64,000 nt of DNA. Origin: an uncultured Acetobacterium sp. (GTDB taxonomy: Bacteria; Bacillota; Clostridia; Eubacteriales; Eubacteriaceae). A program made the position numbers and the translations under genes. The notes beneath the pieces are model-generated. The model ran no database searches. It saw only the letters and a list, made by a program, of their open reading frames with translations, and was not told the DNA's origin. Shown here one piece after another: positions 1 through 64,000 of the stretch; the first letter of the stretch is position 1; each line of letters opens with the position of its first letter. The stretch is from the NCBI GenBank assembly GCA_965140355.1, contig OZ223191.1, positions 263,185 to 327,184 of the forward strand. The letters are read 5' to 3'.

Positions 1-2
1 CA

Positions 3-569
3 CCATGTAGTCATTTGATTAATCCTAAGATTTTGTTTAAAGATTTATCAGCGATGACTGCTGATAATACCACAGTGGTCGGTGATGTGGGATTAAATCA
101 ATTTTGGTCAGCGCTTTATTATCGGATTATTAAGGAGCGTAAATATTTTACATCCGGTGGTTTAGGGACGATGGGTTATAGTATTCCAGCTGCTTGCGGA
201 GCCTGTTTTGCAACTTTAGATAAACCCAAAGAGATATTTGTGGTTTGTGGTGACGGCAGTTTCCAGATGAGTATGGGTGAATTAGGTGTGATTGCTGAAC
301 ACCAGTTAAATGTAAATATAATTTTAATTACGAATACAAAATTAGGTATGGTTCGACAGTTGCAATTTGACTTTTATGGAAAAGGTCATTATAGCGGAAC
401 GGATATCGATTTTGATATTGATTTTATGAAATTAGCTGAAGCCTATGGCATAAAAAGTTTCAAGGTAGATAAAAATGAAGAGTTTAATAAAATTCTGCCG
501 GAAGCGCTTAAACATCAAGGGCCAACCTTGATTCAATGCCAGGTTCATCCAGATTTCATTAGAATTTAG
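3..569 (+). CDS. ilvB: Acetolactate synthase large subunit, C-terminal part (gene begins before the window)
   Basis: Frame is open from the window edge; TPP-binding motif GDGSFQM...N and SGGLGTMGY; followed by the small subunit. Confidence 0.9.
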   Translation, partial: PCSHLINPKILFKDLSAMTADNTTVVGDVGLNQFWSALYYRIIKERKYFTSGGLGTMGYSIPAACGACFATLDKPKEIFVVCGDGSFQMSMGELGVIAEHQLNVNIILITNTKLGMVRQLQFDFYGKGHYSGTDIDFDIDFMKLAEAYGIKSFKVDKNEEFNKILPEALKHQGPTLIQCQVHPDFIRI

Positions 570-574
570 GGAGA

Positions 575-1078
575 GTGACGATGGAGAAAAAAACCTGCTT
601 ATCATTATTGGTAGAAAACAATTTTGGCGTGCTTAGTCGGATATCGGGGCTTTTTGCAAGACGCGGTTATAATATTGACAGTCTAACTGTAGGGACAACT
701 GAGAACGCTGAGCTCTCACGGATTACCATCACTGTAACGGGTGATGAACAAGTTTTGACCCAAATTAAAAAACAGTTAAATAAACTCATTGATGTGATTA
801 CCGTTATTGAACTAAAACCCGACGAGGCAATTATTAGAGAACTGGTGTTCATTAAGGTTAAAGCCGATGATACGACCCGATCTCAGATTGTTGAAATTGC
901 CAATATGTTTCGGGCCAACATTGTTGATGTAGCGAGAGAGAGCTTGGTCATTGAAATTACCGGAACGCGTTATAAAATCGAAGGTTTCTTTGATATGGTC
1001 GAACCTTATGGTATTTTGGAATTTGTTCGTTCTGGAGATACCGGTTTGCAGCGGGGCGGGAAGGTTTTAACCCACTAA
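575..1078 (+). CDS. ilvH: Acetolactate synthase small (regulatory) subunit; start may be ATG 581
   Basis: ACT-domain signature LVENNFGVLSRISGLFARRGYNIDSL; C-terminal GILEFVRSG. Confidence 0.95.
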   Translation: MTMEKKTCLSLLVENNFGVLSRISGLFARRGYNIDSLTVGTTENAELSRITITVTGDEQVLTQIKKQLNKLIDVITVIELKPDEAIIRELVFIKVKADDTTRSQIVEIANMFRANIVDVARESLVIEITGTRYKIEGFFDMVEPYGILEFVRSGDTGLQRGGKVLTH

Positions 1079-1104
1079 AAAAGTAAATTTGATCAGTTGA
1101 AAAG

Positions 1105-1146
1105 GACCGCTGGGAATTAATTTTCAGCGGTCTAAATATTTTTTTG
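1105..1146 (+). terminator. Probable intrinsic terminator after ilvH
   Basis: Stem GACCGCTG...CAGCGGTC followed by a T-rich tract. Confidence 0.65.
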
Positions 1147-1257
1147 CTATTTTACTTAAATTGGAAGCAAATGTACAATTTATTTTACTAAAAAAAGTGT
1201 ATAATTATAACGATCAATAGAAAAATGAATCTGCAGAGTTGAAAGGAGTTTTATCAT

Positions 1258-1791
1258 ATGAGTCATGAAACACATGAACATGAACATGGATGTGGTTGCG
1301 GCTGTCAGGATGGGCAAAAACAATTTGAAGAATTAACCCCAGTTTTGGATAATTACGCCGACATCCCCGGGAGTTTAATAACTATTTTACAGAAAGCACA
1401 GGAATTATATGGTTTTTTATCGGTAGAATTGATGCGCTATATCGCTATCGAAACCCATAATAGCATTGCGAAAGTATATGGTGTTGCGACCTTTTATACG
1501 CAATTTCGCTTTGAACCGGTCGGGAAATATTTAATTATGCTTTGTCAGGGGACTGCATGTCATGTTAATGGTTCAAAAATGATCGAAGAAGCAGTGATGG
1601 ACTATCTTGAAATCAAAGAAGGGGAAACAACAGCGGATGGACTATTCACCTTAAATAATGTCGCCTGTCTAGGCTGTTGTAGTTTATCACCGGTAATGAT
1701 GATTAATGATGATACCTACGGTCAACTAACTAAAGATAAGGTGAAACATATTCTTGCTGAAATAAAAGAAACCGAAAAAACTATTTCTTAG
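1258..1791 (+). CDS. stnA: NuoE/HydC-like [2Fe-2S] subunit of an Stn-type transhydrogenase (StnA-like)
   Basis: CQGTAC...CLGCC thioredoxin-like 2Fe-2S motif; operon with NuoF-like and GltD-fusion genes. Confidence 0.8.
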   Translation: MSHETHEHEHGCGCGCQDGQKQFEELTPVLDNYADIPGSLITILQKAQELYGFLSVELMRYIAIETHNSIAKVYGVATFYTQFRFEPVGKYLIMLCQGTACHVNGSKMIEEAVMDYLEIKEGETTADGLFTLNNVACLGCCSLSPVMMINDDTYGQLTKDKVKHILAEIKETEKTIS

Positions 1792-1802
1792 GAGGAAAAC
1801 AG

Positions 1803-3554
1803 ATGAAAATTGTTATTGGAGAAGGAAGCTGTGGTATTGCGGCAGGCGCCAATAAAGTTCAGGTCGCCTTTGAAGAAATAGTAAAAGAAAAGGGACTGGA
1901 TATTGCCATCGAAAAGACCGGCTGTATTGGGATGTGTTATCTTGAGCCGATTGTTGATGTGATTGACAATAAAGGCGAAAAAGTAACCTTTGTCAATGTC
2001 AGTGAAGCCGATGCTAAAAGTATTGTCAATGATTATATAATTAACCAAAATGAATTGCAGGAACTGCGAATATCCGAAGCTGATCTGGTCACAATCGGAA
2101 AACAGAAACGAATTGTCTTAAGAAACTCCGGTCTCATTGATCCAGAACGAATCGAAGATTATCTCGCAGTAGATGGCTATGTCGCGGCAAAAAAATGTCT
2201 TGTTGACTTGACTCCCGATGAGATTATCGAAACTATCAAAATTGCCGGTCTAAAGGGTCGTGGTGGGGCCGGATTTCCGACGTGGTTCAAATGGGATGCC
2301 GCAAAAAAATCAGCGGATAAAATAAAATACATGGTCTGTAATGCTGATGAGGGTGATCCAGGGGCATTTATGGATCGTTCAGTGCTTGAAAGCGACCCGC
2401 ATGCCCTGATCGAAGGGATGATCATTGGGGCCAAAGCGATTGGAGCCAATGAAGGAATCGTTTATGTTCGGGCTGAATATCCGTTGGCGATTGTGCGGCT
2501 TCAGAAAGCGATTAATCAGGCGCGGGAATCGGGCTATCTGGGAACGAATATCTTTAATACCGGTTTTAACTTTGATTTGCGAATTAAAGCGGGAGCAGGG
2601 GCCTTTGTGTGTGGTGAAGAAACGGCACTAATTGCCTCGCTTGAGGGTGAACGGGGCATGCCGCGGTTAAAACCACCATTCCCAGCGCAAAAAGGTTACT
2701 GGAATAAACCAACCAATATTAATAACGTTGAAACATTTGCAAATGTTTCATGGATCTTTAGAAACGGTGGCGAAGCTTATGCGGCTATGGGAACGAAAGA
2801 AAGCAAAGGAACCAAAGTATTTGCCTTGACCGGGAAGGTGGCACACGGTGGTTTGGTGGAAATCCCCATGGGATTAACACTAAGAGACGTTATTTATGAG
2901 ATTGGTGGCGGCATCAAAGAAAATAAGGCCTTTAAAGCAGTTCAAATGGGGGGGCCATCGGGAGGATGTATTCCGGCGGCACTGCTTGATACCCAAATTG
3001 ACTATGCTGAAATTACCAAAACGGGAGCGATTATGGGCTCCGGCGGAATGGTAGTTATGGATGAAACCACATGTATGGTTGATATGGCCCGTTTTTTTCT
3101 TGATTTTACCTGCAAAGAATCCTGTGGCAAATGTACTTATTGTCGGGTGGGAACGACGCGAATGCTGGAAATCCTTAACCGGATTACGCAGGGTGAAGGT
3201 CAAGATGGCGATATTGAATTATTGGAAGAACTTTGTTATAAAATCAAGGAAGGTTCAATGTGTGGCTTAGGTCAAACGGCACCCAATCCGGTTTTAACAA
3301 CGCTTAAATATTTTAGAAATGAATATGAAGATCATATTTATCATAAAAAATGTACGGCCAAAAGCTGTAAACCCTTGCTTACTTATTCCATCGATTCGGA
3401 AAAATGTGTTGGTTGCGGCGCTTGTAAAAAGAATTGCCCGGTAGCCGCCATTGAAGGTGAAAAGAAAAAAGTTCATGAAATTAATCAGGAACTGTGTATT
3501 AAATGCGGAAAATGTTTTTCGGTCTGCAAATTTGATTCCGTAATTGTAGATTAG
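1803..3554 (+). CDS. stnB: NuoF/HydB-like FMN/NADH-binding bifurcating subunit (StnB-like)
   Basis: GRGGAGFP, NADEGDPGA, GAGAFVCGEETAL, ESCGKCTYCR motifs; C-terminal 2x[4Fe-4S] domain. Confidence 0.85.
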   Translation: MKIVIGEGSCGIAAGANKVQVAFEEIVKEKGLDIAIEKTGCIGMCYLEPIVDVIDNKGEKVTFVNVSEADAKSIVNDYIINQNELQELRISEADLVTIGKQKRIVLRNSGLIDPERIEDYLAVDGYVAAKKCLVDLTPDEIIETIKIAGLKGRGGAGFPTWFKWDAAKKSADKIKYMVCNADEGDPGAFMDRSVLESDPHALIEGMIIGAKAIGANEGIVYVRAEYPLAIVRLQKAINQARESGYLGTNIFNTGFNFDLRIKAGAGAFVCGEETALIASLEGERGMPRLKPPFPAQKGYWNKPTNINNVETFANVSWIFRNGGEAYAAMGTKESKGTKVFALTGKVAHGGLVEIPMGLTLRDVIYEIGGGIKENKAFKAVQMGGPSGGCIPAALLDTQIDYAEITKTGAIMGSGGMVVMDETTCMVDMARFFLDFTCKESCGKCTYCRVGTTRMLEILNRITQGEGQDGDIELLEELCYKIKEGSMCGLGQTAPNPVLTTLKYFRNEYEDHIYHKKCTAKSCKPLLTYSIDSEKCVGCGACKKNCPVAAIEGEKKKVHEINQELCIKCGKCFSVCKFDSVIVD

Positions 3555-3568
3555 AAGGGAGTGGGAAA

Positions 3569-6500
3569 GTGAAAAAATATAACATAAACATTGATGGAAA
3601 AGAAGTAACGGGATATCCAGGGCAAACAATTTTAGCAGTGGCCCGCGAAAATAAAATTGATATTCCAACACTTTGCTACGATGAACGGCTGGAAATTTAT
3701 GGGTCCTGTGGCCTTTGTGTGGTAGAAGTTCAGGGGATTCCGAAAATTTTAAAAGCTTGTGCCACGGAAATTACGCCAAATATGATTGTCAATACTAGAA
3801 CTCCCCGAGTGATTGAATCACGAAAAACCAATCTGGAATTGTTATTGTCAAAACATATTGGTGATTGTGTGGCTCCTTGTAAACGCGCCTGCCCGGGGAC
3901 GACTGACTGTCAGGGCTATGTCGGACTGATTGCCAATGGTGAGTTTGAGGAAGCCCTGAAGCTGATTAAAGAACAATTACCGCTGCCCGGGGCGATTGGT
4001 CGGGTTTGCCCTCATCCCTGTGAAACCGCCTGTCGGCGCGGCGAAGTGGATGAACCGATTTCAATTGCCTGGCTCAAACGATTTGCCGCTGATTTCGATT
4101 TAACGCATGACATGTTTATGCCAAAGATCGCTAAAGCTACCGGGAAATCGGTGGGTATAATTGGCGGCGGTCCGGGCGGACTGACGGCAGCTTATTACTT
4201 GATTCAATCTGGCCATGCCGTCACAATATATGATGCGATGCCCAAAATGGGGGGGATGCTGCGTTATGGGATTCCTGAATATCGGTTACCTAAAGGTATT
4301 GTCGATGAAGAAGTTGGGCTGATTGAAGCGATGGGCGTGAGTTTTAAAAATAATCTTCGGATTGGCAAAGACATCAGTCTGGAAACGATTCGGAAAAGTC
4401 ATGACGCTGTTTTTATTGCTTTAGGCGCTTGGACCAGCTCAGGGCTTAGATGCGAAGGAATTGATGCTAAAGGTGTCATTGGGGGAATTGAATTGCTACG
4501 GCAGGTTGCCAATAATGAACCAATTGTGTTGGGTGAAAAGGTGGCTATTGTTGGTGGCGGAAATACCGCGATGGATGCTTGCCGGAGCGCTTTACGATTG
4601 GGTGCGAAAGAAGTTTATAATATTTATCGGCGAACTAAAGCGGAAATGCCAGCCGAAGAAATTGAGATAATCGAAGCTGAAGAAGAAGGCGTTATTTTCA
4701 AAAATCTGGCAAATCCGATTGAGGTCATCAAAGGTGAAGATGGCGAGATCGTCAAGATCAGGCTCCAAAAAATGGCATTGGGAGAACCAGATGCCAGCGG
4801 TAGACGAAGCCCGATTCCGATTGACGGAGAAGAAGAGATTATTGATATTGATACGCTGGTTTTAGCGATTGGCCAAGGCATTGATGCCAGTGGTTTTGAC
4901 GACCTGGAACTGACAAAATGGAAAACGGTATTAGCGGATGAAAAAACTTTCCGCACCAATTTAGAAGGTGTATTTGCGGGTGGTGATTGCATCAATAGCG
5001 GTGCTTCGATTGCGATAAAAGCTATCGGTGATGCAAAAAAAGCGGTTGCGTTTATAGAAGCTTATTTAAACGGTGAAACGATTGCTTATCACGAACCTTA
5101 TTATGTGATCCGAGAATCAGTTGATCAGGATTATTTGGAAGGTATTAAGAAAAATAAACGCCCGGTGATGGTTCATTTAACGCCAGATGCCAGAAATGAT
5201 AATTTTCAGGAAGTAGTCGAAGGTTATACACCATTACAGGCAGTTGAAGAAGGCAAGCGATGTCTTGAATGCGGTTGTCAGGATTTCTTTGAATGCAAGT
5301 TGGTGGCTTATGCCAATGAATATGAAGTCAAGCCTGAGCGCTTTAAGGGTAAAAATCCGGAAGCAAAAATACAAGATGATCATCCTTTTGTGATTCGCGA
5401 TAATAGCAAATGTATTACGTGTGGATTGTGTGTTCGTGTTTGCGACGAAATTGTCGGAGCTTCAGCGCTTGGCCTGGTAGATCGTGGTTTTGAAACAATT
5501 GTAGAACCGGCACTACGACAACCGTTAGCGGAAACGGGCTGTGTTAGTTGCGGGGTTTGTATCAGTGTGTGCCCGACGGGCGCGTTAAGAGAAGGATTGG
5601 TTGGCGTTAAACAAGTACCGATGGACACCAAGAAAACAGAATCAACCTGCGGTTATTGTTCCGCCGGCTGTCAGATCATTATTGAATCAAAAGGCGACAC
5701 CATCATTAAGGCGGTACCGCAAAAAAATTATGCCGAACTCAATCAGGGTGTTATGTGTGGACGTGGTCGTTTTGGGACGAATTTGGTGCAATGGGGTGAT
5801 CGTTTAACAACACCACTAATTCGAAACAAACAAGGAATATTGGAAGAAGCCAGCTGGTATGATGCTTTTGTAATGATTGCTAAAAAATCTCAGAGTATCA
5901 TTGCCCGTTATGGAAATGATGCTTTGAAAATGGGGATTTCACCTAAATATACAAATGAAGAAATATATATGATGACGGAACTGGCAAAAGTACTTCGGGT
6001 TGAGACGTTTAGCTTTTCCAATCGCGATTATGGCGAAAAAGCGGTTTTAACGGGAAGCTGTGCCGTTCATGATATGGAAGCAATTGTTACGGCCGATACG
6101 ATTCTGGTCTTGGGAATGCTGGCAGTGAATAATCCGATCATTAAATATAAATTAAGTCAGGCCTCAAAAAATGGTGCTAACATTTTGGTCATTAATCATC
6201 TCGAAAATGGGTTTGATCAGATCGGTGATGAATTTATTACCGACTGTGATGATTTAGAATTCTTGGCTGAAATTACCAAATATGTGATTGAAAATGGGAA
6301 ATTAAAGCAGGATTTAAAAAATCTGGACGGTCTCAAAGAATCACTCCAGCATTTGGATATTTGTGCAGAGGCAGAGGTTATCGGTGAAGGACTGGTGAAG
6401 GCCAAGAATCTAGTGGTGGTTATGGGTGATAAATACGTCACTGCAGAAGCTTCGGCATTGGTGGCTAATATCTTAGGGTTGTTGGATAAAACGGATGGTA

Positions 6501-7072
6501 TTAGAAGTGGGATCTTTAGAGTTGCGGTCAAAAACAACAGCCAGGGATTAAAAGCCTTAGGTGTTGTTAACTCAGCCAGCGTTTTAAACTCAGCCAAAGC
6601 GATGCTTCTTTTTGGTGAAGACCCCAATGCTGATTTAACCCAATATGATTTTTTGATGGTACAGGATACTCATTTGACAGATGCTGCCGCTAAAGCAGAT
6701 GTGGTGTTACCAGCATTGGCATTTCCAGAAGTGAACGGAACTTTTGTCAATACTGAAGGTCGATTATGTAAGGTTAAAAAAGCGGTTGATAATCCGTTGG
6801 GAATGAGCACTGTTAACATGGTTAAAGACATTGCAGGCATTTTGTCAACTGATTTAGGTTCGGCTTGTCCAGGCAAGATTTTAAAGACGGTCGGAGCAAG
6901 CAACACGGCGTTTGAAAATCTTAAAATTGGTGGAATGATCAAAACAAATGATAATTCATGTGAAGTGAAGTTAGTCCCTTATTCAGAAGGACGACTTTTT
7001 ACTGAGATTCCTTATACCGATTACCTCATGAACGAAATTCAGGGTAATTTAAATAAGGTCATTAAACACTAA
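3569..7072 (+). CDS. stnC: Large Fe-S flavoprotein: N-terminal 2Fe-2S, GltD/NfnB-like FAD/NADPH module, 4Fe-4S domain, FdhA-like C-terminal module (StnC-like)
   Basis: GSCGLCVV; GGGPGGL and GGGNTAMD dinucleotide motifs; CITCGLCVRVC; CGYCSAGC; no [FeFe] H-cluster motifs; architecture matches StnC. Confidence 0.75.
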   Translation: MKKYNINIDGKEVTGYPGQTILAVARENKIDIPTLCYDERLEIYGSCGLCVVEVQGIPKILKACATEITPNMIVNTRTPRVIESRKTNLELLLSKHIGDCVAPCKRACPGTTDCQGYVGLIANGEFEEALKLIKEQLPLPGAIGRVCPHPCETACRRGEVDEPISIAWLKRFAADFDLTHDMFMPKIAKATGKSVGIIGGGPGGLTAAYYLIQSGHAVTIYDAMPKMGGMLRYGIPEYRLPKGIVDEEVGLIEAMGVSFKNNLRIGKDISLETIRKSHDAVFIALGAWTSSGLRCEGIDAKGVIGGIELLRQVANNEPIVLGEKVAIVGGGNTAMDACRSALRLGAKEVYNIYRRTKAEMPAEEIEIIEAEEEGVIFKNLANPIEVIKGEDGEIVKIRLQKMALGEPDASGRRSPIPIDGEEEIIDIDTLVLAIGQGIDASGFDDLELTKWKTVLADEKTFRTNLEGVFAGGDCINSGASIAIKAIGDAKKAVAFIEAYLNGETIAYHEPYYVIRESVDQDYLEGIKKNKRPVMVHLTPDARNDNFQEVVEGYTPLQAVEEGKRCLECGCQDFFECKLVAYANEYEVKPERFKGKNPEAKIQDDHPFVIRDNSKCITCGLCVRVCDEIVGASALGLVDRGFETIVEPALRQPLAETGCVSCGVCISVCPTGALREGLVGVKQVPMDTKKTESTCGYCSAGCQIIIESKGDTIIKAVPQKNYAELNQGVMCGRGRFGTNLVQWGDRLTTPLIRNKQGILEEASWYDAFVMIAKKSQSIIARYGNDALKMGISPKYTNEEIYMMTELAKVLRVETFSFSNRDYGEKAVLTGSCAVHDMEAIVTADTILVLGMLAVNNPIIKYKLSQASKNGANILVINHLENGFDQIGDEFITDCDDLEFLAEITKYVIENGKLKQDLKNLDGLKESLQHLDICAEAEVIGEGLVKAKNLVVVMGDKYVTAEASALVANILGLLDKTDGIRSGIFRVAVKNNSQGLKALGVVNSASVLNSAKAMLLFGEDPNADLTQYDFLMVQDTHLTDAAAKADVVLPALAFPEVNGTFVNTEGRLCKVKKAVDNPLGMSTVNMVKDIAGILSTDLGSACPGKILKTVGASNTAFENLKIGGMIKTNDNSCEVKLVPYSEGRLFTEIPYTDYLMNEIQGNLNKVIKH

Positions 7073-7078
7073 AAAATG

Positions 7079-7122
7079 AAAACAGTTTAAAGGTCATTAT
7101 GACCTTTAAACTGTTTTTTTTT
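7079..7122 (+). terminator. Intrinsic terminator after the stn operon
   Basis: AAAACAGTTTAAAGGTCA-TTA-TGACCTTTAAACTGTTTT, an 18-bp perfect stem followed by a T run. Confidence 0.85.
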
Positions 7123-7219
7123 ATGTGATATATTGTTGTAAAAATCATCAAAAAATGGGAATATTTTAGCATATTTTTTGATGAATGTCTATCATAATGA
7201 TCAAAATAAATCGATAAAG

Positions 7220-7248
7220 TTGACAAGATCAAAATATTAGGCTATAAT
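7220..7248 (+). promoter_or_regulatory. Consensus sigma-A promoter upstream of the opu operon
   Basis: TTGACA (7220-7225), 17 bp spacer, TATAAT (7243-7248). Confidence 0.75.
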
Positions 7249-7568
7249 AATAAAAGGATACAATTAAATTGGTTTTAATGGTAGGCAAATTTATTCAAAA
7301 GAAGAGCTTTGTAATGGGAAAAAGTCTGAGATGTTAAAAATTTGATAAGGATAACTTATACACACTTGAAAAGTTCGTAAAAATTTAAAATACACGTTTA
7401 AATTATATTGTTCTATTTTTATATATTAAAGCAATAGCTAAATGGTGTTAGCGGCGATTAAATCATCGATTGGTTTTATCAATTACTACAACATAGAACT
7501 GTTGCTTTTTTTATTAGTTTAAATATGATTATGGCAAAAAAAATAAGCAGTGGAAAAGAAAGGAAATA

Positions 7569-8693
7569 TTGATGATACGTTTCGAAAACGTCAAGAAAAA
7601 ATTCGGTGATACAATTATTCTGAATAATATAAGTTTTAATATTGAACCAGGAGAATTTGTAGTGTTAATTGGTCCAAGTGGCTGTGGAAAAACAACAACT
7701 TTAAAGTCAATTAATCGGTTGATTACTCCAGAAGAGGGAAAAATATTTGTTAATGGACAAGATATTTCAAAAGTCAATCCAGTCAAACTCAGACGTAAGA
7801 TTGGTTATGTCATTCAGCAAATTGGCCTTTTTCCGAACATGACGATTGAACAAAATATTGGACTTGTTCCAAAACGGCTGAAATACGAAAAAAGCGAAAT
7901 TAAGAAAATTACCAAAGATTTGATGGATATGGTTGGTATGTCTTATGATGAATATGCTCATAAGTACCCGACCGAACTTTCGGGGGGACAACAGCAACGA
8001 ATTGGGGTACTACGTGCCTTAGCCGCATCACCGCCAATTGTATTAATGGATGAACCATTTGGAGCGCTTGATCCAATGACCCGAGCAACGCTGCAAGAAG
8101 AAATTGTCAAGTTGCAGAAAAAACTGAAAAAAACCATTGTTTTTGTTACCCATGATATGAATGAAGCTTTAGACTTGGCTGATAAGATCATTTTTATGGA
8201 GCGTGGTGAAATAGTTCAAATGGCCTCACCTGATGAAATGCTGGCGAATCCGGCTAATGATTTAATTCGTGATTTTATGCGAAAATCATCAGCCACTTCA
8301 GATCCGTTGAACTTAACGGCAGCCGATTTTATGCGGACGAATGCGATTAGTGTTTATAAAAAGAGAAGTATCCGTGAGTGTACGGATTTAATGGCGCGGC
8401 AACATATTGATTCACTTTTAATAAAAAACGAAGATGACACATATGCCGGGATCATTAGTATTAAAGACATTAAAAAACATGGAAAATCGTCAGGTTCGAT
8501 TGGTGAAATAACACCGTATGAAAATATTACTTCTGACATCACCGAAAATGCCAAAGACTCCTTTGATAAACTTTACAACTCTGGTGATAGCTATGTCGTT
8601 GTTTTAAATAATGATAAAACCATCGCTGGAATCATCTCCAAAACAAGCATGGCAACAGCCATGGCGGATACTTTGTGGGGGGATATGCAATGA
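7569..8693 (+). CDS. opuCA: Osmoprotectant (glycine betaine/carnitine/choline) ABC transporter ATPase with C-terminal CBS pair
   Basis: Walker A GPSGCGKTT, LSGGQQQR, MDEPFGALDP; CBS-like C-terminus. Confidence 0.85.
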   Translation: MMIRFENVKKKFGDTIILNNISFNIEPGEFVVLIGPSGCGKTTTLKSINRLITPEEGKIFVNGQDISKVNPVKLRRKIGYVIQQIGLFPNMTIEQNIGLVPKRLKYEKSEIKKITKDLMDMVGMSYDEYAHKYPTELSGGQQQRIGVLRALAASPPIVLMDEPFGALDPMTRATLQEEIVKLQKKLKKTIVFVTHDMNEALDLADKIIFMERGEIVQMASPDEMLANPANDLIRDFMRKSSATSDPLNLTAADFMRTNAISVYKKRSIRECTDLMARQHIDSLLIKNEDDTYAGIISIKDIKKHGKSSGSIGEITPYENITSDITENAKDSFDKLYNSGDSYVVVLNNDKTIAGIISKTSMATAMADTLWGDMQ

Positions 8694-9322
8694 GTTTCTT
8701 TGAAACATATGGCGATCGCTTGATTACTGCCATTCAAGTACATTTATTTTACGTATTGATCTCTGTTGCCATTGGATTTGTGGTTGCACTCATCCTGGGT
8801 ATTCTTCTGTCTCGTATTCCTCGCTACGCCAAAGTCATCATGCCGATTCTTTCGATCTTTCAGACAATTCCAGGGATTGTTTTTATTGGGATACTCTTTT
8901 TATACTTAGGGATGATTCCCGCAACGGTTATCACTGCTTTGGCAGTTTATTCAATTTTCCCTGTTCTTAAAAATACCTATACCGGATTATTGGATGTCAA
9001 ACCTGAATATATTGAAGCCGCCAAAGGGTGTGGAATGTCGCCGTTACAAACTCTGTTTGAAGTAGAGTTGCCATTAGCATCACCATCCATCATTACTGGT
9101 TTGCGGATGTCGACCATTTATACGGTTAGTTGGGCTGTTTTAGCAGCGATGATTGGCTTGGGTGGCCTGGGTGAATTTATTTATATCGGCATTGCCTCAA
9201 ATAATGACCAATTAATATTAGCGGGTGCGATTCCTTCAGCTATTATGGCGATTATTTTGAGTTTGTTAATTGACGTAATTCGTCGAGTCGTTGTTCCTAA
9301 AGGGTTAAGGAGTGTGAAGTAA
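8690..9322 (+). CDS. opuCB: Osmoprotectant ABC transporter permease
   Basis: Hydrophobic; EAAKGCGM EAA loop; GLGGLG motif. Confidence 0.8.
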   Translation: MSFFETYGDRLITAIQVHLFYVLISVAIGFVVALILGILLSRIPRYAKVIMPILSIFQTIPGIVFIGILFLYLGMIPATVITALAVYSIFPVLKNTYTGLLDVKPEYIEAAKGCGMSPLQTLFEVELPLASPSIITGLRMSTIYTVSWAVLAAMIGLGGLGEFIYIGIASNNDQLILAGAIPSAIMAIILSLLIDVIRRVVVPKGLRSVK

Positions 9323-9918
9323 TGGATTTTTCATTAGTATTTGAACATCTTTATCTGGTGTTGATGACGGTTTTGTTTTCCGTTATCGTAGGATTGCCAT
9401 TGGGGATTTTAGCTTATCTAAAACCCGCGGTTCGAAAAATTATTTTGTGGGCAGTTGAAATATTACAAACAATTCCGGCATTAGCCCTGCTTGGGTTGAT
9501 CATAATCGCTTTAGGTCCGGGAAAATTAACGGTTATTGCCGGACTGGTACTTTATTCACTGTTGCCGATTGTTCATAACACTTATATTGGTTTAGAAACG
9601 GTTGATAGTGGGATTAAAGAGGCAGGCAGAGGAATGGGATTAACGCAAGTTGATCGGCTCATTTCGGTTGAAGTACCACTTGCGTTTCCGATGATTTTTA
9701 CCGGTATTCGCATTGCGACAGTTACCACAATCGGGGTTGCTGTTTTTGCAACTTCAGTAGGAGGAGGTGGTTTAGGCGCTGTTATTTACCAGGGAATTCG
9801 AACTCAGAACATGGAATTAATTCTCTTTGGTACCGCAGCATTAATGATTATGGCAATATTTTTTGATGTTTTAATGATTTGGATTAATAGTCATTTGGTT
9901 AAACAAACATCAAATTAA
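9322..9918 (+). CDS. Osmoprotectant ABC transporter permease
   Basis: QTIPALAL, EAGRGMG, GGGGLG motifs; start overlaps the previous stop. Confidence 0.85.
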   Translation: MDFSLVFEHLYLVLMTVLFSVIVGLPLGILAYLKPAVRKIILWAVEILQTIPALALLGLIIIALGPGKLTVIAGLVLYSLLPIVHNTYIGLETVDSGIKEAGRGMGLTQVDRLISVEVPLAFPMIFTGIRIATVTTIGVAVFATSVGGGGLGAVIYQGIRTQNMELILFGTAALMIMAIFFDVLMIWINSHLVKQTSN

Positions 9919-9944
9919 AAACTGTTATGAAATGAAAAGAGAAT

Positions 9945-10105
9945 GTCGTTAGTGGGGTGCTGGAAAAACGAATAAAAAGCAGTGGTTTTTATTCGTTTTG
10001 TTATAACCCACATTGGTTTTAGCAGGCAATTGCGATACGACCGTGAGCTTTGTGAAAACCGAACACAAAGCTATGATTGGTTGCTGTTTCGCGTTTCGCA
10101 ATGAC
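9945..10105 (+). other. Highly structured intercistronic region between permease and binding-protein genes
   Basis: 14-bp perfect stem 9965-9978/9986-9999; 9-bp stem 10046-10054/10064-10072; outer TTGCGA/TCGCAA and GTGGG/CCCAC pairings. Confidence 0.55.
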
Positions 10106-10136
10106 CTGGTTGGTTTTAGGAGTGAAAGGAAAAATT

Positions 10137-11051
10137 ATGAAAAAGTTAATGAGTTTTATTATTCTGGTAGCATTGGCACTTTCTGTTGCTGGTTGTAGCA
10201 CGAACAAAGATGAGGCGTCAATTATTATTTATGATGGAACATTTTCGGAAATGAGAATTGTTCATCAAATGGTTAAAATGGTTGTTGAAGACCATACCGA
10301 TGCGACCGTTGATATTCGTGATGAAATGGATGAAGTTAATACATTCAAAGAAATGGTCGCCGGGAATGTCGATATCCTAAACACTTACGATGGTACCTTA
10401 TTAACAACCTTCTTAAAGTTAGATACGGCCGATATCCCGGAAGGAATGACGCTTTACGATTACGCAAATCAAGTTGCCTCAGAGGAAAAAGGGGTTCATA
10501 TGCTTGATAAATTAGGCTATGAAAATACTTATGCGGTCGGTGTTTTACCGGCAACGGCGGAAAAATATAATTTAAAAACCATCAGTGATTTAGCTGCCGT
10601 TTCTGATCAACTTGTTTTTGGTGCTGAACATGGTTTTTACACGGAAGAAGGAAGTATGAAATATGGACCATTCACTAAATTTTATGGTCTGAATTTTAAA
10701 GAAAATAAACCTCTTGATCTGGCCTTAAAGTATACGGCGATTGAAAATGGGAATATTGATGTTACTATTGTTTATACAACGGATGGACTCAATAAACAAG
10801 CTGGTTTGGTCGTTTTAGAGGATGATCGAAGTTTTTTCCCGGAATATTACGATGCTTTGCTCGTCAGAAATGACTTGTTTGATCGTTTTAGTGACGTTGC
10901 ACCGAACCTTGAAGAAGTATTAAATAGTTTGGGTGGCCAATTCACTGAAGAAACGATGACGGATCTGACCTATGAAGTTGATGTCAATGGCAGAACGCCA
11001 GAAGAGGTTGCCCATGAGTTTTTATTAAATAAGGGGCTTATCTCAAAATAA
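10137..11051 (+). CDS. opuCC: Glycine betaine/choline-type ABC substrate-binding lipoprotein
   Basis: RBS before ATG 10137; lipobox VAGC; YENTYAVGV and YTTDG OpuAC-family motifs. Confidence 0.85.
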   Translation: MKKLMSFIILVALALSVAGCSTNKDEASIIIYDGTFSEMRIVHQMVKMVVEDHTDATVDIRDEMDEVNTFKEMVAGNVDILNTYDGTLLTTFLKLDTADIPEGMTLYDYANQVASEEKGVHMLDKLGYENTYAVGVLPATAEKYNLKTISDLAAVSDQLVFGAEHGFYTEEGSMKYGPFTKFYGLNFKENKPLDLALKYTAIENGNIDVTIVYTTDGLNKQAGLVVLEDDRSFFPEYYDALLVRNDLFDRFSDVAPNLEEVLNSLGGQFTEETMTDLTYEVDVNGRTPEEVAHEFLLNKGLISK

Positions 11052-11110
11052 TATAAAATTGAGAAGTGCTAATAATGTTAAATATTTAGACTAAATCAAT
11101 AAAAATTAAA

Positions 11111-11156
11111 ACAAGAGGATAAGAGTAATTCAATTTGGTTACGCTTATCCTTTTGT
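11111..11156 (+). terminator. Probable terminator after the opu operon
   Basis: ACAAGAGGATAAG...CTTATCCTTTTGT inverted repeat. Confidence 0.6.
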
Positions 11157-11366
11157 TGTATAAATTAATCGTAAAAATCAAACGAACGTTTTGCATAAGA
11201 CTAGAATTTAATGATAATAGAATAAAAGGCACGATAAAGCTACAAAATGTTGATTACAATGATTGCCAAGAAGAATTAAATATATTCAATGTTCAAGCGG
11301 AGATACTTTTGGTATAATATGGTTATGTGTTTGATTAAGAAAAAAGAAAAAGAAAGTGAGTTCAAA

Positions 11367-14009
11367 ATGAAAAGTGTCTTAATTGACGGGAATAGTCTAT
11401 TTTATCGTACATTTTATGCCATTCGAGAAATGTTTAATTCAAAAGGGGTGCCAACAAATGCCATTTATGGTTTTGTCAATATATTAGTAAAAATACAAGA
11501 AGAGTATCGGCCAAACTATCTGGGGGTCGCTTTTGATTTAAAAGGACCAACGTTTAGACATTTAGCTTATGATGAGTACAAGGGCGGTCGTCAAAAAATG
11601 CCAGAACTTTTGGCGGAACAGTTTTTGTTATTAAAAGAACTCTTAAAAAAAATGGATATTGCCATAATTGAACGGGAAGGATTTGAAGCTGATGATATCA
11701 TTGGGACGCTGGCAACAATTGGTTCGGAAAAAGGCATTCAAACAGAAATTATTACTGGCGATCGCGATGCTTTTCAATTAGTTGGGCCTAATATAAAAGT
11801 GCTTTATACAAAAAAAGGCATCTCTCAATTGGAAGAGGTGGATGAAGCGTGGATCAATACACAATACGGTCTTACGCCTAAAGACCTCATTGATTTAAAA
11901 GCTTTAATGGGGGATAAATCAGACAATATTCCCGGGATTGCCGGGATTGGTGAAAAAACGGCGATTAAACTTTTGAAGCAGTATGGAACCCTGGAAAAGA
12001 TTTATGAAAACATTGAGGAACAAAAGGGGAAACAAAAAGAAAAAATTGTTGCCGGAAAAGATGACGCTTTTTTGAGTCGGATGTTGGGGACCATTAAACG
12101 GGACGTTCCCTGGGAAGGCAATTATGAAGAACTGACTTTTCATAATATCTTTAATCCCGAAAGCATTGAACTACTAAAAGAATTAGAATTTAATACTCTT
12201 TTATCAAAAATAGATGCTGCTGAAGTGGTGGAAACCATTGAAAAGTCAGTATCGTGTCATAAGATTAAAACAAGTTCAGAAATGGATCATTTATTTGCGA
12301 TTCTTGGACAGACCAAAGAAATTGTTATTTATTATCATCAGGAAGAAACGAAAATTTATTTGGCGCTGGGAATAGAAAATGAGTTTTATTATTTAAACCC
12401 CGAAGCTGTTGATGGGTTAAAATTTTTCGAACGACTAAGGAATCTACCGACGATTGGAACATTGTCTATTGCTAGTCAGGATCTCAAAAACCTGATTCAT
12501 ATTTTTCATAAAAATGAGATTCAGGTAATCAATGAAGGCTTTGATACCTATATTGCGACTTATCTTTTGAGCCCAGGCGATCAACGTTATGATTTAAAAA
12601 CGGCAGCATATAAATATTTGGATCGTAATATTTTGGATGATGAAGAGATGTTTGGAAAAGGCAAAAAAATGGTTGCAGCTGAAAGTCTGGATGAACAGCT
12701 TTTAGCCGATTATTTTGTTAAGAATTGTGAAACAATCCGCGATTTAAAAGCAGTTTTGGAAGAAGAGCTCAACAAGACCGAAATGATGACCTTGTTTAAA
12801 ACCATTGAAATGCCATTATTAGAAGTGATGGCAGCGATGGAGGAGTTAGGGTTTAAAATTGATTTGAGTCAATTGGAAATCCTTTCAATGGAATTTGAAA
12901 AAAAACTAACAGATTTAACCCGCGAAATATATGAATTGGCTGAGACGGATGAATTTAATATCAATTCACCCAAACAATTGGGTGAGATTCTTTTCGAACA
13001 ACTGAAATTGCCAGTGGTGAAAAAGACTAAAACAGGATATTCTACTAATATTGATGTGTTAGAGCAGTTGATTCATTTTCATCCGATTATTGAAAAAATT
13101 ATTGATTACCGCATGTTATCAAAGTTGGATTCGACTTATGGCCGGGGTCTGATCGCATTTGTTGAACCTGAAACCCATAAGATTTATTCAACCTTTAATC
13201 AAACGGTGGCAGCAACCGGACGACTTAGCAGTTCAAACCCGAATTTACAAAATATACCGGTAAAAACAGAGATTGGTCGAGAAATCCGCCGGGTTTTTGT
13301 ACCATCAACGCCAGATCGTATTTTGGTAAGTGCTGATTATTCACAAATTGAGCTCCGGGTTTTAGCGCATCTTTCAGGGGATGAAAATTTGATTGATGCT
13401 TTTAAAAAGGAACAGGATATTCACACCAGAACCGCTTCAGAAATTTTTGGGGTAGCACTTGATGCGGTCACTCGAATCCAAAGAGGGCAGGCAAAAGCGA
13501 TTAATTTTGGGTTGATTTATGGAAAACAGGCCTTTAGCTTGGGAAAAGATTTAGGAATCTCCAGAAATGAAGCACAGGACTATATTAACCTTTATTTTGC
13601 ACGTTATCCAAAGGTTCAGGTATATATGGAAAATGTCAAACGGCAAGCAAAAGAAGAGGGTTATGTCACGACGATTTGGGGGAGACGACGATATATCCCG
13701 GAAATGAATTCCCGTAATGGCATGCTTGTTCAGGCTGGTGAGCGAATGGCCTTAAATACGCCGATCCAAGGGAGTGCTGCGGATATTATTAAGTTAGCGA
13801 TGATTAAGGTATACAACCGGCTTAAAGATGAAAATCTGAAAGCTGAATTAATTCTTCAAGTCCATGATGAACTAATTATCGATACGCCCAAAAATGAACA
13901 AACGCAGGTGGAGCGCCTGATTAAAGAAGAAATGGAAGGGGCCGCAAGCTTGAGTGTGCCGATGACGGTTGACGTTAATAGCGGAACATCCTGGTTTGAT
14001 TTAAAATAA
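11367..14009 (+). CDS. polA: DNA polymerase I
   Basis: 5'-3' exonuclease start LIDGNSL; motif A DYSQIELR; KAINFGLIYG; LQVHDEL; ATG 11367 preferred over the upstream ORF start. Confidence 0.97.
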   Translation: MKSVLIDGNSLFYRTFYAIREMFNSKGVPTNAIYGFVNILVKIQEEYRPNYLGVAFDLKGPTFRHLAYDEYKGGRQKMPELLAEQFLLLKELLKKMDIAIIEREGFEADDIIGTLATIGSEKGIQTEIITGDRDAFQLVGPNIKVLYTKKGISQLEEVDEAWINTQYGLTPKDLIDLKALMGDKSDNIPGIAGIGEKTAIKLLKQYGTLEKIYENIEEQKGKQKEKIVAGKDDAFLSRMLGTIKRDVPWEGNYEELTFHNIFNPESIELLKELEFNTLLSKIDAAEVVETIEKSVSCHKIKTSSEMDHLFAILGQTKEIVIYYHQEETKIYLALGIENEFYYLNPEAVDGLKFFERLRNLPTIGTLSIASQDLKNLIHIFHKNEIQVINEGFDTYIATYLLSPGDQRYDLKTAAYKYLDRNILDDEEMFGKGKKMVAAESLDEQLLADYFVKNCETIRDLKAVLEEELNKTEMMTLFKTIEMPLLEVMAAMEELGFKIDLSQLEILSMEFEKKLTDLTREIYELAETDEFNINSPKQLGEILFEQLKLPVVKKTKTGYSTNIDVLEQLIHFHPIIEKIIDYRMLSKLDSTYGRGLIAFVEPETHKIYSTFNQTVAATGRLSSSNPNLQNIPVKTEIGREIRRVFVPSTPDRILVSADYSQIELRVLAHLSGDENLIDAFKKEQDIHTRTASEIFGVALDAVTRIQRGQAKAINFGLIYGKQAFSLGKDLGISRNEAQDYINLYFARYPKVQVYMENVKRQAKEEGYVTTIWGRRRYIPEMNSRNGMLVQAGERMALNTPIQGSAADIIKLAMIKVYNRLKDENLKAELILQVHDELIIDTPKNEQTQVERLIKEEMEGAASLSVPMTVDVNSGTSWFDLK

Positions 14010-14021
14010 TGGAGAAAAACG

Positions 14022-14618
14022 ATGAAAGTAATTGGCATAACCGGTGGAATTGCCTCGGGAAAATCAGCAGTAACGGATATTTTAAGAAAGCATTTTGATT
14101 GCATCGTCATTGATGCGGATCAATTGGCAAGACAAGCGGTTGAGATTGGTACGCCGGGCCTTAAAAAAATTGTTGAAACTTTTGGTGCACGTATTTTAAC
14201 CGAAACAGCGGAATTGAATCGCGGCAAGTTAGGTGAAATCATTGCTAATGATGAACAAGCTAGAAAAAAACTAAATGCCATTGTGCACCCTGAAATTAAA
14301 AAATTGTACAATCAACAAATTGCATTTTATGAAAAAAAAGGTTTGACAACAGTTTATTATGATTGTCCGCTGCTTTTTGAAACAAATCTTGATGATCATT
14401 TAGACGAGACGATTCTCGTGGTAGCAGACCAAGAAACACGGGTCAAAAGAATTATTGAGAGAGATCAACTCAATCGAGAACAGGCTCTTAAGCGAATCAA
14501 TATGCAAATGTCCGATGCAGAAAAGATCGCACGTGCCGATATTATCATTGAAAACAATGGGAGTCTTGAGGATCTTTTGATAGCCGTTAACGGATATTTT
14601 AGCAATAAAAATAATTAA
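14022..14618 (+). CDS. coaE: Dephospho-CoA kinase
   Basis: GITGGIASGKS P-loop; LNAIVHP; polA-coaE synteny. Confidence 0.95.
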   Translation: MKVIGITGGIASGKSAVTDILRKHFDCIVIDADQLARQAVEIGTPGLKKIVETFGARILTETAELNRGKLGEIIANDEQARKKLNAIVHPEIKKLYNQQIAFYEKKGLTTVYYDCPLLFETNLDDHLDETILVVADQETRVKRIIERDQLNREQALKRINMQMSDAEKIARADIIIENNGSLEDLLIAVNGYFSNKNN

Positions 14619-14737
14619 CGAATTAAGTTTCGTTAAGTTGACAATCGGGATAATAAAAGACAAAAATAAAAAAAACAGTTGATATTTATTTCTCATTCCT
14701 TTATAATAAGAAAACAGGGTAAAAAACTGTTGCTTAT

Positions 14738-14823
14738 GCGAGGATGGTGGAACGGCAGACACGCAGGTTTGAGGGATCTGTTGCAGCAATGCAGTGAGGG
14801 TTCAAATCCCTTTTCTCGCACCA
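14738..14823 (+). tRNA. tRNA-Leu (anticodon GAG), CCA encoded
   Basis: Acceptor GCGAGGA/TTCTCGC; anticodon stem CAGGT/ATCTG with loop TTGAGGG; long variable arm; GGTTCAAATCC T-loop. Confidence 0.95.
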
Positions 14824-14836
14824 ATATTAAGGATGG

Positions 14837-14868
14837 AAGTCGATTGCTTAGGTAGTCGGCTTTTTTTA
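14837..14868 (+). terminator. Terminator after the tRNA
   Basis: AAGTCGATTGC...GTAGTCGGCTT followed by a T run. Confidence 0.7.
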
Positions 14869-14953
14869 TTGCGTGTATCACTTATAAAATTAAGTTAGAA
14901 TCCTGTCTAATTTGCTAAAATAATGATGTAAAAATTAAAATGAGGTGACCGAA

Positions 14954-15781
14954 ATGAAAAAGAAAAAGATATTGAGTTTAGTGACGATATTTTTGTTAGT
15001 AGCCATGACTAACCCGGTTTTAGCCGATTCTAAAAGTGCTTGTGTTGCTATCGGAGCGGATAATACCGAAAGTCAATTAAAGACTGTTTACAGCTATTTT
15101 AATATCAAAAGAGGCGCTGTCGAGGAAATCAAAGTCACGAATGAAGATGAGCGTGAATATCTGGAAGATGTGGTTTCTTTAGATAAAATTGGAACGCTTG
15201 CGCTTTCCAGTGTTTATGTGCAGGAAAAATCATCTGGTGGGATTGATCTGGAAACCCATAATATTGATTGGGTAACCGATGCAATGTACAAATCGGCATT
15301 GGGGACGGCCGGGATTAAAAATGCTAAGGTGATCGTGGCCGCTTATACGCCAGTGTCAGGAACCGGGGCACTAACGGGTATTTATAAAGCGTATGAAGCG
15401 GCGACCGATACAAGTTTAGATGAAGCCGCTAAATCAACCGCGGTCGAAGAGGTTGCCGTTGTTGGCGAACTTCAAGATGAGATTGGTGACGATGCCGTGA
15501 ATATTATTAACAGCTTAAAAGGAGAAATTGCCCAGACCAAGAATATGGATGATGATGAAATCCGCCAGCTAATTCTTAAAACCGCCGACAAGTATGATAC
15601 CAATTTGGATGATCAACAAGTAGAAGAGATTCTCACGCTGGTTAATAAATTTAACACCTTAAATATGGATCCTGATACATTTATCAAGTTGCTTGAGGCG
15701 GGTCAGGAAACGCAAGGTTTTTTTCAGCAAGTGGCAGATTTTTTCCAACAAATTGGTAATTTCTTTAATAATCAGAATTAA
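14954..15781 (+). CDS. DUF1002 (YpuA-like) exported protein
   Basis: Signal peptide; VTNEDEREYL, ALSSVYV, APTPVSGTGAL-like motif (AYTPVSGTGALTG). Confidence 0.75.
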   Translation: MKKKKILSLVTIFLLVAMTNPVLADSKSACVAIGADNTESQLKTVYSYFNIKRGAVEEIKVTNEDEREYLEDVVSLDKIGTLALSSVYVQEKSSGGIDLETHNIDWVTDAMYKSALGTAGIKNAKVIVAAYTPVSGTGALTGIYKAYEAATDTSLDEAAKSTAVEEVAVVGELQDEIGDDAVNIINSLKGEIAQTKNMDDDEIRQLILKTADKYDTNLDDQQVEEILTLVNKFNTLNMDPDTFIKLLEAGQETQGFFQQVADFFQQIGNFFNNQN

Positions 15782-15820
15782 GTCATTTGAAAAACTGAAA
15801 AGTTAATATCAAGCGGTTAT

Positions 15821-15863
15821 AAACGCCATTATTTCGAAATGACTATAATGGCGTTTGTTTTTG
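15821..15863 (+). terminator. Probable terminator
   Basis: AAACGCCATTAT...ATAATGGCGTTT followed by GTTTTT. Confidence 0.7.
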
Positions 15864-15983
15864 TTTAGTTGCGTTGCGTAAAACGGTTTTAAATTGCTAT
15901 TGACAAAAATTTATTAAATCGATATCATCATATTATTACTTACCATTTCGTGAATAAATAGGATGATCCATTAAGGAGTTAAC

Positions 15984-16952
15984 ATGATTAAAAATCAGTG
16001 GTATGGGATATTAAACAGCAATGAAATAAAAAAAAATAAATTAACCGGAGTGACCCGAATGGGAGAAAAACTTGTTTTATGGAGAGATGAAGCAGGTGCA
16101 GTTAAGTGTGTTTTTGATCAGTGTTGTCATCGTGGTGCTTCATTAAGTGCCGGAACTTTAGACCATAATACGATTAAATGTCCTTTTCATGGTTTTTCTT
16201 ATGATGGAACGGGTCGCGTTGTGCAGATACCGGCTAATGGAAAAAAAACACCCGTTCCAGAACATTTTAAAGTGAATGCTTATGTCGTGAAAGAAAAATA
16301 TGGATTTATCTGGTTATGGTATGGCGCCTTTCAGGAAGTGCTGCCCGAAATTCCGTTTTTTGAATATCTGCGGACAGGATTCTCATACGGGAGTTTTTCG
16401 GAAGTCTGGCCGGTACACTATACCAGAGCTATCGAAAATCAGCTGGATGTTGTCCATCTACCTTTTGTTCATGCTAATTCCATTGGTCGGGGAAATAAAA
16501 CGTTGGTCAATGGACCAGTGGTCGAATGGGTAGACAATCGCATGACTTTTTATGTCAACAATCAAGTCGATAATGGTGACTTAAAGCCTTTAAAACCATT
16601 GGAGATTGAAAACTATCAGGATTTATTCAGTTTGGAGTTTCAAATGCCGAATATGTGGCAAAATAAAATTAGTCCGGATGTCAGAATAGTGGCGATATTT
16701 GCGCCAATCGATGAAGATCACACTAAAATTTATTTACGCTTCTATCAGCGATTTATGCGTTTGCCGATCTTAAAACAAATAGTTAATCATTTTAGTAATG
16801 TGACGAATCGTTTTATTTTGCATCAGGACCGCCATGTGGTATTGACCCAAATTCCGAAAAAAACCGAACTGGAAATGAATGAAAATCTCATTCAGGGTGA
16901 TGCGCCGATTATTGAATACCGCAAAAGAAGAGCGTTACTTAAAGGTAAATAG
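15984..16952 (+). CDS. Rieske non-heme iron oxygenase, alpha subunit (VanA/PaO-like)
   Basis: Rieske motif CCHRGA-x-CPFHG; mononuclear Fe motif ENQLDVVHLPFVH and a distal QD. Confidence 0.85.
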   Translation: MIKNQWYGILNSNEIKKNKLTGVTRMGEKLVLWRDEAGAVKCVFDQCCHRGASLSAGTLDHNTIKCPFHGFSYDGTGRVVQIPANGKKTPVPEHFKVNAYVVKEKYGFIWLWYGAFQEVLPEIPFFEYLRTGFSYGSFSEVWPVHYTRAIENQLDVVHLPFVHANSIGRGNKTLVNGPVVEWVDNRMTFYVNNQVDNGDLKPLKPLEIENYQDLFSLEFQMPNMWQNKISPDVRIVAIFAPIDEDHTKIYLRFYQRFMRLPILKQIVNHFSNVTNRFILHQDRHVVLTQIPKKTELEMNENLIQGDAPIIEYRKRRALLKGK

Positions 16953-16956
16953 CGAA

Positions 16957-16989
16957 AAAAAGAATCCTTGAAACTATAGGATTCTTTTT
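16957..16989. terminator. Bidirectional terminator between convergent genes
   Basis: AAAAAGAATCCT-N9-AGGATTCTTTTT. Confidence 0.75.
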
Positions 16990-17026
16990 GGGTGTTTTAA
17001 GCGATAATTTTATTTGCCAAGAGTAA

Positions 17027-17299
17027 TTATTTGCCTTCCCAGAAGGTTTCTGCCTCTTCTTCCATTTTTTCCAGACGCGTATAGTAGTCGGGAAATTCAT
17101 TGAGATGCGCTAAGGCGATTTTACCGGTTACAAATCCATCATCTCCGGTTACATTTGTATGTGAATCACAGGTTCCATGTTCCAATTCAACATCCAGACC
17201 CATTCGGAATTGTTCGATGTCAAATTTCTTCCAGCTAATACCAAGCATTCTTCCAATTTCTTTTGCTTGTTCAGATGTAAATACTTTTTTTTGCGACAT
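17027..17299 (-). CDS. Small conserved protein, DUF5661-like
   Basis: FRMGLDVELEHG...IALAHLNEFPDYYTRL pattern recalled for this family. Confidence 0.7.
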   Translation of the reverse strand: MSQKKVFTSEQAKEIGRMLGISWKKFDIEQFRMGLDVELEHGTCDSHTNVTGDDGFVTGKIALAHLNEFPDYYTRLEKMEEEAETFWEGK

Positions 17300-17477
17300 A
17301 TGATCACCTCTTCTTAAAATTTTAAAGATAACAATTTTTGATGGCGTAATATTGTTGCTATTATTATATGTAGCTTTTTAAAATTTGTCAATGATTCGAA
17401 GAAGTTGTGAGGAACTGTTTTGAACTTGCTTTTAAGGGTAAATTATTAGTATAAAAACCAATAAAACGGAGGTTAAA

Positions 17478-17810
17478 ATGAGTTTTCAAAAAGTTGCACA
17501 AAAACAAGATTTCGAAAAAAATGATAAGAAACTTGTTGTTGTAAATGATCAAGAAGTTTTGATTACGAAAGTTGAAAATGATTATTATGCTATTGCAAAT
17601 AAGTGTCCCCATATGGGGGGATCGTTATTTAAAGGTGATTTAGAAAACGGGGTTATTACTTGTCCTAGGCATGGTGCGAAATTTGATGTAAAAACAGGCA
17701 AGGCATTAGGAAAACCGAAGATCTTGTTTTTAGAGTTTAAGGTCGGAGATGAGCAAAGTTATCCGATTAAATTAGAAGAAAATGATATTCTGGTTGATAT
17801 TGAGGTTTAA
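17478..17810 (+). CDS. Rieske [2Fe-2S] ferredoxin (NirD/dioxygenase ferredoxin-like)
   Basis: CPHMGG...CPRHG motif; 110 aa. Confidence 0.85.
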   Translation: MSFQKVAQKQDFEKNDKKLVVVNDQEVLITKVENDYYAIANKCPHMGGSLFKGDLENGVITCPRHGAKFDVKTGKALGKPKILFLEFKVGDEQSYPIKLEENDILVDIEV

Positions 17811-17834
17811 TAACCGATTTCCATATCAAGGAAA

Positions 17835-17874
17835 ATGAAAGTGCCATCACAAATATTTGTGATGGCACTTTCAT
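17835..17874. repeat. Perfect 40-bp palindrome, probably a bidirectional terminator
   Basis: ATGAAAGTGCCATCACAAAT|ATTTGTGATGGCACTTTCAT between convergent genes. Confidence 0.8.
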
Positions 17875-18011
17875 CGGTAGAGCCCATTTTTTTTAGTTTA
17901 TCGAAAGTAAAAGTGACCGAAAAGAGCATTTGAAGTTAGAAATCGTATGATTCGATAATTAATTTGTTAAACTTTTTTTTGAATGAATCATCTAATGTGT
18001 TACATAAGATT

Positions 18012-20582
18012 TTAGATTGTTTCGATAGTTTCTAACAGCGGTAGTGCGGCAGCAAGGTTTTCACTTACTTGATTTTCAATTAATTTTTCAAGAACAATCT
18101 GGGGGTCCATTTCCAGAATGGTTCGGTCAGAACCGTCGGTTAAGCAAATAATGCCGGTTATTGCAGATGAAATTTCGACGGGTTGAATATCTGCTAAATT
18201 AATTTCAAGAACACTACCTAATTTTTCAACTTGAATTGCGATCATTTCGTCATCAGTTAGTTGAAGCATCAGGAGATGCAAAGGATTAAGGCTGGGGATA
18301 TCTTTGTCAAAGAGCGCAAGGGCATCAACTACAGCATAATACTGATCATTGAATTCAACAGCACCTTTAATAACCGCGTTTGTGCCGGGCATTGAAATTG
18401 TTTTACTGGCTTCCAGTGCTTCAACAACGTAAGTTTGTTCGATGCCGTAAACTTGTCCATTGATGACAAAAGTGGCCAGCTTTTTTAGATCGCTTGCTGC
18501 GGAAAAAGAAAAATCAGATTGTTCTATTTCCTTATCAGTGTTTTCGGTTACGGTGATTTCAGAATAATCCGCCATTTTTTCTAAAACAAAGGCAATTACG
18601 TCGTTGTGATAGCCATCCGATTTTTTGTACTCACGATAACTGGTTGAGCAAGCACAACCAACTGAATAATAACTATTTTCATAAACCAGAATTTCAGACC
18701 GGGTTTCACCGTTGGGGACGGTAAAAAGCTGATCGGGGAGATTGAGGATACTCCCAACTTGGTAGGCATCATTGGTTGAAGAAATAATTTGTTTTTGGCG
18801 GTCGGTAAAGACAGCAAAGGTGTCATTATCAGGATTCAACGATTCTTGCAGGATGTGTTTAAATTGACATTCGCTATCAAAAACAGTACCAATACCGCCA
18901 ACGATACGGTTTGGATTATTAAAATCAGTAATAGTGGCACCATAAATATAAGTATAGCGATTATCATATAAATCGGTTTGTTCAAATGGTGAAACAAAAT
19001 ATTTTTCAGGGTTTGTGTTTGATAATATTTCACTAATATAGGGATTGACTAATTGTTTGCCGAGAGCTTCTGATTGATTGGGATTAGAGACAGCAATAAT
19101 GGTTCCATCTTTATCAAAAATAAACAAATTATTATAAACAGTGTAAAGGTTATTGATATAAATCAAAATATCGGTTAAGGTTTTTTGATGATCAGAACTA
19201 ATTTTTTCTTGGGAAAGGATTCCTCTGATAGTTGAATCTAATGCCCACCAACGACAGTCATTAGCCCGTTCATATAAGTTTCGATCCATAATATCAGCAC
19301 AAAGCGATGCCAGAAAACTGGTGTCAACAAGGCTGGTCGAAACGACTGTTGAAAATAGATTGGCAACTGAGCTTTGAAATAAACTGCTGGTATTTGATCC
19401 GATGCGGCCAATTGCTCTTAAAATTGGTTTAAGGCGAGAATATTCTTCGTCAATATGATCATCTTTGGAAATAATCTGACCGTTGTAGACGATCCGTTTA
19501 AGGGATCCATTAATGGTTTGGGTCTTTTGAATGATGGCATTCAGTTCGGTAGAAAAAGAATCCGCTTGATGCATTAAACCCAAAGTAACCGAAGAATCGA
19601 TAGTTTTTAGATTTTGATTATCATGAAAGGCGAGATTGAGAGGGAGCATGATATGACCTTTCCAACCGAGTCCAAAATAATTCTGGTATCCCAAGGTAGG
19701 GATCGTTTTTGCAATATAAGCAGAACCACGATAATAAACAATACCGTTGACGTCAGATTCGACCGGTTCGATTACTGTATCGACAGGAACATGATTTATA
19801 TCGCTGCTGGCAATAACGGTATTGGTATCATCAATAATAGTAATCACCGAACCATCATAATCATTGGTTAACTTTTCAAAGATTTGCGTCATTTCATTTT
19901 CAAATCGAAAACATAAACAAATCAAACCAATCGTTTGTGAAGTGTCCTTACGACAGATTCGACTTGAAAAGATATGAGAATTTCTATTGCCATATTGGAG
20001 TTTTGAGTTTTTAAAATACTCTACAAAAGGTACATTACCTTCCATTGTTTTGATGAGGTTAGGTCCCGCAATTCGTTTTCCTAATATTTCGTTTTGTTCA
20101 TCCAGATTGGCCAGAACACGATAATTACTATCAAGAACAATAATATCTTCATAAACAGAATATTTCGCCACATAATCACGCATGCGATTTAAAATTAAAG
20201 TGCGATCACTGTCGGTACGCTCGGGATTATCGACAAAAAGACGAATATCGTTATCCGTTGCCAGAAACCCGATATCGGCAGTTCGTTCGAATAAGTTACG
20301 AATTAGGATATCGATGGCGACTTGCGTTTTTGAAGTGATTTTTTGTTCCATTTTTTTAAGTTTCTCTGAGACCAGAGTATCGACTAATTCTTGTTGTAAA
20401 TCAATAAAACCGGATTGAATTTTAGTCATATTTGGGAGCACGCTTTTAGATTGAATGGGACAATTTATTTCAGACAATAGTTTGATATTATCCCACTGAT
20501 TATTTAATGACGAAATATGGTCATTGCATTCCTGAACATCAGGCATGTGACTTAAAAAATATTTTTGTTTGCGTATTATCAT
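18012..20582 (-). CDS. Soluble sensor-like protein with duplicated Cache-like domains and a C-terminal CheW domain
   Basis: Two repeats (RNLFERTAD...YSVYEDIIVLD and RNLYERAND...YTVYNNLFIFD); C-terminal LATFVINGQVYGI...EAL CheW pattern; no obvious transmembrane helix. Confidence 0.65.
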   Translation of the reverse strand: MIIRKQKYFLSHMPDVQECNDHISSLNNQWDNIKLLSEINCPIQSKSVLPNMTKIQSGFIDLQQELVDTLVSEKLKKMEQKITSKTQVAIDILIRNLFERTADIGFLATDNDIRLFVDNPERTDSDRTLILNRMRDYVAKYSVYEDIIVLDSNYRVLANLDEQNEILGKRIAGPNLIKTMEGNVPFVEYFKNSKLQYGNRNSHIFSSRICRKDTSQTIGLICLCFRFENEMTQIFEKLTNDYDGSVITIIDDTNTVIASSDINHVPVDTVIEPVESDVNGIVYYRGSAYIAKTIPTLGYQNYFGLGWKGHIMLPLNLAFHDNQNLKTIDSSVTLGLMHQADSFSTELNAIIQKTQTINGSLKRIVYNGQIISKDDHIDEEYSRLKPILRAIGRIGSNTSSLFQSSVANLFSTVVSTSLVDTSFLASLCADIMDRNLYERANDCRWWALDSTIRGILSQEKISSDHQKTLTDILIYINNLYTVYNNLFIFDKDGTIIAVSNPNQSEALGKQLVNPYISEILSNTNPEKYFVSPFEQTDLYDNRYTYIYGATITDFNNPNRIVGGIGTVFDSECQFKHILQESLNPDNDTFAVFTDRQKQIISSTNDAYQVGSILNLPDQLFTVPNGETRSEILVYENSYYSVGCACSTSYREYKKSDGYHNDVIAFVLEKMADYSEITVTENTDKEIEQSDFSFSAASDLKKLATFVINGQVYGIEQTYVVEALEASKTISMPGTNAVIKGAVEFNDQYYAVVDALALFDKDIPSLNPLHLLMLQLTDDEMIAIQVEKLGSVLEINLADIQPVEISSAITGIICLTDGSDRTILEMDPQIVLEKLIENQVSENLAAALPLLETIETI

Positions 20583-20770
20583 GATCTATTCTCCTATTTA
20601 ATAAAAAAGATGCTCAGTGGTAAAATGATCCCAAATCAAGCATCTTAATTATGATTATAATTATTAATAAATGTATCATTATTTTGGTTTATTTGCAAGA
20701 ATTATGGCAGATAATAATTTGCTGAAAAAAATTAAACATAGTAGAATAGTAGCGGTTAGTAATTGAACAG

Positions 20771-22327
20771 CTAATCAAACATCAAGTGTTCTAAAAAATC
20801 GAGGTCTTCTTGATTGGGTAAATTTTTGCTGGATAGCCGTCCGTCAAAGACCATGATATATTTATTCTCCGGATCGAATTTTGGCCAGATGATTTGGCCT
20901 TTGTAGGATTTTTTAAAGTTTGGATTGCCGGATTTGATAAAGTTTACCCATGATTGTTGCATGATCCAAGATAAATTGCTGATTTTAGTGGTTCGTCGTT
21001 GCCCAATGCCATTGCCAAATACGAAGGGCAGCTCCATCCCATGGGCGGTGTTTAAGCCAACTATTTTTAGAATCGCGGGATCATAATCAAAATTATAAAA
21101 ATAGACATCAAGACCCAAACCGGCATATACAGCAGCCATCATCACCATGCCAATTAAAAAAGCCGAATAGGTATAAATTTCTTGAGCTCTTGCCAGGGGG
21201 GGATGATTGTCGTCAACAAAAAAATAATCCAATACCTGGGGAGCATTTTCAGGACCGAAAATATGAAAGCATAACATTTGAAAGATCCCAAGGTTAGTAT
21301 GTCCTTTAATAAATAATGAAGATTCGTTGGTGTTATAACCAATTAAAATGTTCACTTTATTAATTTTGCCATTTTTAAGGGCGGCGACCGGATCTTTCGG
21401 GAGAACAATACCATCATAGACGGGCCAAAAGCCGAAGGCATTTGGCACGGTAGACTGGTTTGACTTAACCATTGATAATGCCGCAAAAATATCGCCAGGC
21501 AGTTTCCTCAAATCAGGAAGTCCATCTTTTGAATCATCAATGCCGTATAAGTCACAAAAGAGTTTTCCATTATCAAGTGTTTTTTTCATATCGCCGCGGT
21601 TGAGCACGGAAAATGCCGAGATTGAAAAAATAGATCCGCTTTCAACGATGGCTTGATGGAAAAGCCCGTTGGCTAACGGCGAAAGCATCAGCGCCGTAAC
21701 ACTGTAGGCACCAGCCGATTGGCCACCAATGGTAACTTGATTTGGATCACCACCAAAAGTTGCGATGTTTTTTTGAATCCAACGAAGCGCTTGAATTTGA
21801 TCAAGCAGTCCGTAATTGCCGGTCATACCGGCTTCTTCTAAAAGCCCGCGGGTGGCCAAAAAACCTAAAGCGCCAAGCCGATAATTTATGGTTACCACGA
21901 TTACGCCTTCTTGAGCCATCCGCCCGCCGTCATAGAGAATCTCCGATCCTGAACCGGAAGAGAAAGCGCCACCATGAATAAAGACGTAAACGGGATAGCG
22001 TTCGGTAGATGCGGTCGCTGGCGTCCAGATATTCAGAAACAGGCAGTCTTCACTTTTACCATCCATTTGATAAGTATTTGGCGAATCAACTGTAATTCCG
22101 CCCATTTGCAGTGATGAAGGGCCATACTTTGAACAATCCCGCACGTCTTTCCAGGGCGGCATTGGATCGGGTGCTTTGAAACGCCTTTCTCCGATCGGTG
22201 GCATGGCATAAGGAATACCTTTATAACTGAATACGCCTTTTTTAAATTGGCCTTGGACAGGACCACAGGGCGGATTGAGGATCGGGTGCTTTGAGGATTC
22301 GTTTTTTTGGGTATTAAAAAATAGCAT
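20771..22327 (-). CDS. Type-B carboxylesterase (para-nitrobenzyl esterase-like)
   Basis: GIPYA.PP.G..RF, EDCLFLNIW, HGGAF, nucleophile motif GQSAG. Confidence 0.92.
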   Translation of the reverse strand: MLFFNTQKNESSKHPILNPPCGPVQGQFKKGVFSYKGIPYAMPPIGERRFKAPDPMPPWKDVRDCSKYGPSSLQMGGITVDSPNTYQMDGKSEDCLFLNIWTPATASTERYPVYVFIHGGAFSSGSGSEILYDGGRMAQEGVIVVTINYRLGALGFLATRGLLEEAGMTGNYGLLDQIQALRWIQKNIATFGGDPNQVTIGGQSAGAYSVTALMLSPLANGLFHQAIVESGSIFSISAFSVLNRGDMKKTLDNGKLFCDLYGIDDSKDGLPDLRKLPGDIFAALSMVKSNQSTVPNAFGFWPVYDGIVLPKDPVAALKNGKINKVNILIGYNTNESSLFIKGHTNLGIFQMLCFHIFGPENAPQVLDYFFVDDNHPPLARAQEIYTYSAFLIGMVMMAAVYAGLGLDVYFYNFDYDPAILKIVGLNTAHGMELPFVFGNGIGQRRTTKISNLSWIMQQSWVNFIKSGNPNFKKSYKGQIIWPKFDPENKYIMVFDGRLSSKNLPNQEDLDFLEHLMFD

Positions 22328-22356
22328 GCGATGCTCCTTTATGTTAGTAAACTATT

Positions 22357-23607
22357 TTATTTGGAATATTGAATAGGACTGCGCAGGTAATCTTGATGGT
22401 AACAATATTTGTTTTCATAAAATTGATTATGCAGGTCTGTTGCTCGACAATCATAGTATAGCATTTTTTCTTGCATCGAAGAAAGCTTAAATCGGCTATT
22501 TTTCAAGTTGGTGATAATCGGCAGTTCCGTGTTAGCTTTGATTTGTTTGAGTATCATTCGACCTTTTTCAGTGAAACCTAATACCCGCAGGTAAGGAAGA
22601 AACGATTCCGCCTGAAAACTGCTAAGCGTTTCTTTATCTAATTCTAAAAGCCGATTAGCCAGAATCCGGCGGACTCGCGATTGTGGGATTCGTTTAGAAA
22701 TAATGGCATTGATGCAATCGTCTAGAGTGGGGGCGGTTTTAAACGCATCTCTGATTTTATGTTCAAGCCCTTCACTGACATAGGGTGTGTTTTTTAGATG
22801 ACCAACATCCCGCGATAGAATTTGCAGGCGAAGGGCATTGAGAAAATTTTTATCACCCTCGGGATTATAGTTATTTTTAAAGGGCAGATATAAATCATTT
22901 ATTGCGTAGGGAAGTTTATTTTCTAAAGATTTTAGGCTTGTCGTTTCTGACTTAGGATCAATACGCGCTGCTTTTAAAATATTACGGATGCCGCTGGCGC
23001 TAAGAAATTCGGCGGGTATTAAGCTATGATAATCCGCACCTCGCCGTTTGACCGTCATTGGTCTGATTTTACTGTGACTTTTATCCAAGGCTTTGAGGTA
23101 TTCAAGCGCCAAGATGTTATTCGGTGTTTTTAACAGATCGCTTGCTTCACTACCCAGAAATGAGCGGATTGCTAATTCTCTTGCTTTGGCAAAAGAAACG
23201 CCGGTAGTGAGTGCTTCTTTAAGGTTGGTTTTGAATTCATCAGGTTCGGAAACTAAAGTTTGGGCCAGATTAGCCAGCGGTTTTAGATGCCCAAATTCAG
23301 AACCAAAAGACACGACATCAACAACACCAGTGGCGTTAAAAATTTTAATGCCGCCTTGCGCAAAAGCTTCGGCACTTTGGCAGGCGTATCCAAAGGGCAG
23401 TTCACAGACCAGGTCAACACCGGAAGTTAAGGCCAAATGTGTGCGCTCCCATTTATTTAATAAGGCAAAGTCACCGCGCTGGGTGATGCTGCCACTCATC
23501 AAAACCATGACGCCGTCACAATGACTTTCTTTTTTTGAATGGTTTATTTGCCAATAATGACCACTGTGAAATGGATTATATTCAACGATGATACCAAGAA
23601 TTTTCAT
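22357..23607 (-). CDS. tmcAL: tRNA(Met) cytidine acetate ligase (YlbM nucleotidyltransferase)
   Basis: GIIVEYNPFHSGH, QRGD, PNNILALEY; divergent from ackA. Confidence 0.88.
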   Translation of the reverse strand: MKILGIIVEYNPFHSGHYWQINHSKKESHCDGVMVLMSGSITQRGDFALLNKWERTHLALTSGVDLVCELPFGYACQSAEAFAQGGIKIFNATGVVDVVSFGSEFGHLKPLANLAQTLVSEPDEFKTNLKEALTTGVSFAKARELAIRSFLGSEASDLLKTPNNILALEYLKALDKSHSKIRPMTVKRRGADYHSLIPAEFLSASGIRNILKAARIDPKSETTSLKSLENKLPYAINDLYLPFKNNYNPEGDKNFLNALRLQILSRDVGHLKNTPYVSEGLEHKIRDAFKTAPTLDDCINAIISKRIPQSRVRRILANRLLELDKETLSSFQAESFLPYLRVLGFTEKGRMILKQIKANTELPIITNLKNSRFKLSSMQEKMLYYDCRATDLHNQFYENKYCYHQDYLRSPIQYSK

Positions 23608-23755
23608 GAGAACCTTTCATTTGTGAAAAAAATAGCAATTTTTTTATTTATTATCAATACATGACAAAAAAATAATGGTATTATGGATATATAACTGTTA
23701 TTATATAGAACGTATGAAATGTATTCAATAAAAAACTAAAGGAGAGTATTTATTA

Positions 23756-24946
23756 ATGAATGTACTTGTTATTAATTGTGGTAGTTCTTCACTAAAATAT
23801 CAACTGCTTGATATGACCAATGAAGAAGTTTTAGCAAAAGGTTTAGTCGAAAGAATTGGTATTGAAGGATCGATTTTGGTTCATGAAGCTCCGGGTCAAG
23901 ACAAAGTGAAATTGGAACAACCAATGAAAACGCATAAAGAAGCATTAAACCTTGTCATGGCTGCTTTGGTAGATCCGAATCATGGGGTCGTCAAGACGTT
24001 AGAAGAAATTTCAGCAGTTGGTCATCGAGCTGTTCATGGGGCTGAAACTTTTTCTGATTCAGTGGTTATTGATGATGCTGTTATTAAAAGTCTGGAAGAA
24101 TGTTCAGAATTAGCACCACTTCACAATCCGGCAAACCTGATTGGTATTAACGCTTGCCGGGAATTATTGCCAAATGCACCAATGGTCGCAGTGTTTGATA
24201 CTGCTTTCCATCAGACATTACCAGGCGAAGCTTTTATGTATCCACTACCTTATGAACTATATGAAAAATTTAAAATTAGAAAATATGGTTTCCATGGAAC
24301 ATCGCATAAATTTGTTGGTTTAGCGGCAGCTGAATTAATGGGTAAAAAAATTGAAGATTTGAAACTAATTTCTTGTCATTTAGGGAATGGAGCCAGTCTT
24401 TGCGCGATTAAAAATGGAAAATCAGTTGATACTTCAATGGGATTAACACCACTGGCCGGATTAGAAATGGGAACCCGTTGTGGCGATATTGATCCAGCGA
24501 TTATTCCTTTCTTAGTGAATAAAGGTTATTCAGTTGAAGAAGTGGATACCATTATGAATAAAAAATCGGGTGTTTTAGGTGTTTCTGGGATCAGCTCTGA
24601 CTTCCGTGATATCGAAAGTGCTGCCGATAAAGGCGATAAACGCGCGCAATTAGCATTGGATATTTTCCATTATCGGGTCAGAATAACGATTGGTGCATAT
24701 GTTGCTGCAATGGACGGGGTTGATGGTATTATCTTCACTGCTGGTTTAGGCGAAAACTCAACCACATCCCGTGCAGCAATTTGCGGTGGATTAAAATATT
24801 TTGGGATTGTTTTAAATCCGGTTGAAAACAGTAAGCGAGGACAAGCAACAATTATTTCTGAAAAAGAATCTAAAGTAACGGTTATGGTTATTCCAACGAA
24901 TGAGGAATTGATGATTGCCCGAGACACCCTTGCTTTAGTAAAATAA
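23756..24946 (+). CDS. ackA: Acetate kinase
   Basis: [43 protein letters not shown]. Confidence 0.97.
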
Positions 24947-24961
24947 TGTAAAGTATTTCAC

Positions 24962-24990
24962 TTGACAAAACGGGCAATCGTCTATATAAT
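24962..24990 (+). promoter_or_regulatory. Consensus sigma-A promoter for yceD-rpmF
   Basis: TTGACA, 17 bp spacer, TATAAT. Confidence 0.8.
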
Positions 24991-25016
24991 GATGATTGCC
25001 CGTTTGGAGTGATAAA

Positions 25017-25475
25017 ATGAATTTTGAAATCAATAAGCTATTACAGGAAAAAATAATCCCTTTTGAATTTGGTGTAAAAAATACGGATTTAAATGACATC
25101 GAGGGAGAACTGAACAAAAATGGTGCATTGGTTCGTGGAACGATTGAGAAATTGGCTAAAGGCACATTTCTTGTGAATTTTACCGTCGAGATGACCATGA
25201 TCTATCCCTGTGCGCGTTGCCTAGAACCAACCCCAATCGATTGTCGTTATGACTATTCAGACACGGTAACGGTTGAAGATGATGTGACAATTCTAGATCT
25301 ATTGCCCGTCGTTGAAGAATGCATTTATATTAATGAGCCTTTCCGTGTATTGTGCAGTGATGATTGTGCGGGTTTGTGTCCAAAATGTGGCAATAATTTA
25401 AATCACGAACAATGTGAATGTGACAAATTTGGTGATTATGATCCTCGATTTGAAGCATTGAAAGATTTATTGTAA
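25017..25475 (+). CDS. yceD: YceD/DUF177 ribosome-biogenesis protein
   Basis: CARCL; LCSDDCAGLCPKCG; DPRFEAL; lies upstream of rpmF. Confidence 0.88.
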   Translation: MNFEINKLLQEKIIPFEFGVKNTDLNDIEGELNKNGALVRGTIEKLAKGTFLVNFTVEMTMIYPCARCLEPTPIDCRYDYSDTVTVEDDVTILDLLPVVEECIYINEPFRVLCSDDCAGLCPKCGNNLNHEQCECDKFGDYDPRFEALKDLL

Positions 25476-25508
25476 GTGAAATGACTTTATTATTAGGAGG
25501 TGTAAGTG

Positions 25509-25688
25509 ATGGCTGTACCAAAGAGAAAAACTTCAAAGTCAAGAAGAGACAAAAGAAGAACGCATTACAAATTAAATATTCCAGGAATGAGTACTTGTCC
25601 CAAATGTGGTGAAATAAAAATACCGCATCGTGTTTGCAAGTCTTGTGGCACATACAAAGATACTAGCGTAATCAGCTTTAACGAATAA
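25509..25688 (+). CDS. rpmF: 50S ribosomal protein L32 (Zn-binding type)
   Basis: [17 protein letters not shown]; CPKCG...HRVCKSCG. Confidence 0.97.
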
Positions 25689-25712
25689 ACAGAGTTTAGA
25701 CTCTGTTTTTTC
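25687..25712 (+). terminator. Terminator after rpmF
   Basis: AACAGAGT-TTAG-ACTCTGTT followed by a T run. Confidence 0.7.
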
Positions 25713-25797
25713 TCTATCTGGGATTATTTTTTTATCAATAGTATTTACTGTGTAGATTTTTTCTGGGATAATAGACAGATATAAAGGAGGCGTAATT

Positions 25798-26793
25798 TTG
25801 AATATTTTTTTAGATGCCATGGGTGGCGATCATGCTCCTTACGAAATCGTAAAGGGAGCAATTGATGCAGTTAAAGAATATGATGTATCATTAACGCTTG
25901 TGGGTCAAAAGTCGGCAATTGAAGCTGAACTTTCAAAATACGAGTACCCTATAGATAAAATTGAAATTCTGCATGCGGAAACGGTTATTGAAAACACTGA
26001 AGAACCAGCAATGGCAATTCGACGAAAACCGGATTCTTCATTGGTTGTTGCTTTGGATGAAATGAAAAAAAGAGAAAATGCGGTGTTGATATCGGCGGGA
26101 AGTACCGGTGCGCTTTTATCGGGTGGGTTATTAAAACTGGGCCGAATTAAAGGCATAAAACGCCCGGCTTTGGCAGCGACGCTGCCTAAAAGCGACGGTG
26201 TTTTTGTCCTGATTGACACCGGTGCTAATGCTGATTGTAAGCCAGAGTATCTGGAACAATTTGCCCAACTGGGGAAGATTTATTCAGAAAATGTTTTAGG
26301 TAAAAAAAATCCGGGAATCGGTTTAATCAATATTGGTGCTGAAGCAAAAAAAGGAAACAGCCTTGTTAAAGCTTCCTATGAGCTTTTGGAAGCTGGAGAA
26401 TTTAATTTTTTGGGCAATGTCGAAGCGCGCGATATTCCAGAAACTAAAGCAGACGTTTTAGTATGCGATGGTTTCACCGGCAATATTGTATTGAAATTAA
26501 CCGAGGGTATTGCCGAGTATCTACTAAAGGGAATCAAGACATCAATTATGAGCAACTCAAAAGGCAAAATTGGCGGAATGTTAATTAAAGACAATCTAAA
26601 AAGTTTTAAAAAACAATTCGATTATGCGGAATATGGTGGGGCTCCTTTTTTAGGTGTGAAAGGCGGAATCATTAAAGCTCACGGTAGCAGTGATGCTTTT
26701 GCAATTAAAAATGCAATTAGACAGAGTATTAAATTTATTGAAAATGATGTGCTACAAAAAATAACTGATAATGTAAAAAAAATGGAGGCTTAA
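25798..26793 (+). CDS. plsX: Phosphate acyltransferase PlsX
   Basis: DAMGGDHAP, SAGSTGA, DTGANAD, KAHGSS; TTG start with RBS. Confidence 0.97.
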   Translation: MNIFLDAMGGDHAPYEIVKGAIDAVKEYDVSLTLVGQKSAIEAELSKYEYPIDKIEILHAETVIENTEEPAMAIRRKPDSSLVVALDEMKKRENAVLISAGSTGALLSGGLLKLGRIKGIKRPALAATLPKSDGVFVLIDTGANADCKPEYLEQFAQLGKIYSENVLGKKNPGIGLINIGAEAKKGNSLVKASYELLEAGEFNFLGNVEARDIPETKADVLVCDGFTGNIVLKLTEGIAEYLLKGIKTSIMSNSKGKIGGMLIKDNLKSFKKQFDYAEYGGAPFLGVKGGIIKAHGSSDAFAIKNAIRQSIKFIENDVLQKITDNVKKMEA

Positions 26794-26796
26794 GTC

Positions 26797-27021
26797 ATGG
26801 ATGAACGATTTTTAAAAGTTACTGCAATTATTTCAGAACAACTTGATGTTGAGATTGAAAAAATTACACTTGAAACCTCACTCATTGATGATCTGGAAGC
26901 AGATTCATTGGATGTTGTTGAGTTGATTATGGCATTTGAAGACGAATTTGGAACAAAAATTGATGAAACAGCATTAGAAAATATCCAAACAGTTGACGAT
27001 ATTATTAACGCAATTTCATAG
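26797..27021 (+). CDS. acpP: Acyl carrier protein
   Basis: DLEADSLDVVEL phosphopantetheine site. Confidence 0.97.
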   Translation: MDERFLKVTAIISEQLDVEIEKITLETSLIDDLEADSLDVVELIMAFEDEFGTKIDETALENIQTVDDIINAIS

Positions 27022-27173
27022 TAAAAAATCAGTAGGTGCTGTTGTAAATCGATAGCACCTTTAATAAATAATTGTGTCAGACCCGAAATTTCGCAGGATT
27101 GGCAGTTGTGACTGGGAATAACGAGGAACACCGATGGTGTGTTGATCTCGTGATCATTAAGGGGGGATATTAA

Positions 27174-27836
27174 GTGACAATCGAAGAAAAGATCGATTAT
27201 CGTTTCAAAAAAAAAGAATTATTGAAAATTGCATTAACGCACAGTTCGCATTCAGGTAATTCAACAAATAATGAACGGCTCGAATTCTTGGGGGATGCAG
27301 TATTGGAACTGATTATCAGTGAGTATTTATTTTTATCTCACAAATTATCTGAAGGTAAGATGACGAAAATCCGTTCCAATATTGTATGTGCCGAGTCTCT
27401 TTCTAAAGCAGCATATGAGCTCCAACTGGGGGATCATATTTTTTTGGGAAAAGGCGAAATTGTAACCGGCGGAAGGCAACGCAAATCGAATCTAGCCAAT
27501 GCCTTTGAGGCATTAATTGGTGCCGTTTTTTTGGATAGCAATTTTGAAACAACCAGGAAAGTGGTATTAGAGATTTTAGCTAGTAACATCCAGCTCGCAT
27601 TATCGGGTGCTTTAGTAAAAGATTATAAAACAGAATTACAAGAATATATCCAAAAAAATAATGATAACGTAATTGAATATATTTTAGACCGATCCGAAGG
27701 ACCGGAGCACAACAAAACCTTTTATATTAATTTAATTTTTAATGGTAACTGTGTTAGCCATGGAATTGGAAAAAGTAAAAAAGAAGGGGAGCAGGATGCT
27801 GCTAAAAATTATTTAATTAAGGCTAGAAAAATATAA
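27174..27836 (+). CDS. rnc: Ribonuclease III
   Basis: NERLEFLGDAVL; C-terminal dsRBD starting DYKTELQE. Confidence 0.97.
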   Translation: MTIEEKIDYRFKKKELLKIALTHSSHSGNSTNNERLEFLGDAVLELIISEYLFLSHKLSEGKMTKIRSNIVCAESLSKAAYELQLGDHIFLGKGEIVTGGRQRKSNLANAFEALIGAVFLDSNFETTRKVVLEILASNIQLALSGALVKDYKTELQEYIQKNNDNVIEYILDRSEGPEHNKTFYINLIFNGNCVSHGIGKSKKEGEQDAAKNYLIKARKI

Positions 27837-27850
27837 ATTGAGGTGAGGGC

Positions 27851-30800
27851 TTGTATTTAAAAAAATTGCGATTGTCAGGGTTTAAATCATTTGCAGACCC
27901 TGTAAGCCTTGAGTTTTCAGAAGGTATTTCTGCAATTGTTGGCCCTAATGGTAGTGGAAAAAGTAATATTACGGATGCCATCAAATGGGTGCTGGGCGAA
28001 CAAAGTGTTAAATCGCTGCGCGGAAAAAAAATGGAAGACGTTATTTTCTCAGGAACAGAAAAAAAACAAGCCTCCGGCTATGCCGAGGTTGTTTTAATTT
28101 TAGATAATAAAGATGGAAATCTGGAAAATTATCCTCAGGAAATTGCAATTTCACGAAAACTATTCCGGTCTGGCGAAAGTGACTATGCGATTAATAAAAA
28201 ACGATGTAAATTAAAAGAAGTGCATAGTATCTTTATGGATACTGGCTTAGGAAAAAATGGTTATTCACTGATCAGTCAGGGAAGTATCGAAAATATTTTA
28301 GCCAGTAGTCCTACGGAACTGCGAAACATTTTTGAAGAAGCGGTTGGGATTGTCTCTTATAAAACAAAAAAAAACGAAGCTGAAAAAAAGCTTGAACAAA
28401 CTCAAGGTCACTTGGATCGTCTTAGGGATATTATGTCCGAAATTGAAAAACAAGTGGGTCCATTAAAAAATCAATCACAAAAAGCCCAAAGATGGCTAAC
28501 ACTTCATGATGAATTAAAAACAGTTGATTTGGTTATATTTCGTCGAAAGATGCATATTGCTTTAGCTGAACTGGCAGATTTGCGAAAAAGTCTGGAAAAT
28601 CAGATTAATGAGTGCGAGCGAATTGATCAAAATATTCAGAAGAAAGATCACTTATATCAGAAACTGACGATTGAAAATCGGGAATTGGATGTACTAGCTG
28701 ATACCGAAAAGAAGAACCTGTCGGGTATTAAAGCCGAGATTGAACGGATTCAGCAAGAAGATGTTCGCTGTAAAAGTCAATTGGAAGCAAATGTTATAAC
28801 CTTGGAACGGTTAAAAACGGAACAACAGAATTTGATTTTACGAATGGCAGGAACCCAGGAACGAATTAGCGGGATGTTGGACGAAAAGGGCTTGCTAGTG
28901 GCGACACTTGAAAATAATCAGGAAGTTTTAAAAAAATTAGAAGCGACGTTAAATGAATTGCGACAGCAAGAGCAGCAGGAAAAAGATCGGATCAAAAGTA
29001 TTCAAGAAGCGATTGTAAATCATCAGTCTCGTTATGAGCAACTGGAAGAAAAACGGCTAGCACTAAGTAGCAGTATTCAGGAAGTTAAAACCGAAGCCTC
29101 GTTTTTAGAACGACGGTTGCAGGAATTAGACGACAATCAAAAACAATTAAGTGTGGCGTTAAATCAAACCAAAGAAGTTATCGGCAAATTGACTGAGGAG
29201 AAAAAGCAACAGGCAGAACAGTATGAAAATTTGCGAGTTGAACACAAACAAAAATTAGCTGAACAGAAAAACTTACTCGATCAGACGCATTTAATTTCGA
29301 ACAACTTGCAAGTGAATGTTTCTAAGGTAGAATATTTAAAAAATATTCAGAAAAATTATCAGGATTATTTTCCGGCTATTCGCAAACTAATGACTTCGGA
29401 AAAAATGCTGGGTCCGGTCATTCATGAAGTTTATGGTCCGGTTGGGGAACTAATTACAACTGAGACTAAATATCTTCAGGCGATTGATATCGCATTAGGT
29501 GCTAAAAGCCAGAATATTGTCGTTGCGAGTGTGAAAGTAGCCAGTGAATGTATTGATTTGCTCAAGAAGGAACGTCTTGGTCGGGCAACATTTTTACCAT
29601 TAAATAATTTGAAATACAGTTTAATTGATGAAAAAACGAAAAAAAATCTTAAAAATATGCCTGGAGTTGAAGGCATTGCCAGTGAACTGGTCAAAACTCA
29701 GAGTATGTATCAAAATGCTATTGATAGTTTATTAGGCCGAATTGTTGTTGTCAGCGACTTTAGATCAGGAAAAGACCTGCAACGAAAGATAGCATCAAAA
29801 TTTACGATTGTGACTCTAGAAGGTGAAATTTTTTATCCGGGCGGAGCAATCGTTGGCGGCCAGAACAAGGATAATCGTCAATCGCCGTTTTCTAAAAAAA
29901 TTGAAATTGTGAATCTCCAAAAGGAAATAACTAAACAGGAAAAAGCACTGCTTAGTGAGAAGAAACTTGAGGCCGAATCACGAAACGCATTAGCTCAGAA
30001 TGTCGAGCAATTAAATGCTATGGAAGCACAATACAACCGTTGTAAACAAGCATTATGGGAAAAAAATAAAACAGCGGAAGATCTATCAGAGAAATATCAA
30101 GTCGGGCAGCAGTCGATAGTTAAAATTAAGCAAAAGTTGCTGGTGTTTTCTGAGCAGAATGAGAAATTGAATCAAGAGCTGATTGCGACGGTGGCAAGCT
30201 GCAATCAGACGAAGCAAGCGACAAAAAACCAGGATTCAGACAAAGTTACCGAAGAAATTAGACAACAACTGGATGATTTGCGATTAAGAATATCCGAAAG
30301 TCAAATGGCTATAACTCAGATAAAAGAGAAAATGGCTGGTTTAGATCAGCAAATCATTTTGATGGAAGAGCAGCTTAACCATCAAACAACGCGTCAAAAA
30401 GAGCTGGAAGTAGAGATAGCGAAGTATCAACAAAACTCCAGGGAACTTACTGTGGTTCAAAATAATCTTATTGGCGATCATGAACGATTGAATAAAGCGA
30501 TTGAATCGCAACGCGAAAAAAATAAAAAATCACTCGAACTTCAGAAACAAAATGCCCAACGGTTGGAGATACTTCAGGAAGAAATTAAAAATGAAAACCA
30601 TCAGCTGATAACCGCTAATGATAAGAAAAATACATTAACGACTCAATTAAACGGTTTAGAACTGCAAACAAATCATTGGGAAGAAAATATGTACAAAAGT
30701 TATGAAATGAACTATTTAATGGTCGAAGATGCTTATCAACAGCTCAAATGCAATCATCAGTTGGATGAATTGGATCTGTCTGAAGAACGACAACGGATTT

Positions 30801-31423
30801 TAAAAGAAAAAATAGCAGCCCTTGGTAATGTCAATTTGAATGCCATCGACGAATATGTAGAAATTCTGACCAGACATCAGTTTATGAAAGAACAGATCGA
30901 TGATTTAAAAGCCGGGAAAAGTGAATTACTCGATATTATTAATACTCTATATGAGGCGATGACTGAGCAGTTTAAAATGAACTTTATTAAGCTTCAGGAA
31001 AATTTCACTCGGATTTTTGGGATTTTATTTGAAGGTGGCCGGGCATATTTGGAGTTTACTGACCCTGCGGGGGTTTTGGAAGGCGGAATTGAACTGGTTG
31101 CGCAACCACCAGGGAAACGCTTGCGGCACATTTCATTGTTGTCGGGAGGCGAAAAATCAATGGTGGCCATCGCTTTGTTATTTTCATTTCTGGAGATTAA
31201 TCCGTCACCTTTTTGTGTGATTGATGAGGTTGATGCAGCGCTGGATGATCATAACATTTATCGTTACATTAATTATCTCAAAAAAGTATCCGAGTATAAT
31301 CAGTTTATAATTATCACCCATCGAAGAAAAACGTTGGAAGTGTGTGATAATCTCTACGGGGTATCGATGTCCAAAGATGGTGTCTCCCAATTAGTATCGG
31401 TGAGACTCTCAGATTATGCTTAA
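27851..31423 (+). CDS. smc: Chromosome segregation ATPase SMC
   Basis: GFKSF, GPNGSGKSN, hinge GRATFLPL, LSGGEKS, IDEVDAALD. Confidence 0.97.
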   Translation: MYLKKLRLSGFKSFADPVSLEFSEGISAIVGPNGSGKSNITDAIKWVLGEQSVKSLRGKKMEDVIFSGTEKKQASGYAEVVLILDNKDGNLENYPQEIAISRKLFRSGESDYAINKKRCKLKEVHSIFMDTGLGKNGYSLISQGSIENILASSPTELRNIFEEAVGIVSYKTKKNEAEKKLEQTQGHLDRLRDIMSEIEKQVGPLKNQSQKAQRWLTLHDELKTVDLVIFRRKMHIALAELADLRKSLENQINECERIDQNIQKKDHLYQKLTIENRELDVLADTEKKNLSGIKAEIERIQQEDVRCKSQLEANVITLERLKTEQQNLILRMAGTQERISGMLDEKGLLVATLENNQEVLKKLEATLNELRQQEQQEKDRIKSIQEAIVNHQSRYEQLEEKRLALSSSIQEVKTEASFLERRLQELDDNQKQLSVALNQTKEVIGKLTEEKKQQAEQYENLRVEHKQKLAEQKNLLDQTHLISNNLQVNVSKVEYLKNIQKNYQDYFPAIRKLMTSEKMLGPVIHEVYGPVGELITTETKYLQAIDIALGAKSQNIVVASVKVASECIDLLKKERLGRATFLPLNNLKYSLIDEKTKKNLKNMPGVEGIASELVKTQSMYQNAIDSLLGRIVVVSDFRSGKDLQRKIASKFTIVTLEGEIFYPGGAIVGGQNKDNRQSPFSKKIEIVNLQKEITKQEKALLSEKKLEAESRNALAQNVEQLNAMEAQYNRCKQALWEKNKTAEDLSEKYQVGQQSIVKIKQKLLVFSEQNEKLNQELIATVASCNQTKQATKNQDSDKVTEEIRQQLDDLRLRISESQMAITQIKEKMAGLDQQIILMEEQLNHQTTRQKELEVEIAKYQQNSRELTVVQNNLIGDHERLNKAIESQREKNKKSLELQKQNAQRLEILQEEIKNENHQLITANDKKNTLTTQLNGLELQTNHWEENMYKSYEMNYLMVEDAYQQLKCNHQLDELDLSEERQRILKEKIAALGNVNLNAIDEYVEILTRHQFMKEQIDDLKAGKSELLDIINTLYEAMTEQFKMNFIKLQENFTRIFGILFEGGRAYLEFTDPAGVLEGGIELVAQPPGKRLRHISLLSGGEKSMVAIALLFSFLEINPSPFCVIDEVDAALDDHNIYRYINYLKKVSEYNQFIIITHRRKTLEVCDNLYGVSMSKDGVSQLVSVRLSDYA

Positions 31424-31506
31424 AACGAAATCGCTAAGACCATGCGAAAAAAGCGAACTGCCGGTTTGAGGCTGTTAGGCTTGCATGATTTGATCAATAG
31501 ATAAGG

Positions 31507-32424
31507 ATGGAGGAAATAATGGAATTAAGTTTATATGAACGAATGCGCAACAAATTAGTTAAAACAGCAGACAGTTTTAAAGAAAAAATCGAAAATGTTA
31601 TGTATATGGGGAGTTTTGACGATGATTTTTTTGATGAACTGGAAGAAATGTTGATCCTTTCCGATTTAGGAGCGCATACGTCGGTAAAAGTCACAGAAGC
31701 GCTGCGTGCTAAGATAATTGAAACACGTTCAAAGAGTAAAGAAGAAGTGGTTGGATTTTTGAAAGAAATCCTGATTGAAATGGTTGCGATTGAGACAAAA
31801 GAAATGCAAAATCCAACCATAATTTTAGTGGTAGGGGTTAATGGGGTTGGAAAAACAACCACCATTGCTAAGCTTTCGGAGCGTTATAAAAAACAGGGTA
31901 AAAAGGTCATTATTGCGGCAGCTGATACGTTTAGGGCGGCAGCAGTCGAACAATTGGATGAATGGGCAAAACGCGTTGGGGTTGACATCATCAAAAGTTC
32001 TACCGGTGCTGATCCTAGTTCGGTTGTTTATGATGCTATTGGGGCAGCTAAAGCAAGAAAAGCGGATATTTTAATTTGTGACACTGCGGGGCGTTTGCAT
32101 AATAAAGTAAATCTCATGAATGAACTTCAAAAGATTAGCAAAACCATTAGCCGTGAGGGGAGCGATTTTACCATTCACAACTTAATTGTCTTAGATGCTA
32201 CTACCGGTCAGAACGCAATTAATCAAGCCAAAGTTTTTCATGAATGTGTTGAGATCAGTGGCATTGTATTGACTAAATTGGATGGGACTGCCAAAGGTGG
32301 AATTGCCATTTCAATTATCGATGAAATGCAGATTCCGATTGAATATGTAGGCATTGGCGAAAAATCAGAAGATTTGATTGATTTCGATCCCAAGAAGTTT
32401 GTTGACCTGCTGTTTGAGCAGTAA
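31507..32424 (+). CDS. ftsY: Signal recognition particle receptor FtsY
   Basis: GVNGVGKTTT, DTFRAAA, DTAGR, TKLDGTAKGG. Confidence 0.97.
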   Translation: MEEIMELSLYERMRNKLVKTADSFKEKIENVMYMGSFDDDFFDELEEMLILSDLGAHTSVKVTEALRAKIIETRSKSKEEVVGFLKEILIEMVAIETKEMQNPTIILVVGVNGVGKTTTIAKLSERYKKQGKKVIIAAADTFRAAAVEQLDEWAKRVGVDIIKSSTGADPSSVVYDAIGAAKARKADILICDTAGRLHNKVNLMNELQKISKTISREGSDFTIHNLIVLDATTGQNAINQAKVFHECVEISGIVLTKLDGTAKGGIAISIIDEMQIPIEYVGIGEKSEDLIDFDPKKFVDLLFEQ

Positions 32425-32461
32425 GTGCTAAAGAAATGTCATGTTAAGCTAGAATTAAAGC

Positions 32462-32490
32462 TTGACATTTTTAACGCTAGGACTTACAAT
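32462..32490 (+). promoter_or_regulatory. Sigma-A promoter for ylxM-ffh
   Basis: TTGACA, 17 bp spacer, TACAAT. Confidence 0.75.
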
Positions 32491-32526
32491 AATAAGGTCG
32501 TCAAGTAAAATTCCTTTACGACAATA

Positions 32527-32895
32527 ATGAAGGTGCGTATGGAAAAAAAAGTTGGCGAACAATATTTATTTGATTTTTATGGTGAGCTATTAACAGAAAA
32601 GCAAAAACGGATTTTAGAGTATTATTATGATGATGATTATAGTTTGGCCGAAATTGCTGAGGTCATGTCGGTTACCCGACAAGGAATTTTTGATGTCATT
32701 AAACGTTCTAAAGCCATGATGGAAGCCTATGAAGAAAAACTGGGACTCATTGCCAAATTTTTAAAATCGCAAATTCTCCTGGAGGAAATCGAGGAAAAGT
32801 TATTAGCTTGTGTTGCTCGTGAAAAAGACGAACAACTTAAATCTGAATTGATGCTGGTGGTCGAAAAACTGATTAAAGTCAGTGAAGAAAACTAG
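32527..32895 (+). CDS. ylxM: YlxM SRP-associated protein
   Basis: LFDFYGELLTEKQ...DYSLAEIAE...VTRQG; upstream of ffh. Confidence 0.92.
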   Translation: MKVRMEKKVGEQYLFDFYGELLTEKQKRILEYYYDDDYSLAEIAEVMSVTRQGIFDVIKRSKAMMEAYEEKLGLIAKFLKSQILLEEIEEKLLACVAREKDEQLKSELMLVVEKLIKVSEEN

Positions 32896-32904
32896 AGGTG
32901 ACAG

Positions 32905-34242
32905 ATGATCTTTGAAGGATTAAATGAAAAATTTCAAAATATTTTTACCCAGCTTAAACGCAAAGGTAAGCTTAATGAAAAAGATATTCAAGAAGTAAAT
33001 CGAGAAATAAAAATGGCCTTGTTAGAGGCCGATGTCAACTTTAAAGTAGTTAAACAATTTACGAAGAATATTGGTGAGCGGGCGATTGGCCAAGAAGTGT
33101 TAAGTAGTCTGACTCCAGGGCAACAATTCATTAAAATTGTCAAAGATGAGATGACAACCCTTCTCGGTGGCGAAATTGAGCGGATGGACTTTGTTCAGGG
33201 ACGTCAGAATGTTTATATGATGGTTGGTCTTCAGGGCGCCGGTAAAACGACAACTGCTGCTAAAATTGCTAACTTGTTAAAAAAAGAAAAAAAGTTTAAA
33301 CCTCTGTTGGTTGCCTGTGATGTTTACCGTCCAGCAGCCATTAAACAGCTTGAAATATTAGGAACCGAATTAAAAATTGATGTCTATTCAGAACATGATG
33401 TCAAAGACCCTATCGGAATCGCTAAACGGGGACTTCAAAAATCAACAGAAGAGCATTATGATCTGGTTATCTTTGATACAGCGGGACGATTGCAAATCGA
33501 TGAAGCTCTGATGGAAGAACTGGTTAAAATTAAAGAAACCATTAATCCGACCGAGATTTTATTAACCGTTGATGGGATGACTGGGCAGGAATCAGTCAAT
33601 GTTGCTAATGAGTTTAATCGGCTTTTGGATATTTCGGGAGTCATTTTAACGAAAATGGATGGCGATACCCGTGGTGGGGCAGCGTTATCAATTACTTATA
33701 CGATTGGAAAAGCCATAAAATATATTGGTACTGGCGAAAAATTGACAGATATCGAACTTTTTTATCCGGATCGGATGGCATCACGTATTTTGGGAATGGG
33801 AGATGTTCTTTCTTTTATTGATAAGGCCCAAAACATGATGGATGAGGAAAAAGCCAAAGAACTGGAAGAAAAGTTCAGGAATCAGGATTTTGATCTTAAC
33901 GATTTTCTTGATCAGATTAAGCAAATTGAAAATATGGGCTCGATTAGCAGTTTATTGGAAATGATACCGGGAGCCAATAAAAAAGCCATGAAAAACATGG
34001 ATTTAAGTGGCGCGAATACTAAGCAAACCGAAGCAATTATCTTGTCAATGACCAAGGAAGAACGGCATAAACCAGGAATTATTAATGCCAGCCGGAGAAA
34101 ACGAATCGCGTTAGGAAGCGGTACCAAGGTAGCTGACGTCAATCGGTTGTTAAAAGGATTTGAGCAGTCTAAAAAAATGATGAAACAATTCTCAAATCCC
34201 AATATTGCTAAGAAGGGTCGCATGAAGCTACCGTTTATGTAA
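32905..34242 (+). CDS. ffh: Signal recognition particle protein Ffh
   Basis: GLQGAGKTT, DTAGR, DGDTRGG; M-domain RRKRIALGSG. Confidence 0.97.
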   Translation: MIFEGLNEKFQNIFTQLKRKGKLNEKDIQEVNREIKMALLEADVNFKVVKQFTKNIGERAIGQEVLSSLTPGQQFIKIVKDEMTTLLGGEIERMDFVQGRQNVYMMVGLQGAGKTTTAAKIANLLKKEKKFKPLLVACDVYRPAAIKQLEILGTELKIDVYSEHDVKDPIGIAKRGLQKSTEEHYDLVIFDTAGRLQIDEALMEELVKIKETINPTEILLTVDGMTGQESVNVANEFNRLLDISGVILTKMDGDTRGGAALSITYTIGKAIKYIGTGEKLTDIELFYPDRMASRILGMGDVLSFIDKAQNMMDEEKAKELEEKFRNQDFDLNDFLDQIKQIENMGSISSLLEMIPGANKKAMKNMDLSGANTKQTEAIILSMTKEERHKPGIINASRRKRIALGSGTKVADVNRLLKGFEQSKKMMKQFSNPNIAKKGRMKLPFM

Positions 34243-34306
34243 ATTATTGTTGTTATCAAGGACACTCAGTCATTAGATAAAAGATATTAAGAAAGGGGGA
34301 ACAAAT

Positions 34307-34552
34307 ATGGCAGTAAAAATTAGATTAAAAAGAATGGGTAAAAAGAAAAAACCTTTTTATAGAATCGTTGTTGCTGATGCGCGAGCACCACGTGACGGTA
34401 AATTCATTGAAGAAATTGGATACTATGACCCTTGTGTTGATCCTGCACTTGTTAAATTAGATGCAGACAAAGCAAAAGTATGGTTAGCTAATGGTGCAAA
34501 ACCAACAGATACCGTTAAATACCTATTAAAAAGAGAAAACGTAATCGAGTAG
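34307..34552 (+). CDS. rpsP: 30S ribosomal protein S16
   Basis: [11 protein letters not shown]...[16 protein letters not shown]. Confidence 0.98.
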
Positions 34553-34565
34553 TACCAGGAGGTAA

Positions 34566-34799
34566 ATGATGAAAGAACTTGTGGAAATTATTGCCAAAGC
34601 TCTTGTTGAACACCCCGATGCCGTATCAGTCCAAGAAGTTGAAGGCGAACAATCCATTATTTTGGAATTAAAGGTCGCTGATGACGATATGGGGAAAGTC
34701 ATTGGAAAACAGGGGCGCATCGCAAAAGCAATTCGTACCGTCATAAAAGCCGCTGCCACGAAAGAAGATAAACGTGTCATGTTGGAGATTATCCAATAA
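34566..34799 (+). CDS. khpA: KH-domain RNA-binding protein KhpA
   Basis: [17 protein letters not shown]; rpsP-khpA-rimM synteny. Confidence 0.93.
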
Positions 34800-34871
34800 A
34801 AGGCATTGGGCTGTTTATACAGCTCTTTTTTTTCGGGCGTTTTTAGTTGCTAATCAAAACAGGAGAAAAAA

Positions 34872-35384
34872 ATGGAAAATAACCGTTTAATCATTATTGG
34901 CCGTATTCTTGGTGTTCATGGTATAAAAGGCGAATTGAAAGTTTTGCCATTGACAGATGATCCGGGTCGTTTTTACGAACTGGATGTTGTTACCCTGATT
35001 AAAGGTAAAATGGAAGAAGTTTATAAAATTACTAGTTGCCGTTTGCATAAAACGAATGTATTACTTTTTTTGGAAGGCATTTCGACGCGAAATGATGCGG
35101 AAGCGATGATTGGCCAAGAAGTGTGCATTCCCAGAGATTTAGCGGTAGAATTGGCCGAGGATGAGTTTTTTATTGAAGAACTAATGGGACTGGAAGTTTT
35201 TAATGATGGTGTTCTGTTAGGGAAAATTACGGATGTGATGCAAACTGGCGGAGTCGATGTTTATACCATTTCTAATGGCCGGAAAAATTATTGCGTACCA
35301 GCTCGAAAAATTTATTTTAAAGAGATTAATGTTAGCAGTGGCCGGATCGAGGCAACCATCCCTCAGGAAATATTGGATTTATGA
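34872..35384 (+). CDS. rimM: Ribosome maturation factor RimM
   Basis: IGRILGVHGIKGELKV; PRC barrel. Confidence 0.95.
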   Translation: MENNRLIIIGRILGVHGIKGELKVLPLTDDPGRFYELDVVTLIKGKMEEVYKITSCRLHKTNVLLFLEGISTRNDAEAMIGQEVCIPRDLAVELAEDEFFIEELMGLEVFNDGVLLGKITDVMQTGGVDVYTISNGRKNYCVPARKIYFKEINVSSGRIEATIPQEILDL

Positions 35385-36079
35385 AGTATTATTTTTTAAC
35401 CTTGTTTCCGGAAATATTTGAAACATATTTTGAAACGGGGATGGTTGGTCGGGCTGTAAAAAATGGCTTTATTGAGTATCAAATTATTAATATTCGTGAT
35501 TTTTCAGGCAATAAGCATCATAAAGTTGATGATTCACCTTATGGTGGCGGAGCAGGGATGGTGATGACGGCTCCTCCGATTGTTTCGGCCTTAAAAAGTA
35601 TTAATAAGTATACTGAAATTCCGGTTATCTATTTAACTCCAGGGGGTAAACCTTTTAGCCAGAGCGACGGTGTGGTTCTCGCTGAGAATAAGGAGCTGAT
35701 TTTTATTTGCGGGCATTATGAAGGAATTGATCAGCGAGTGATTGATTATTATGTGGATCTGGAGTTTTCGGTGGGTGATTATGTTTTAACAGGCGGTGAA
35801 TTACCGGCGCTTACTTTAGCGGATGCAATTTCCAGACATATTCCTGGTTTTCTGGGAAATTGTGAAAGTTTATCAGAGGAATCATTTGAACATTATTTAT
35901 TGGAGTATCCGCAATACACTAAACCCCGCGAATTTGAAGGGCACCCAGTGCCGGAAGTATTGCTTTCGGGGGATCATGCAGCGATAAATAAATGGCGATT
36001 TGAAAATGCGCGAGAAAAAACTCGAAAAAAAAGACCTGATTTATATAAAAAACATGAAAAATGCTTGCTTAATGAGTAA
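35381..36079 (+). CDS. trmD: tRNA (guanine-37-N1)-methyltransferase
   Basis: VDDSPYGGGAGMV, CGHYEGIDQR, GDYVLTGGE, PEVLLSGDH. Confidence 0.97.
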   Translation: MKYYFLTLFPEIFETYFETGMVGRAVKNGFIEYQIINIRDFSGNKHHKVDDSPYGGGAGMVMTAPPIVSALKSINKYTEIPVIYLTPGGKPFSQSDGVVLAENKELIFICGHYEGIDQRVIDYYVDLEFSVGDYVLTGGELPALTLADAISRHIPGFLGNCESLSEESFEHYLLEYPQYTKPREFEGHPVPEVLLSGDHAAINKWRFENAREKTRKKRPDLYKKHEKCLLNE

Positions 36080-36093
36080 ATAAAATGTATAAT
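36065..36093 (+). promoter_or_regulatory. Sigma-A promoter for rplS
   Basis: TTGCTT, 17 bp spacer, TATAAT. Confidence 0.65.
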
Positions 36094-36111
36094 ACATCAG
36101 TATGTTATTAA

Positions 36112-36150
36112 GAGAGACGGTCCTCTGTACATGAGACAAGAACGTCGGGA
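36112..36150 (+). promoter_or_regulatory. L19 leader-like autoregulatory RNA element
   Basis: GACG-GTCCTCTG...ATGAGACAAGAA-CGTC hairpin directly upstream of the rplS RBS, resembling the Firmicute L19 leader as recalled. Confidence 0.6.
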
Positions 36151-36172
36151 ATCGAATATTAAGGAGAAAAAA

Positions 36173-36517
36173 ATGGACATTATTAAAAAGATTCAATTAG
36201 AAAATATGAAGGCAGAACCACCAAAGTTTAATGTTGGTGACACTGTCAAAGTTCATGTAAAAGTAATCGAAGGAAAAAAAGAAAGAATTCAGATTTTTGA
36301 AGGCGTTGTTCTAAAAAAACAAAACGGCGGTGTTGGAGAAACCTTTACAGTTCGAAAAATATCTTCTGGATATGGTGTTGAACGAACATTTTTGGTTCAT
36401 TCACCAAAAATTGAAAAGGTTGATGTTGTTCGACGTGGTAAAGTTCGTCGAGCTAAACTTAATTATCTTCGTGATCGTGTTGGTAAAGCTGCAAAAGTCA
36501 AAGAAAAAAGAGCATAA
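36173..36517 (+). CDS. rplS: 50S ribosomal protein L19
   Basis: [33 protein letters not shown]; ATG 36173 follows AAGGAG. Confidence 0.98.
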
Positions 36518-36520
36518 TTC

Positions 36521-36546
36521 AGAGGCTGAAAAGCCTCTTTTTTGGT
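36521..36546 (+). terminator. Terminator after rplS
   Basis: AGAGGCT-GAAA-AGCCTCT followed by a T run. Confidence 0.8.
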
Positions 36547-36603
36547 TATTGGTGTAAAGTTTATTTACGAAAATAAAATAACGATTCGCAAGGAAGTGAA
36601 AAA

Positions 36604-37131
36604 ATGAAAAAAGATAAGGAATCTAAAGGTAACTTGGAACTTAAAGAATGGGCTCAGTCAGCGGTAATTGCGATTGTTCTTGCTTTCATTATCAAAATGT
36701 TTTTGTTTGACTTTGTTATGGTTCAAGGAAGCTCAATGTTTCCAACGCTAGTCGAGGGAGATCGACTCATTGTTAATAAAATCGGTTATACGATTGGGGA
36801 ACCGGACTATGGAGATATTGTCATCCTTAGATACAGTAAAAGCGTTGAATATGTTAAACGGGTGATTGGAAAAGGTGGAGATACGATTGAAATTAAAGAT
36901 ATGGTTGTTTATCGTAATGGTGAACCGTTAACCGAAAATTATATTAATACTGAACCGTATGAAGATTTTACGAAGGTTACGGTTCCGATGGGAACATATT
37001 TTGTTATGGGTGATAACCGCGCGAATAGTTCGGATAGCCGTTATCCCAGCCTTGGCTTTGTAGATAAAGATGCGATCGACGGAAAAGTGATTTTTAGAAT
37101 TTGGCCCTTAACAGAAATTGGAATGGTATAA
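36604..37131 (+). CDS. lepB: Signal peptidase I
   Basis: GSSMFPTL (Ser), YVKRVIG (Lys), GDNRANSSDSR. Confidence 0.95.
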   Translation: MKKDKESKGNLELKEWAQSAVIAIVLAFIIKMFLFDFVMVQGSSMFPTLVEGDRLIVNKIGYTIGEPDYGDIVILRYSKSVEYVKRVIGKGGDTIEIKDMVVYRNGEPLTENYINTEPYEDFTKVTVPMGTYFVMGDNRANSSDSRYPSLGFVDKDAIDGKVIFRIWPLTEIGMV

Positions 37132-37133
37132 AT

Positions 37134-37970
37134 ATGTTTGACCAGAAGATTGAATACATCCAATGGTATCCAGGACATATGGCGAAAGCAAATCGTGAAA
37201 TCAAAGATAAACTTAAGTTGATCAATGTGGTCATTGAAGTTGTGGATGCCCGCTTGCCGGCTTCAAGTAAAAACCCTGAAATTAATCAATACACATGGAA
37301 TAAACAACATATTCTGCTTTTAAATAAGGCTGATTTAGCTGATCCAGAGGTTAGTCTTGACTGGATTGATTGGTATAAAAAAAATACTACGATTCAAAAA
37401 ATTGTGTTGTATGACGCTTTTGACAGGCGGATGAAAACTGACTTAGTCAGAACAATTCAAGCATTAAATACCAAAGAAAAGGCACAGGTAAAATGTTTGG
37501 TTTGTGGCATACCTAATGTTGGAAAATCGACGGTCATTAACAGTCTCATTGGTAAGAAAAAAACTCAGATCGGAAATAAACCGGGAGTGACAAAAGGGCA
37601 ACAATGGTTAAGTACACCTGATCATTTGATGTTATTAGATACTCCGGGGATTTTATGGCCCAAATTTGAAGATCCTATGGTAGGTTTGCATTTAGCCTGG
37701 TTAGGTTCAATTAAAGATACGATTTATGAAAAAGAAAATATTGCCGCTGATTTATTAAAATATTTGATAACGTATTATCCTGATGACTTGGAAGCTATGT
37801 ATAAGATAGCACTCCAAGATAAAAATCTTACGGAAGTGTTTGAGGCAATTGCCAAAAGTCGAGGGCTTCTGATTAAAGGTGGCGAATATGATTATGCGCG
37901 TACGAGCGTGTTGATTCTTAACGATTTTAAAAATGGTCGCATTGGAAGAATAACTTTGGAAAGACCATAA
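37134..37970 (+). CDS. rbgA: Ribosome biogenesis GTPase RbgA/YlqF
   Basis: IQWYPGHMAKA, NKADL, GIPNVGKST, LDTPG. Confidence 0.95.
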   Translation: MFDQKIEYIQWYPGHMAKANREIKDKLKLINVVIEVVDARLPASSKNPEINQYTWNKQHILLLNKADLADPEVSLDWIDWYKKNTTIQKIVLYDAFDRRMKTDLVRTIQALNTKEKAQVKCLVCGIPNVGKSTVINSLIGKKKTQIGNKPGVTKGQQWLSTPDHLMLLDTPGILWPKFEDPMVGLHLAWLGSIKDTIYEKENIAADLLKYLITYYPDDLEAMYKIALQDKNLTEVFEAIAKSRGLLIKGGEYDYARTSVLILNDFKNGRIGRITLERP

Positions 37971-38156
37971 AGATTAATCATAAGAAAAAAAATATTAAAA
38001 GCAATTAAATTCCGTTTTAGTGGATTTGATTGCTTTTTGATTTATCATCTGAGTTTGCAAACATATCAAAAATTAAGGAAAAATGATATTAATTTTTTAA
38101 GCTATAGTATAATAATGGTACAATATCAATAAAAGAAAATATTAAAAGAGGTAAAT

Positions 38157-38933
38157 ATGAATCAATTTCAAACAATGACGGTTACAGCTCTCAAGGACTA
38201 TGTCGCAACTTTAGATATTCAATCATACCCAGATCTGATCATGGACTTAAAGGTGGATACCCGATCGGCCGTAAAAAAAATAGCTGAATCATTAGAGAAA
38301 AAGGTTCTCGCACAAAACAATGAAATTAAGCGGATAAATAAAATGAAATCAATCGAAAATGCACTTTATCAAAAGGGTGTTAAAAACATTGGTGGGATTG
38401 ATGAAGTTGGGCGTGGCCCGCTAGCCGGGCCAGTGGTAACCTGCGTGATCGTTTTAAAACCTGAATCCCAGCGATTGTATGTTAATGATTCAAAAAAGGT
38501 TTCTAAAAAGAATCGGGAAATATTATGTCAGCAACTTATCGAAGATGCTTTGGATTTTGCGATCGGGCAGGTCGAAAATGATATGATTGATGAGATTAAT
38601 ATTTTAAATGCTACCAAAAAGGCAATGACGGATTCATTGGATACTTTAACCGTGAAACCGGAATTATTACTGATTGACGCGTTACAAATAGAGACGAAAA
38701 TTGCCCAAAAAGCCATAATTCATGGAGATGCCAGAAGTTATGCGATTGCCGCTGCGAGTATTATTGCTAAAGTTTATCGAGATAATCTGATGCAGCTTTA
38801 TCATGAGCAATATCCGGAATACGGTTTTGATCATAATATGGGTTATGGCACAAAAACTCATCTTGAAGCCCTTCGTAAATTTGGGCCGACCCCGATTCAC
38901 CGAAAAAGTTTTATCAAAAATTTAGGTTTATGA
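38157..38933 (+). CDS. rnhB: Ribonuclease HII
   Basis: GIDEVGRGPLAGPV, DSKK, IAAASIIAKV.RD, GYGT. Confidence 0.96.
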   Translation: MNQFQTMTVTALKDYVATLDIQSYPDLIMDLKVDTRSAVKKIAESLEKKVLAQNNEIKRINKMKSIENALYQKGVKNIGGIDEVGRGPLAGPVVTCVIVLKPESQRLYVNDSKKVSKKNREILCQQLIEDALDFAIGQVENDMIDEINILNATKKAMTDSLDTLTVKPELLLIDALQIETKIAQKAIIHGDARSYAIAAASIIAKVYRDNLMQLYHEQYPEYGFDHNMGYGTKTHLEALRKFGPTPIHRKSFIKNLGL

Positions 38934-49197: not shown

Positions 49198-49226
49198 TTG
49201 ACAGATTAGAATAACTATGTTAAATT
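49198..49226 (+). promoter_or_regulatory. Internal sigma-A promoter upstream of the riboswitch array
   Basis: TTGACA, 17 bp spacer, TG-T-TAAATT. Confidence 0.6.
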
Positions 49227-49283
49227 ATAGATACCAAAGAGAATATTACTAAAATGTAATATTTGGAGATGCTAATTAAGATA

Positions 49284-49390
49284 GTTGGAACTTTCCAACG
49301 ATAAGGGCAAACCTATTGAAAAATAGCGACGCAAAACTAAAGGGCCTGTAAAATGGCAGCCAGTTACCGAAAACGGGAAGTTTTTGTTTT
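49284..49390 (+). promoter_or_regulatory. c-di-GMP-I (GEMM-I) riboswitch, copy 1, with a candidate terminator
   Basis: GGGCAAA-CCTATT-GAAA-AATAG-CGACGCAAA-ACT...GGCC...GGCAGCCAGTTACCG; followed by CCG-AAAA-CGG and TTTTTGTTTT. Confidence 0.88.
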
Positions 49391-49434
49391 GTAAAAGACA
49401 GATAAAATGGTAGTTATAAAAGTGAATATGATCG

Positions 49435-49541
49435 TGGAAAGCTTTCCAACGATAAAGGCAAACTTATTGAAAGATAGGGACGCAAAGCTAGAGGGCCTGT
49501 AAAATGGCAGCCAGTTACCGAAAACGGAAAGTTTTTGTTTT
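49435..49541 (+). promoter_or_regulatory. c-di-GMP-I riboswitch, copy 2, with a candidate terminator
   Basis: AGGCAAA-CTTATT-GAAA-GATAGG-GACGCAAAGCT...GGCAGCCAGTTACCG; same 3' hairpin and U tract. Confidence 0.9.
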
Positions 49542-49594
49542 ATAAAAGATTGATTGATATTATTGTTGTAAGAATTAAAGATTAAGAAAAGATC

Positions 49595-49695
49595 GTGGAA
49601 TGTTTTCCAACGATAAAGGCAAACCAACTGAAAAGTTGGGACGCAAAGCCAAGGGCCTGTAAAATGGCAGCCGGCTACCGAAAGGAGTTTCCATC
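49595..49695 (+). promoter_or_regulatory. c-di-GMP-I riboswitch, copy 3, abutting the RBS
   Basis: AGGCAAA-CCAACT-GAAA-AGTTGG-GACGCAAAGCC...GGCAGCCGGCTACCG then AAAGGAG and ATG 49696. Confidence 0.9.
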
Positions 49696-51048
49696 ATGAA
49701 AAAGGTAGTAGTTTTATTAGTAGCACTTTGTATGACATTTAGTATGGTGCCAGTTAATGCAGCATATCATTATAGTGATAATAATCCTAGTAGAAATGTT
49801 GTGGCAACAGAGCCATCTCCACAACCAGAAGTTGTAACAGTAGTTCAACCAGAAAAAGAAGTTGCTGCACCAAGTAGTGAATCGGTAAATGTGAAAGATT
49901 ATAACGCTAAGGGCGATGGTGTTGCAGATGATACATCAGCAATCCAAAATGCATTGAATAAAAATAATTCAGTTTATATTCCGGATGGAACATATATGAT
50001 TAATGTTGATCAATCATTGCGAGTCAATTCGAATCAAACAATCACAATGAGTGCAAATGCTGTTTTAAAAGCGATTCCAACCTCAAGTGAATCCAATGCT
50101 GTTATTCTTGTTTCTGGAGTAAAGAATGTAAATATCTCTGGTGGAAGAATAATTGGCGAAAGAAATAGCCATAAGGGAACAACTGGTGAATGGGGAATGG
50201 GAATTCGAATAATTGATGGCGCAGAAAGTATCACAGTAACTAATATTACTATTAGCGATTGTTGGGGCGATGGCATCTATGTTGGTGGATTCATTAACGA
50301 AGATTCGGTTAGTTCAATCTTAATCGATAACGTTGTTAGTGATAACAATAGAAGACAAGGTTTATCAATTACAAGTGCCAAAAACGTAATCGTCAGCAAC
50401 AGTGTATTTAAAAACACAAATGGAACAGCACCGGAATCTGGCATTGACATTGAACCAAATAAGGATCAAGTTACTGAAGATATTAAAATCATTAACACTG
50501 AGACTTCTGGTAATAATGGAGTAGGGATTTTATTATATGGTAAAAGTGGAACAGTTCGAGGGGTTGAGATTTCAAATAGTACATTAATCAATAATGGTGA
50601 TTTGGGTCTTGCATTAATCACAGCTAATGATCTTACTATCAGTAATACTAAGATTGCTAATAATTGGGTTGGGGTTGAAATTCGAAGTGATATAGTAAAT
50701 ACTATTTTCAAAAATACAGTTATCTCAGAAAATTATGATGCTGGTGTAAAATTGGTTGCAAAATCTCAAAGTTCAGGAATCGAAAACGTTGTTTTTCAAG
50801 AGTCAACATTTGCTAACAATAGTCAATATTCAGCAGGAGCTGCAGATGGTATAAAAATTAGCAATGCAGATTCTTCAGGATATATTAAAGGGATTCAGTT
50901 CAAGGATAGTGAATTCATTGATAATCAGAGCTCGCCTACTCAAAGATCTGGTATTGCGATTGCTTCTTCTAATTCTGTAAGCGGTATAGAGATTGATAAT
51001 AACTGTACTTTTAATGGTAATATTGCAGGCAATAAAATTTCTTTATAA
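49696..51048 (+). CDS. Secreted right-handed parallel beta-helix protein (pectate lyase 3-like; possible polysaccharide lyase or modifier)
   Basis: Signal peptide ending PVNA; NVKDYNAKGDGVADDT...; DCWGDGIY, NRRQG, GIDIEPN; Asn-rich repeats. Confidence 0.8.
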   Translation: MKKVVVLLVALCMTFSMVPVNAAYHYSDNNPSRNVVATEPSPQPEVVTVVQPEKEVAAPSSESVNVKDYNAKGDGVADDTSAIQNALNKNNSVYIPDGTYMINVDQSLRVNSNQTITMSANAVLKAIPTSSESNAVILVSGVKNVNISGGRIIGERNSHKGTTGEWGMGIRIIDGAESITVTNITISDCWGDGIYVGGFINEDSVSSILIDNVVSDNNRRQGLSITSAKNVIVSNSVFKNTNGTAPESGIDIEPNKDQVTEDIKIINTETSGNNGVGILLYGKSGTVRGVEISNSTLINNGDLGLALITANDLTISNTKIANNWVGVEIRSDIVNTIFKNTVISENYDAGVKLVAKSQSSGIENVVFQESTFANNSQYSAGAADGIKISNADSSGYIKGIQFKDSEFIDNQSSPTQRSGIAIASSNSVSGIEIDNNCTFNGNIAGNKISL

Positions 51049-51106
51049 GTTAGAAATGCTATTAATATAGTTATCAGATAGCGTATAAATAGTTAAATTA
51101 AGAAGT

Positions 51107-51157
51107 AAAACCTTTCCGATTAACGATAAAAAGTCATTAATCAGAAAGGTTTTTTTA
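51107..51157 (+). terminator. Probable terminator after the beta-helix gene
   Basis: AAAACCTTTC.GATTAA...TTAATC.GAAAGGTTTT followed by a T run. Confidence 0.65.
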
Positions 51158-51356
51158 ATTTAATTATTGTTAACGATTCTAAATGAGTATAATTGTAAGT
51201 TGATTTAATAGAAAACTATAGGTATAATTATATAAAGATTATCAAAAACGCTTTATCGAATGTTTAGAAAGTAATAATTATTATTCCGTTTATATAAAGT
51301 GAAAATAAATTCGAGATGAATTCATCAAAAATTTTAAAATAAGAAATGAGAAAAAA

Positions 51357-52811
51357 ATGGACGACGTTCAAATAAAATCCAAAGTCATTTCATCACTCTT
51401 TTGGAAACTCATGGAGAGGGGAGGAACCCAAGGGATACAATTTATAATACAGATAGTGTTGGCGCGCCTACTTCTTCCCGAAGAATATGGACTAATTGCG
51501 ATATTAACAATTTTTATTTCTATAGCAAATATACTTGTGCAATACGGCTTTAATACAGCACTTATTCAAAAAAAAAGCGCCGATGATACGGATTTTTCTT
51601 CCGTTTTCTTTTTAAGTTTAGCGGTGGCAGGACTGCTTTATGGTATTCTTTTTTTTACGGTTCCACTAATAGCTAGTTTTTATGAAAAACAAATGCTTGT
51701 TCCATTGCTTAGAGTATTAGCGTTAACATTATTTATTGGAGCCTTAAATTCGATACAAAATGCTGTTGTAGCTAGAAGTTTAGAGTTTAAAAAACTATTT
51801 TACAGTAGTATAGGTGCAATTGTAGTGTCCGGAATTGTTGGGATTGTAATGGCTTATATTGGTTATGGTGTATGGGCGTTAGTGATGCAACAGTTGATAA
51901 ATCAATTAGCGATCGCGGTCATACTTTGGTTTACAGTAAAATGGAGACCAAAGCTTCTTTTTTCTATCGAGAGCTTGAAAAGTATGTTTTCATTTGGATG
52001 GAAATTGTTAATATCGGCATTAATAGATACACTTTATATCAATTCATATAGCCTTGTAATCGGTAAAATGTATAACCCAGCAATGTTGGGTTATTTTAGC
52101 AGGGGTCAACAATTTCCAGGACTTGTTGTAATTAATGTGAATGGATCAATTCAATCGGTAATGTTTCCAGCCCTCTCAGCTCAACAAGATAACAAACTAA
52201 GAGTTAAAACAATGGTGCGCAGAGCAATTGTAACCAGCTCTTTCTTAATATTTCCGATGATGGTTGGGTTAGCAGTTATCGCTGAACCGTTAGTAAAGAT
52301 TTTACTAACGGATAAGTGGTTACCATGTGTACCATTTTTACAAATTTCATGCGCAGGATATGCTTTAATGCCAATTCACACATCAAATTTACAAGCGATT
52401 AATGCATTAGGTCGAAGCGATATTTTTTTAAAACTAGAGATTATAAAAAAAACAATTGATGTTTTAATTCTTGTTGTATCTATCTTTTATGGTATCTATG
52501 CAATTGCGATTGGACTACTTGTTGCTAATATTATTTCTTCTTTCGTAAACGCTTATCCAAATTTGAAGTTATTAGATTACAGTTATAAACAACAAATAAA
52601 AGATATAATGCCGTCACTCATCCTTTCATTGATAATGGGCAGTGTAATTTATTGTTTTTCATTGCTTGAAATGAATCCCGGTCTAACGATAATCGTTCAA
52701 ATTAGTATTGGAATAATTTTATATTTTGGAATGGCAAAAATATTAAAGTTGGAAAGCTTTACATATTTAATTTCTACGGGAAAAGAACTTTTTACTAATG
52801 GGAAAAGGTAA
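51357..52811 (+). CDS. wzx: Polysaccharide flippase (WzxC-like)
   Basis: LARLLLPEEYG, GFNTALIQ, GYFSRG, MVGLAVIAEPLV; multi-TM. Confidence 0.92.
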   Translation: MDDVQIKSKVISSLFWKLMERGGTQGIQFIIQIVLARLLLPEEYGLIAILTIFISIANILVQYGFNTALIQKKSADDTDFSSVFFLSLAVAGLLYGILFFTVPLIASFYEKQMLVPLLRVLALTLFIGALNSIQNAVVARSLEFKKLFYSSIGAIVVSGIVGIVMAYIGYGVWALVMQQLINQLAIAVILWFTVKWRPKLLFSIESLKSMFSFGWKLLISALIDTLYINSYSLVIGKMYNPAMLGYFSRGQQFPGLVVINVNGSIQSVMFPALSAQQDNKLRVKTMVRRAIVTSSFLIFPMMVGLAVIAEPLVKILLTDKWLPCVPFLQISCAGYALMPIHTSNLQAINALGRSDIFLKLEIIKKTIDVLILVVSIFYGIYAIAIGLLVANIISSFVNAYPNLKLLDYSYKQQIKDIMPSLILSLIMGSVIYCFSLLEMNPGLTIIVQISIGIILYFGMAKILKLESFTYLISTGKELFTNGKR

Positions 52812-52874
52812 AGCTAAAAAAATACCTTTGTGCTTCTGAGCAGTACGGATTTTATTTTACTTATGGAGTAAATT

Positions 52875-53750
52875 ATGGATATAAAAAGAAAGGTTAAGAT
52901 GGCACTAAAGAAGGTCAAAGCGGGAATATTAAAGATGGATATGCTTTTTTTAAAAGGTAATATCAGAGCGTGGCACTCACGTTATTTTAAATATCGTGGC
53001 AAAGCCCATAAGTTGACAAAGGATATTTATTTTCCTCCACATACCTTTTCTAATAGTAATGTTCGAATGGGACCGTCAGGGGAATTATTAGCAATCGGAG
53101 GAGACTTGTCATCAGAACGAATAATTTATGCATTTAAAAATGGAGTTTATCCGATGTTTTTTAAGAATGATCCGATTCTTTGGTGGACTTCAAACACGCG
53201 TTGTATTTTATACTTGGAAAAATTACATATTGGAAGAGATGTAAAAAAATTTTTGAAGAATCAAAAATTCAATCTGACAACAGATAGAGCTTTTGAAGAT
53301 GTTGTAAATGCCTGCTCAGAATTAAGAAAAGGTGACACATGGCTTACCTCTGAAAGAATAGATGCATCGATAAAACTTCATGAGTCTGGATTTGCTCATT
53401 CCGTCGAAGTTTGGCAGAACGAGAACTTAATAGGGGGATTATTTGGCATTATGATTGGATCCTATTTTTATCTCGAATCAATGTTTAAGCGGGTTGATCA
53501 TAGTTCAAAAGTGGCATTTGTTGCATTAAGTCTCAGGTTAAAGGAGTTGGATTTTTTTATGATAGACTTGGGAATTTGGCCGACTAATAATTTATTAAAT
53601 TATGGTGCTGAAATTATTAATCGTGATGAGTACTTGAAACTAGTAAATAAAAGCATTAGTAGTCCAGACACAAATATAGAATGGGAAGAATTGTTTGAAA
53701 ACTGGGATCTCAAAATGGCGGTTGAAAGACATCTTCAGGAAAATCGATGA
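52875..53750 (+). CDS. Leu/Phe-tRNA-protein transferase (Aat)-like protein, paralog 1
   Basis: LLAIGGDL, YPM, PILWW, AF.DVV.AC, TW, LHE.GFAHSVEVW, GGLFG, ESMF. Confidence 0.85.
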   Translation: MDIKRKVKMALKKVKAGILKMDMLFLKGNIRAWHSRYFKYRGKAHKLTKDIYFPPHTFSNSNVRMGPSGELLAIGGDLSSERIIYAFKNGVYPMFFKNDPILWWTSNTRCILYLEKLHIGRDVKKFLKNQKFNLTTDRAFEDVVNACSELRKGDTWLTSERIDASIKLHESGFAHSVEVWQNENLIGGLFGIMIGSYFYLESMFKRVDHSSKVAFVALSLRLKELDFFMIDLGIWPTNNLLNYGAEIINRDEYLKLVNKSISSPDTNIEWEELFENWDLKMAVERHLQENR

Positions 53751-53940
53751 TTTAGTTTTATTTTATAAAGAACGATGGTTAGAAAATTAAAAATAATTAT
53801 TCTAAATGTAAACATAATATTTTGAATTTAATTTTTATAATAACTCAACCAAACAATAAATAGATTTATATAGAATTTATATTCGAAGGTTTTCTTATTA
53901 TTAGAATCTGCTTTTAAATTTTTGATAAAAGGAGTGGAAC

Positions 53941-54807
53941 ATGACAATCGACAAAGTGAAAAAGAGCATTACCCAGATTAATAAACGATTTTTAAAAGGG
54001 AGCATAAAAGCATATTACCTGCATTACTTTAAATACAAGGGAAAAGCTTATAATTTAACGAAAGACATTTATTTTCCACCACATTCGACATCAAATAAAA
54101 ATTTGAGAATGGGACCATGTGGAGAACTGCTGGCAATTGGAGGAGATTTGACGCCGGAGCGGATGATTTTTGCTTATAAAAATGGAATCTATCCAATGTA
54201 TTTCGAAAATTATCCAATTTTGTGGTGGACTTCAGAAATTCGATGTGTTATATTTCCTAATAATATTCATATTTCTAAAGGTGTGCGAAATTTTGTAAAA
54301 AAAACAAACTTTCGTCTTACCGTGGATAGTGCTTTCAAAGATGTTGTATATGCATGTAGGGAAACGAGAGAGGAATCCACTTGGATTACGCCTGAAAGGA
54401 TTACAGCCTCTTGTAAATTGCATGAATTAGGGATTGCTCATTCTTTTGAAATATGGGACGGAGATCAATTGATCGGGGGATCATTTGGTGTTGCTATGGG
54501 ATCATATTTTTATGGTGAATCTCAGTTTACAAGAGTAAGTAATGCGGGAAAAGTCGCTATGGTTGCATTATGCCTCCGATTAGACGAATTAAATTATTCT
54601 TTGGTAGATGGTGGGTTTTGGCCAACGAAATACTTAAAAGAAATGGGATCTGAGATTATTAGCCGCGAAGCGTATCTAAAAATATTGGAGCACAGCGTGT
54701 GTGAACCGGACATTGTCAAAAATTGGAGCGGTTTATTTGAAAACTGGGATCTTAGATTGGCTATTGAAAAACATCTCAAACAAAAGTCACAAACAGCAAG
54801 TGCTTAA
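53941..54807 (+). CDS. Aat-like protein, paralog 2
   Basis: LLAIGGDLTPER, PILWW, TWITPE, LHELGIAHSFEIW, GESQF. Confidence 0.85.
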   Translation: MTIDKVKKSITQINKRFLKGSIKAYYLHYFKYKGKAYNLTKDIYFPPHSTSNKNLRMGPCGELLAIGGDLTPERMIFAYKNGIYPMYFENYPILWWTSEIRCVIFPNNIHISKGVRNFVKKTNFRLTVDSAFKDVVYACRETREESTWITPERITASCKLHELGIAHSFEIWDGDQLIGGSFGVAMGSYFYGESQFTRVSNAGKVAMVALCLRLDELNYSLVDGGFWPTKYLKEMGSEIISREAYLKILEHSVCEPDIVKNWSGLFENWDLRLAIEKHLKQKSQTASA

Positions 54808-54923
54808 TAATTCTTACATATCAAAGAAAGTATTGATTTTGTATAGATCGGTTCGATTTTATATTGATATCAATAAGTGGTGTACTAAGTTAACATATTG
54901 CGATAAATATGGGAGAATTAAAA

Positions 54924-55787
54924 ATGAAAGTTGGTAAAATTAAAGAGTTGCTTTTTAAAATCGATAAAACTCTTTTTAATGAAAATATTAAAGGGTGTTA
55001 TTCGAAGCATCTTGCTTATCGGGGAAAAGCGTATAAATTAACGAAAGCGTTGTATTTTCCTCCTCATGCATCTTCAAATAAAAATATCCGAATGGGAATT
55101 GAATCGAGTGGAGAATTGCTGGCTTTTGGCGGAGATTTGACGCCGGAACGAATGATTTTAGCCTATAAAAAAGGAATCTACCCATTGTTTTTTGATAAAC
55201 AACCAATTCTTTGGTGGACTTCAGAAATCCGGTATGTTTTATTTCCACAGAAACTACATATCGGAAAAAAAATGCGAAGAATTATTAAAAAAAACAATTA
55301 TGTTTTAACAGCAGATAAAGCTTTCAGAGATGTAATTTGTGCTTGTCGCGAGACTAGAAAAGAATTTACTTGGATTACGCCAGAACGAATTGAGTCATCC
55401 TGTAAGTTACACGAATTGGGATTCGCGCATTCCATAGAAATTTGGCAGGATGAGCGATTGGTCGGAGGATTATATGGAGTTATGATTGGCTCGTGTTTTC
55501 AAGTTGAGTCGATGTTTAGACGAGTAGATAATGCAGCGACGGCAGCATCGATTGGACTATTGCTACGATTAAGTGAAATAGATGGTATTGTTGTAGATTG
55601 TGGATTTTCAGTTTCTGAGCATATTAAAAATATGGGAGCTGAAATGATTTCACGCGATGAATTTCTCGAAATGATTGAAAAAATCATGAAAAATACGGAT
55701 AGTATAGAGAATTGGAATAGTTTATTTGAAAACTGGAATTTCAAACAAGCTGTTGAAAATCATTTTATATTAGATCATAAAACATAG
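54924..55787 (+). CDS. Aat-like protein, paralog 3
   Basis: LLAFGGDLTPER, PILWW, TWITPE, LHELGFAHSIEIW, GGLYG, ESMF, VDC; RBS GGAGA before ATG 54924. Confidence 0.85.
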   Translation: MKVGKIKELLFKIDKTLFNENIKGCYSKHLAYRGKAYKLTKALYFPPHASSNKNIRMGIESSGELLAFGGDLTPERMILAYKKGIYPLFFDKQPILWWTSEIRYVLFPQKLHIGKKMRRIIKKNNYVLTADKAFRDVICACRETRKEFTWITPERIESSCKLHELGFAHSIEIWQDERLVGGLYGVMIGSCFQVESMFRRVDNAATAASIGLLLRLSEIDGIVVDCGFSVSEHIKNMGAEMISRDEFLEMIEKIMKNTDSIENWNSLFENWNFKQAVENHFILDHKT

Positions 55788-55880
55788 ATTTAAGCGTGTT
55801 GCAAAAGATTTTATAGAAATAATTTCAATAATATTTAGTTAAATCTAAAATAGTTATGGTTTCAAATAAAGGAGTTAAAA

Positions 55881-56975
55881 ATGAGTAACATAATCAATGT
55901 CACGCGCTCCTCAATGCCAACTTTTGAAGAGTATGTCGAAGAAATTAAAGATCTGTGGGAAAGCCATTGGTTAACAAATATGGGGATAAAACACGAACAA
56001 TTTTGCATCGATATAACAAAATACTTGAATGTGCCTCAGGCATCTCTTTTTACTAATGGTCATTTAGCACTTGAATGTACCATTGCGGCATTTGATTTAA
56101 CGGGGGAAGTTATCACGACACCCTTTACTTTTGCGTCAACTACACATGCAATTCTTAGAAATGGTTTAGAACCGGTTTTTTGCGATATTAATGAAAAAGA
56201 TTATACTATCGATGTGAATAAGATTGAGTCTTTAATCACAAAAAACACATGTGCTATTATACCAGTACACGTGTATGGAAATGTATGTAATGTGAAAGAG
56301 ATCGAAAGCATTGCAAAGAAATACAACCTCAAAGTAATATATGATGCCGCACATGCTTTTGGAGTAACTGTTGATGGTGTCGGAATAGGCAATTTTGGAG
56401 ACGCCGCAATGTTTAGTTTTCATGCTACAAAAGTTTTTAACACTATTGAAGGTGGTGCTGTAACCTATCAATATGAAAATCTTGAAAGAATACTCTATTA
56501 TCTAAAAAACTTTGGAATTACTGGAGCTGAGTCGGTGGAATATGTTGGTGGTAATGCCAAAATGAGCGAGTTTCAGGCAGCAATGGGCATTTGTAACCTT
56601 AGACACGTTGATGAGGATATTGCTAAAAGAAAGAGGGTAACAGAACGCTACCGGGAAAATTTAGAAAATATAAATGGCATAAAACTTGTTAAACCTCAAC
56701 TTGGAATAAAAAGTAATTATGCTTATTTTCCTGTCGTATTCGATGGATACCCTAAATCAAGAAACCAGGTTTTTGAAGAACTAGAAAAAAATAATATTTA
56801 TGCTAGGAAATATTTCTATCCGTTAACAACTAGTTATGAATGTTTTGCAAATAGATTTAATTCAGCTGAAACTCCGGTTGCAAAACATACAGCAGAGCGG
56901 GTTTTGACACTTCCATTATATCCAGATTTAGATTTAGAAGATATTGATCGAATTTGTGAAATCATTAAAAGTTAA
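55881..56975 (+). CDS. vioA: DegT/DnrJ sugar aminotransferase, VioA-type (dTDP-4-amino-4,6-dideoxyglucose synthesis)
   Basis: GEVITTPFTF, YDAAHAFG, SFHATKVFNTIEGG (PLP Lys), RKYFYPL; closely follows the E. coli VioA pattern as recalled. Confidence 0.85.
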   Translation: MSNIINVTRSSMPTFEEYVEEIKDLWESHWLTNMGIKHEQFCIDITKYLNVPQASLFTNGHLALECTIAAFDLTGEVITTPFTFASTTHAILRNGLEPVFCDINEKDYTIDVNKIESLITKNTCAIIPVHVYGNVCNVKEIESIAKKYNLKVIYDAAHAFGVTVDGVGIGNFGDAAMFSFHATKVFNTIEGGAVTYQYENLERILYYLKNFGITGAESVEYVGGNAKMSEFQAAMGICNLRHVDEDIAKRKRVTERYRENLENINGIKLVKPQLGIKSNYAYFPVVFDGYPKSRNQVFEELEKNNIYARKYFYPLTTSYECFANRFNSAETPVAKHTAERVLTLPLYPDLDLEDIDRICEIIKS

Positions 56976-57062
56976 AGATGCTTTTTTAGCGTAAAAATGC
57001 ATAAAATATAGTTAGTCGTTACTTAAAATTGTTATCCGTGAAAATATAGAGAGGAAAAGACA

Positions 57063-57782
57063 GTGGATATTTCGATCATGCAACCTTATCTATTTCCATA
57101 TATTGGATATTTTCAAATGATCAATTATGTTGATTACTTTATCATTGATGATAATGTTCAATATATCAATAGAGGATGGATAAATAGAAATAGAATATTA
57201 TTAGATGGAAAAGATTATATGATCACACTCCCAGTTGTGAAAGCGAGTTCACATTTAAATATTAATGAACGTTACTTTGTTGATGATCCTGATAAAAAGA
57301 ACGAAAAAAAGCTAATGAAGACAATTTATCATGCATATCGTAATGCACCTGAATTTAAGGTGTGTTATGAATTGTTAGAAGAAATATTTAATTTTAGTAA
57401 TAAAAATGTTGCGGAATTTACTGGTAATAGTTTAAAGCAGATATGCAATTATCTAGGAATTGAAGTAACAATTATCATGCAATCAACGATAAATTCAGCA
57501 GCGGATTTGAATTATCAAGATTCGATCATACAGACATGCAAGAAACTAAAAGCGGATAGCTATATTAATGCAATTGGCGGGATGGAATTATATTCTGCTA
57601 AAAGATTTAGGAAAAACAATTTATCCTTAAAGTTCATAAAAACAAAAGATTCAATTGAATATAAGCAATTCAAGAATACTTTTTTGCCAAACCTGTCCAT
57701 AATTGACGTAATGATGTTTAATTCAAAAACGGATATTGTAAAACTTTTATGTCAATATGATCTAGTGGATGGAAAAAATTAA
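57063..57782 (+). CDS. wbqC: WbqC-family protein (putative glycyl/aminoacyl transferase for Qui4N)
   Basis: IMQPYLFPYIGYFQ, WINRNRI, YINAIGG..LY, NLSIIDVMMFN. Confidence 0.88.
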   Translation: MDISIMQPYLFPYIGYFQMINYVDYFIIDDNVQYINRGWINRNRILLDGKDYMITLPVVKASSHLNINERYFVDDPDKKNEKKLMKTIYHAYRNAPEFKVCYELLEEIFNFSNKNVAEFTGNSLKQICNYLGIEVTIIMQSTINSAADLNYQDSIIQTCKKLKADSYINAIGGMELYSAKRFRKNNLSLKFIKTKDSIEYKQFKNTFLPNLSIIDVMMFNSKTDIVKLLCQYDLVDGKN

Positions 57783-58031
57783 ACTTGATTACGATTGATT
57801 GGTAATTTGAGAGCGAAAGTTAGGATATTATTATGGACTATAATAATGATTTTAAGACTAAGTATTATCAATAAAATATTATATTGTTTCCTCCTAAAGT
57901 ATCATTTTAAACGGAAAATATTGAATCCGGATGCTTTAGGAGGATTTTAACACTGTAGAAGTAATAAATTATAATGATAATTCAGATAAAGAAAAATGAG
58001 ATGAATTTATAGAATAAGGATATGGAATAAA

Positions 58032-59198
58032 ATGAAAATTACAATTGCTGGAACAGGATATGTCGGTTTGTCAAATGCGATTTTGTTAGCACAACATAAT
58101 GAGGTTATTGCACTTGATATTATCAAAGAAAAAGTTGATATGATTAACAACAAAAGATCGCCGATCATTGACCGTGAAATAGAAGAGTATTTAATGAATA
58201 AAAAGCTAGACTTAATAGCGACCACTGATAATTATATTGCTTTTAAAGATGCTGATTATGTGGTTATTTCTACACCGACAAATTATGATCCAGAGAAAAA
58301 TTATTTTAATACTCGGACAGTTGAAGCTGTAATTGCCAATGTTCTTTCAATAAATCCAGATGCAATTATGATAATTAAATCAACGGTACCCGTTGGTTAT
58401 ACGGAAATTATTAAAGAAAAATTCGAGACGGAAAATGTTATTTTTTCACCAGAATTTTTAAGAGAAGGCAAAGCACTATATGATAATCTTTATCCATCAA
58501 GAATAGTTATTGGTGAGCAATCAGTTAGAGCTAAGGTGTTTGCAAAATTGCTGGTGCAAGGAGCAATTAAAGAAAATATTGATGTACTTTATACTAAATC
58601 AACTGAAGCGGAAGCGATAAAGCTTTTTGCCAATACATATCTTGCTTTGCGGGTGGCATATTTTAATGAGCTTGATTCATATGCTGAAGTAAGAGGACTA
58701 GATACTCGAAGTATTATTGAAGGGGTCGGACTTGATCCAAGAATTGGGAAACATTATAATAATCCTTCTTTTGGTTATGGCGGATATTGTCTGCCAAAAG
58801 ATACAAAACAACTCCTTGCTAATTATTCAGATGTTCCTCAAAATATCATGTCGGCTATTGTTGACGCAAATAGAACGAGAAAAGATCATATTGCTGAAAT
58901 GATTATCAAGAAAAATCCTAAAATAGTTGGGATATATCGACTTACAATGAAAATGGATTCGGACAATTTTAGAGAATCAGCTGTTCAAGGAGTTATGAAA
59001 CGAATTAAAGCAAAAGGAATAGAAGTAGTCGTTTTTGAACCAACTCTAAATATCGATAAATTCTTCAACTCTAAAGTGATTATCGATCTTGAAGAATTTA
59101 AAGAAGTTTCCGATATTATCGTTGCAAATAGACTTACAGATGAAATTAAAGATGTTATAGATAAGGTGTATACCAGAGATATATTTAGCAGAGATTAA
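58032..59198 (+). CDS. ugd: UDP-glucose 6-dehydrogenase
   Basis: [37 protein letters not shown]. Confidence 0.95.
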
Positions 59199-59276
59199 CA
59201 TCATGTTATATTGAAAATTAAATCACACTAAAATAATGGTTTGAATATATTTGTTTACAAAAATGTTACAAATTCT

Positions 59277-59305
59277 TTGACAACCTTAAAAAGTTCTGCT
59301 ATAAT
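59277..59305 (+). promoter_or_regulatory. Consensus sigma-A promoter with extended -10 for the coiled-coil gene
   Basis: TTGACA, 17 bp spacer, TG-C-TATAAT. Confidence 0.78.
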
Positions 59306-59445
59306 CGGATCAGAGAATTACTTTTCGGATAAAAAACGTTTTTAAATAGATACAATTTAGATGAATTATTGATAAAAAGGTTTCGAATTTTGGGATGTTT
59401 AAAGTTTTAATAATTAAATCTAGTTGTAGGAAGGAGTAAAATACG

Positions 59446-62295
59446 ATGTCGGAACAAAAAAATAAGGCTGAAAATGCCAAAACAGATAATGATGATTATC
59501 CCCGCTACAAAGTTAATGATCAATTTATTGAACAGATGACAGCAGGCGATGATGAATTGCAAACAACCGGTTTTAAGATATCAAAACCGGTAAAAAAATC
59601 GTTGCGGTGGTTGACTGAACGCATGCTTTTAAAACAGTTTGCTCCAGCGGCAGTTGTTGTTGATGCATTAGGACAAATTCAATTTATCCATGGACAAACG
59701 GGCGTTTTTTTAGAACCAGTGCCAGGATATAATGGGACAAGCAATATTCTGAAAATGTCTCGTATTGGCATACGACGAAAACTTACAGTGGCTTTGAATG
59801 AAGCCGTGACACTACAAAAGATTGTATATTCACCAGACCTTAAAGTTAAAACGATCGGTGGGTATGTATTGGTGAATCTCACAGTGGGACCCTTAGAGAA
59901 TCATGAGGAGGAACCAGCGTTATTTATCGTTATTTTTGAAAATGCCTCGAATAAAATTAAGCTACAACAAAACGCAATCGAAAGTCAAAGATATCCAATT
60001 TTCTTGGATGAAAAAACTAATCTTCAAGTACAAATGGATGCTGAACAAGAAATATTAAAAATTGAGAATACCCTTAACTCTAAATATGTAGAATTAGCGA
60101 CTATCAAAAGTGAACTACAGACAAATAATGAAATTTATGAGATGTTGCAGATAGAGTTGCAGAAAACAAACGGAAAGTTGGATGTGACTAAAAGCGATTT
60201 AGCGATGAATGACCAATTAGTCGAAATCGCACAGGAAAATTTACAGACAATTAATGAAAAACTAATAACAAATCGTACCGAATTGCAGAATAATAGCGAA
60301 CTTTTGCAAAAATACAAAGACGAATTAGTGAGCGTTAATGAAAAACTGGCTCATAATAATACAGAATTGCAAAATACAAATGAATTATTAGAAACAGCTA
60401 AAGAAGGATTACAGACAATCAATGAAAAACTGAGTGAAGACAAAACAGAATTGCAAAATAATATAATGTTATTGGAAACCTCAAAAGAAGAACTGCAACG
60501 AGTTGGTAAAAAGTTAATTCAAGATCGGGCTGAATTGCGTAGCAATGATGAACGGCTGGCAAAATCGAACGAAGAATTGCAGAAAATCACTGAGAAAATA
60601 AGTCGAGCGCATGTCGAAATGCAAAACATGGATCAGAAACTGACTCGTGTTCAAGTTGAGTTACAGAATAATGACGATCAATTGTATACAGCAACAGCTG
60701 AGTTGGAAAAAGTCAATGAAGAATTACAACAAAAGCAAACAGAGTTGCAGAACAACGATCTTCGATTGGAAAAATCGAACGAAGAGTTGCAGGCTATTAG
60801 TGAAAAATTGATTCAAGATCAAACGGAATTGCAGAACAATGATGAACGATTGAGAAAATCAAAGGCAGAGCTGCATGAAATTGACAGAAAACTGAATCAA
60901 GGTCGAATAGAATTACAGAATAATGATGAATTATTAATAATCTCGAAAGAAGAGTTACAGAGTGTTAACGAAAAACTAGTTACGAGTAAAAATGAATTGC
61001 GGATTAATAATAATCTTTTAGAGTTGTCGAAAGATGAACTTCTAACTGTTAATATTGAATTGGATAATCAAAAAAAGGAGTTAGAAAAAGGGAATGAATT
61101 ACCAGAACTTCTGAAACAGAAGTTGGAAACCATAAAAAACGAACTTGATACGATGAAAACTGAACTACAGGTAACAAGTGAAGAATTATATAATGCTAAT
61201 GAGAAACTGTCAAAAACAAATGAAGAAATAGAAAACTCAAGAAAAATTTTAAGTTCACAAAAGACTGAAATCTCAATGAATGAAAATAAGTATTCTAAAA
61301 ACAAAGAAAATACAGTTCATGAAAAAGTTCATTCTTTGTATGATGATGAGAAACCCGTGATTGAGAATATTCACGCATTATTTAATAATGAAAAACCACT
61401 TGATTCACCGGGTCAGTCTGCAGTAATTAGTGAAAAATCTGATAGTGAGGAGATTCAATTTTTAGGTAAATCAATTGAATTGCCTGGAGCTAACACAGTG
61501 CAGTTTCATTTTAGAGACAAGTCAGAAATCGATTCGCCGACTAATGAAGAATTTGCGGATCGTAGCAGCCTTATAAAACCTGAATCAGTACAGGTTAGTA
61601 GTGAAAAAAATCTCTTTAAGTTTGTTTCGACAGAAGAAGAGGACAATTTTAAAGAATCAAATATTTCAGATATGAATCGATTTACACCTGATTATTTAGA
61701 TGAAAAATCAAGTAATAGTTCACTTGTTACGTTAGAGGCTGTTGATTCAGAACCATCAGAGTTTGACGAGAAAAAAGAGTTTCAAGCGATGAATTTAAAG
61801 GAATGGTTTTTACTACTTGCTAAAGTTGAAGAGGATGGAGCAGAGCTATATAAAAGATTTTCTGAAGTGTGTTCAGAAAAGTTAAAACCGGTTATTCGCA
61901 GTTTTGCTCAGGAAGAATTTAAACATAAACGATTGATGATTGATTTAGCAAGTGATGATCAATACAAAAACATCCAATTGGACAAAATGGTGTCAGAGAT
62001 ATCGTTGCAACAAGCAGACTATATCGCAAATAATTGCGACAGTGTCAATTCACCTTTGGATAAAGAATTTTTGCAATTTGCACTTGAATTAGAAAAGAAT
62101 TACATCGAGATTTATAAAAGACAATTAACGATATTTCCAGCTGATTCCAGTGAATACAAAAAATTCAAAAATATTATTGAGGAAGCAAGAAAACATATGA
62201 TTTTTATTCTAAATAAGCTTAATGATATGAAACAAGCTGAGTTTTCAGAACAAATAATGACGATGCGAAAAGTCGGGGTTCAATATAAAGACTGA
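59446..62295 (+). CDS. PAS-like domain + 28-aa-repeat coiled coil + C-terminal ferritin/rubrerythrin-like domain protein
   Basis: N-terminal FAPAAVVVD..GQIQFIHG.TG.FLEP resembles the PAS region of CheB-CheR fusions; ELQNN repeats; C-terminal EEDGAELY...QEEFKH...ELEKNY...EEARKH. Confidence 0.7.
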   Translation: MSEQKNKAENAKTDNDDYPRYKVNDQFIEQMTAGDDELQTTGFKISKPVKKSLRWLTERMLLKQFAPAAVVVDALGQIQFIHGQTGVFLEPVPGYNGTSNILKMSRIGIRRKLTVALNEAVTLQKIVYSPDLKVKTIGGYVLVNLTVGPLENHEEEPALFIVIFENASNKIKLQQNAIESQRYPIFLDEKTNLQVQMDAEQEILKIENTLNSKYVELATIKSELQTNNEIYEMLQIELQKTNGKLDVTKSDLAMNDQLVEIAQENLQTINEKLITNRTELQNNSELLQKYKDELVSVNEKLAHNNTELQNTNELLETAKEGLQTINEKLSEDKTELQNNIMLLETSKEELQRVGKKLIQDRAELRSNDERLAKSNEELQKITEKISRAHVEMQNMDQKLTRVQVELQNNDDQLYTATAELEKVNEELQQKQTELQNNDLRLEKSNEELQAISEKLIQDQTELQNNDERLRKSKAELHEIDRKLNQGRIELQNNDELLIISKEELQSVNEKLVTSKNELRINNNLLELSKDELLTVNIELDNQKKELEKGNELPELLKQKLETIKNELDTMKTELQVTSEELYNANEKLSKTNEEIENSRKILSSQKTEISMNENKYSKNKENTVHEKVHSLYDDEKPVIENIHALFNNEKPLDSPGQSAVISEKSDSEEIQFLGKSIELPGANTVQFHFRDKSEIDSPTNEEFADRSSLIKPESVQVSSEKNLFKFVSTEEEDNFKESNISDMNRFTPDYLDEKSSNSSLVTLEAVDSEPSEFDEKKEFQAMNLKEWFLLLAKVEEDGAELYKRFSEVCSEKLKPVIRSFAQEEFKHKRLMIDLASDDQYKNIQLDKMVSEISLQQADYIANNCDSVNSPLDKEFLQFALELEKNYIEIYKRQLTIFPADSSEYKKFKNIIEEARKHMIFILNKLNDMKQAEFSEQIMTMRKVGVQYKD
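60112..61245 (+). repeat. Intragenic 84-bp (28-aa) tandem repeat, 13 units plus one 42-bp half unit
   Basis: E-L-Q-type codons start at 60112, 60196, 60280, 60364, 60448, 60532, 60616 (half unit), 60658, 60742, 60826, 60910, 60994, 61078, 61162. Confidence 0.85.
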
Positions 62296-62378
62296 TGAAG
62301 TTGGGTTATGAAAGACCAAACAGCGTGTTCTAATGGTTTATGCTTGATTATTGATAAAAATAGCTGGTATGATCTTTG

Positions 62379-63140
62379 ATGGAAAGAGGTTTGGAATTGA
62401 TAGATACACATATACATTTGCTTCCCGGAGTTGATGATGGCGCAAAAGATATGGATATTGCGATTCAGATGCTGCGAATTGCAATGAATGACGGGGTTAA
62501 TGAGATGGTTTTGACCCCTCATTTTAATATTCCTATTTACAGTAATCAAAAGGTGATCGAGCAGTATCTCCGACTTAAGGAGTATATTTCAGTCGCACAA
62601 ATAGATTTCAAAATACATCTGGGGAATGAGATATACTTAAGTGAAGAAGATGTCGAAGGGGTTAAAAAGGGGCTGGCTTTTACTATGGGGAATACACGCT
62701 ATGTATTATTGGAATTGCCAATCCATCAGTTTTATCCATTTCACGAGATCATGATTCAAGATTTACAAAAAAGAGGATATAAAATTTTGCTAGCTCATGT
62801 TGAACGTTATGATATTTTCAAAAAGGAACCTGAAAAACTTAAGGAATTAATCCGTTATGGGAGTTATGGACAAATAACTTCTCAGTATATTATGAATAAA
62901 AAAACAAGAAAAAGGGCGCTTCAAATGATAAAAAACGGTTTGATTCATATTGTTGCGTCAGATGGACATGGGATAGAATGGCGACCGCCGGTGATGAAAA
63001 TGGCTTATGACATTGTTTCAGAAACGGTTGGGAAAGAGTGGGCACAGATATTATTTATTGATAATCCTAAATCAATGATTGAAAATGCTGAATTAGCAGC
63101 GATTAATATAAAAAAAGTGAAAAGATTTCATTTCTTTTAA
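62379..63140 (+). CDS. cpsB: CpsB/YwqE-type PHP protein-tyrosine phosphatase
   Basis: DTHIHLLPGVDDGA, TPHF, GNEI, AHVERY, ASDGH. Confidence 0.9.
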   Translation: MERGLELIDTHIHLLPGVDDGAKDMDIAIQMLRIAMNDGVNEMVLTPHFNIPIYSNQKVIEQYLRLKEYISVAQIDFKIHLGNEIYLSEEDVEGVKKGLAFTMGNTRYVLLELPIHQFYPFHEIMIQDLQKRGYKILLAHVERYDIFKKEPEKLKELIRYGSYGQITSQYIMNKKTRKRALQMIKNGLIHIVASDGHGIEWRPPVMKMAYDIVSETVGKEWAQILFIDNPKSMIENAELAAINIKKVKRFHFF

Positions 63141-63439
63141 TATGAGAAAAGAAGTGAACAATCGTTTTAGATCAAAAAAAGTAAAATAACGGTTCAGATT
63201 GATGAATTGATAAAAAACCTATGATAATCCGCCCATGGGTTTTTTTTATAGAAAGTTTAAATAATATATCTAAATTTTATGTAAAATAATAGTTTTTATT
63301 AAACAGTTACGAAAATTTAATTAGAGGGAGTAGTTATCTTACTGCTCAGAATATGTTATAATGAGTAACCTATACATAGGAAAATTAACATATTCAAACA
63401 AACCCATATTGCAGTCTTGAGAAGTGAGGAATAAATACC

Positions 63440-64000
63440 GTGAAAAAGAAAACAAGCAGGCAGCTATTTCTAGTTGTTTCTGATATCTTATTACTAAATA
63501 TTGCTTTTCTATTGGCATTGTTGTTACATTATGAGGGGCATGTTCCAACAGTAATTAGAACTATTTATTTGAATAGTTTTATTATTTTGACGATTGGAAA
63601 AATTTTAATCTATCGGTATTTTGAGTTATATAGTAGTTTATGGTCATATGCTTCAGTGGATGAATTCATAAAAATTCTAATAGCGGGTTTTGTGACAAAT
63701 GTTTTTAGTACTGCATATCTCATATTAATGGGAGCGCAACTATTCTTTGGCGTTTATATAACAGCAATGATTCTAGAAGTTGGATTTATTGGCGGAGTGC
63801 GTTTTAGCTATCGACTGATTAGAAATCTAAGAAATAAAAATCTATTTAACAAACAGGAACATGAGAAAAAAATATTGATCATAGGAAGTGGATCAACAGC
63901 AACTCTGATTGCTACTGAAATTAGAAATCACGCATCAAGCTATGGTCAAGTCATTGGTTTTATTGACGATGATGAGAATAAATTGAATAAACGAATTTCG
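63440..64000 (+). CDS. CapD/PglF-like nucleotide-sugar 4,6-dehydratase, N-terminal part (runs off the window)
   Basis: GTG start after GAGGA; 4 TM segments, YSSLWSYAS..E, GGVRFSYR, KILIIGSG...GFIDDD. Confidence 0.85.
   Translation, partial: MKKKTSRQLFLVVSDILLLNIAFLLALLLHYEGHVPTVIRTIYLNSFIILTIGKILIYRYFELYSSLWSYASVDEFIKILIAGFVTNVFSTAYLILMGAQLFFGVYITAMILEVGFIGGVRFSYRLIRNLRNKNLFNKQEHEKKILIIGSGSTATLIATEIRNHASSYGQVIGFIDDDENKLNKRIS

Follow-up and report, generated by a model that had tools for sequence, protein, structure and literature searches.

The stretch of DNA analysed here, hereafter the window, comprises 64,000 nucleotides from the 3.77 Mb genome of an uncultured Acetobacterium sp. It contains an EPS locus in which GT2, EpsG and GT2 genes lie upstream of a gene for a secreted 450-aa protein, while a flippase gene, three genes for Leu/Phe-tRNA-transferase-like paralogs, and DegT and WbqC genes lie downstream of it. 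Between the promoter of the gene and its start codon, three c-di-GMP-I riboswitch units follow one another. The transcription unit is delimited by the following features:

49198..49226, + strand: strong sigma-70-type promoter (TTGACA, 17 nt, TGnTAAATT as an extended -10; 10/12 matches, TG present)
49696..51048, + strand: regulated gene, coding for a 450-aa secreted right-handed beta-helix protein (Pfam PF12708, PF13229)
51107..51156, + strand: intrinsic terminator closing the monocistronic unit (strong hairpin, then seven T)

The promoter is conserved at the orthologous locus of a related genome (G014), and no promoter in the spacers exceeded the scan threshold apart from weak 9/12 matches at 49228 and within aptamer 3. 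As the gene has its own terminator and a new promoter follows it at 51200-51228, the array controls a single gene, in agreement with what the preliminary description of this DNA had proposed. The gene product consists of a signal peptide, a Pro/Glu-rich linker and a right-handed beta-helix. Its sequence matches in the PDB are a phage tail fibre, phi29 gp12, a GH55 glucanase and AlgE (mannuronan) epimerases, and it also matches tailspike families in PHROG. Judged from this fold family, the protein would be a polysaccharide-active enzyme, most likely a depolymerase.

Aptamers and their ligand

A cmscan of the whole window against Rfam returned three c-di-GMP-I matches, all above the gathering score, and thus bore out the earlier claim of three such units. 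E-values in the window range from 1e-10 to 1e-14, well outside what chance would produce, and a whole-genome search with RF01051, whose gathering score is 35 bits, gave 65.7, 68 and 72 bits for the three copies.

49296..49371, + strand: unit 1 c-di-GMP-I aptamer (RF01051, 65.7 bits, E 1.3e-10)
49448..49523, + strand: unit 2 c-di-GMP-I aptamer (RF03167, 62.4 bits; RF01051, 68 bits)
49609..49683, + strand: unit 3 c-di-GMP-I aptamer (RF03167, 67.4 bits; RF01051, 72 bits)

The aptamers start 152 and 161 nt apart and belong to the short, 76-nt type that is also found in the arrays of the genus. Each copy carries GGCAAAC, a GAAA tetraloop, GACGCAAA and UACCG, and the P2 stems (CCUAUU/AAUAG, CUUAUU/GAUAGG and CCAACU/AGUUGG) differ in sequence while their pairing is kept; the motifs, the compensatory changes in P2 and the G at the G20-equivalent position listed in the preliminary description are all present in the sequence. 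According to the cmscan model alignments, the G20-equivalent is G in all copies (49306, 49457 and 49618), the A47-equivalent is A (49333, 49484 and 49645) and the C92-equivalent is C (49367, 49518 and 49678). In Vc2 numbering, these three positions contact the ligand. Comparative alignments of the units show that the aptamer helices P2 and P1 covary, and the closing P1 is thus supported. On these grounds, all three units are identified from their sequences as canonical c-di-GMP-I aptamers (GEMM-I, RF01051) and as putative c-di-GMP sensors.

Copies 2 and 3 obtained the better E-value with the c-di-GMP-I-GGC model RF03167 and were filed under it, so it could be asked whether the aptamers sense a ligand other than c-di-GMP. 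This is very improbable. The site that defines the GGC variant (model position 37, equivalent to A47) is A and not G in all three copies, which read GACGC-A-AA there and are canonical at G20 and C92 as well, and GGC-variant specificity was rejected on this basis. The two RF03167 matches lie only 3-8 bits over the cut-off of that model, with scores that barely exceed 59, whereas the RF01051 scores (66-72 bits) lie far over the cut-off of 35. The match to RF03167 probably arises because the P3 hairpin is short.

When single units were folded by minimum free energy (MFE), their z-scores were unremarkable (-0.9 to -2.2) and the architecture of the array stayed hidden; it emerged from comparative analysis. 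A minus-strand open reading frame at 49364-49627 (87 aa) was discarded as spurious; it overlaps the aptamers, and its conservation tracks the RNA units and not the reading frame.

The P1 extension and the upstream hairpin

A consensus terminator scan called no terminator after units 1 and 2, and a long-range helix was therefore searched for. Such a helix is formed by the 8 nt just 5' of the P1 5' strand, which pair with the 8 nt just 3' of the P1 3' strand. It continues P1 outward across a small A-rich internal loop, so that the whole aptamer lies inside it, and in units 1 and 2 its 3' strand (GGGAAG and GGAAAG, respectively) directly joins a U-run. The unit thus delimited measures about 115 nt and is without a downstream platform. 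A second element, a hairpin located upstream of the aptamer, uses the same 5' strand. Their positions are:

49284..49299, + strand: unit 1 upstream hairpin GUUGGA-ACUU-UCCAAC (folds, -7.2 kcal/mol; predicted antiterminator)
49289..49296, + strand: 5' strand of the unit 1 P1 extension, AACUUUCC (pairs with 49375-49382, duplex -7.6 kcal/mol; covariation)
49375..49390, + strand: 3' strand of the unit 1 P1 extension, GGGAAGUU (49375-49382), with the U-run UUUUUGUUUU (49381-49390); predicted ligand-dependent terminator
49431..49453, + strand: unit 2 upstream anti-P1 hairpin AUCGUGGAA-AGCU-UUCC-A-ACGAU (folds, -8.5 kcal/mol)
49440..49447, + strand: 5' strand of the unit 2 P1 extension, AGCUUUCC (pairs with 49526-49533, duplex -8.2 kcal/mol)
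49526..49541, + strand: 3' strand of the unit 2 P1 extension, GGAAAGUU (49526-49533), with the U-run UUUUUGUUUU (49532-49541); predicted ligand-dependent terminator
49592..49614, + strand: unit 3 upstream anti-P1 hairpin AUCGUGGAA-UGUU-UUCC-A-ACGAU (folds)
49684..49698, + strand: Shine-Dalgarno (SD) sequence GGAG (49684-49687) through the start codon ATG (49696-49698); predicted SD sequestration, from a constrained fold

The P1 extension is conserved as a structure. A covariance model of the 115-nt unit was built, and 26 units with a U-run were gathered from 18 genomes of the genus. In this alignment, 96.6% of the cells of the extension are paired and both sides have changed at 6/8 pairs, as in CG17/UA5/UG4 and CG21/AU2/UA2. 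With the aptamer helices included, the structure has 27 pairs, and none of 500 shuffles reached the values observed for it; its pairing, 97.6% as aligned, was no more than 52% once the 3' partner was slid. When 400 genomes from the class were searched, 23 further full-length units turned up at 16 loci in other Clostridia families; in these, 93.9% of the cells of the extension are paired and both sides have changed at 8/8 pairs. In one of these, GCUAGU:AUUAGU stands in place of CUUUCC:GGGAAG and the U-run is kept after the helix. The model used for the two alignments was itself built on this structure, so that they lean to it; 20 of the 26 rows of the genus alignment are gap-free.

Since its 3' strand runs into the U-run, the helix would be, once closed, an intrinsic terminator whose "loop" is the aptamer. 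The putative terminator is thus an 8-bp covarying stem next to a U-run, branched, with the aptamer inside and a duplex of only about -8 kcal/mol. A 76-nt three-way junction as a terminator loop is not canonical, and this counts against a reading of units 1 and 2 as OFF switches. The U-run-adjacent duplex alone is reportedly what intrinsic termination needs.

The preliminary description had pointed to a 5' hairpin before each copy, competing for the P1 5' strand, and such hairpins were recovered in the folds. The TGGAA...TTCCA hairpin, lengthened by AUCGU:ACGAU, uses CUUUCC of the extension and ACG of the P1 5' strand; in unit 1, it takes up the extension's 5' strand together with the first base of P1 on the 5' side. 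Among the 26 units of the genus, the hairpin is 82% paired in a fixed register. Column 21 of the alignment covaries with its hairpin partner in column 11 (GC14/AU6/GU3) as well as with its terminator partner (CG17/UA5/UG4), which is the signature of two mutually exclusive helices. Because the hairpin holds the 5' strand of P1 and of the extension, it is predicted to be an antiterminator.

By nearest-neighbour energies for the ligand-free RNA, the hairpin state is favoured over the P1 state by about 1-4 kcal/mol in 22/26 units; four of the 26 have no stable hairpin upstream in the fixed frame of 30 nt that was applied. For the window, the hairpin and P1 states are at -16.8 and -15.4 kcal/mol in unit 1, -19.8 and -17.6 kcal/mol in unit 2, and -31.1 and -27.2 kcal/mol in unit 3. 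Gaps of this size could plausibly be bridged by the binding energy of the ligand.

In unit 3, the SD sequence takes the place that GGGAAG and GGAAAG, the 3' strand of the extension, have in units 1 and 2. When P1 is enforced in the fold, UUCC at 49605-49608 pairs with GGAG and an outer helix over the AUG is added. Analogous UUC(C):GGA(G/A) pairing of the SD sequence is found in the last units of relatives, with some compensatory changes, and many single units of other Clostridia have an SD sequence in the 3' strand, followed by a U-run and then the AUG. The layout of two transcriptional units and one translational unit put forward earlier is therefore upheld: units 1 and 2 end in a U-run, unit 3 enters the SD sequence and start codon, and the same order is seen in relatives. 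In the arrays of relatives for which the last aptamer could be classified, each internal unit leads into a U-run and the start codon comes directly after the last unit.

Arrays of this kind are common in the lineage. Tandem c-di-GMP-I units are routine in the genus, where arrays of 2-4 precede homologs of the gene in many species. In G014, the same promoter is followed by a triple array that is orthologous unit by unit; the units are near-identical, the spacers have diverged and the proteins are only 56% identical. Sporobacter and Papillibacter MAGs and a Peptococcaceae MAG, which lie outside the genus, have full-length homologs of the gene (39-47% identity), again behind 2-4 c-di-GMP-I units. 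As judged by Pfam, the compact units outside the genus stand for the most part before genes for secreted transglutaminase-like proteins and for other beta-helix proteins, and tblastn with the beta-helix protein found no homolog at these out-of-genus loci. On this sequence comparison, the array in the window appears to be one well-preserved example of a lineage-wide design. The preliminary description had called triple arrays rare; this calls for qualification. One survey counts 12 triplets against 347 doublets of c-di-GMP-I (Sherlock et al. 2022, PMC9481103), and in the genus and other Clostridia it is routine for homologous genes to have 2-4 units before them.

Polarity of the array

In class I c-di-GMP aptamers, ligand binding stabilises P1. 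The P1 helix of the related pilM c-GAMP switch was seen only with ligand, and Vc2 needs P1 to bind (PMC9262584). It is proposed that, in the ligand-free state, the upstream hairpin, which is transcribed first, keeps the 5' strands of P1 (ACG) and of the extension (CUUUCC). Without c-di-GMP, the hairpin would persist, GGGAAG would stay single-stranded and RNA polymerase would read past the U-run. When c-di-GMP binds at the junction, two P1 base pairs (CG:CG) would close and the lower stem of the hairpin would open. The extension could then zip beside the U-run, and transcription would stop in units 1 and 2, while in unit 3 the GGAG of the SD sequence would become paired and translation initiation masked. 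The ligand is thus thought to favour the P1 state, and this state to terminate RNA polymerase. Altogether, the array probably combines two c-di-GMP-dependent terminations with one translational mask, which would amount to serial OFF control of the beta-helix gene in the EPS locus. As each aptamer has its own predicted control element and all respond to the same putative ligand, the array would belong to the tandem independent-platform (pseudo-cooperative) type.

A covarying helix that encloses the aptamer and adjoins a U-run predicts an OFF and not an ON switch. The OFF polarity is further argued along three independent lines: from the platforms of homologous genes, from the contrast between other c-di-GMP switches of the same genome and from the precedent of C. 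difficile. In Sporobacter and Papillibacter, the homologs have classical platforms. The terminator there is free-standing, and its 5' arm and loop (GCGCAACCGC) are complementary to the aptamer 3' strand (CCGGUUGC), which is an OFF design; the antiterminator is visible in one MFE fold. In the genome of the window itself, a classical ON platform, in which the 5' arm of the terminator is the 3' end of the aptamer, precedes a pilin-like gene, and an OFF-looking platform, with a free-standing terminator whose 5' arm resembles the aptamer 3' strand, stands before a FliK-like gene. ON before a pilin-like gene and apparent OFF before a FliK-like gene match canonical c-di-GMP biology. An EPS-modifying enzyme would fit ON logic better, a point against the OFF reading.

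The preliminary description had taken copies 1 and 2 as probable ON switches, and on present evidence this is probably wrong. Such a switch would work through the free 3' strand of P1, which would form a local hairpin before the U-run and terminate transcription, whereas c-di-GMP would lock the strand in P1 and allow read-through. Local hairpins of this kind exist in units 1 and 2 with UUUU after them, namely CCG-AAAA-CGG, at -2.3 to -2.8 kcal/mol, and a longer one, CGAAAAC-GGGAA-GUUUUUG, at -5.2 kcal/mol; the closing C and G of the latter are common to these two units and partly to G014, and the only triple array characterised so far, Bc3-5, is an ON switch (PMC4759541). CCG-AAAA-CGG followed by TTTTTGTTTT, described earlier as the terminator of copies 1 and 2, is indeed present, but it is probably not a terminator: it has only 3 bp, at -2.3 to -2.8 kcal/mol, and the pattern CCG-N-CGG occurs in only 3/25 U-run units of the genus. 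The longer hairpin is missing from typical units and consists almost entirely of A-U pairs. It is specific to its clade (units 1 and 2 and, in part, G014) and also takes the P1 3' strand, and when it is included the ligand-free MFE lies about 8 kcal/mol below the P1 state; it may reinforce the read-through state or may be a weak ON-type terminator. ON control would, moreover, leave unexplained why the extension beside the U-run covaries so strongly across about 49 units, and it would leave the upstream anti-P1 hairpin without a role, since that hairpin would promote termination regardless of ligand. The homologs in other families, too, have OFF-type platforms. ON control of units 1 and 2 is thus considered unlikely.

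It could also be hypothesized that units 1 and 2 exert no termination control at all, their U-runs being pause sites or spacers or causing constitutive partial termination, with regulation through unit 3, mainly of translation or mRNA stability. The extra aptamers would then provide avidity or a c-di-GMP buffer, or the short terminated RNAs would be functional. In favour of this are the weakness of the extension duplex, the failure of the scan to call a canonical terminator in units 1 and 2, and the many single units of other Clostridia with SD sequence, U-run and AUG in succession, which suggest that translational masking is general to the design. However, within the genus every internal unit has a U-run immediately behind the helix and no last unit has one, as would be expected of terminators and not of spacers, and conservation covers the helix and the U-run but not the spacers that separate the units. 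An array without termination control therefore seems improbable, and serial OFF control, with termination in units 1 and 2 and masking in unit 3, is preferred.

The consequences of serial OFF control can be illustrated with a simple model of independent OFF units in which the read-through fractions are multiplied to obtain the output. With three units of at most 90% termination each, this would give about 1000-fold repression, with half-repression at about 0.3 of the K of a single unit and a somewhat narrower transition. Stacking of OFF units would hence deepen repression and raise sensitivity to low c-di-GMP and would not raise a threshold. In this model, the gene would be expressed only at very low c-di-GMP and be tightly shut off otherwise, which fits an enzyme that dismantles the matrix during dispersal. 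If the ON reading were true, the enzyme would instead be co-induced with biofilm formation.

Comparison with known systems

The aptamer class, the tandem arrangement, OFF logic and the burial of an SD sequence are already known. A literature search of limited coverage found no description of a c-di-GMP-I switch in which the P1 helix is the terminator; within the same coverage, the switching hairpin upstream, the arrays of 2-4 units with a translational last unit and the link to beta-helix proteins were not found described either. It is possible, though we propose it tentatively and with slightly less than even confidence, that these features together make up a widespread and apparently undescribed compact platform of Clostridia. 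It would consist only of an extended (about 8 bp) P1, acting as terminator stem, SD sequestor or both, and an anti-P1 hairpin upstream. Stacked 2-4-fold, it would multiply the repression of conserved secreted enzymes (beta-helix depolymerase-like proteins and transglutaminase-like proteases) and serve a matrix-dismantling dispersal arm of c-di-GMP signalling in anaerobic Firmicutes, with a polarity opposite to that of the sole characterised triple array. A ligand-bound three-way junction as terminator hairpin would provide a clean model, and the economy of the unit makes it attractive for synthetic biology. If the OFF reading holds, acetogens and other Clostridia would have secreted, matrix-active enzymes under c-di-GMP repression, which are candidates for biofilm dispersal; control of biofilms in these bacteria is relevant to gas fermentation and to electrosynthesis.

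Among tandem riboswitches, the c-di-GMP-I class is the most frequent, and surveys have counted its aptamers. In the portions of two surveys available to us, doublets and triplets before COG1305 transglutaminase-like genes of Bacillota are included (PMC9481103, PMC12452182), which is the gene family found here behind compact units in other Clostridia. Those portions do not describe the P1-extension terminator, the upstream anti-P1 hairpin or the link to beta-helix proteins. One of them, a survey of contiguous riboswitches (2025, PMC12452182), expects that every ligand has to be bound for transcription to be promoted. The "direct" and "dual" platforms of the TPP, the preQ1 and the SAM-I riboswitch bury the SD sequence in the aptamer or in the 3' arm of the terminator, as set out in the accessible part of their description (Barrick and Breaker 2007, PMC2258182). 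As in those platforms, a separate downstream platform is absent here and the 3' strand of the switching helix holds the SD sequence, in unit 3 and in many single units of other Clostridia. A transcriptional terminator made of P1 and a U-run and opposed by an upstream hairpin is, by contrast, not mentioned in that part.

Only one triple array has been characterised, Bc3-5 of Bacillus thuringiensis, a triple ON switch whose terminator overlaps the 3' side of the aptamer P1/P3 and is blocked by ligand (Zhou et al. 2016, PMC4759541). Like Bc3-5, the array in the window places three complete c-di-GMP-I units one after another within a single 5' UTR before a surface-related gene, and every unit has a platform of its own. 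It differs in that P1 adjoins the U-run, which predicts OFF switching, in that unit 3 is translational and in that the switching element lies upstream of the aptamer. Closer in predicted polarity are the class I c-di-GMP switches of C. difficile, which are transcriptional OFF switches and one of which precedes the gene for the secreted adhesin-releasing protease PPEP-1 (PMC11477304). The units described here share their aptamer class with the ppep-1 unit and with Cd1 (before flgB), and ligand-induced termination is predicted for them. In Cd1, which is a single unit, the terminator (strands T+H) is separate and lies downstream, the aptamer 3' strand takes part in the antiterminator, and no P1 was detected (PMC9262584); here, in contrast, P1 is long and is itself the predicted terminator stem, and its competitor lies upstream. 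The C. difficile units repress a motility or release function at high c-di-GMP, and the same is predicted for the array before the beta-helix gene.

Further riboswitches and EPS-locus genes in the window's genome

Apart from the array in the window, three c-di-GMP-I riboswitches are found in this genome (G000), all on contig C4:

G000:C4:38490-38565, c-di-GMP-I riboswitch (locus L127)
G000:C4:123825-123911, c-di-GMP-I riboswitch (locus L125)
G000:C4:1317328-1317430, c-di-GMP-I riboswitch (locus L126)

One precedes a type IV pilin-like gene with a classical ON platform, and another precedes a FliK-like flagellar gene with an OFF-looking platform. A GGDEF-EAL gene lies directly 3' of the remaining one, and this adjacency suggests possible feedback on c-di-GMP turnover.

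Within the window's EPS locus, the Leu/Phe-tRNA protein transferase family (PF03588) is represented by a run of three paralogs (52875-55787) that adjoins DegT and WbqC genes. The locus also contains a gene for an IS110-family transposase (NF033542, E 8e-71; 44195-45526, minus strand), inserted between glycosyltransferase genes.

The compact unit beyond the genus

The compact unit, in which the c-di-GMP-I aptamer is combined with an upstream anti-P1 hairpin and an 8-bp P1 extension, is also present in other Clostridia families (loci L128-L143), for example:

L132:1501-1625, compact unit
L135:1501-1640, compact unit
L140:1501-1622, compact unit
L142:1501-1621, compact unit

In these loci the P1 extension often carries the SD (GGAGAG) in its 3' strand, with a U-run next and AUG after that; such a layout would serve both to terminate transcription and to sequester the SD. 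Secreted transglutaminase-like proteins are encoded by 7 of the 10 downstream genes tested, and other beta-helix proteins by the remaining three.

Length and possible growth of arrays in related genomes

Some first units of relatives' arrays are without a U-run and end in GGAAGGUAUCAUAC:

L099:1358-1470, first unit
L100:453-566, first unit
L101:1362-1475, first unit

This end looks like what a last-type unit, which abuts the start codon, would leave after decay of its SD/start region, and suggests that arrays expand through duplication of a whole unit plus its translation start.

Several relatives (L001, L002, L003, L005-L008) carry a second beta-helix paralog after the first, about 1.9 kb 3' of the arrays. 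A single c-di-GMP-I unit belongs to this second gene and abuts its SD (for example, L001:2582-2663 and L003:2526-2607).

Four-unit c-di-GMP-I arrays are found at three loci:

L004:2924-3361, relative's genome G005
L013:2665-3460, relative's genome G022
L020:910-1817, Sporobacter MAG

Each of these arrays exceeds in length the triplets to which the literature consulted draws attention.

Follow-up and report, generated by a model that had tools for sequence, protein, structure and literature searches.

Three consecutive genes resembling aat, which encodes leucyl/phenylalanyl-tRNA transferase (L/F-transferase), lie within a polysaccharide locus of the DNA analysed here (64,000 nucleotides, hereafter the window). 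What would enzymes of this family do among genes for a surface glycan? The original prediction had described a co-oriented trio of mutually similar, L/F-transferase-like proteins of ~290 aa between wzx and vioA-wbqC, and this description was borne out: all genes are on the plus strand with the expected flanks (Table 1), and no convincing terminator was found in the interval from wzx to the WbqC gene. The three proteins (aatL1, aatL2 and aatL3) share 50–56% mutual identity and match PF03588 over its full length (181, 192 and 184 bits respectively, against a cut-off of 22.7; model positions 1-170/171). This was their sole Pfam match at E ≤ 0.01, and no FemAB domain (PF02388) was found in any of them. 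An alignment of aatL2 to the structure of E. coli Aat (PDB 2z3k) covered ~188 residues (E 2e-47). For aatL3, an alternative start at 54924, used in the database gene call, gives 287 aa. The three genes are under purifying selection, with dN/dS values (0.26 for aatL1 against its L022 orthologue, 0.05 for aatL2 and 0.26 for aatL3) similar to those of neighbouring genes.

Table 1. Genes of the polysaccharide locus in the window, with their coordinates and supporting matches
Feature	Coordinates	Strand	Match or remark
Small PglC-like phosphoglycosyl transferase (Bac_transf)	39948..40595	+	PF02397 E 5.7e-61
Wzx-type flippase (MOP family)	51357..52811	+	PF13440 E 4.7e-101; directly 5′ of the three Aat-like genes
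Long-form Aat paralog 1 (aatL1), 291 aa	52875..53750	+	PF03588 Leu_Phe_trans E 1.7e-53
Long-form Aat paralog 2 (aatL2), 288 aa	53941..54807	+	PF03588 E 8.7e-57
Long-form Aat paralog 3 (aatL3), 292 aa	54909..55787	+	PF03588 E 2.6e-54
DegT/DesI-like sugar 4-aminotransferase	55881..56975	+	PF01041 E 2e-95
WbqC-family protein	57063..57782	+	PF08889 E 5e-66
UDP-glucose 6-dehydrogenase (Ugd)	58032..59198	+	PF03721, PF00984, PF03720
CapD/PglF-like membrane 4,6-dehydratase, N-terminus, cut by window end	63440..64000	+	ORF

We then considered the genes around the trio. The PglC-like transferase is likely the initiating enzyme and the start of the polysaccharide locus, and Ugd is a predicted source of uronic acid for the same polysaccharide. 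The CapD/PglF-like dehydratase continues beyond the window (genome match C1:327476-327856 within a 628-aa frame, with weak TIGR01181 similarity), and its orthologue is present in loci L017 and L022 as a 621-aa Polysacc_synt_2 gene. It may supply a 4-keto-6-deoxy sugar from within the locus; RmlB is encoded on another contig. The label vioA proved only approximate. The product is indeed a DegT-family sugar aminotransferase, but it is most similar to DesI-type dTDP-4-keto-6-deoxyglucose 4-aminotransferases, with DesI as best NCBIfam match (283 bits, below the cut-off of 650) and 2po3 as best PDB match. Such an enzyme would create a free sugar amine; that the acceptor is Qui4N and that WbqC adds Gly are both assumptions.

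The WbqC-family protein matched PF08889 with 223 bits (cut-off 21.3; model positions 1-215/218). Its AF2 model (pLDDT 94.6) had BshC (4wbd) as best PDB fold match, a weak one (probability 0.99, TM 0.44, E 0.011, 8% identity). BshC ligates cysteine to GlcN-malate, an amino sugar (PMC5372718), and so joins an amino acid to an amino-sugar amine, the role that we propose for WbqC as a putative amino-acid:amino-sugar ligase priming the substituent; at 540 aa and with extra domains, BshC nevertheless differs from it. The Streptomyces operon that encodes WbqC also includes a ProRS paralogue, a tRNA dedicated to it, GT4, LmbE and MurG (PMC10404621). Our literature search found no paper with an experimentally established WbqC function.

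The trio belongs to a distinct Aat subfamily, as had been claimed. About 54 long-form clusters scored above 300 bits and canonical Aats (210–245 aa) below 200 bits, and in the tree the long forms are monophyletic with 100% SH-aLRT. Each of the three paralogs falls in its own old sublineage rather than stemming from a recent duplication. Long forms carry a strongly basic N-terminal extension of ~40 aa, in which the motif Y..GKA..LT.D.YFPPH..SN.N is invariant; the charge of the extension would suit an anionic acceptor or tRNA. In E. coli numbering, Q188 is replaced by Gly and W49 by a residue other than Trp in all 49 tabulated long forms, whereas both are invariant in the canonical Aats sampled (19/19). 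The W49 position reads M, M and L in aatL1, aatL2 and aatL3, each of which combines Gly188 with a conserved D186. Where canonical enzymes read WWSPDPR the paralogs read WWTS(E/N)(I/T)R, so that the WW(S/A)P motif is not present.

Other canonical features are retained. Long forms keep D186, W58, W111 and the basic helix at positions 76–88 (four to six Lys/Arg per paralog in the trio), which we take from the E. coli structures to bind tRNA. Positions 144, 158, 170, 173 and 185, presumably lining the aminoacyl side-chain pocket, are hydrophobic in aatL1 (L144, M158, F170, L173, I185), more polar in aatL2 (S144, Q158, M170, L173, V185), and L144, M158, S170, L173 and V185 in aatL3; these residues appear compatible with a pocket, one that differs between paralogs. 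Across 32 long-form sequences from several phyla 42 columns are invariant, including D223 (equivalent to D186) and many pocket residues. E156, a residue assigned to the recognition of basic protein N-termini, is present in each of the three paralogs, as would fit an acceptor that resembles a peptide and carries positive charge. In line with the recruitment proposed for this subfamily, canonical invariants on the acceptor side are changed, donor-side features are kept and pocket-lining residues differ among the three paralogs, which suggests a preserved donor side and a remodelled acceptor side. Since Q188 is a residue proposed to act in catalysis, its change to Gly makes a reduced or altered chemistry possible.

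We next examined the link with ClpS. The absence of clpS noted for the window extends to the whole 99.99%-complete assembly, in which no PF02617 match was found and aatL1, aatL2 and aatL3 are the only PF03588 matches, with no other Aat. ClpS is also missing from two Acetobacterium genomes and one Solirubrobacterales genome. Two Campylobacterota genomes carry a canonical 224–225-aa Aat ~2.3 kb from clpS and a separate long form elsewhere. The supposed decoupling from ClpS therefore holds both in a genome without PF02617 and where long forms lie away from clpS. Within the order of the window (102 genomes from 32 genera) PF03588 was confined to the window's genus, and there to 10 of 27 genomes, a patchy occurrence typical of glycan-diversification genes.

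Gene neighbourhoods within the genus were well conserved. Eight of the ten PF03588-bearing genomes showed the order Aat-DegT...wzx-WbqC, with Aat immediately 5′ of a 70–73%-identical DegT gene, an arrangement found in nearly all related loci; the distance between the two was 35–40 nt in nearly every case within the genus. Wzx orthologues of 71–77% identity adjoin the long-form genes in related loci, and further metagenomic loci repeat the Aat-DegT-wzx-WbqC pattern. In all, Aat lies beside a sugar aminotransferase and WbqC in at least ten locus architectures, in one to three copies varying with locus type. WbqC accompanies the long-form gene in most polysaccharide loci; A. woodii-type loci carry a long Aat without it. 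As the Aat-DegT-WbqC loci come mostly from one genus, they are not independent observations. A different arrangement was seen in loci L043 and L020, where Bac_transf, Aat, an ATP-grasp L-amino-acid-ligase-like gene, RraA, a second Aat, two ATP-grasp genes and wzx follow one another, with neither DegT nor WbqC. The L043-type locus is an unrelated metagenomic polysaccharide locus, its two long Aats interleaved with three ATP-grasp ligases. L043 and L020 represent a second, independent polysaccharide association, in which long forms are coupled to other peptide-bond-forming enzymes.

The expectation that homologs would be neighboured by polysaccharide genes rather than clpS thus held for the recurrent association with DegT and, usually, WbqC, but not throughout. 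Five long-form loci lie outside polysaccharide clusters (two from Campylobacterota, one from Solirubrobacterales, one metagenomic and one from the window's genus). Their neighbours are M20 peptidases and RidA (L004), MoeA and MFS (L007), an M16 peptidase followed by two Aats (L008), MerR and DUF2284 (L023), and holin and NYN in the locus of the same genus (L042). The function of the clade as a whole therefore need not be glycan-specific.

Taken together, a separate, longer Aat branch, its place in polysaccharide clusters and the lack of ClpS make it probable that amino acids are attached from charged tRNA to an amino sugar. Long forms would then serve the synthesis of a polysaccharide and not the N-degron pathway. 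We give a probability of roughly 0.55 to the reading that aatL1, aatL2 and aatL3 are aminoacyl-tRNA-dependent transferases that substitute a 4-amino sugar with an amino acid or a short peptide, probably by extending a residue installed by WbqC. Genomic context and sequence are the basis on which we infer donor, acceptor, order of steps and product.

The long forms might instead still modify protein or peptide N-termini from aminoacyl-tRNA, independently of ClpS. Their position in the locus would then stem from a protein target that takes part in export or assembly, or from co-regulation alone. Such a role would agree with the scores of all three paralogs above the NCBI 'aat' equivalog cut-off (TIGR00667; 150.1, 168.1 and 163.1 bits, marginally above 143.55), with the conservation of D186, E156 and donor-side residues, and with the M16 and M20 peptidases beside long forms in L008 and L004, which fit a newly exposed N-terminus. 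We nevertheless consider it unlikely, given the consistent adjacency to a sugar aminotransferase and WbqC, the interleaving with ATP-grasp ligases in L043, a copy number that tracks locus type, and the loss of W49 and Q188 in every clade member together with the absence of ClpS. Moreover, no candidate protein substrate was conserved beside the long-form genes.

Somewhat less probable again is aminoacylation of another non-protein acceptor common to the whole clade, for instance a lipid head group, a precursor of the cell wall or a small-molecule amine. The genes would then have been recruited to the polysaccharide locus in the Acetobacterium lineage only, or have been carried along on a mobile glycan island. 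Clade members do have unrelated neighbours in three further phyla and, in one case, within the window's genus, the Gly188 and W49-loss signature is identical in polysaccharide and non-polysaccharide members, and the strongly basic extension would suit an anionic acceptor or tRNA. However, no alternative pathway was conserved around the non-polysaccharide members, and both the tight spacing of Aat and DegT within the genus and the separate association in L043 and L020 point back to glycans. Finally, that the paralogs are catalytically impaired relics or non-enzymatic binding proteins, an idea raised by the replacement of the proposed catalytic Gln in all members, is very improbable in view of the strong purifying selection (dN/dS 0.05–0.26), the 42 invariant columns, the retention of the long form in Campylobacterota that also have a canonical Aat, and mutagenesis that reportedly marks D186 rather than Q188 as indispensable.

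Accepting attachment to an amino sugar as the preferred reading, a simple pathway can be drawn. The DesI-like DegT enzyme would produce a nucleotide-linked 4-amino-4,6-dideoxy sugar, and WbqC, with its Rossmann-like fold, would put a first amino acid on the sugar amine. The Aat-like enzymes would then pass further amino acids from charged tRNA to the free alpha-amino group, by the chemistry of canonical Aat on a protein N-terminus, or would transfer directly onto the sugar amine. Since their side-chain pockets differ, the three paralogs probably add different residues. The decorated sugar would enter a Wzx/Wzy-dependent, uronic-acid-containing surface polysaccharide. In its fullest form, with WbqC priming the 4-amino sugar and up to three pocket-specialised Aats elongating from charged tRNAs in a ribosome-independent manner into a peptide-decorated, possibly zwitterionic polysaccharide, this scheme is somewhat less likely than not.

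Several known systems can be compared with the long forms. E. coli Aat (EC 2.3.2.6; PDB 2z3k, 2dps, 2cxa) belongs to the same Pfam family and has in common with them D186, W58, W111, the GES motif with E156, most hydrophobic pocket positions and the basic helix, and the donor type (aminoacyl-tRNA) and amide-forming chemistry are presumably the same. It differs in having no such basic extension, in keeping Q188 and W49, and in its ClpS partner; long forms sit in polysaccharide loci by an amino-sugar aminotransferase, in one to three copies with divergent pockets. FemX/FemA/FemB and MurM/MurN are likewise serial, paralogous aminoacyl-tRNA-dependent transferases that build a short peptide on a sugar-linked precursor, as is proposed here. 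FemABX enzymes are of a related GNAT-like fold superfamily (PMC12945691), but of a different Pfam family with a double-GNAT architecture, and they modify a muropeptide at its Lys side chain instead of an amino sugar destined for a Wzx/Wzy polysaccharide. An amino sugar that is N-aminoacylated in a tRNA-dependent manner is known from the pathway of the streptothricin analogue BD-12, where Orf11 (Sba18) converts streptothrisamine to glycylthricin with Gly-tRNA (PMC12945691); this precedent is FemABX-like rather than Aat-like, belongs to the synthesis of a small-molecule antibiotic and adds just one glycine. The earlier remark that Aat-family enzymes were not known in such a role agrees with a January 2026 review of aminoacyl-tRNA-dependent biosynthetic enzymes, in which all the transferases listed are FemABX-like with a GNAT fold and none belongs to PF03588 (PMC12945691).

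If glycan decoration is correct, the L/F-transferase family is not confined to marking proteins for degradation, one branch having been recruited to glycans. Together with FemABX and MprF-type enzymes, this branch would bring to three the lineages by which aminoacyl-tRNA is diverted to the cell surface. Peptide assembly would further provide the family with its first non-protein acceptor and the FemXAB system with a second, evolutionarily independent counterpart. Amino-acid-substituted amino sugars are widely reported in bacterial surface glycans, and our literature search found no paper establishing the enzymes responsible; the present locus would help to explain their synthesis and would suggest, for the very large and uncharacterised WbqC family, a partner and a role that can be tested. 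Public sources name the relatives of the trio 'leucyl/phenylalanyl-tRNA--protein transferase', an automated name that arises because long forms just pass the equivalog cut-off and that is probably a functional mis-annotation in organisms without ClpS. Gly188 and a non-Trp residue at position 49, combined with the N-terminal YFPPH..SN.N motif, offer a simple rule separating long forms from canonical Aat.

The original prediction that three Aat-like paralogs lie within a polysaccharide locus was borne out: each of aatL1, aatL2 and aatL3 matches the L/F-transferase family (PF03588, Leu_Phe_trans) end to end, with E ~1e-54. Their mutual identity is 50-56%, and aatL2 aligned with E. coli Aat over ~188 residues (E 2e-47). 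In a database search, ~54 clusters of such long forms (280-320 aa) scored >300 bits and the canonical, E. coli-type Aats (200-245 aa) <200 bits; in the tree the long forms group as a single clade with an SH-aLRT support of 100%. Compared with E. coli Aat they are longer at the N-terminus by ~40 residues; this extension is strongly basic and contains the invariant motif Y..GKA..LT.D.YFPPH..SN.N. A role of this extension as membrane anchor is neither supported nor excluded by its sequence: we looked for an amphipathic membrane helix and obtained hydrophobic moments equal to those of shuffled sequences, with a weak difference for aatL2 only. The set of paralogs is a real and well-defined feature. 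Long forms match the family HMMs but lack the Q188, the W49 and the ClpS partnership of canonical Aats. We also considered a recent tandem duplication. In the tree each of the three paralogs falls in an old sublineage of its own that has orthologues in further genomes, and this origin was therefore rejected.

E. coli residues were mapped onto 49 long forms and 19 canonical sequences through the HMMER alignment and a joint MAFFT alignment. D186, W58, W111 and the Lys/Arg-rich helix (positions 76-88) were kept in the long forms. In contrast, Q188 and W49, neither of which varied among the 19 canonical sequences sampled, were replaced in all 49 long forms tabulated, by Gly and by a non-aromatic or variable residue respectively. 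The pocket residues at positions 144, 158, 170, 173 and 185 differ among the paralogs: L, M, F, L and I in aatL1; S, Q, M, L and V in aatL2; L, M, S, L and V in aatL3. From the E. coli Aat crystal structures, we take the aminoacyl-tRNA donor to be served by the basic helix together with the hydrophobic pocket (M144, M158, L170, F173, I185), and Q188 to be placed at the alpha-amine of the acceptor. With residue roles assigned in this way, the donor side of the long forms would be conserved and the acceptor side remodelled.

The paralogs sit in a Wzx/Wzy-type surface-polysaccharide locus of a low-GC (~32%) genome, whose order is given in the table. The cluster and its surroundings were searched with Rfam and ARAGORN for a dedicated tRNA, a T-box or other RNA elements; only three c-di-GMP riboswitches and a distant tRNA-Leu were detected.

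Features of the polysaccharide locus in the window, in order
Feature	Position	Strand	Remarks
PglC-like small phosphoglycosyl transferase (initiating transferase)	39948-40595		first gene of the locus order
Epimerase-like gene, then two GT4 genes			after the PglC-like gene
IS110 insertion	44195-45526	-	DEDD_Tnp_IS110 and Transposase_20
GT2, EpsG-type polymerase, second GT2			after the IS110 insertion
c-di-GMP-I-type riboswitch aptamers	49296-49683		three in tandem
Beta-helix protein	49696-51048		secreted, pectate-lyase-like; riboswitches directly upstream
Wzx	51357-52811
aatL1	52875-53750		PF03588
aatL2	53941-54807		PF03588
aatL3	54909-55787		PF03588
DegT aminotransferase	55881-56975
WbqC	57063-57782		PF08889
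Ugd			after WbqC
949-aa coiled-coil protein	59446-62295		no Pfam match; between Ugd and CpsB
CpsB			after the coiled-coil protein
CapD/PglF-like dehydratase			start only; last gene in the window

Within the order, where 102 genomes from 32 genera were compared, PF03588 was restricted to the window's genus, Acetobacterium (10 of 27 genomes). Eight of these ten carry a long Aat immediately upstream of a DegT gene (70-73% identical), together with wzx and WbqC, and the order Wzx-Aat-DegT-WbqC recurs on metagenomic contigs; the supporting loci come mostly from this one genus. Among the Aat:WbqC copy numbers of these eight and of the related metagenomic loci are 3:1, 3:3, 2:2, 2:1 and 1:1. At the A. 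woodii-type locus a single long Aat, with no WbqC, belongs to a polysaccharide cluster of another kind (FdtA, Hexapep, DegT, Wzx, Ugd, DUF2334), and in one genome a long Aat adjoins a holin and an NYN protein. An independent architecture was found in two further loci, L043 and L020: Bac_transf, Aat, an ATP-grasp gene resembling L-amino-acid ligases, RraA and a second Aat, followed by two further ATP-grasp genes, an unknown gene and Wzx. Within a polysaccharide locus, the long forms are thus linked to further enzymes that form peptide bonds.

At the sequence level, WbqC has no relative of solved structure. Its AlphaFold model (54-sequence alignment, pLDDT 94.6) gave BshC as best PDB match (prob 0.99, TM 0.44, E 0.011); next in rank were E1-type adenylating enzymes and the cores of class I aaRS. 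BshC attaches cysteine to glucosaminyl-malate at its amine (PMC5372718), and a conserved Streptomyces operon combines WbqC with a ProRS paralogue, a dedicated tRNA, GT4, LmbE and a MurG-like gene (PMC10404621). The fold match and this operon make WbqC a plausible candidate amino-acid:amino-sugar ligase; our literature search found no characterisation of WbqC and none of Gly addition to viosamine. The DegT aminotransferase is closest to DesI-type dTDP-4-keto-6-deoxyglucose 4-aminotransferases, at a score well below the equivalog cut-off. RmlB is encoded on another contig of the genome and the locus itself encodes the CapD/PglF-like dehydratase and the PglC-like initiating transferase, so that the acceptor could be dTDP-Qui4N, as the original prediction assumed, or UDP-4-amino-4,6-dideoxy-GlcNAc (bacillosamine-type). 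No hexapeptide or GNAT N-acetyltransferase was present among the locus proteins scanned; hence the 4-amine would be acylated by something else, or stay free.

The proposed model would have DegT generate a 4-amino sugar and WbqC put the first amino acid on it. With aminoacyl-tRNA as donor, the long-form Aats would then add further residues at the free alpha-amine or, in a variant, act straight on the sugar amine, and the product would enter a Wzx/Wzy polysaccharide that also contains uronic acid. The proposed long-form step resembles Aat chemistry, in which an amino acid passes from aminoacyl-tRNA onto a protein N-terminus. From genomic context and sequence we give this route a probability of about 0.55; the function proposed for the long forms is plausible but unproven. 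The family nearest to the long forms is Aat itself. Functionally, the system would be akin to the serial tRNA-dependent transferases FemX/A/B and to Orf11 of the BD-12 pathway, which performs tRNA-dependent glycylation of an amino sugar; unlike the PF03588 long forms, however, both are FemABX-like. In our literature search, no paper connected PF03588 with polysaccharides or glycan pathways. The 2009 work of Iyer et al. on amidoligases reportedly may treat L/F-transferase-like genes in biosynthetic operons. A January 2026 review of biosynthetic aminoacyl-tRNA-dependent enzymes lists no PF03588 member (PMC12945691).

The main alternative, a protein or peptide acceptor used independently of ClpS, is possible but doubtful. 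The 99.99%-complete assembly contains no ClpS and no PF03588 gene beyond the three paralogs, and ClpS is likewise absent in two Acetobacterium genomes and one Solirubrobacterales MAG, all with long forms. Two Campylobacterota genomes have a canonical Aat (224-225 aa) ~2.3 kb from clpS and an extra long-form gene elsewhere, which makes the long form a paralogue in its own right, not a lineage-specific version of Aat. Four loci outside Acetobacterium (Helicobacteraceae, Sulfuricurvum, Solirubrobacterales and one metagenomic contig) showed no polysaccharide cluster; two of the four have M20 or M16 peptidases close by. In the Solirubrobacterales MAG (locus L008, 7768-10870), an M16 peptidase followed by two tandem long-form Aats forms an apparent operon in the gyrA-recJ interval; this arrangement, together with the lack of ClpS in the genome and of polysaccharide context at the locus, would fit an acceptor of peptide or protein nature there. 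A further rival, in which the acceptor is some other non-glycan molecule and recruitment was lineage-specific, appears somewhat less likely still. Loss of catalysis is very improbable; dN/dS against the orthologous triple in the related locus L022 was 0.26, 0.05 and 0.26 for aatL1, aatL2 and aatL3, in the range of neighbouring genes.

Several minor observations concern these loci. L043 (JGI metagenome 3300040744 contig, locus coordinates 320-11902), where two long-form Aats are interleaved with three ATP-grasp ligases and an RraA-like gene, continues beyond Wzx with an APH/choline-kinase-like gene and GH26, and appears to be another kind of system for peptide-on-glycan assembly. The locus of Eubacteriaceae bacterium ES3 (L019, CP130741.1, locus coordinates 1413-12331) combines three long-form Aats, one of only 227 aa and without the N-terminal extension, with a tandem of three WbqC genes, the largest number of WbqC copies in any locus examined. 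A conserved 395-aa protein without Pfam match, absent from the window, belongs to several Aat-DegT-WbqC loci, between DegT and the first wzx (L021, 9979-11166; orthologues in L038, L039, L050 and L051). In the window, the IS110-family transposase separates the GT4 from the GT2 genes, with a local GC of 41% against ~32% in the flanks. Two of the three riboswitch aptamers score as the GGC variant, and many of the related loci likewise include a beta-helix gene. The coiled-coil protein keeps its position in related loci (88% identity in A. woodii), where its versions gave a faint HmpF match only.
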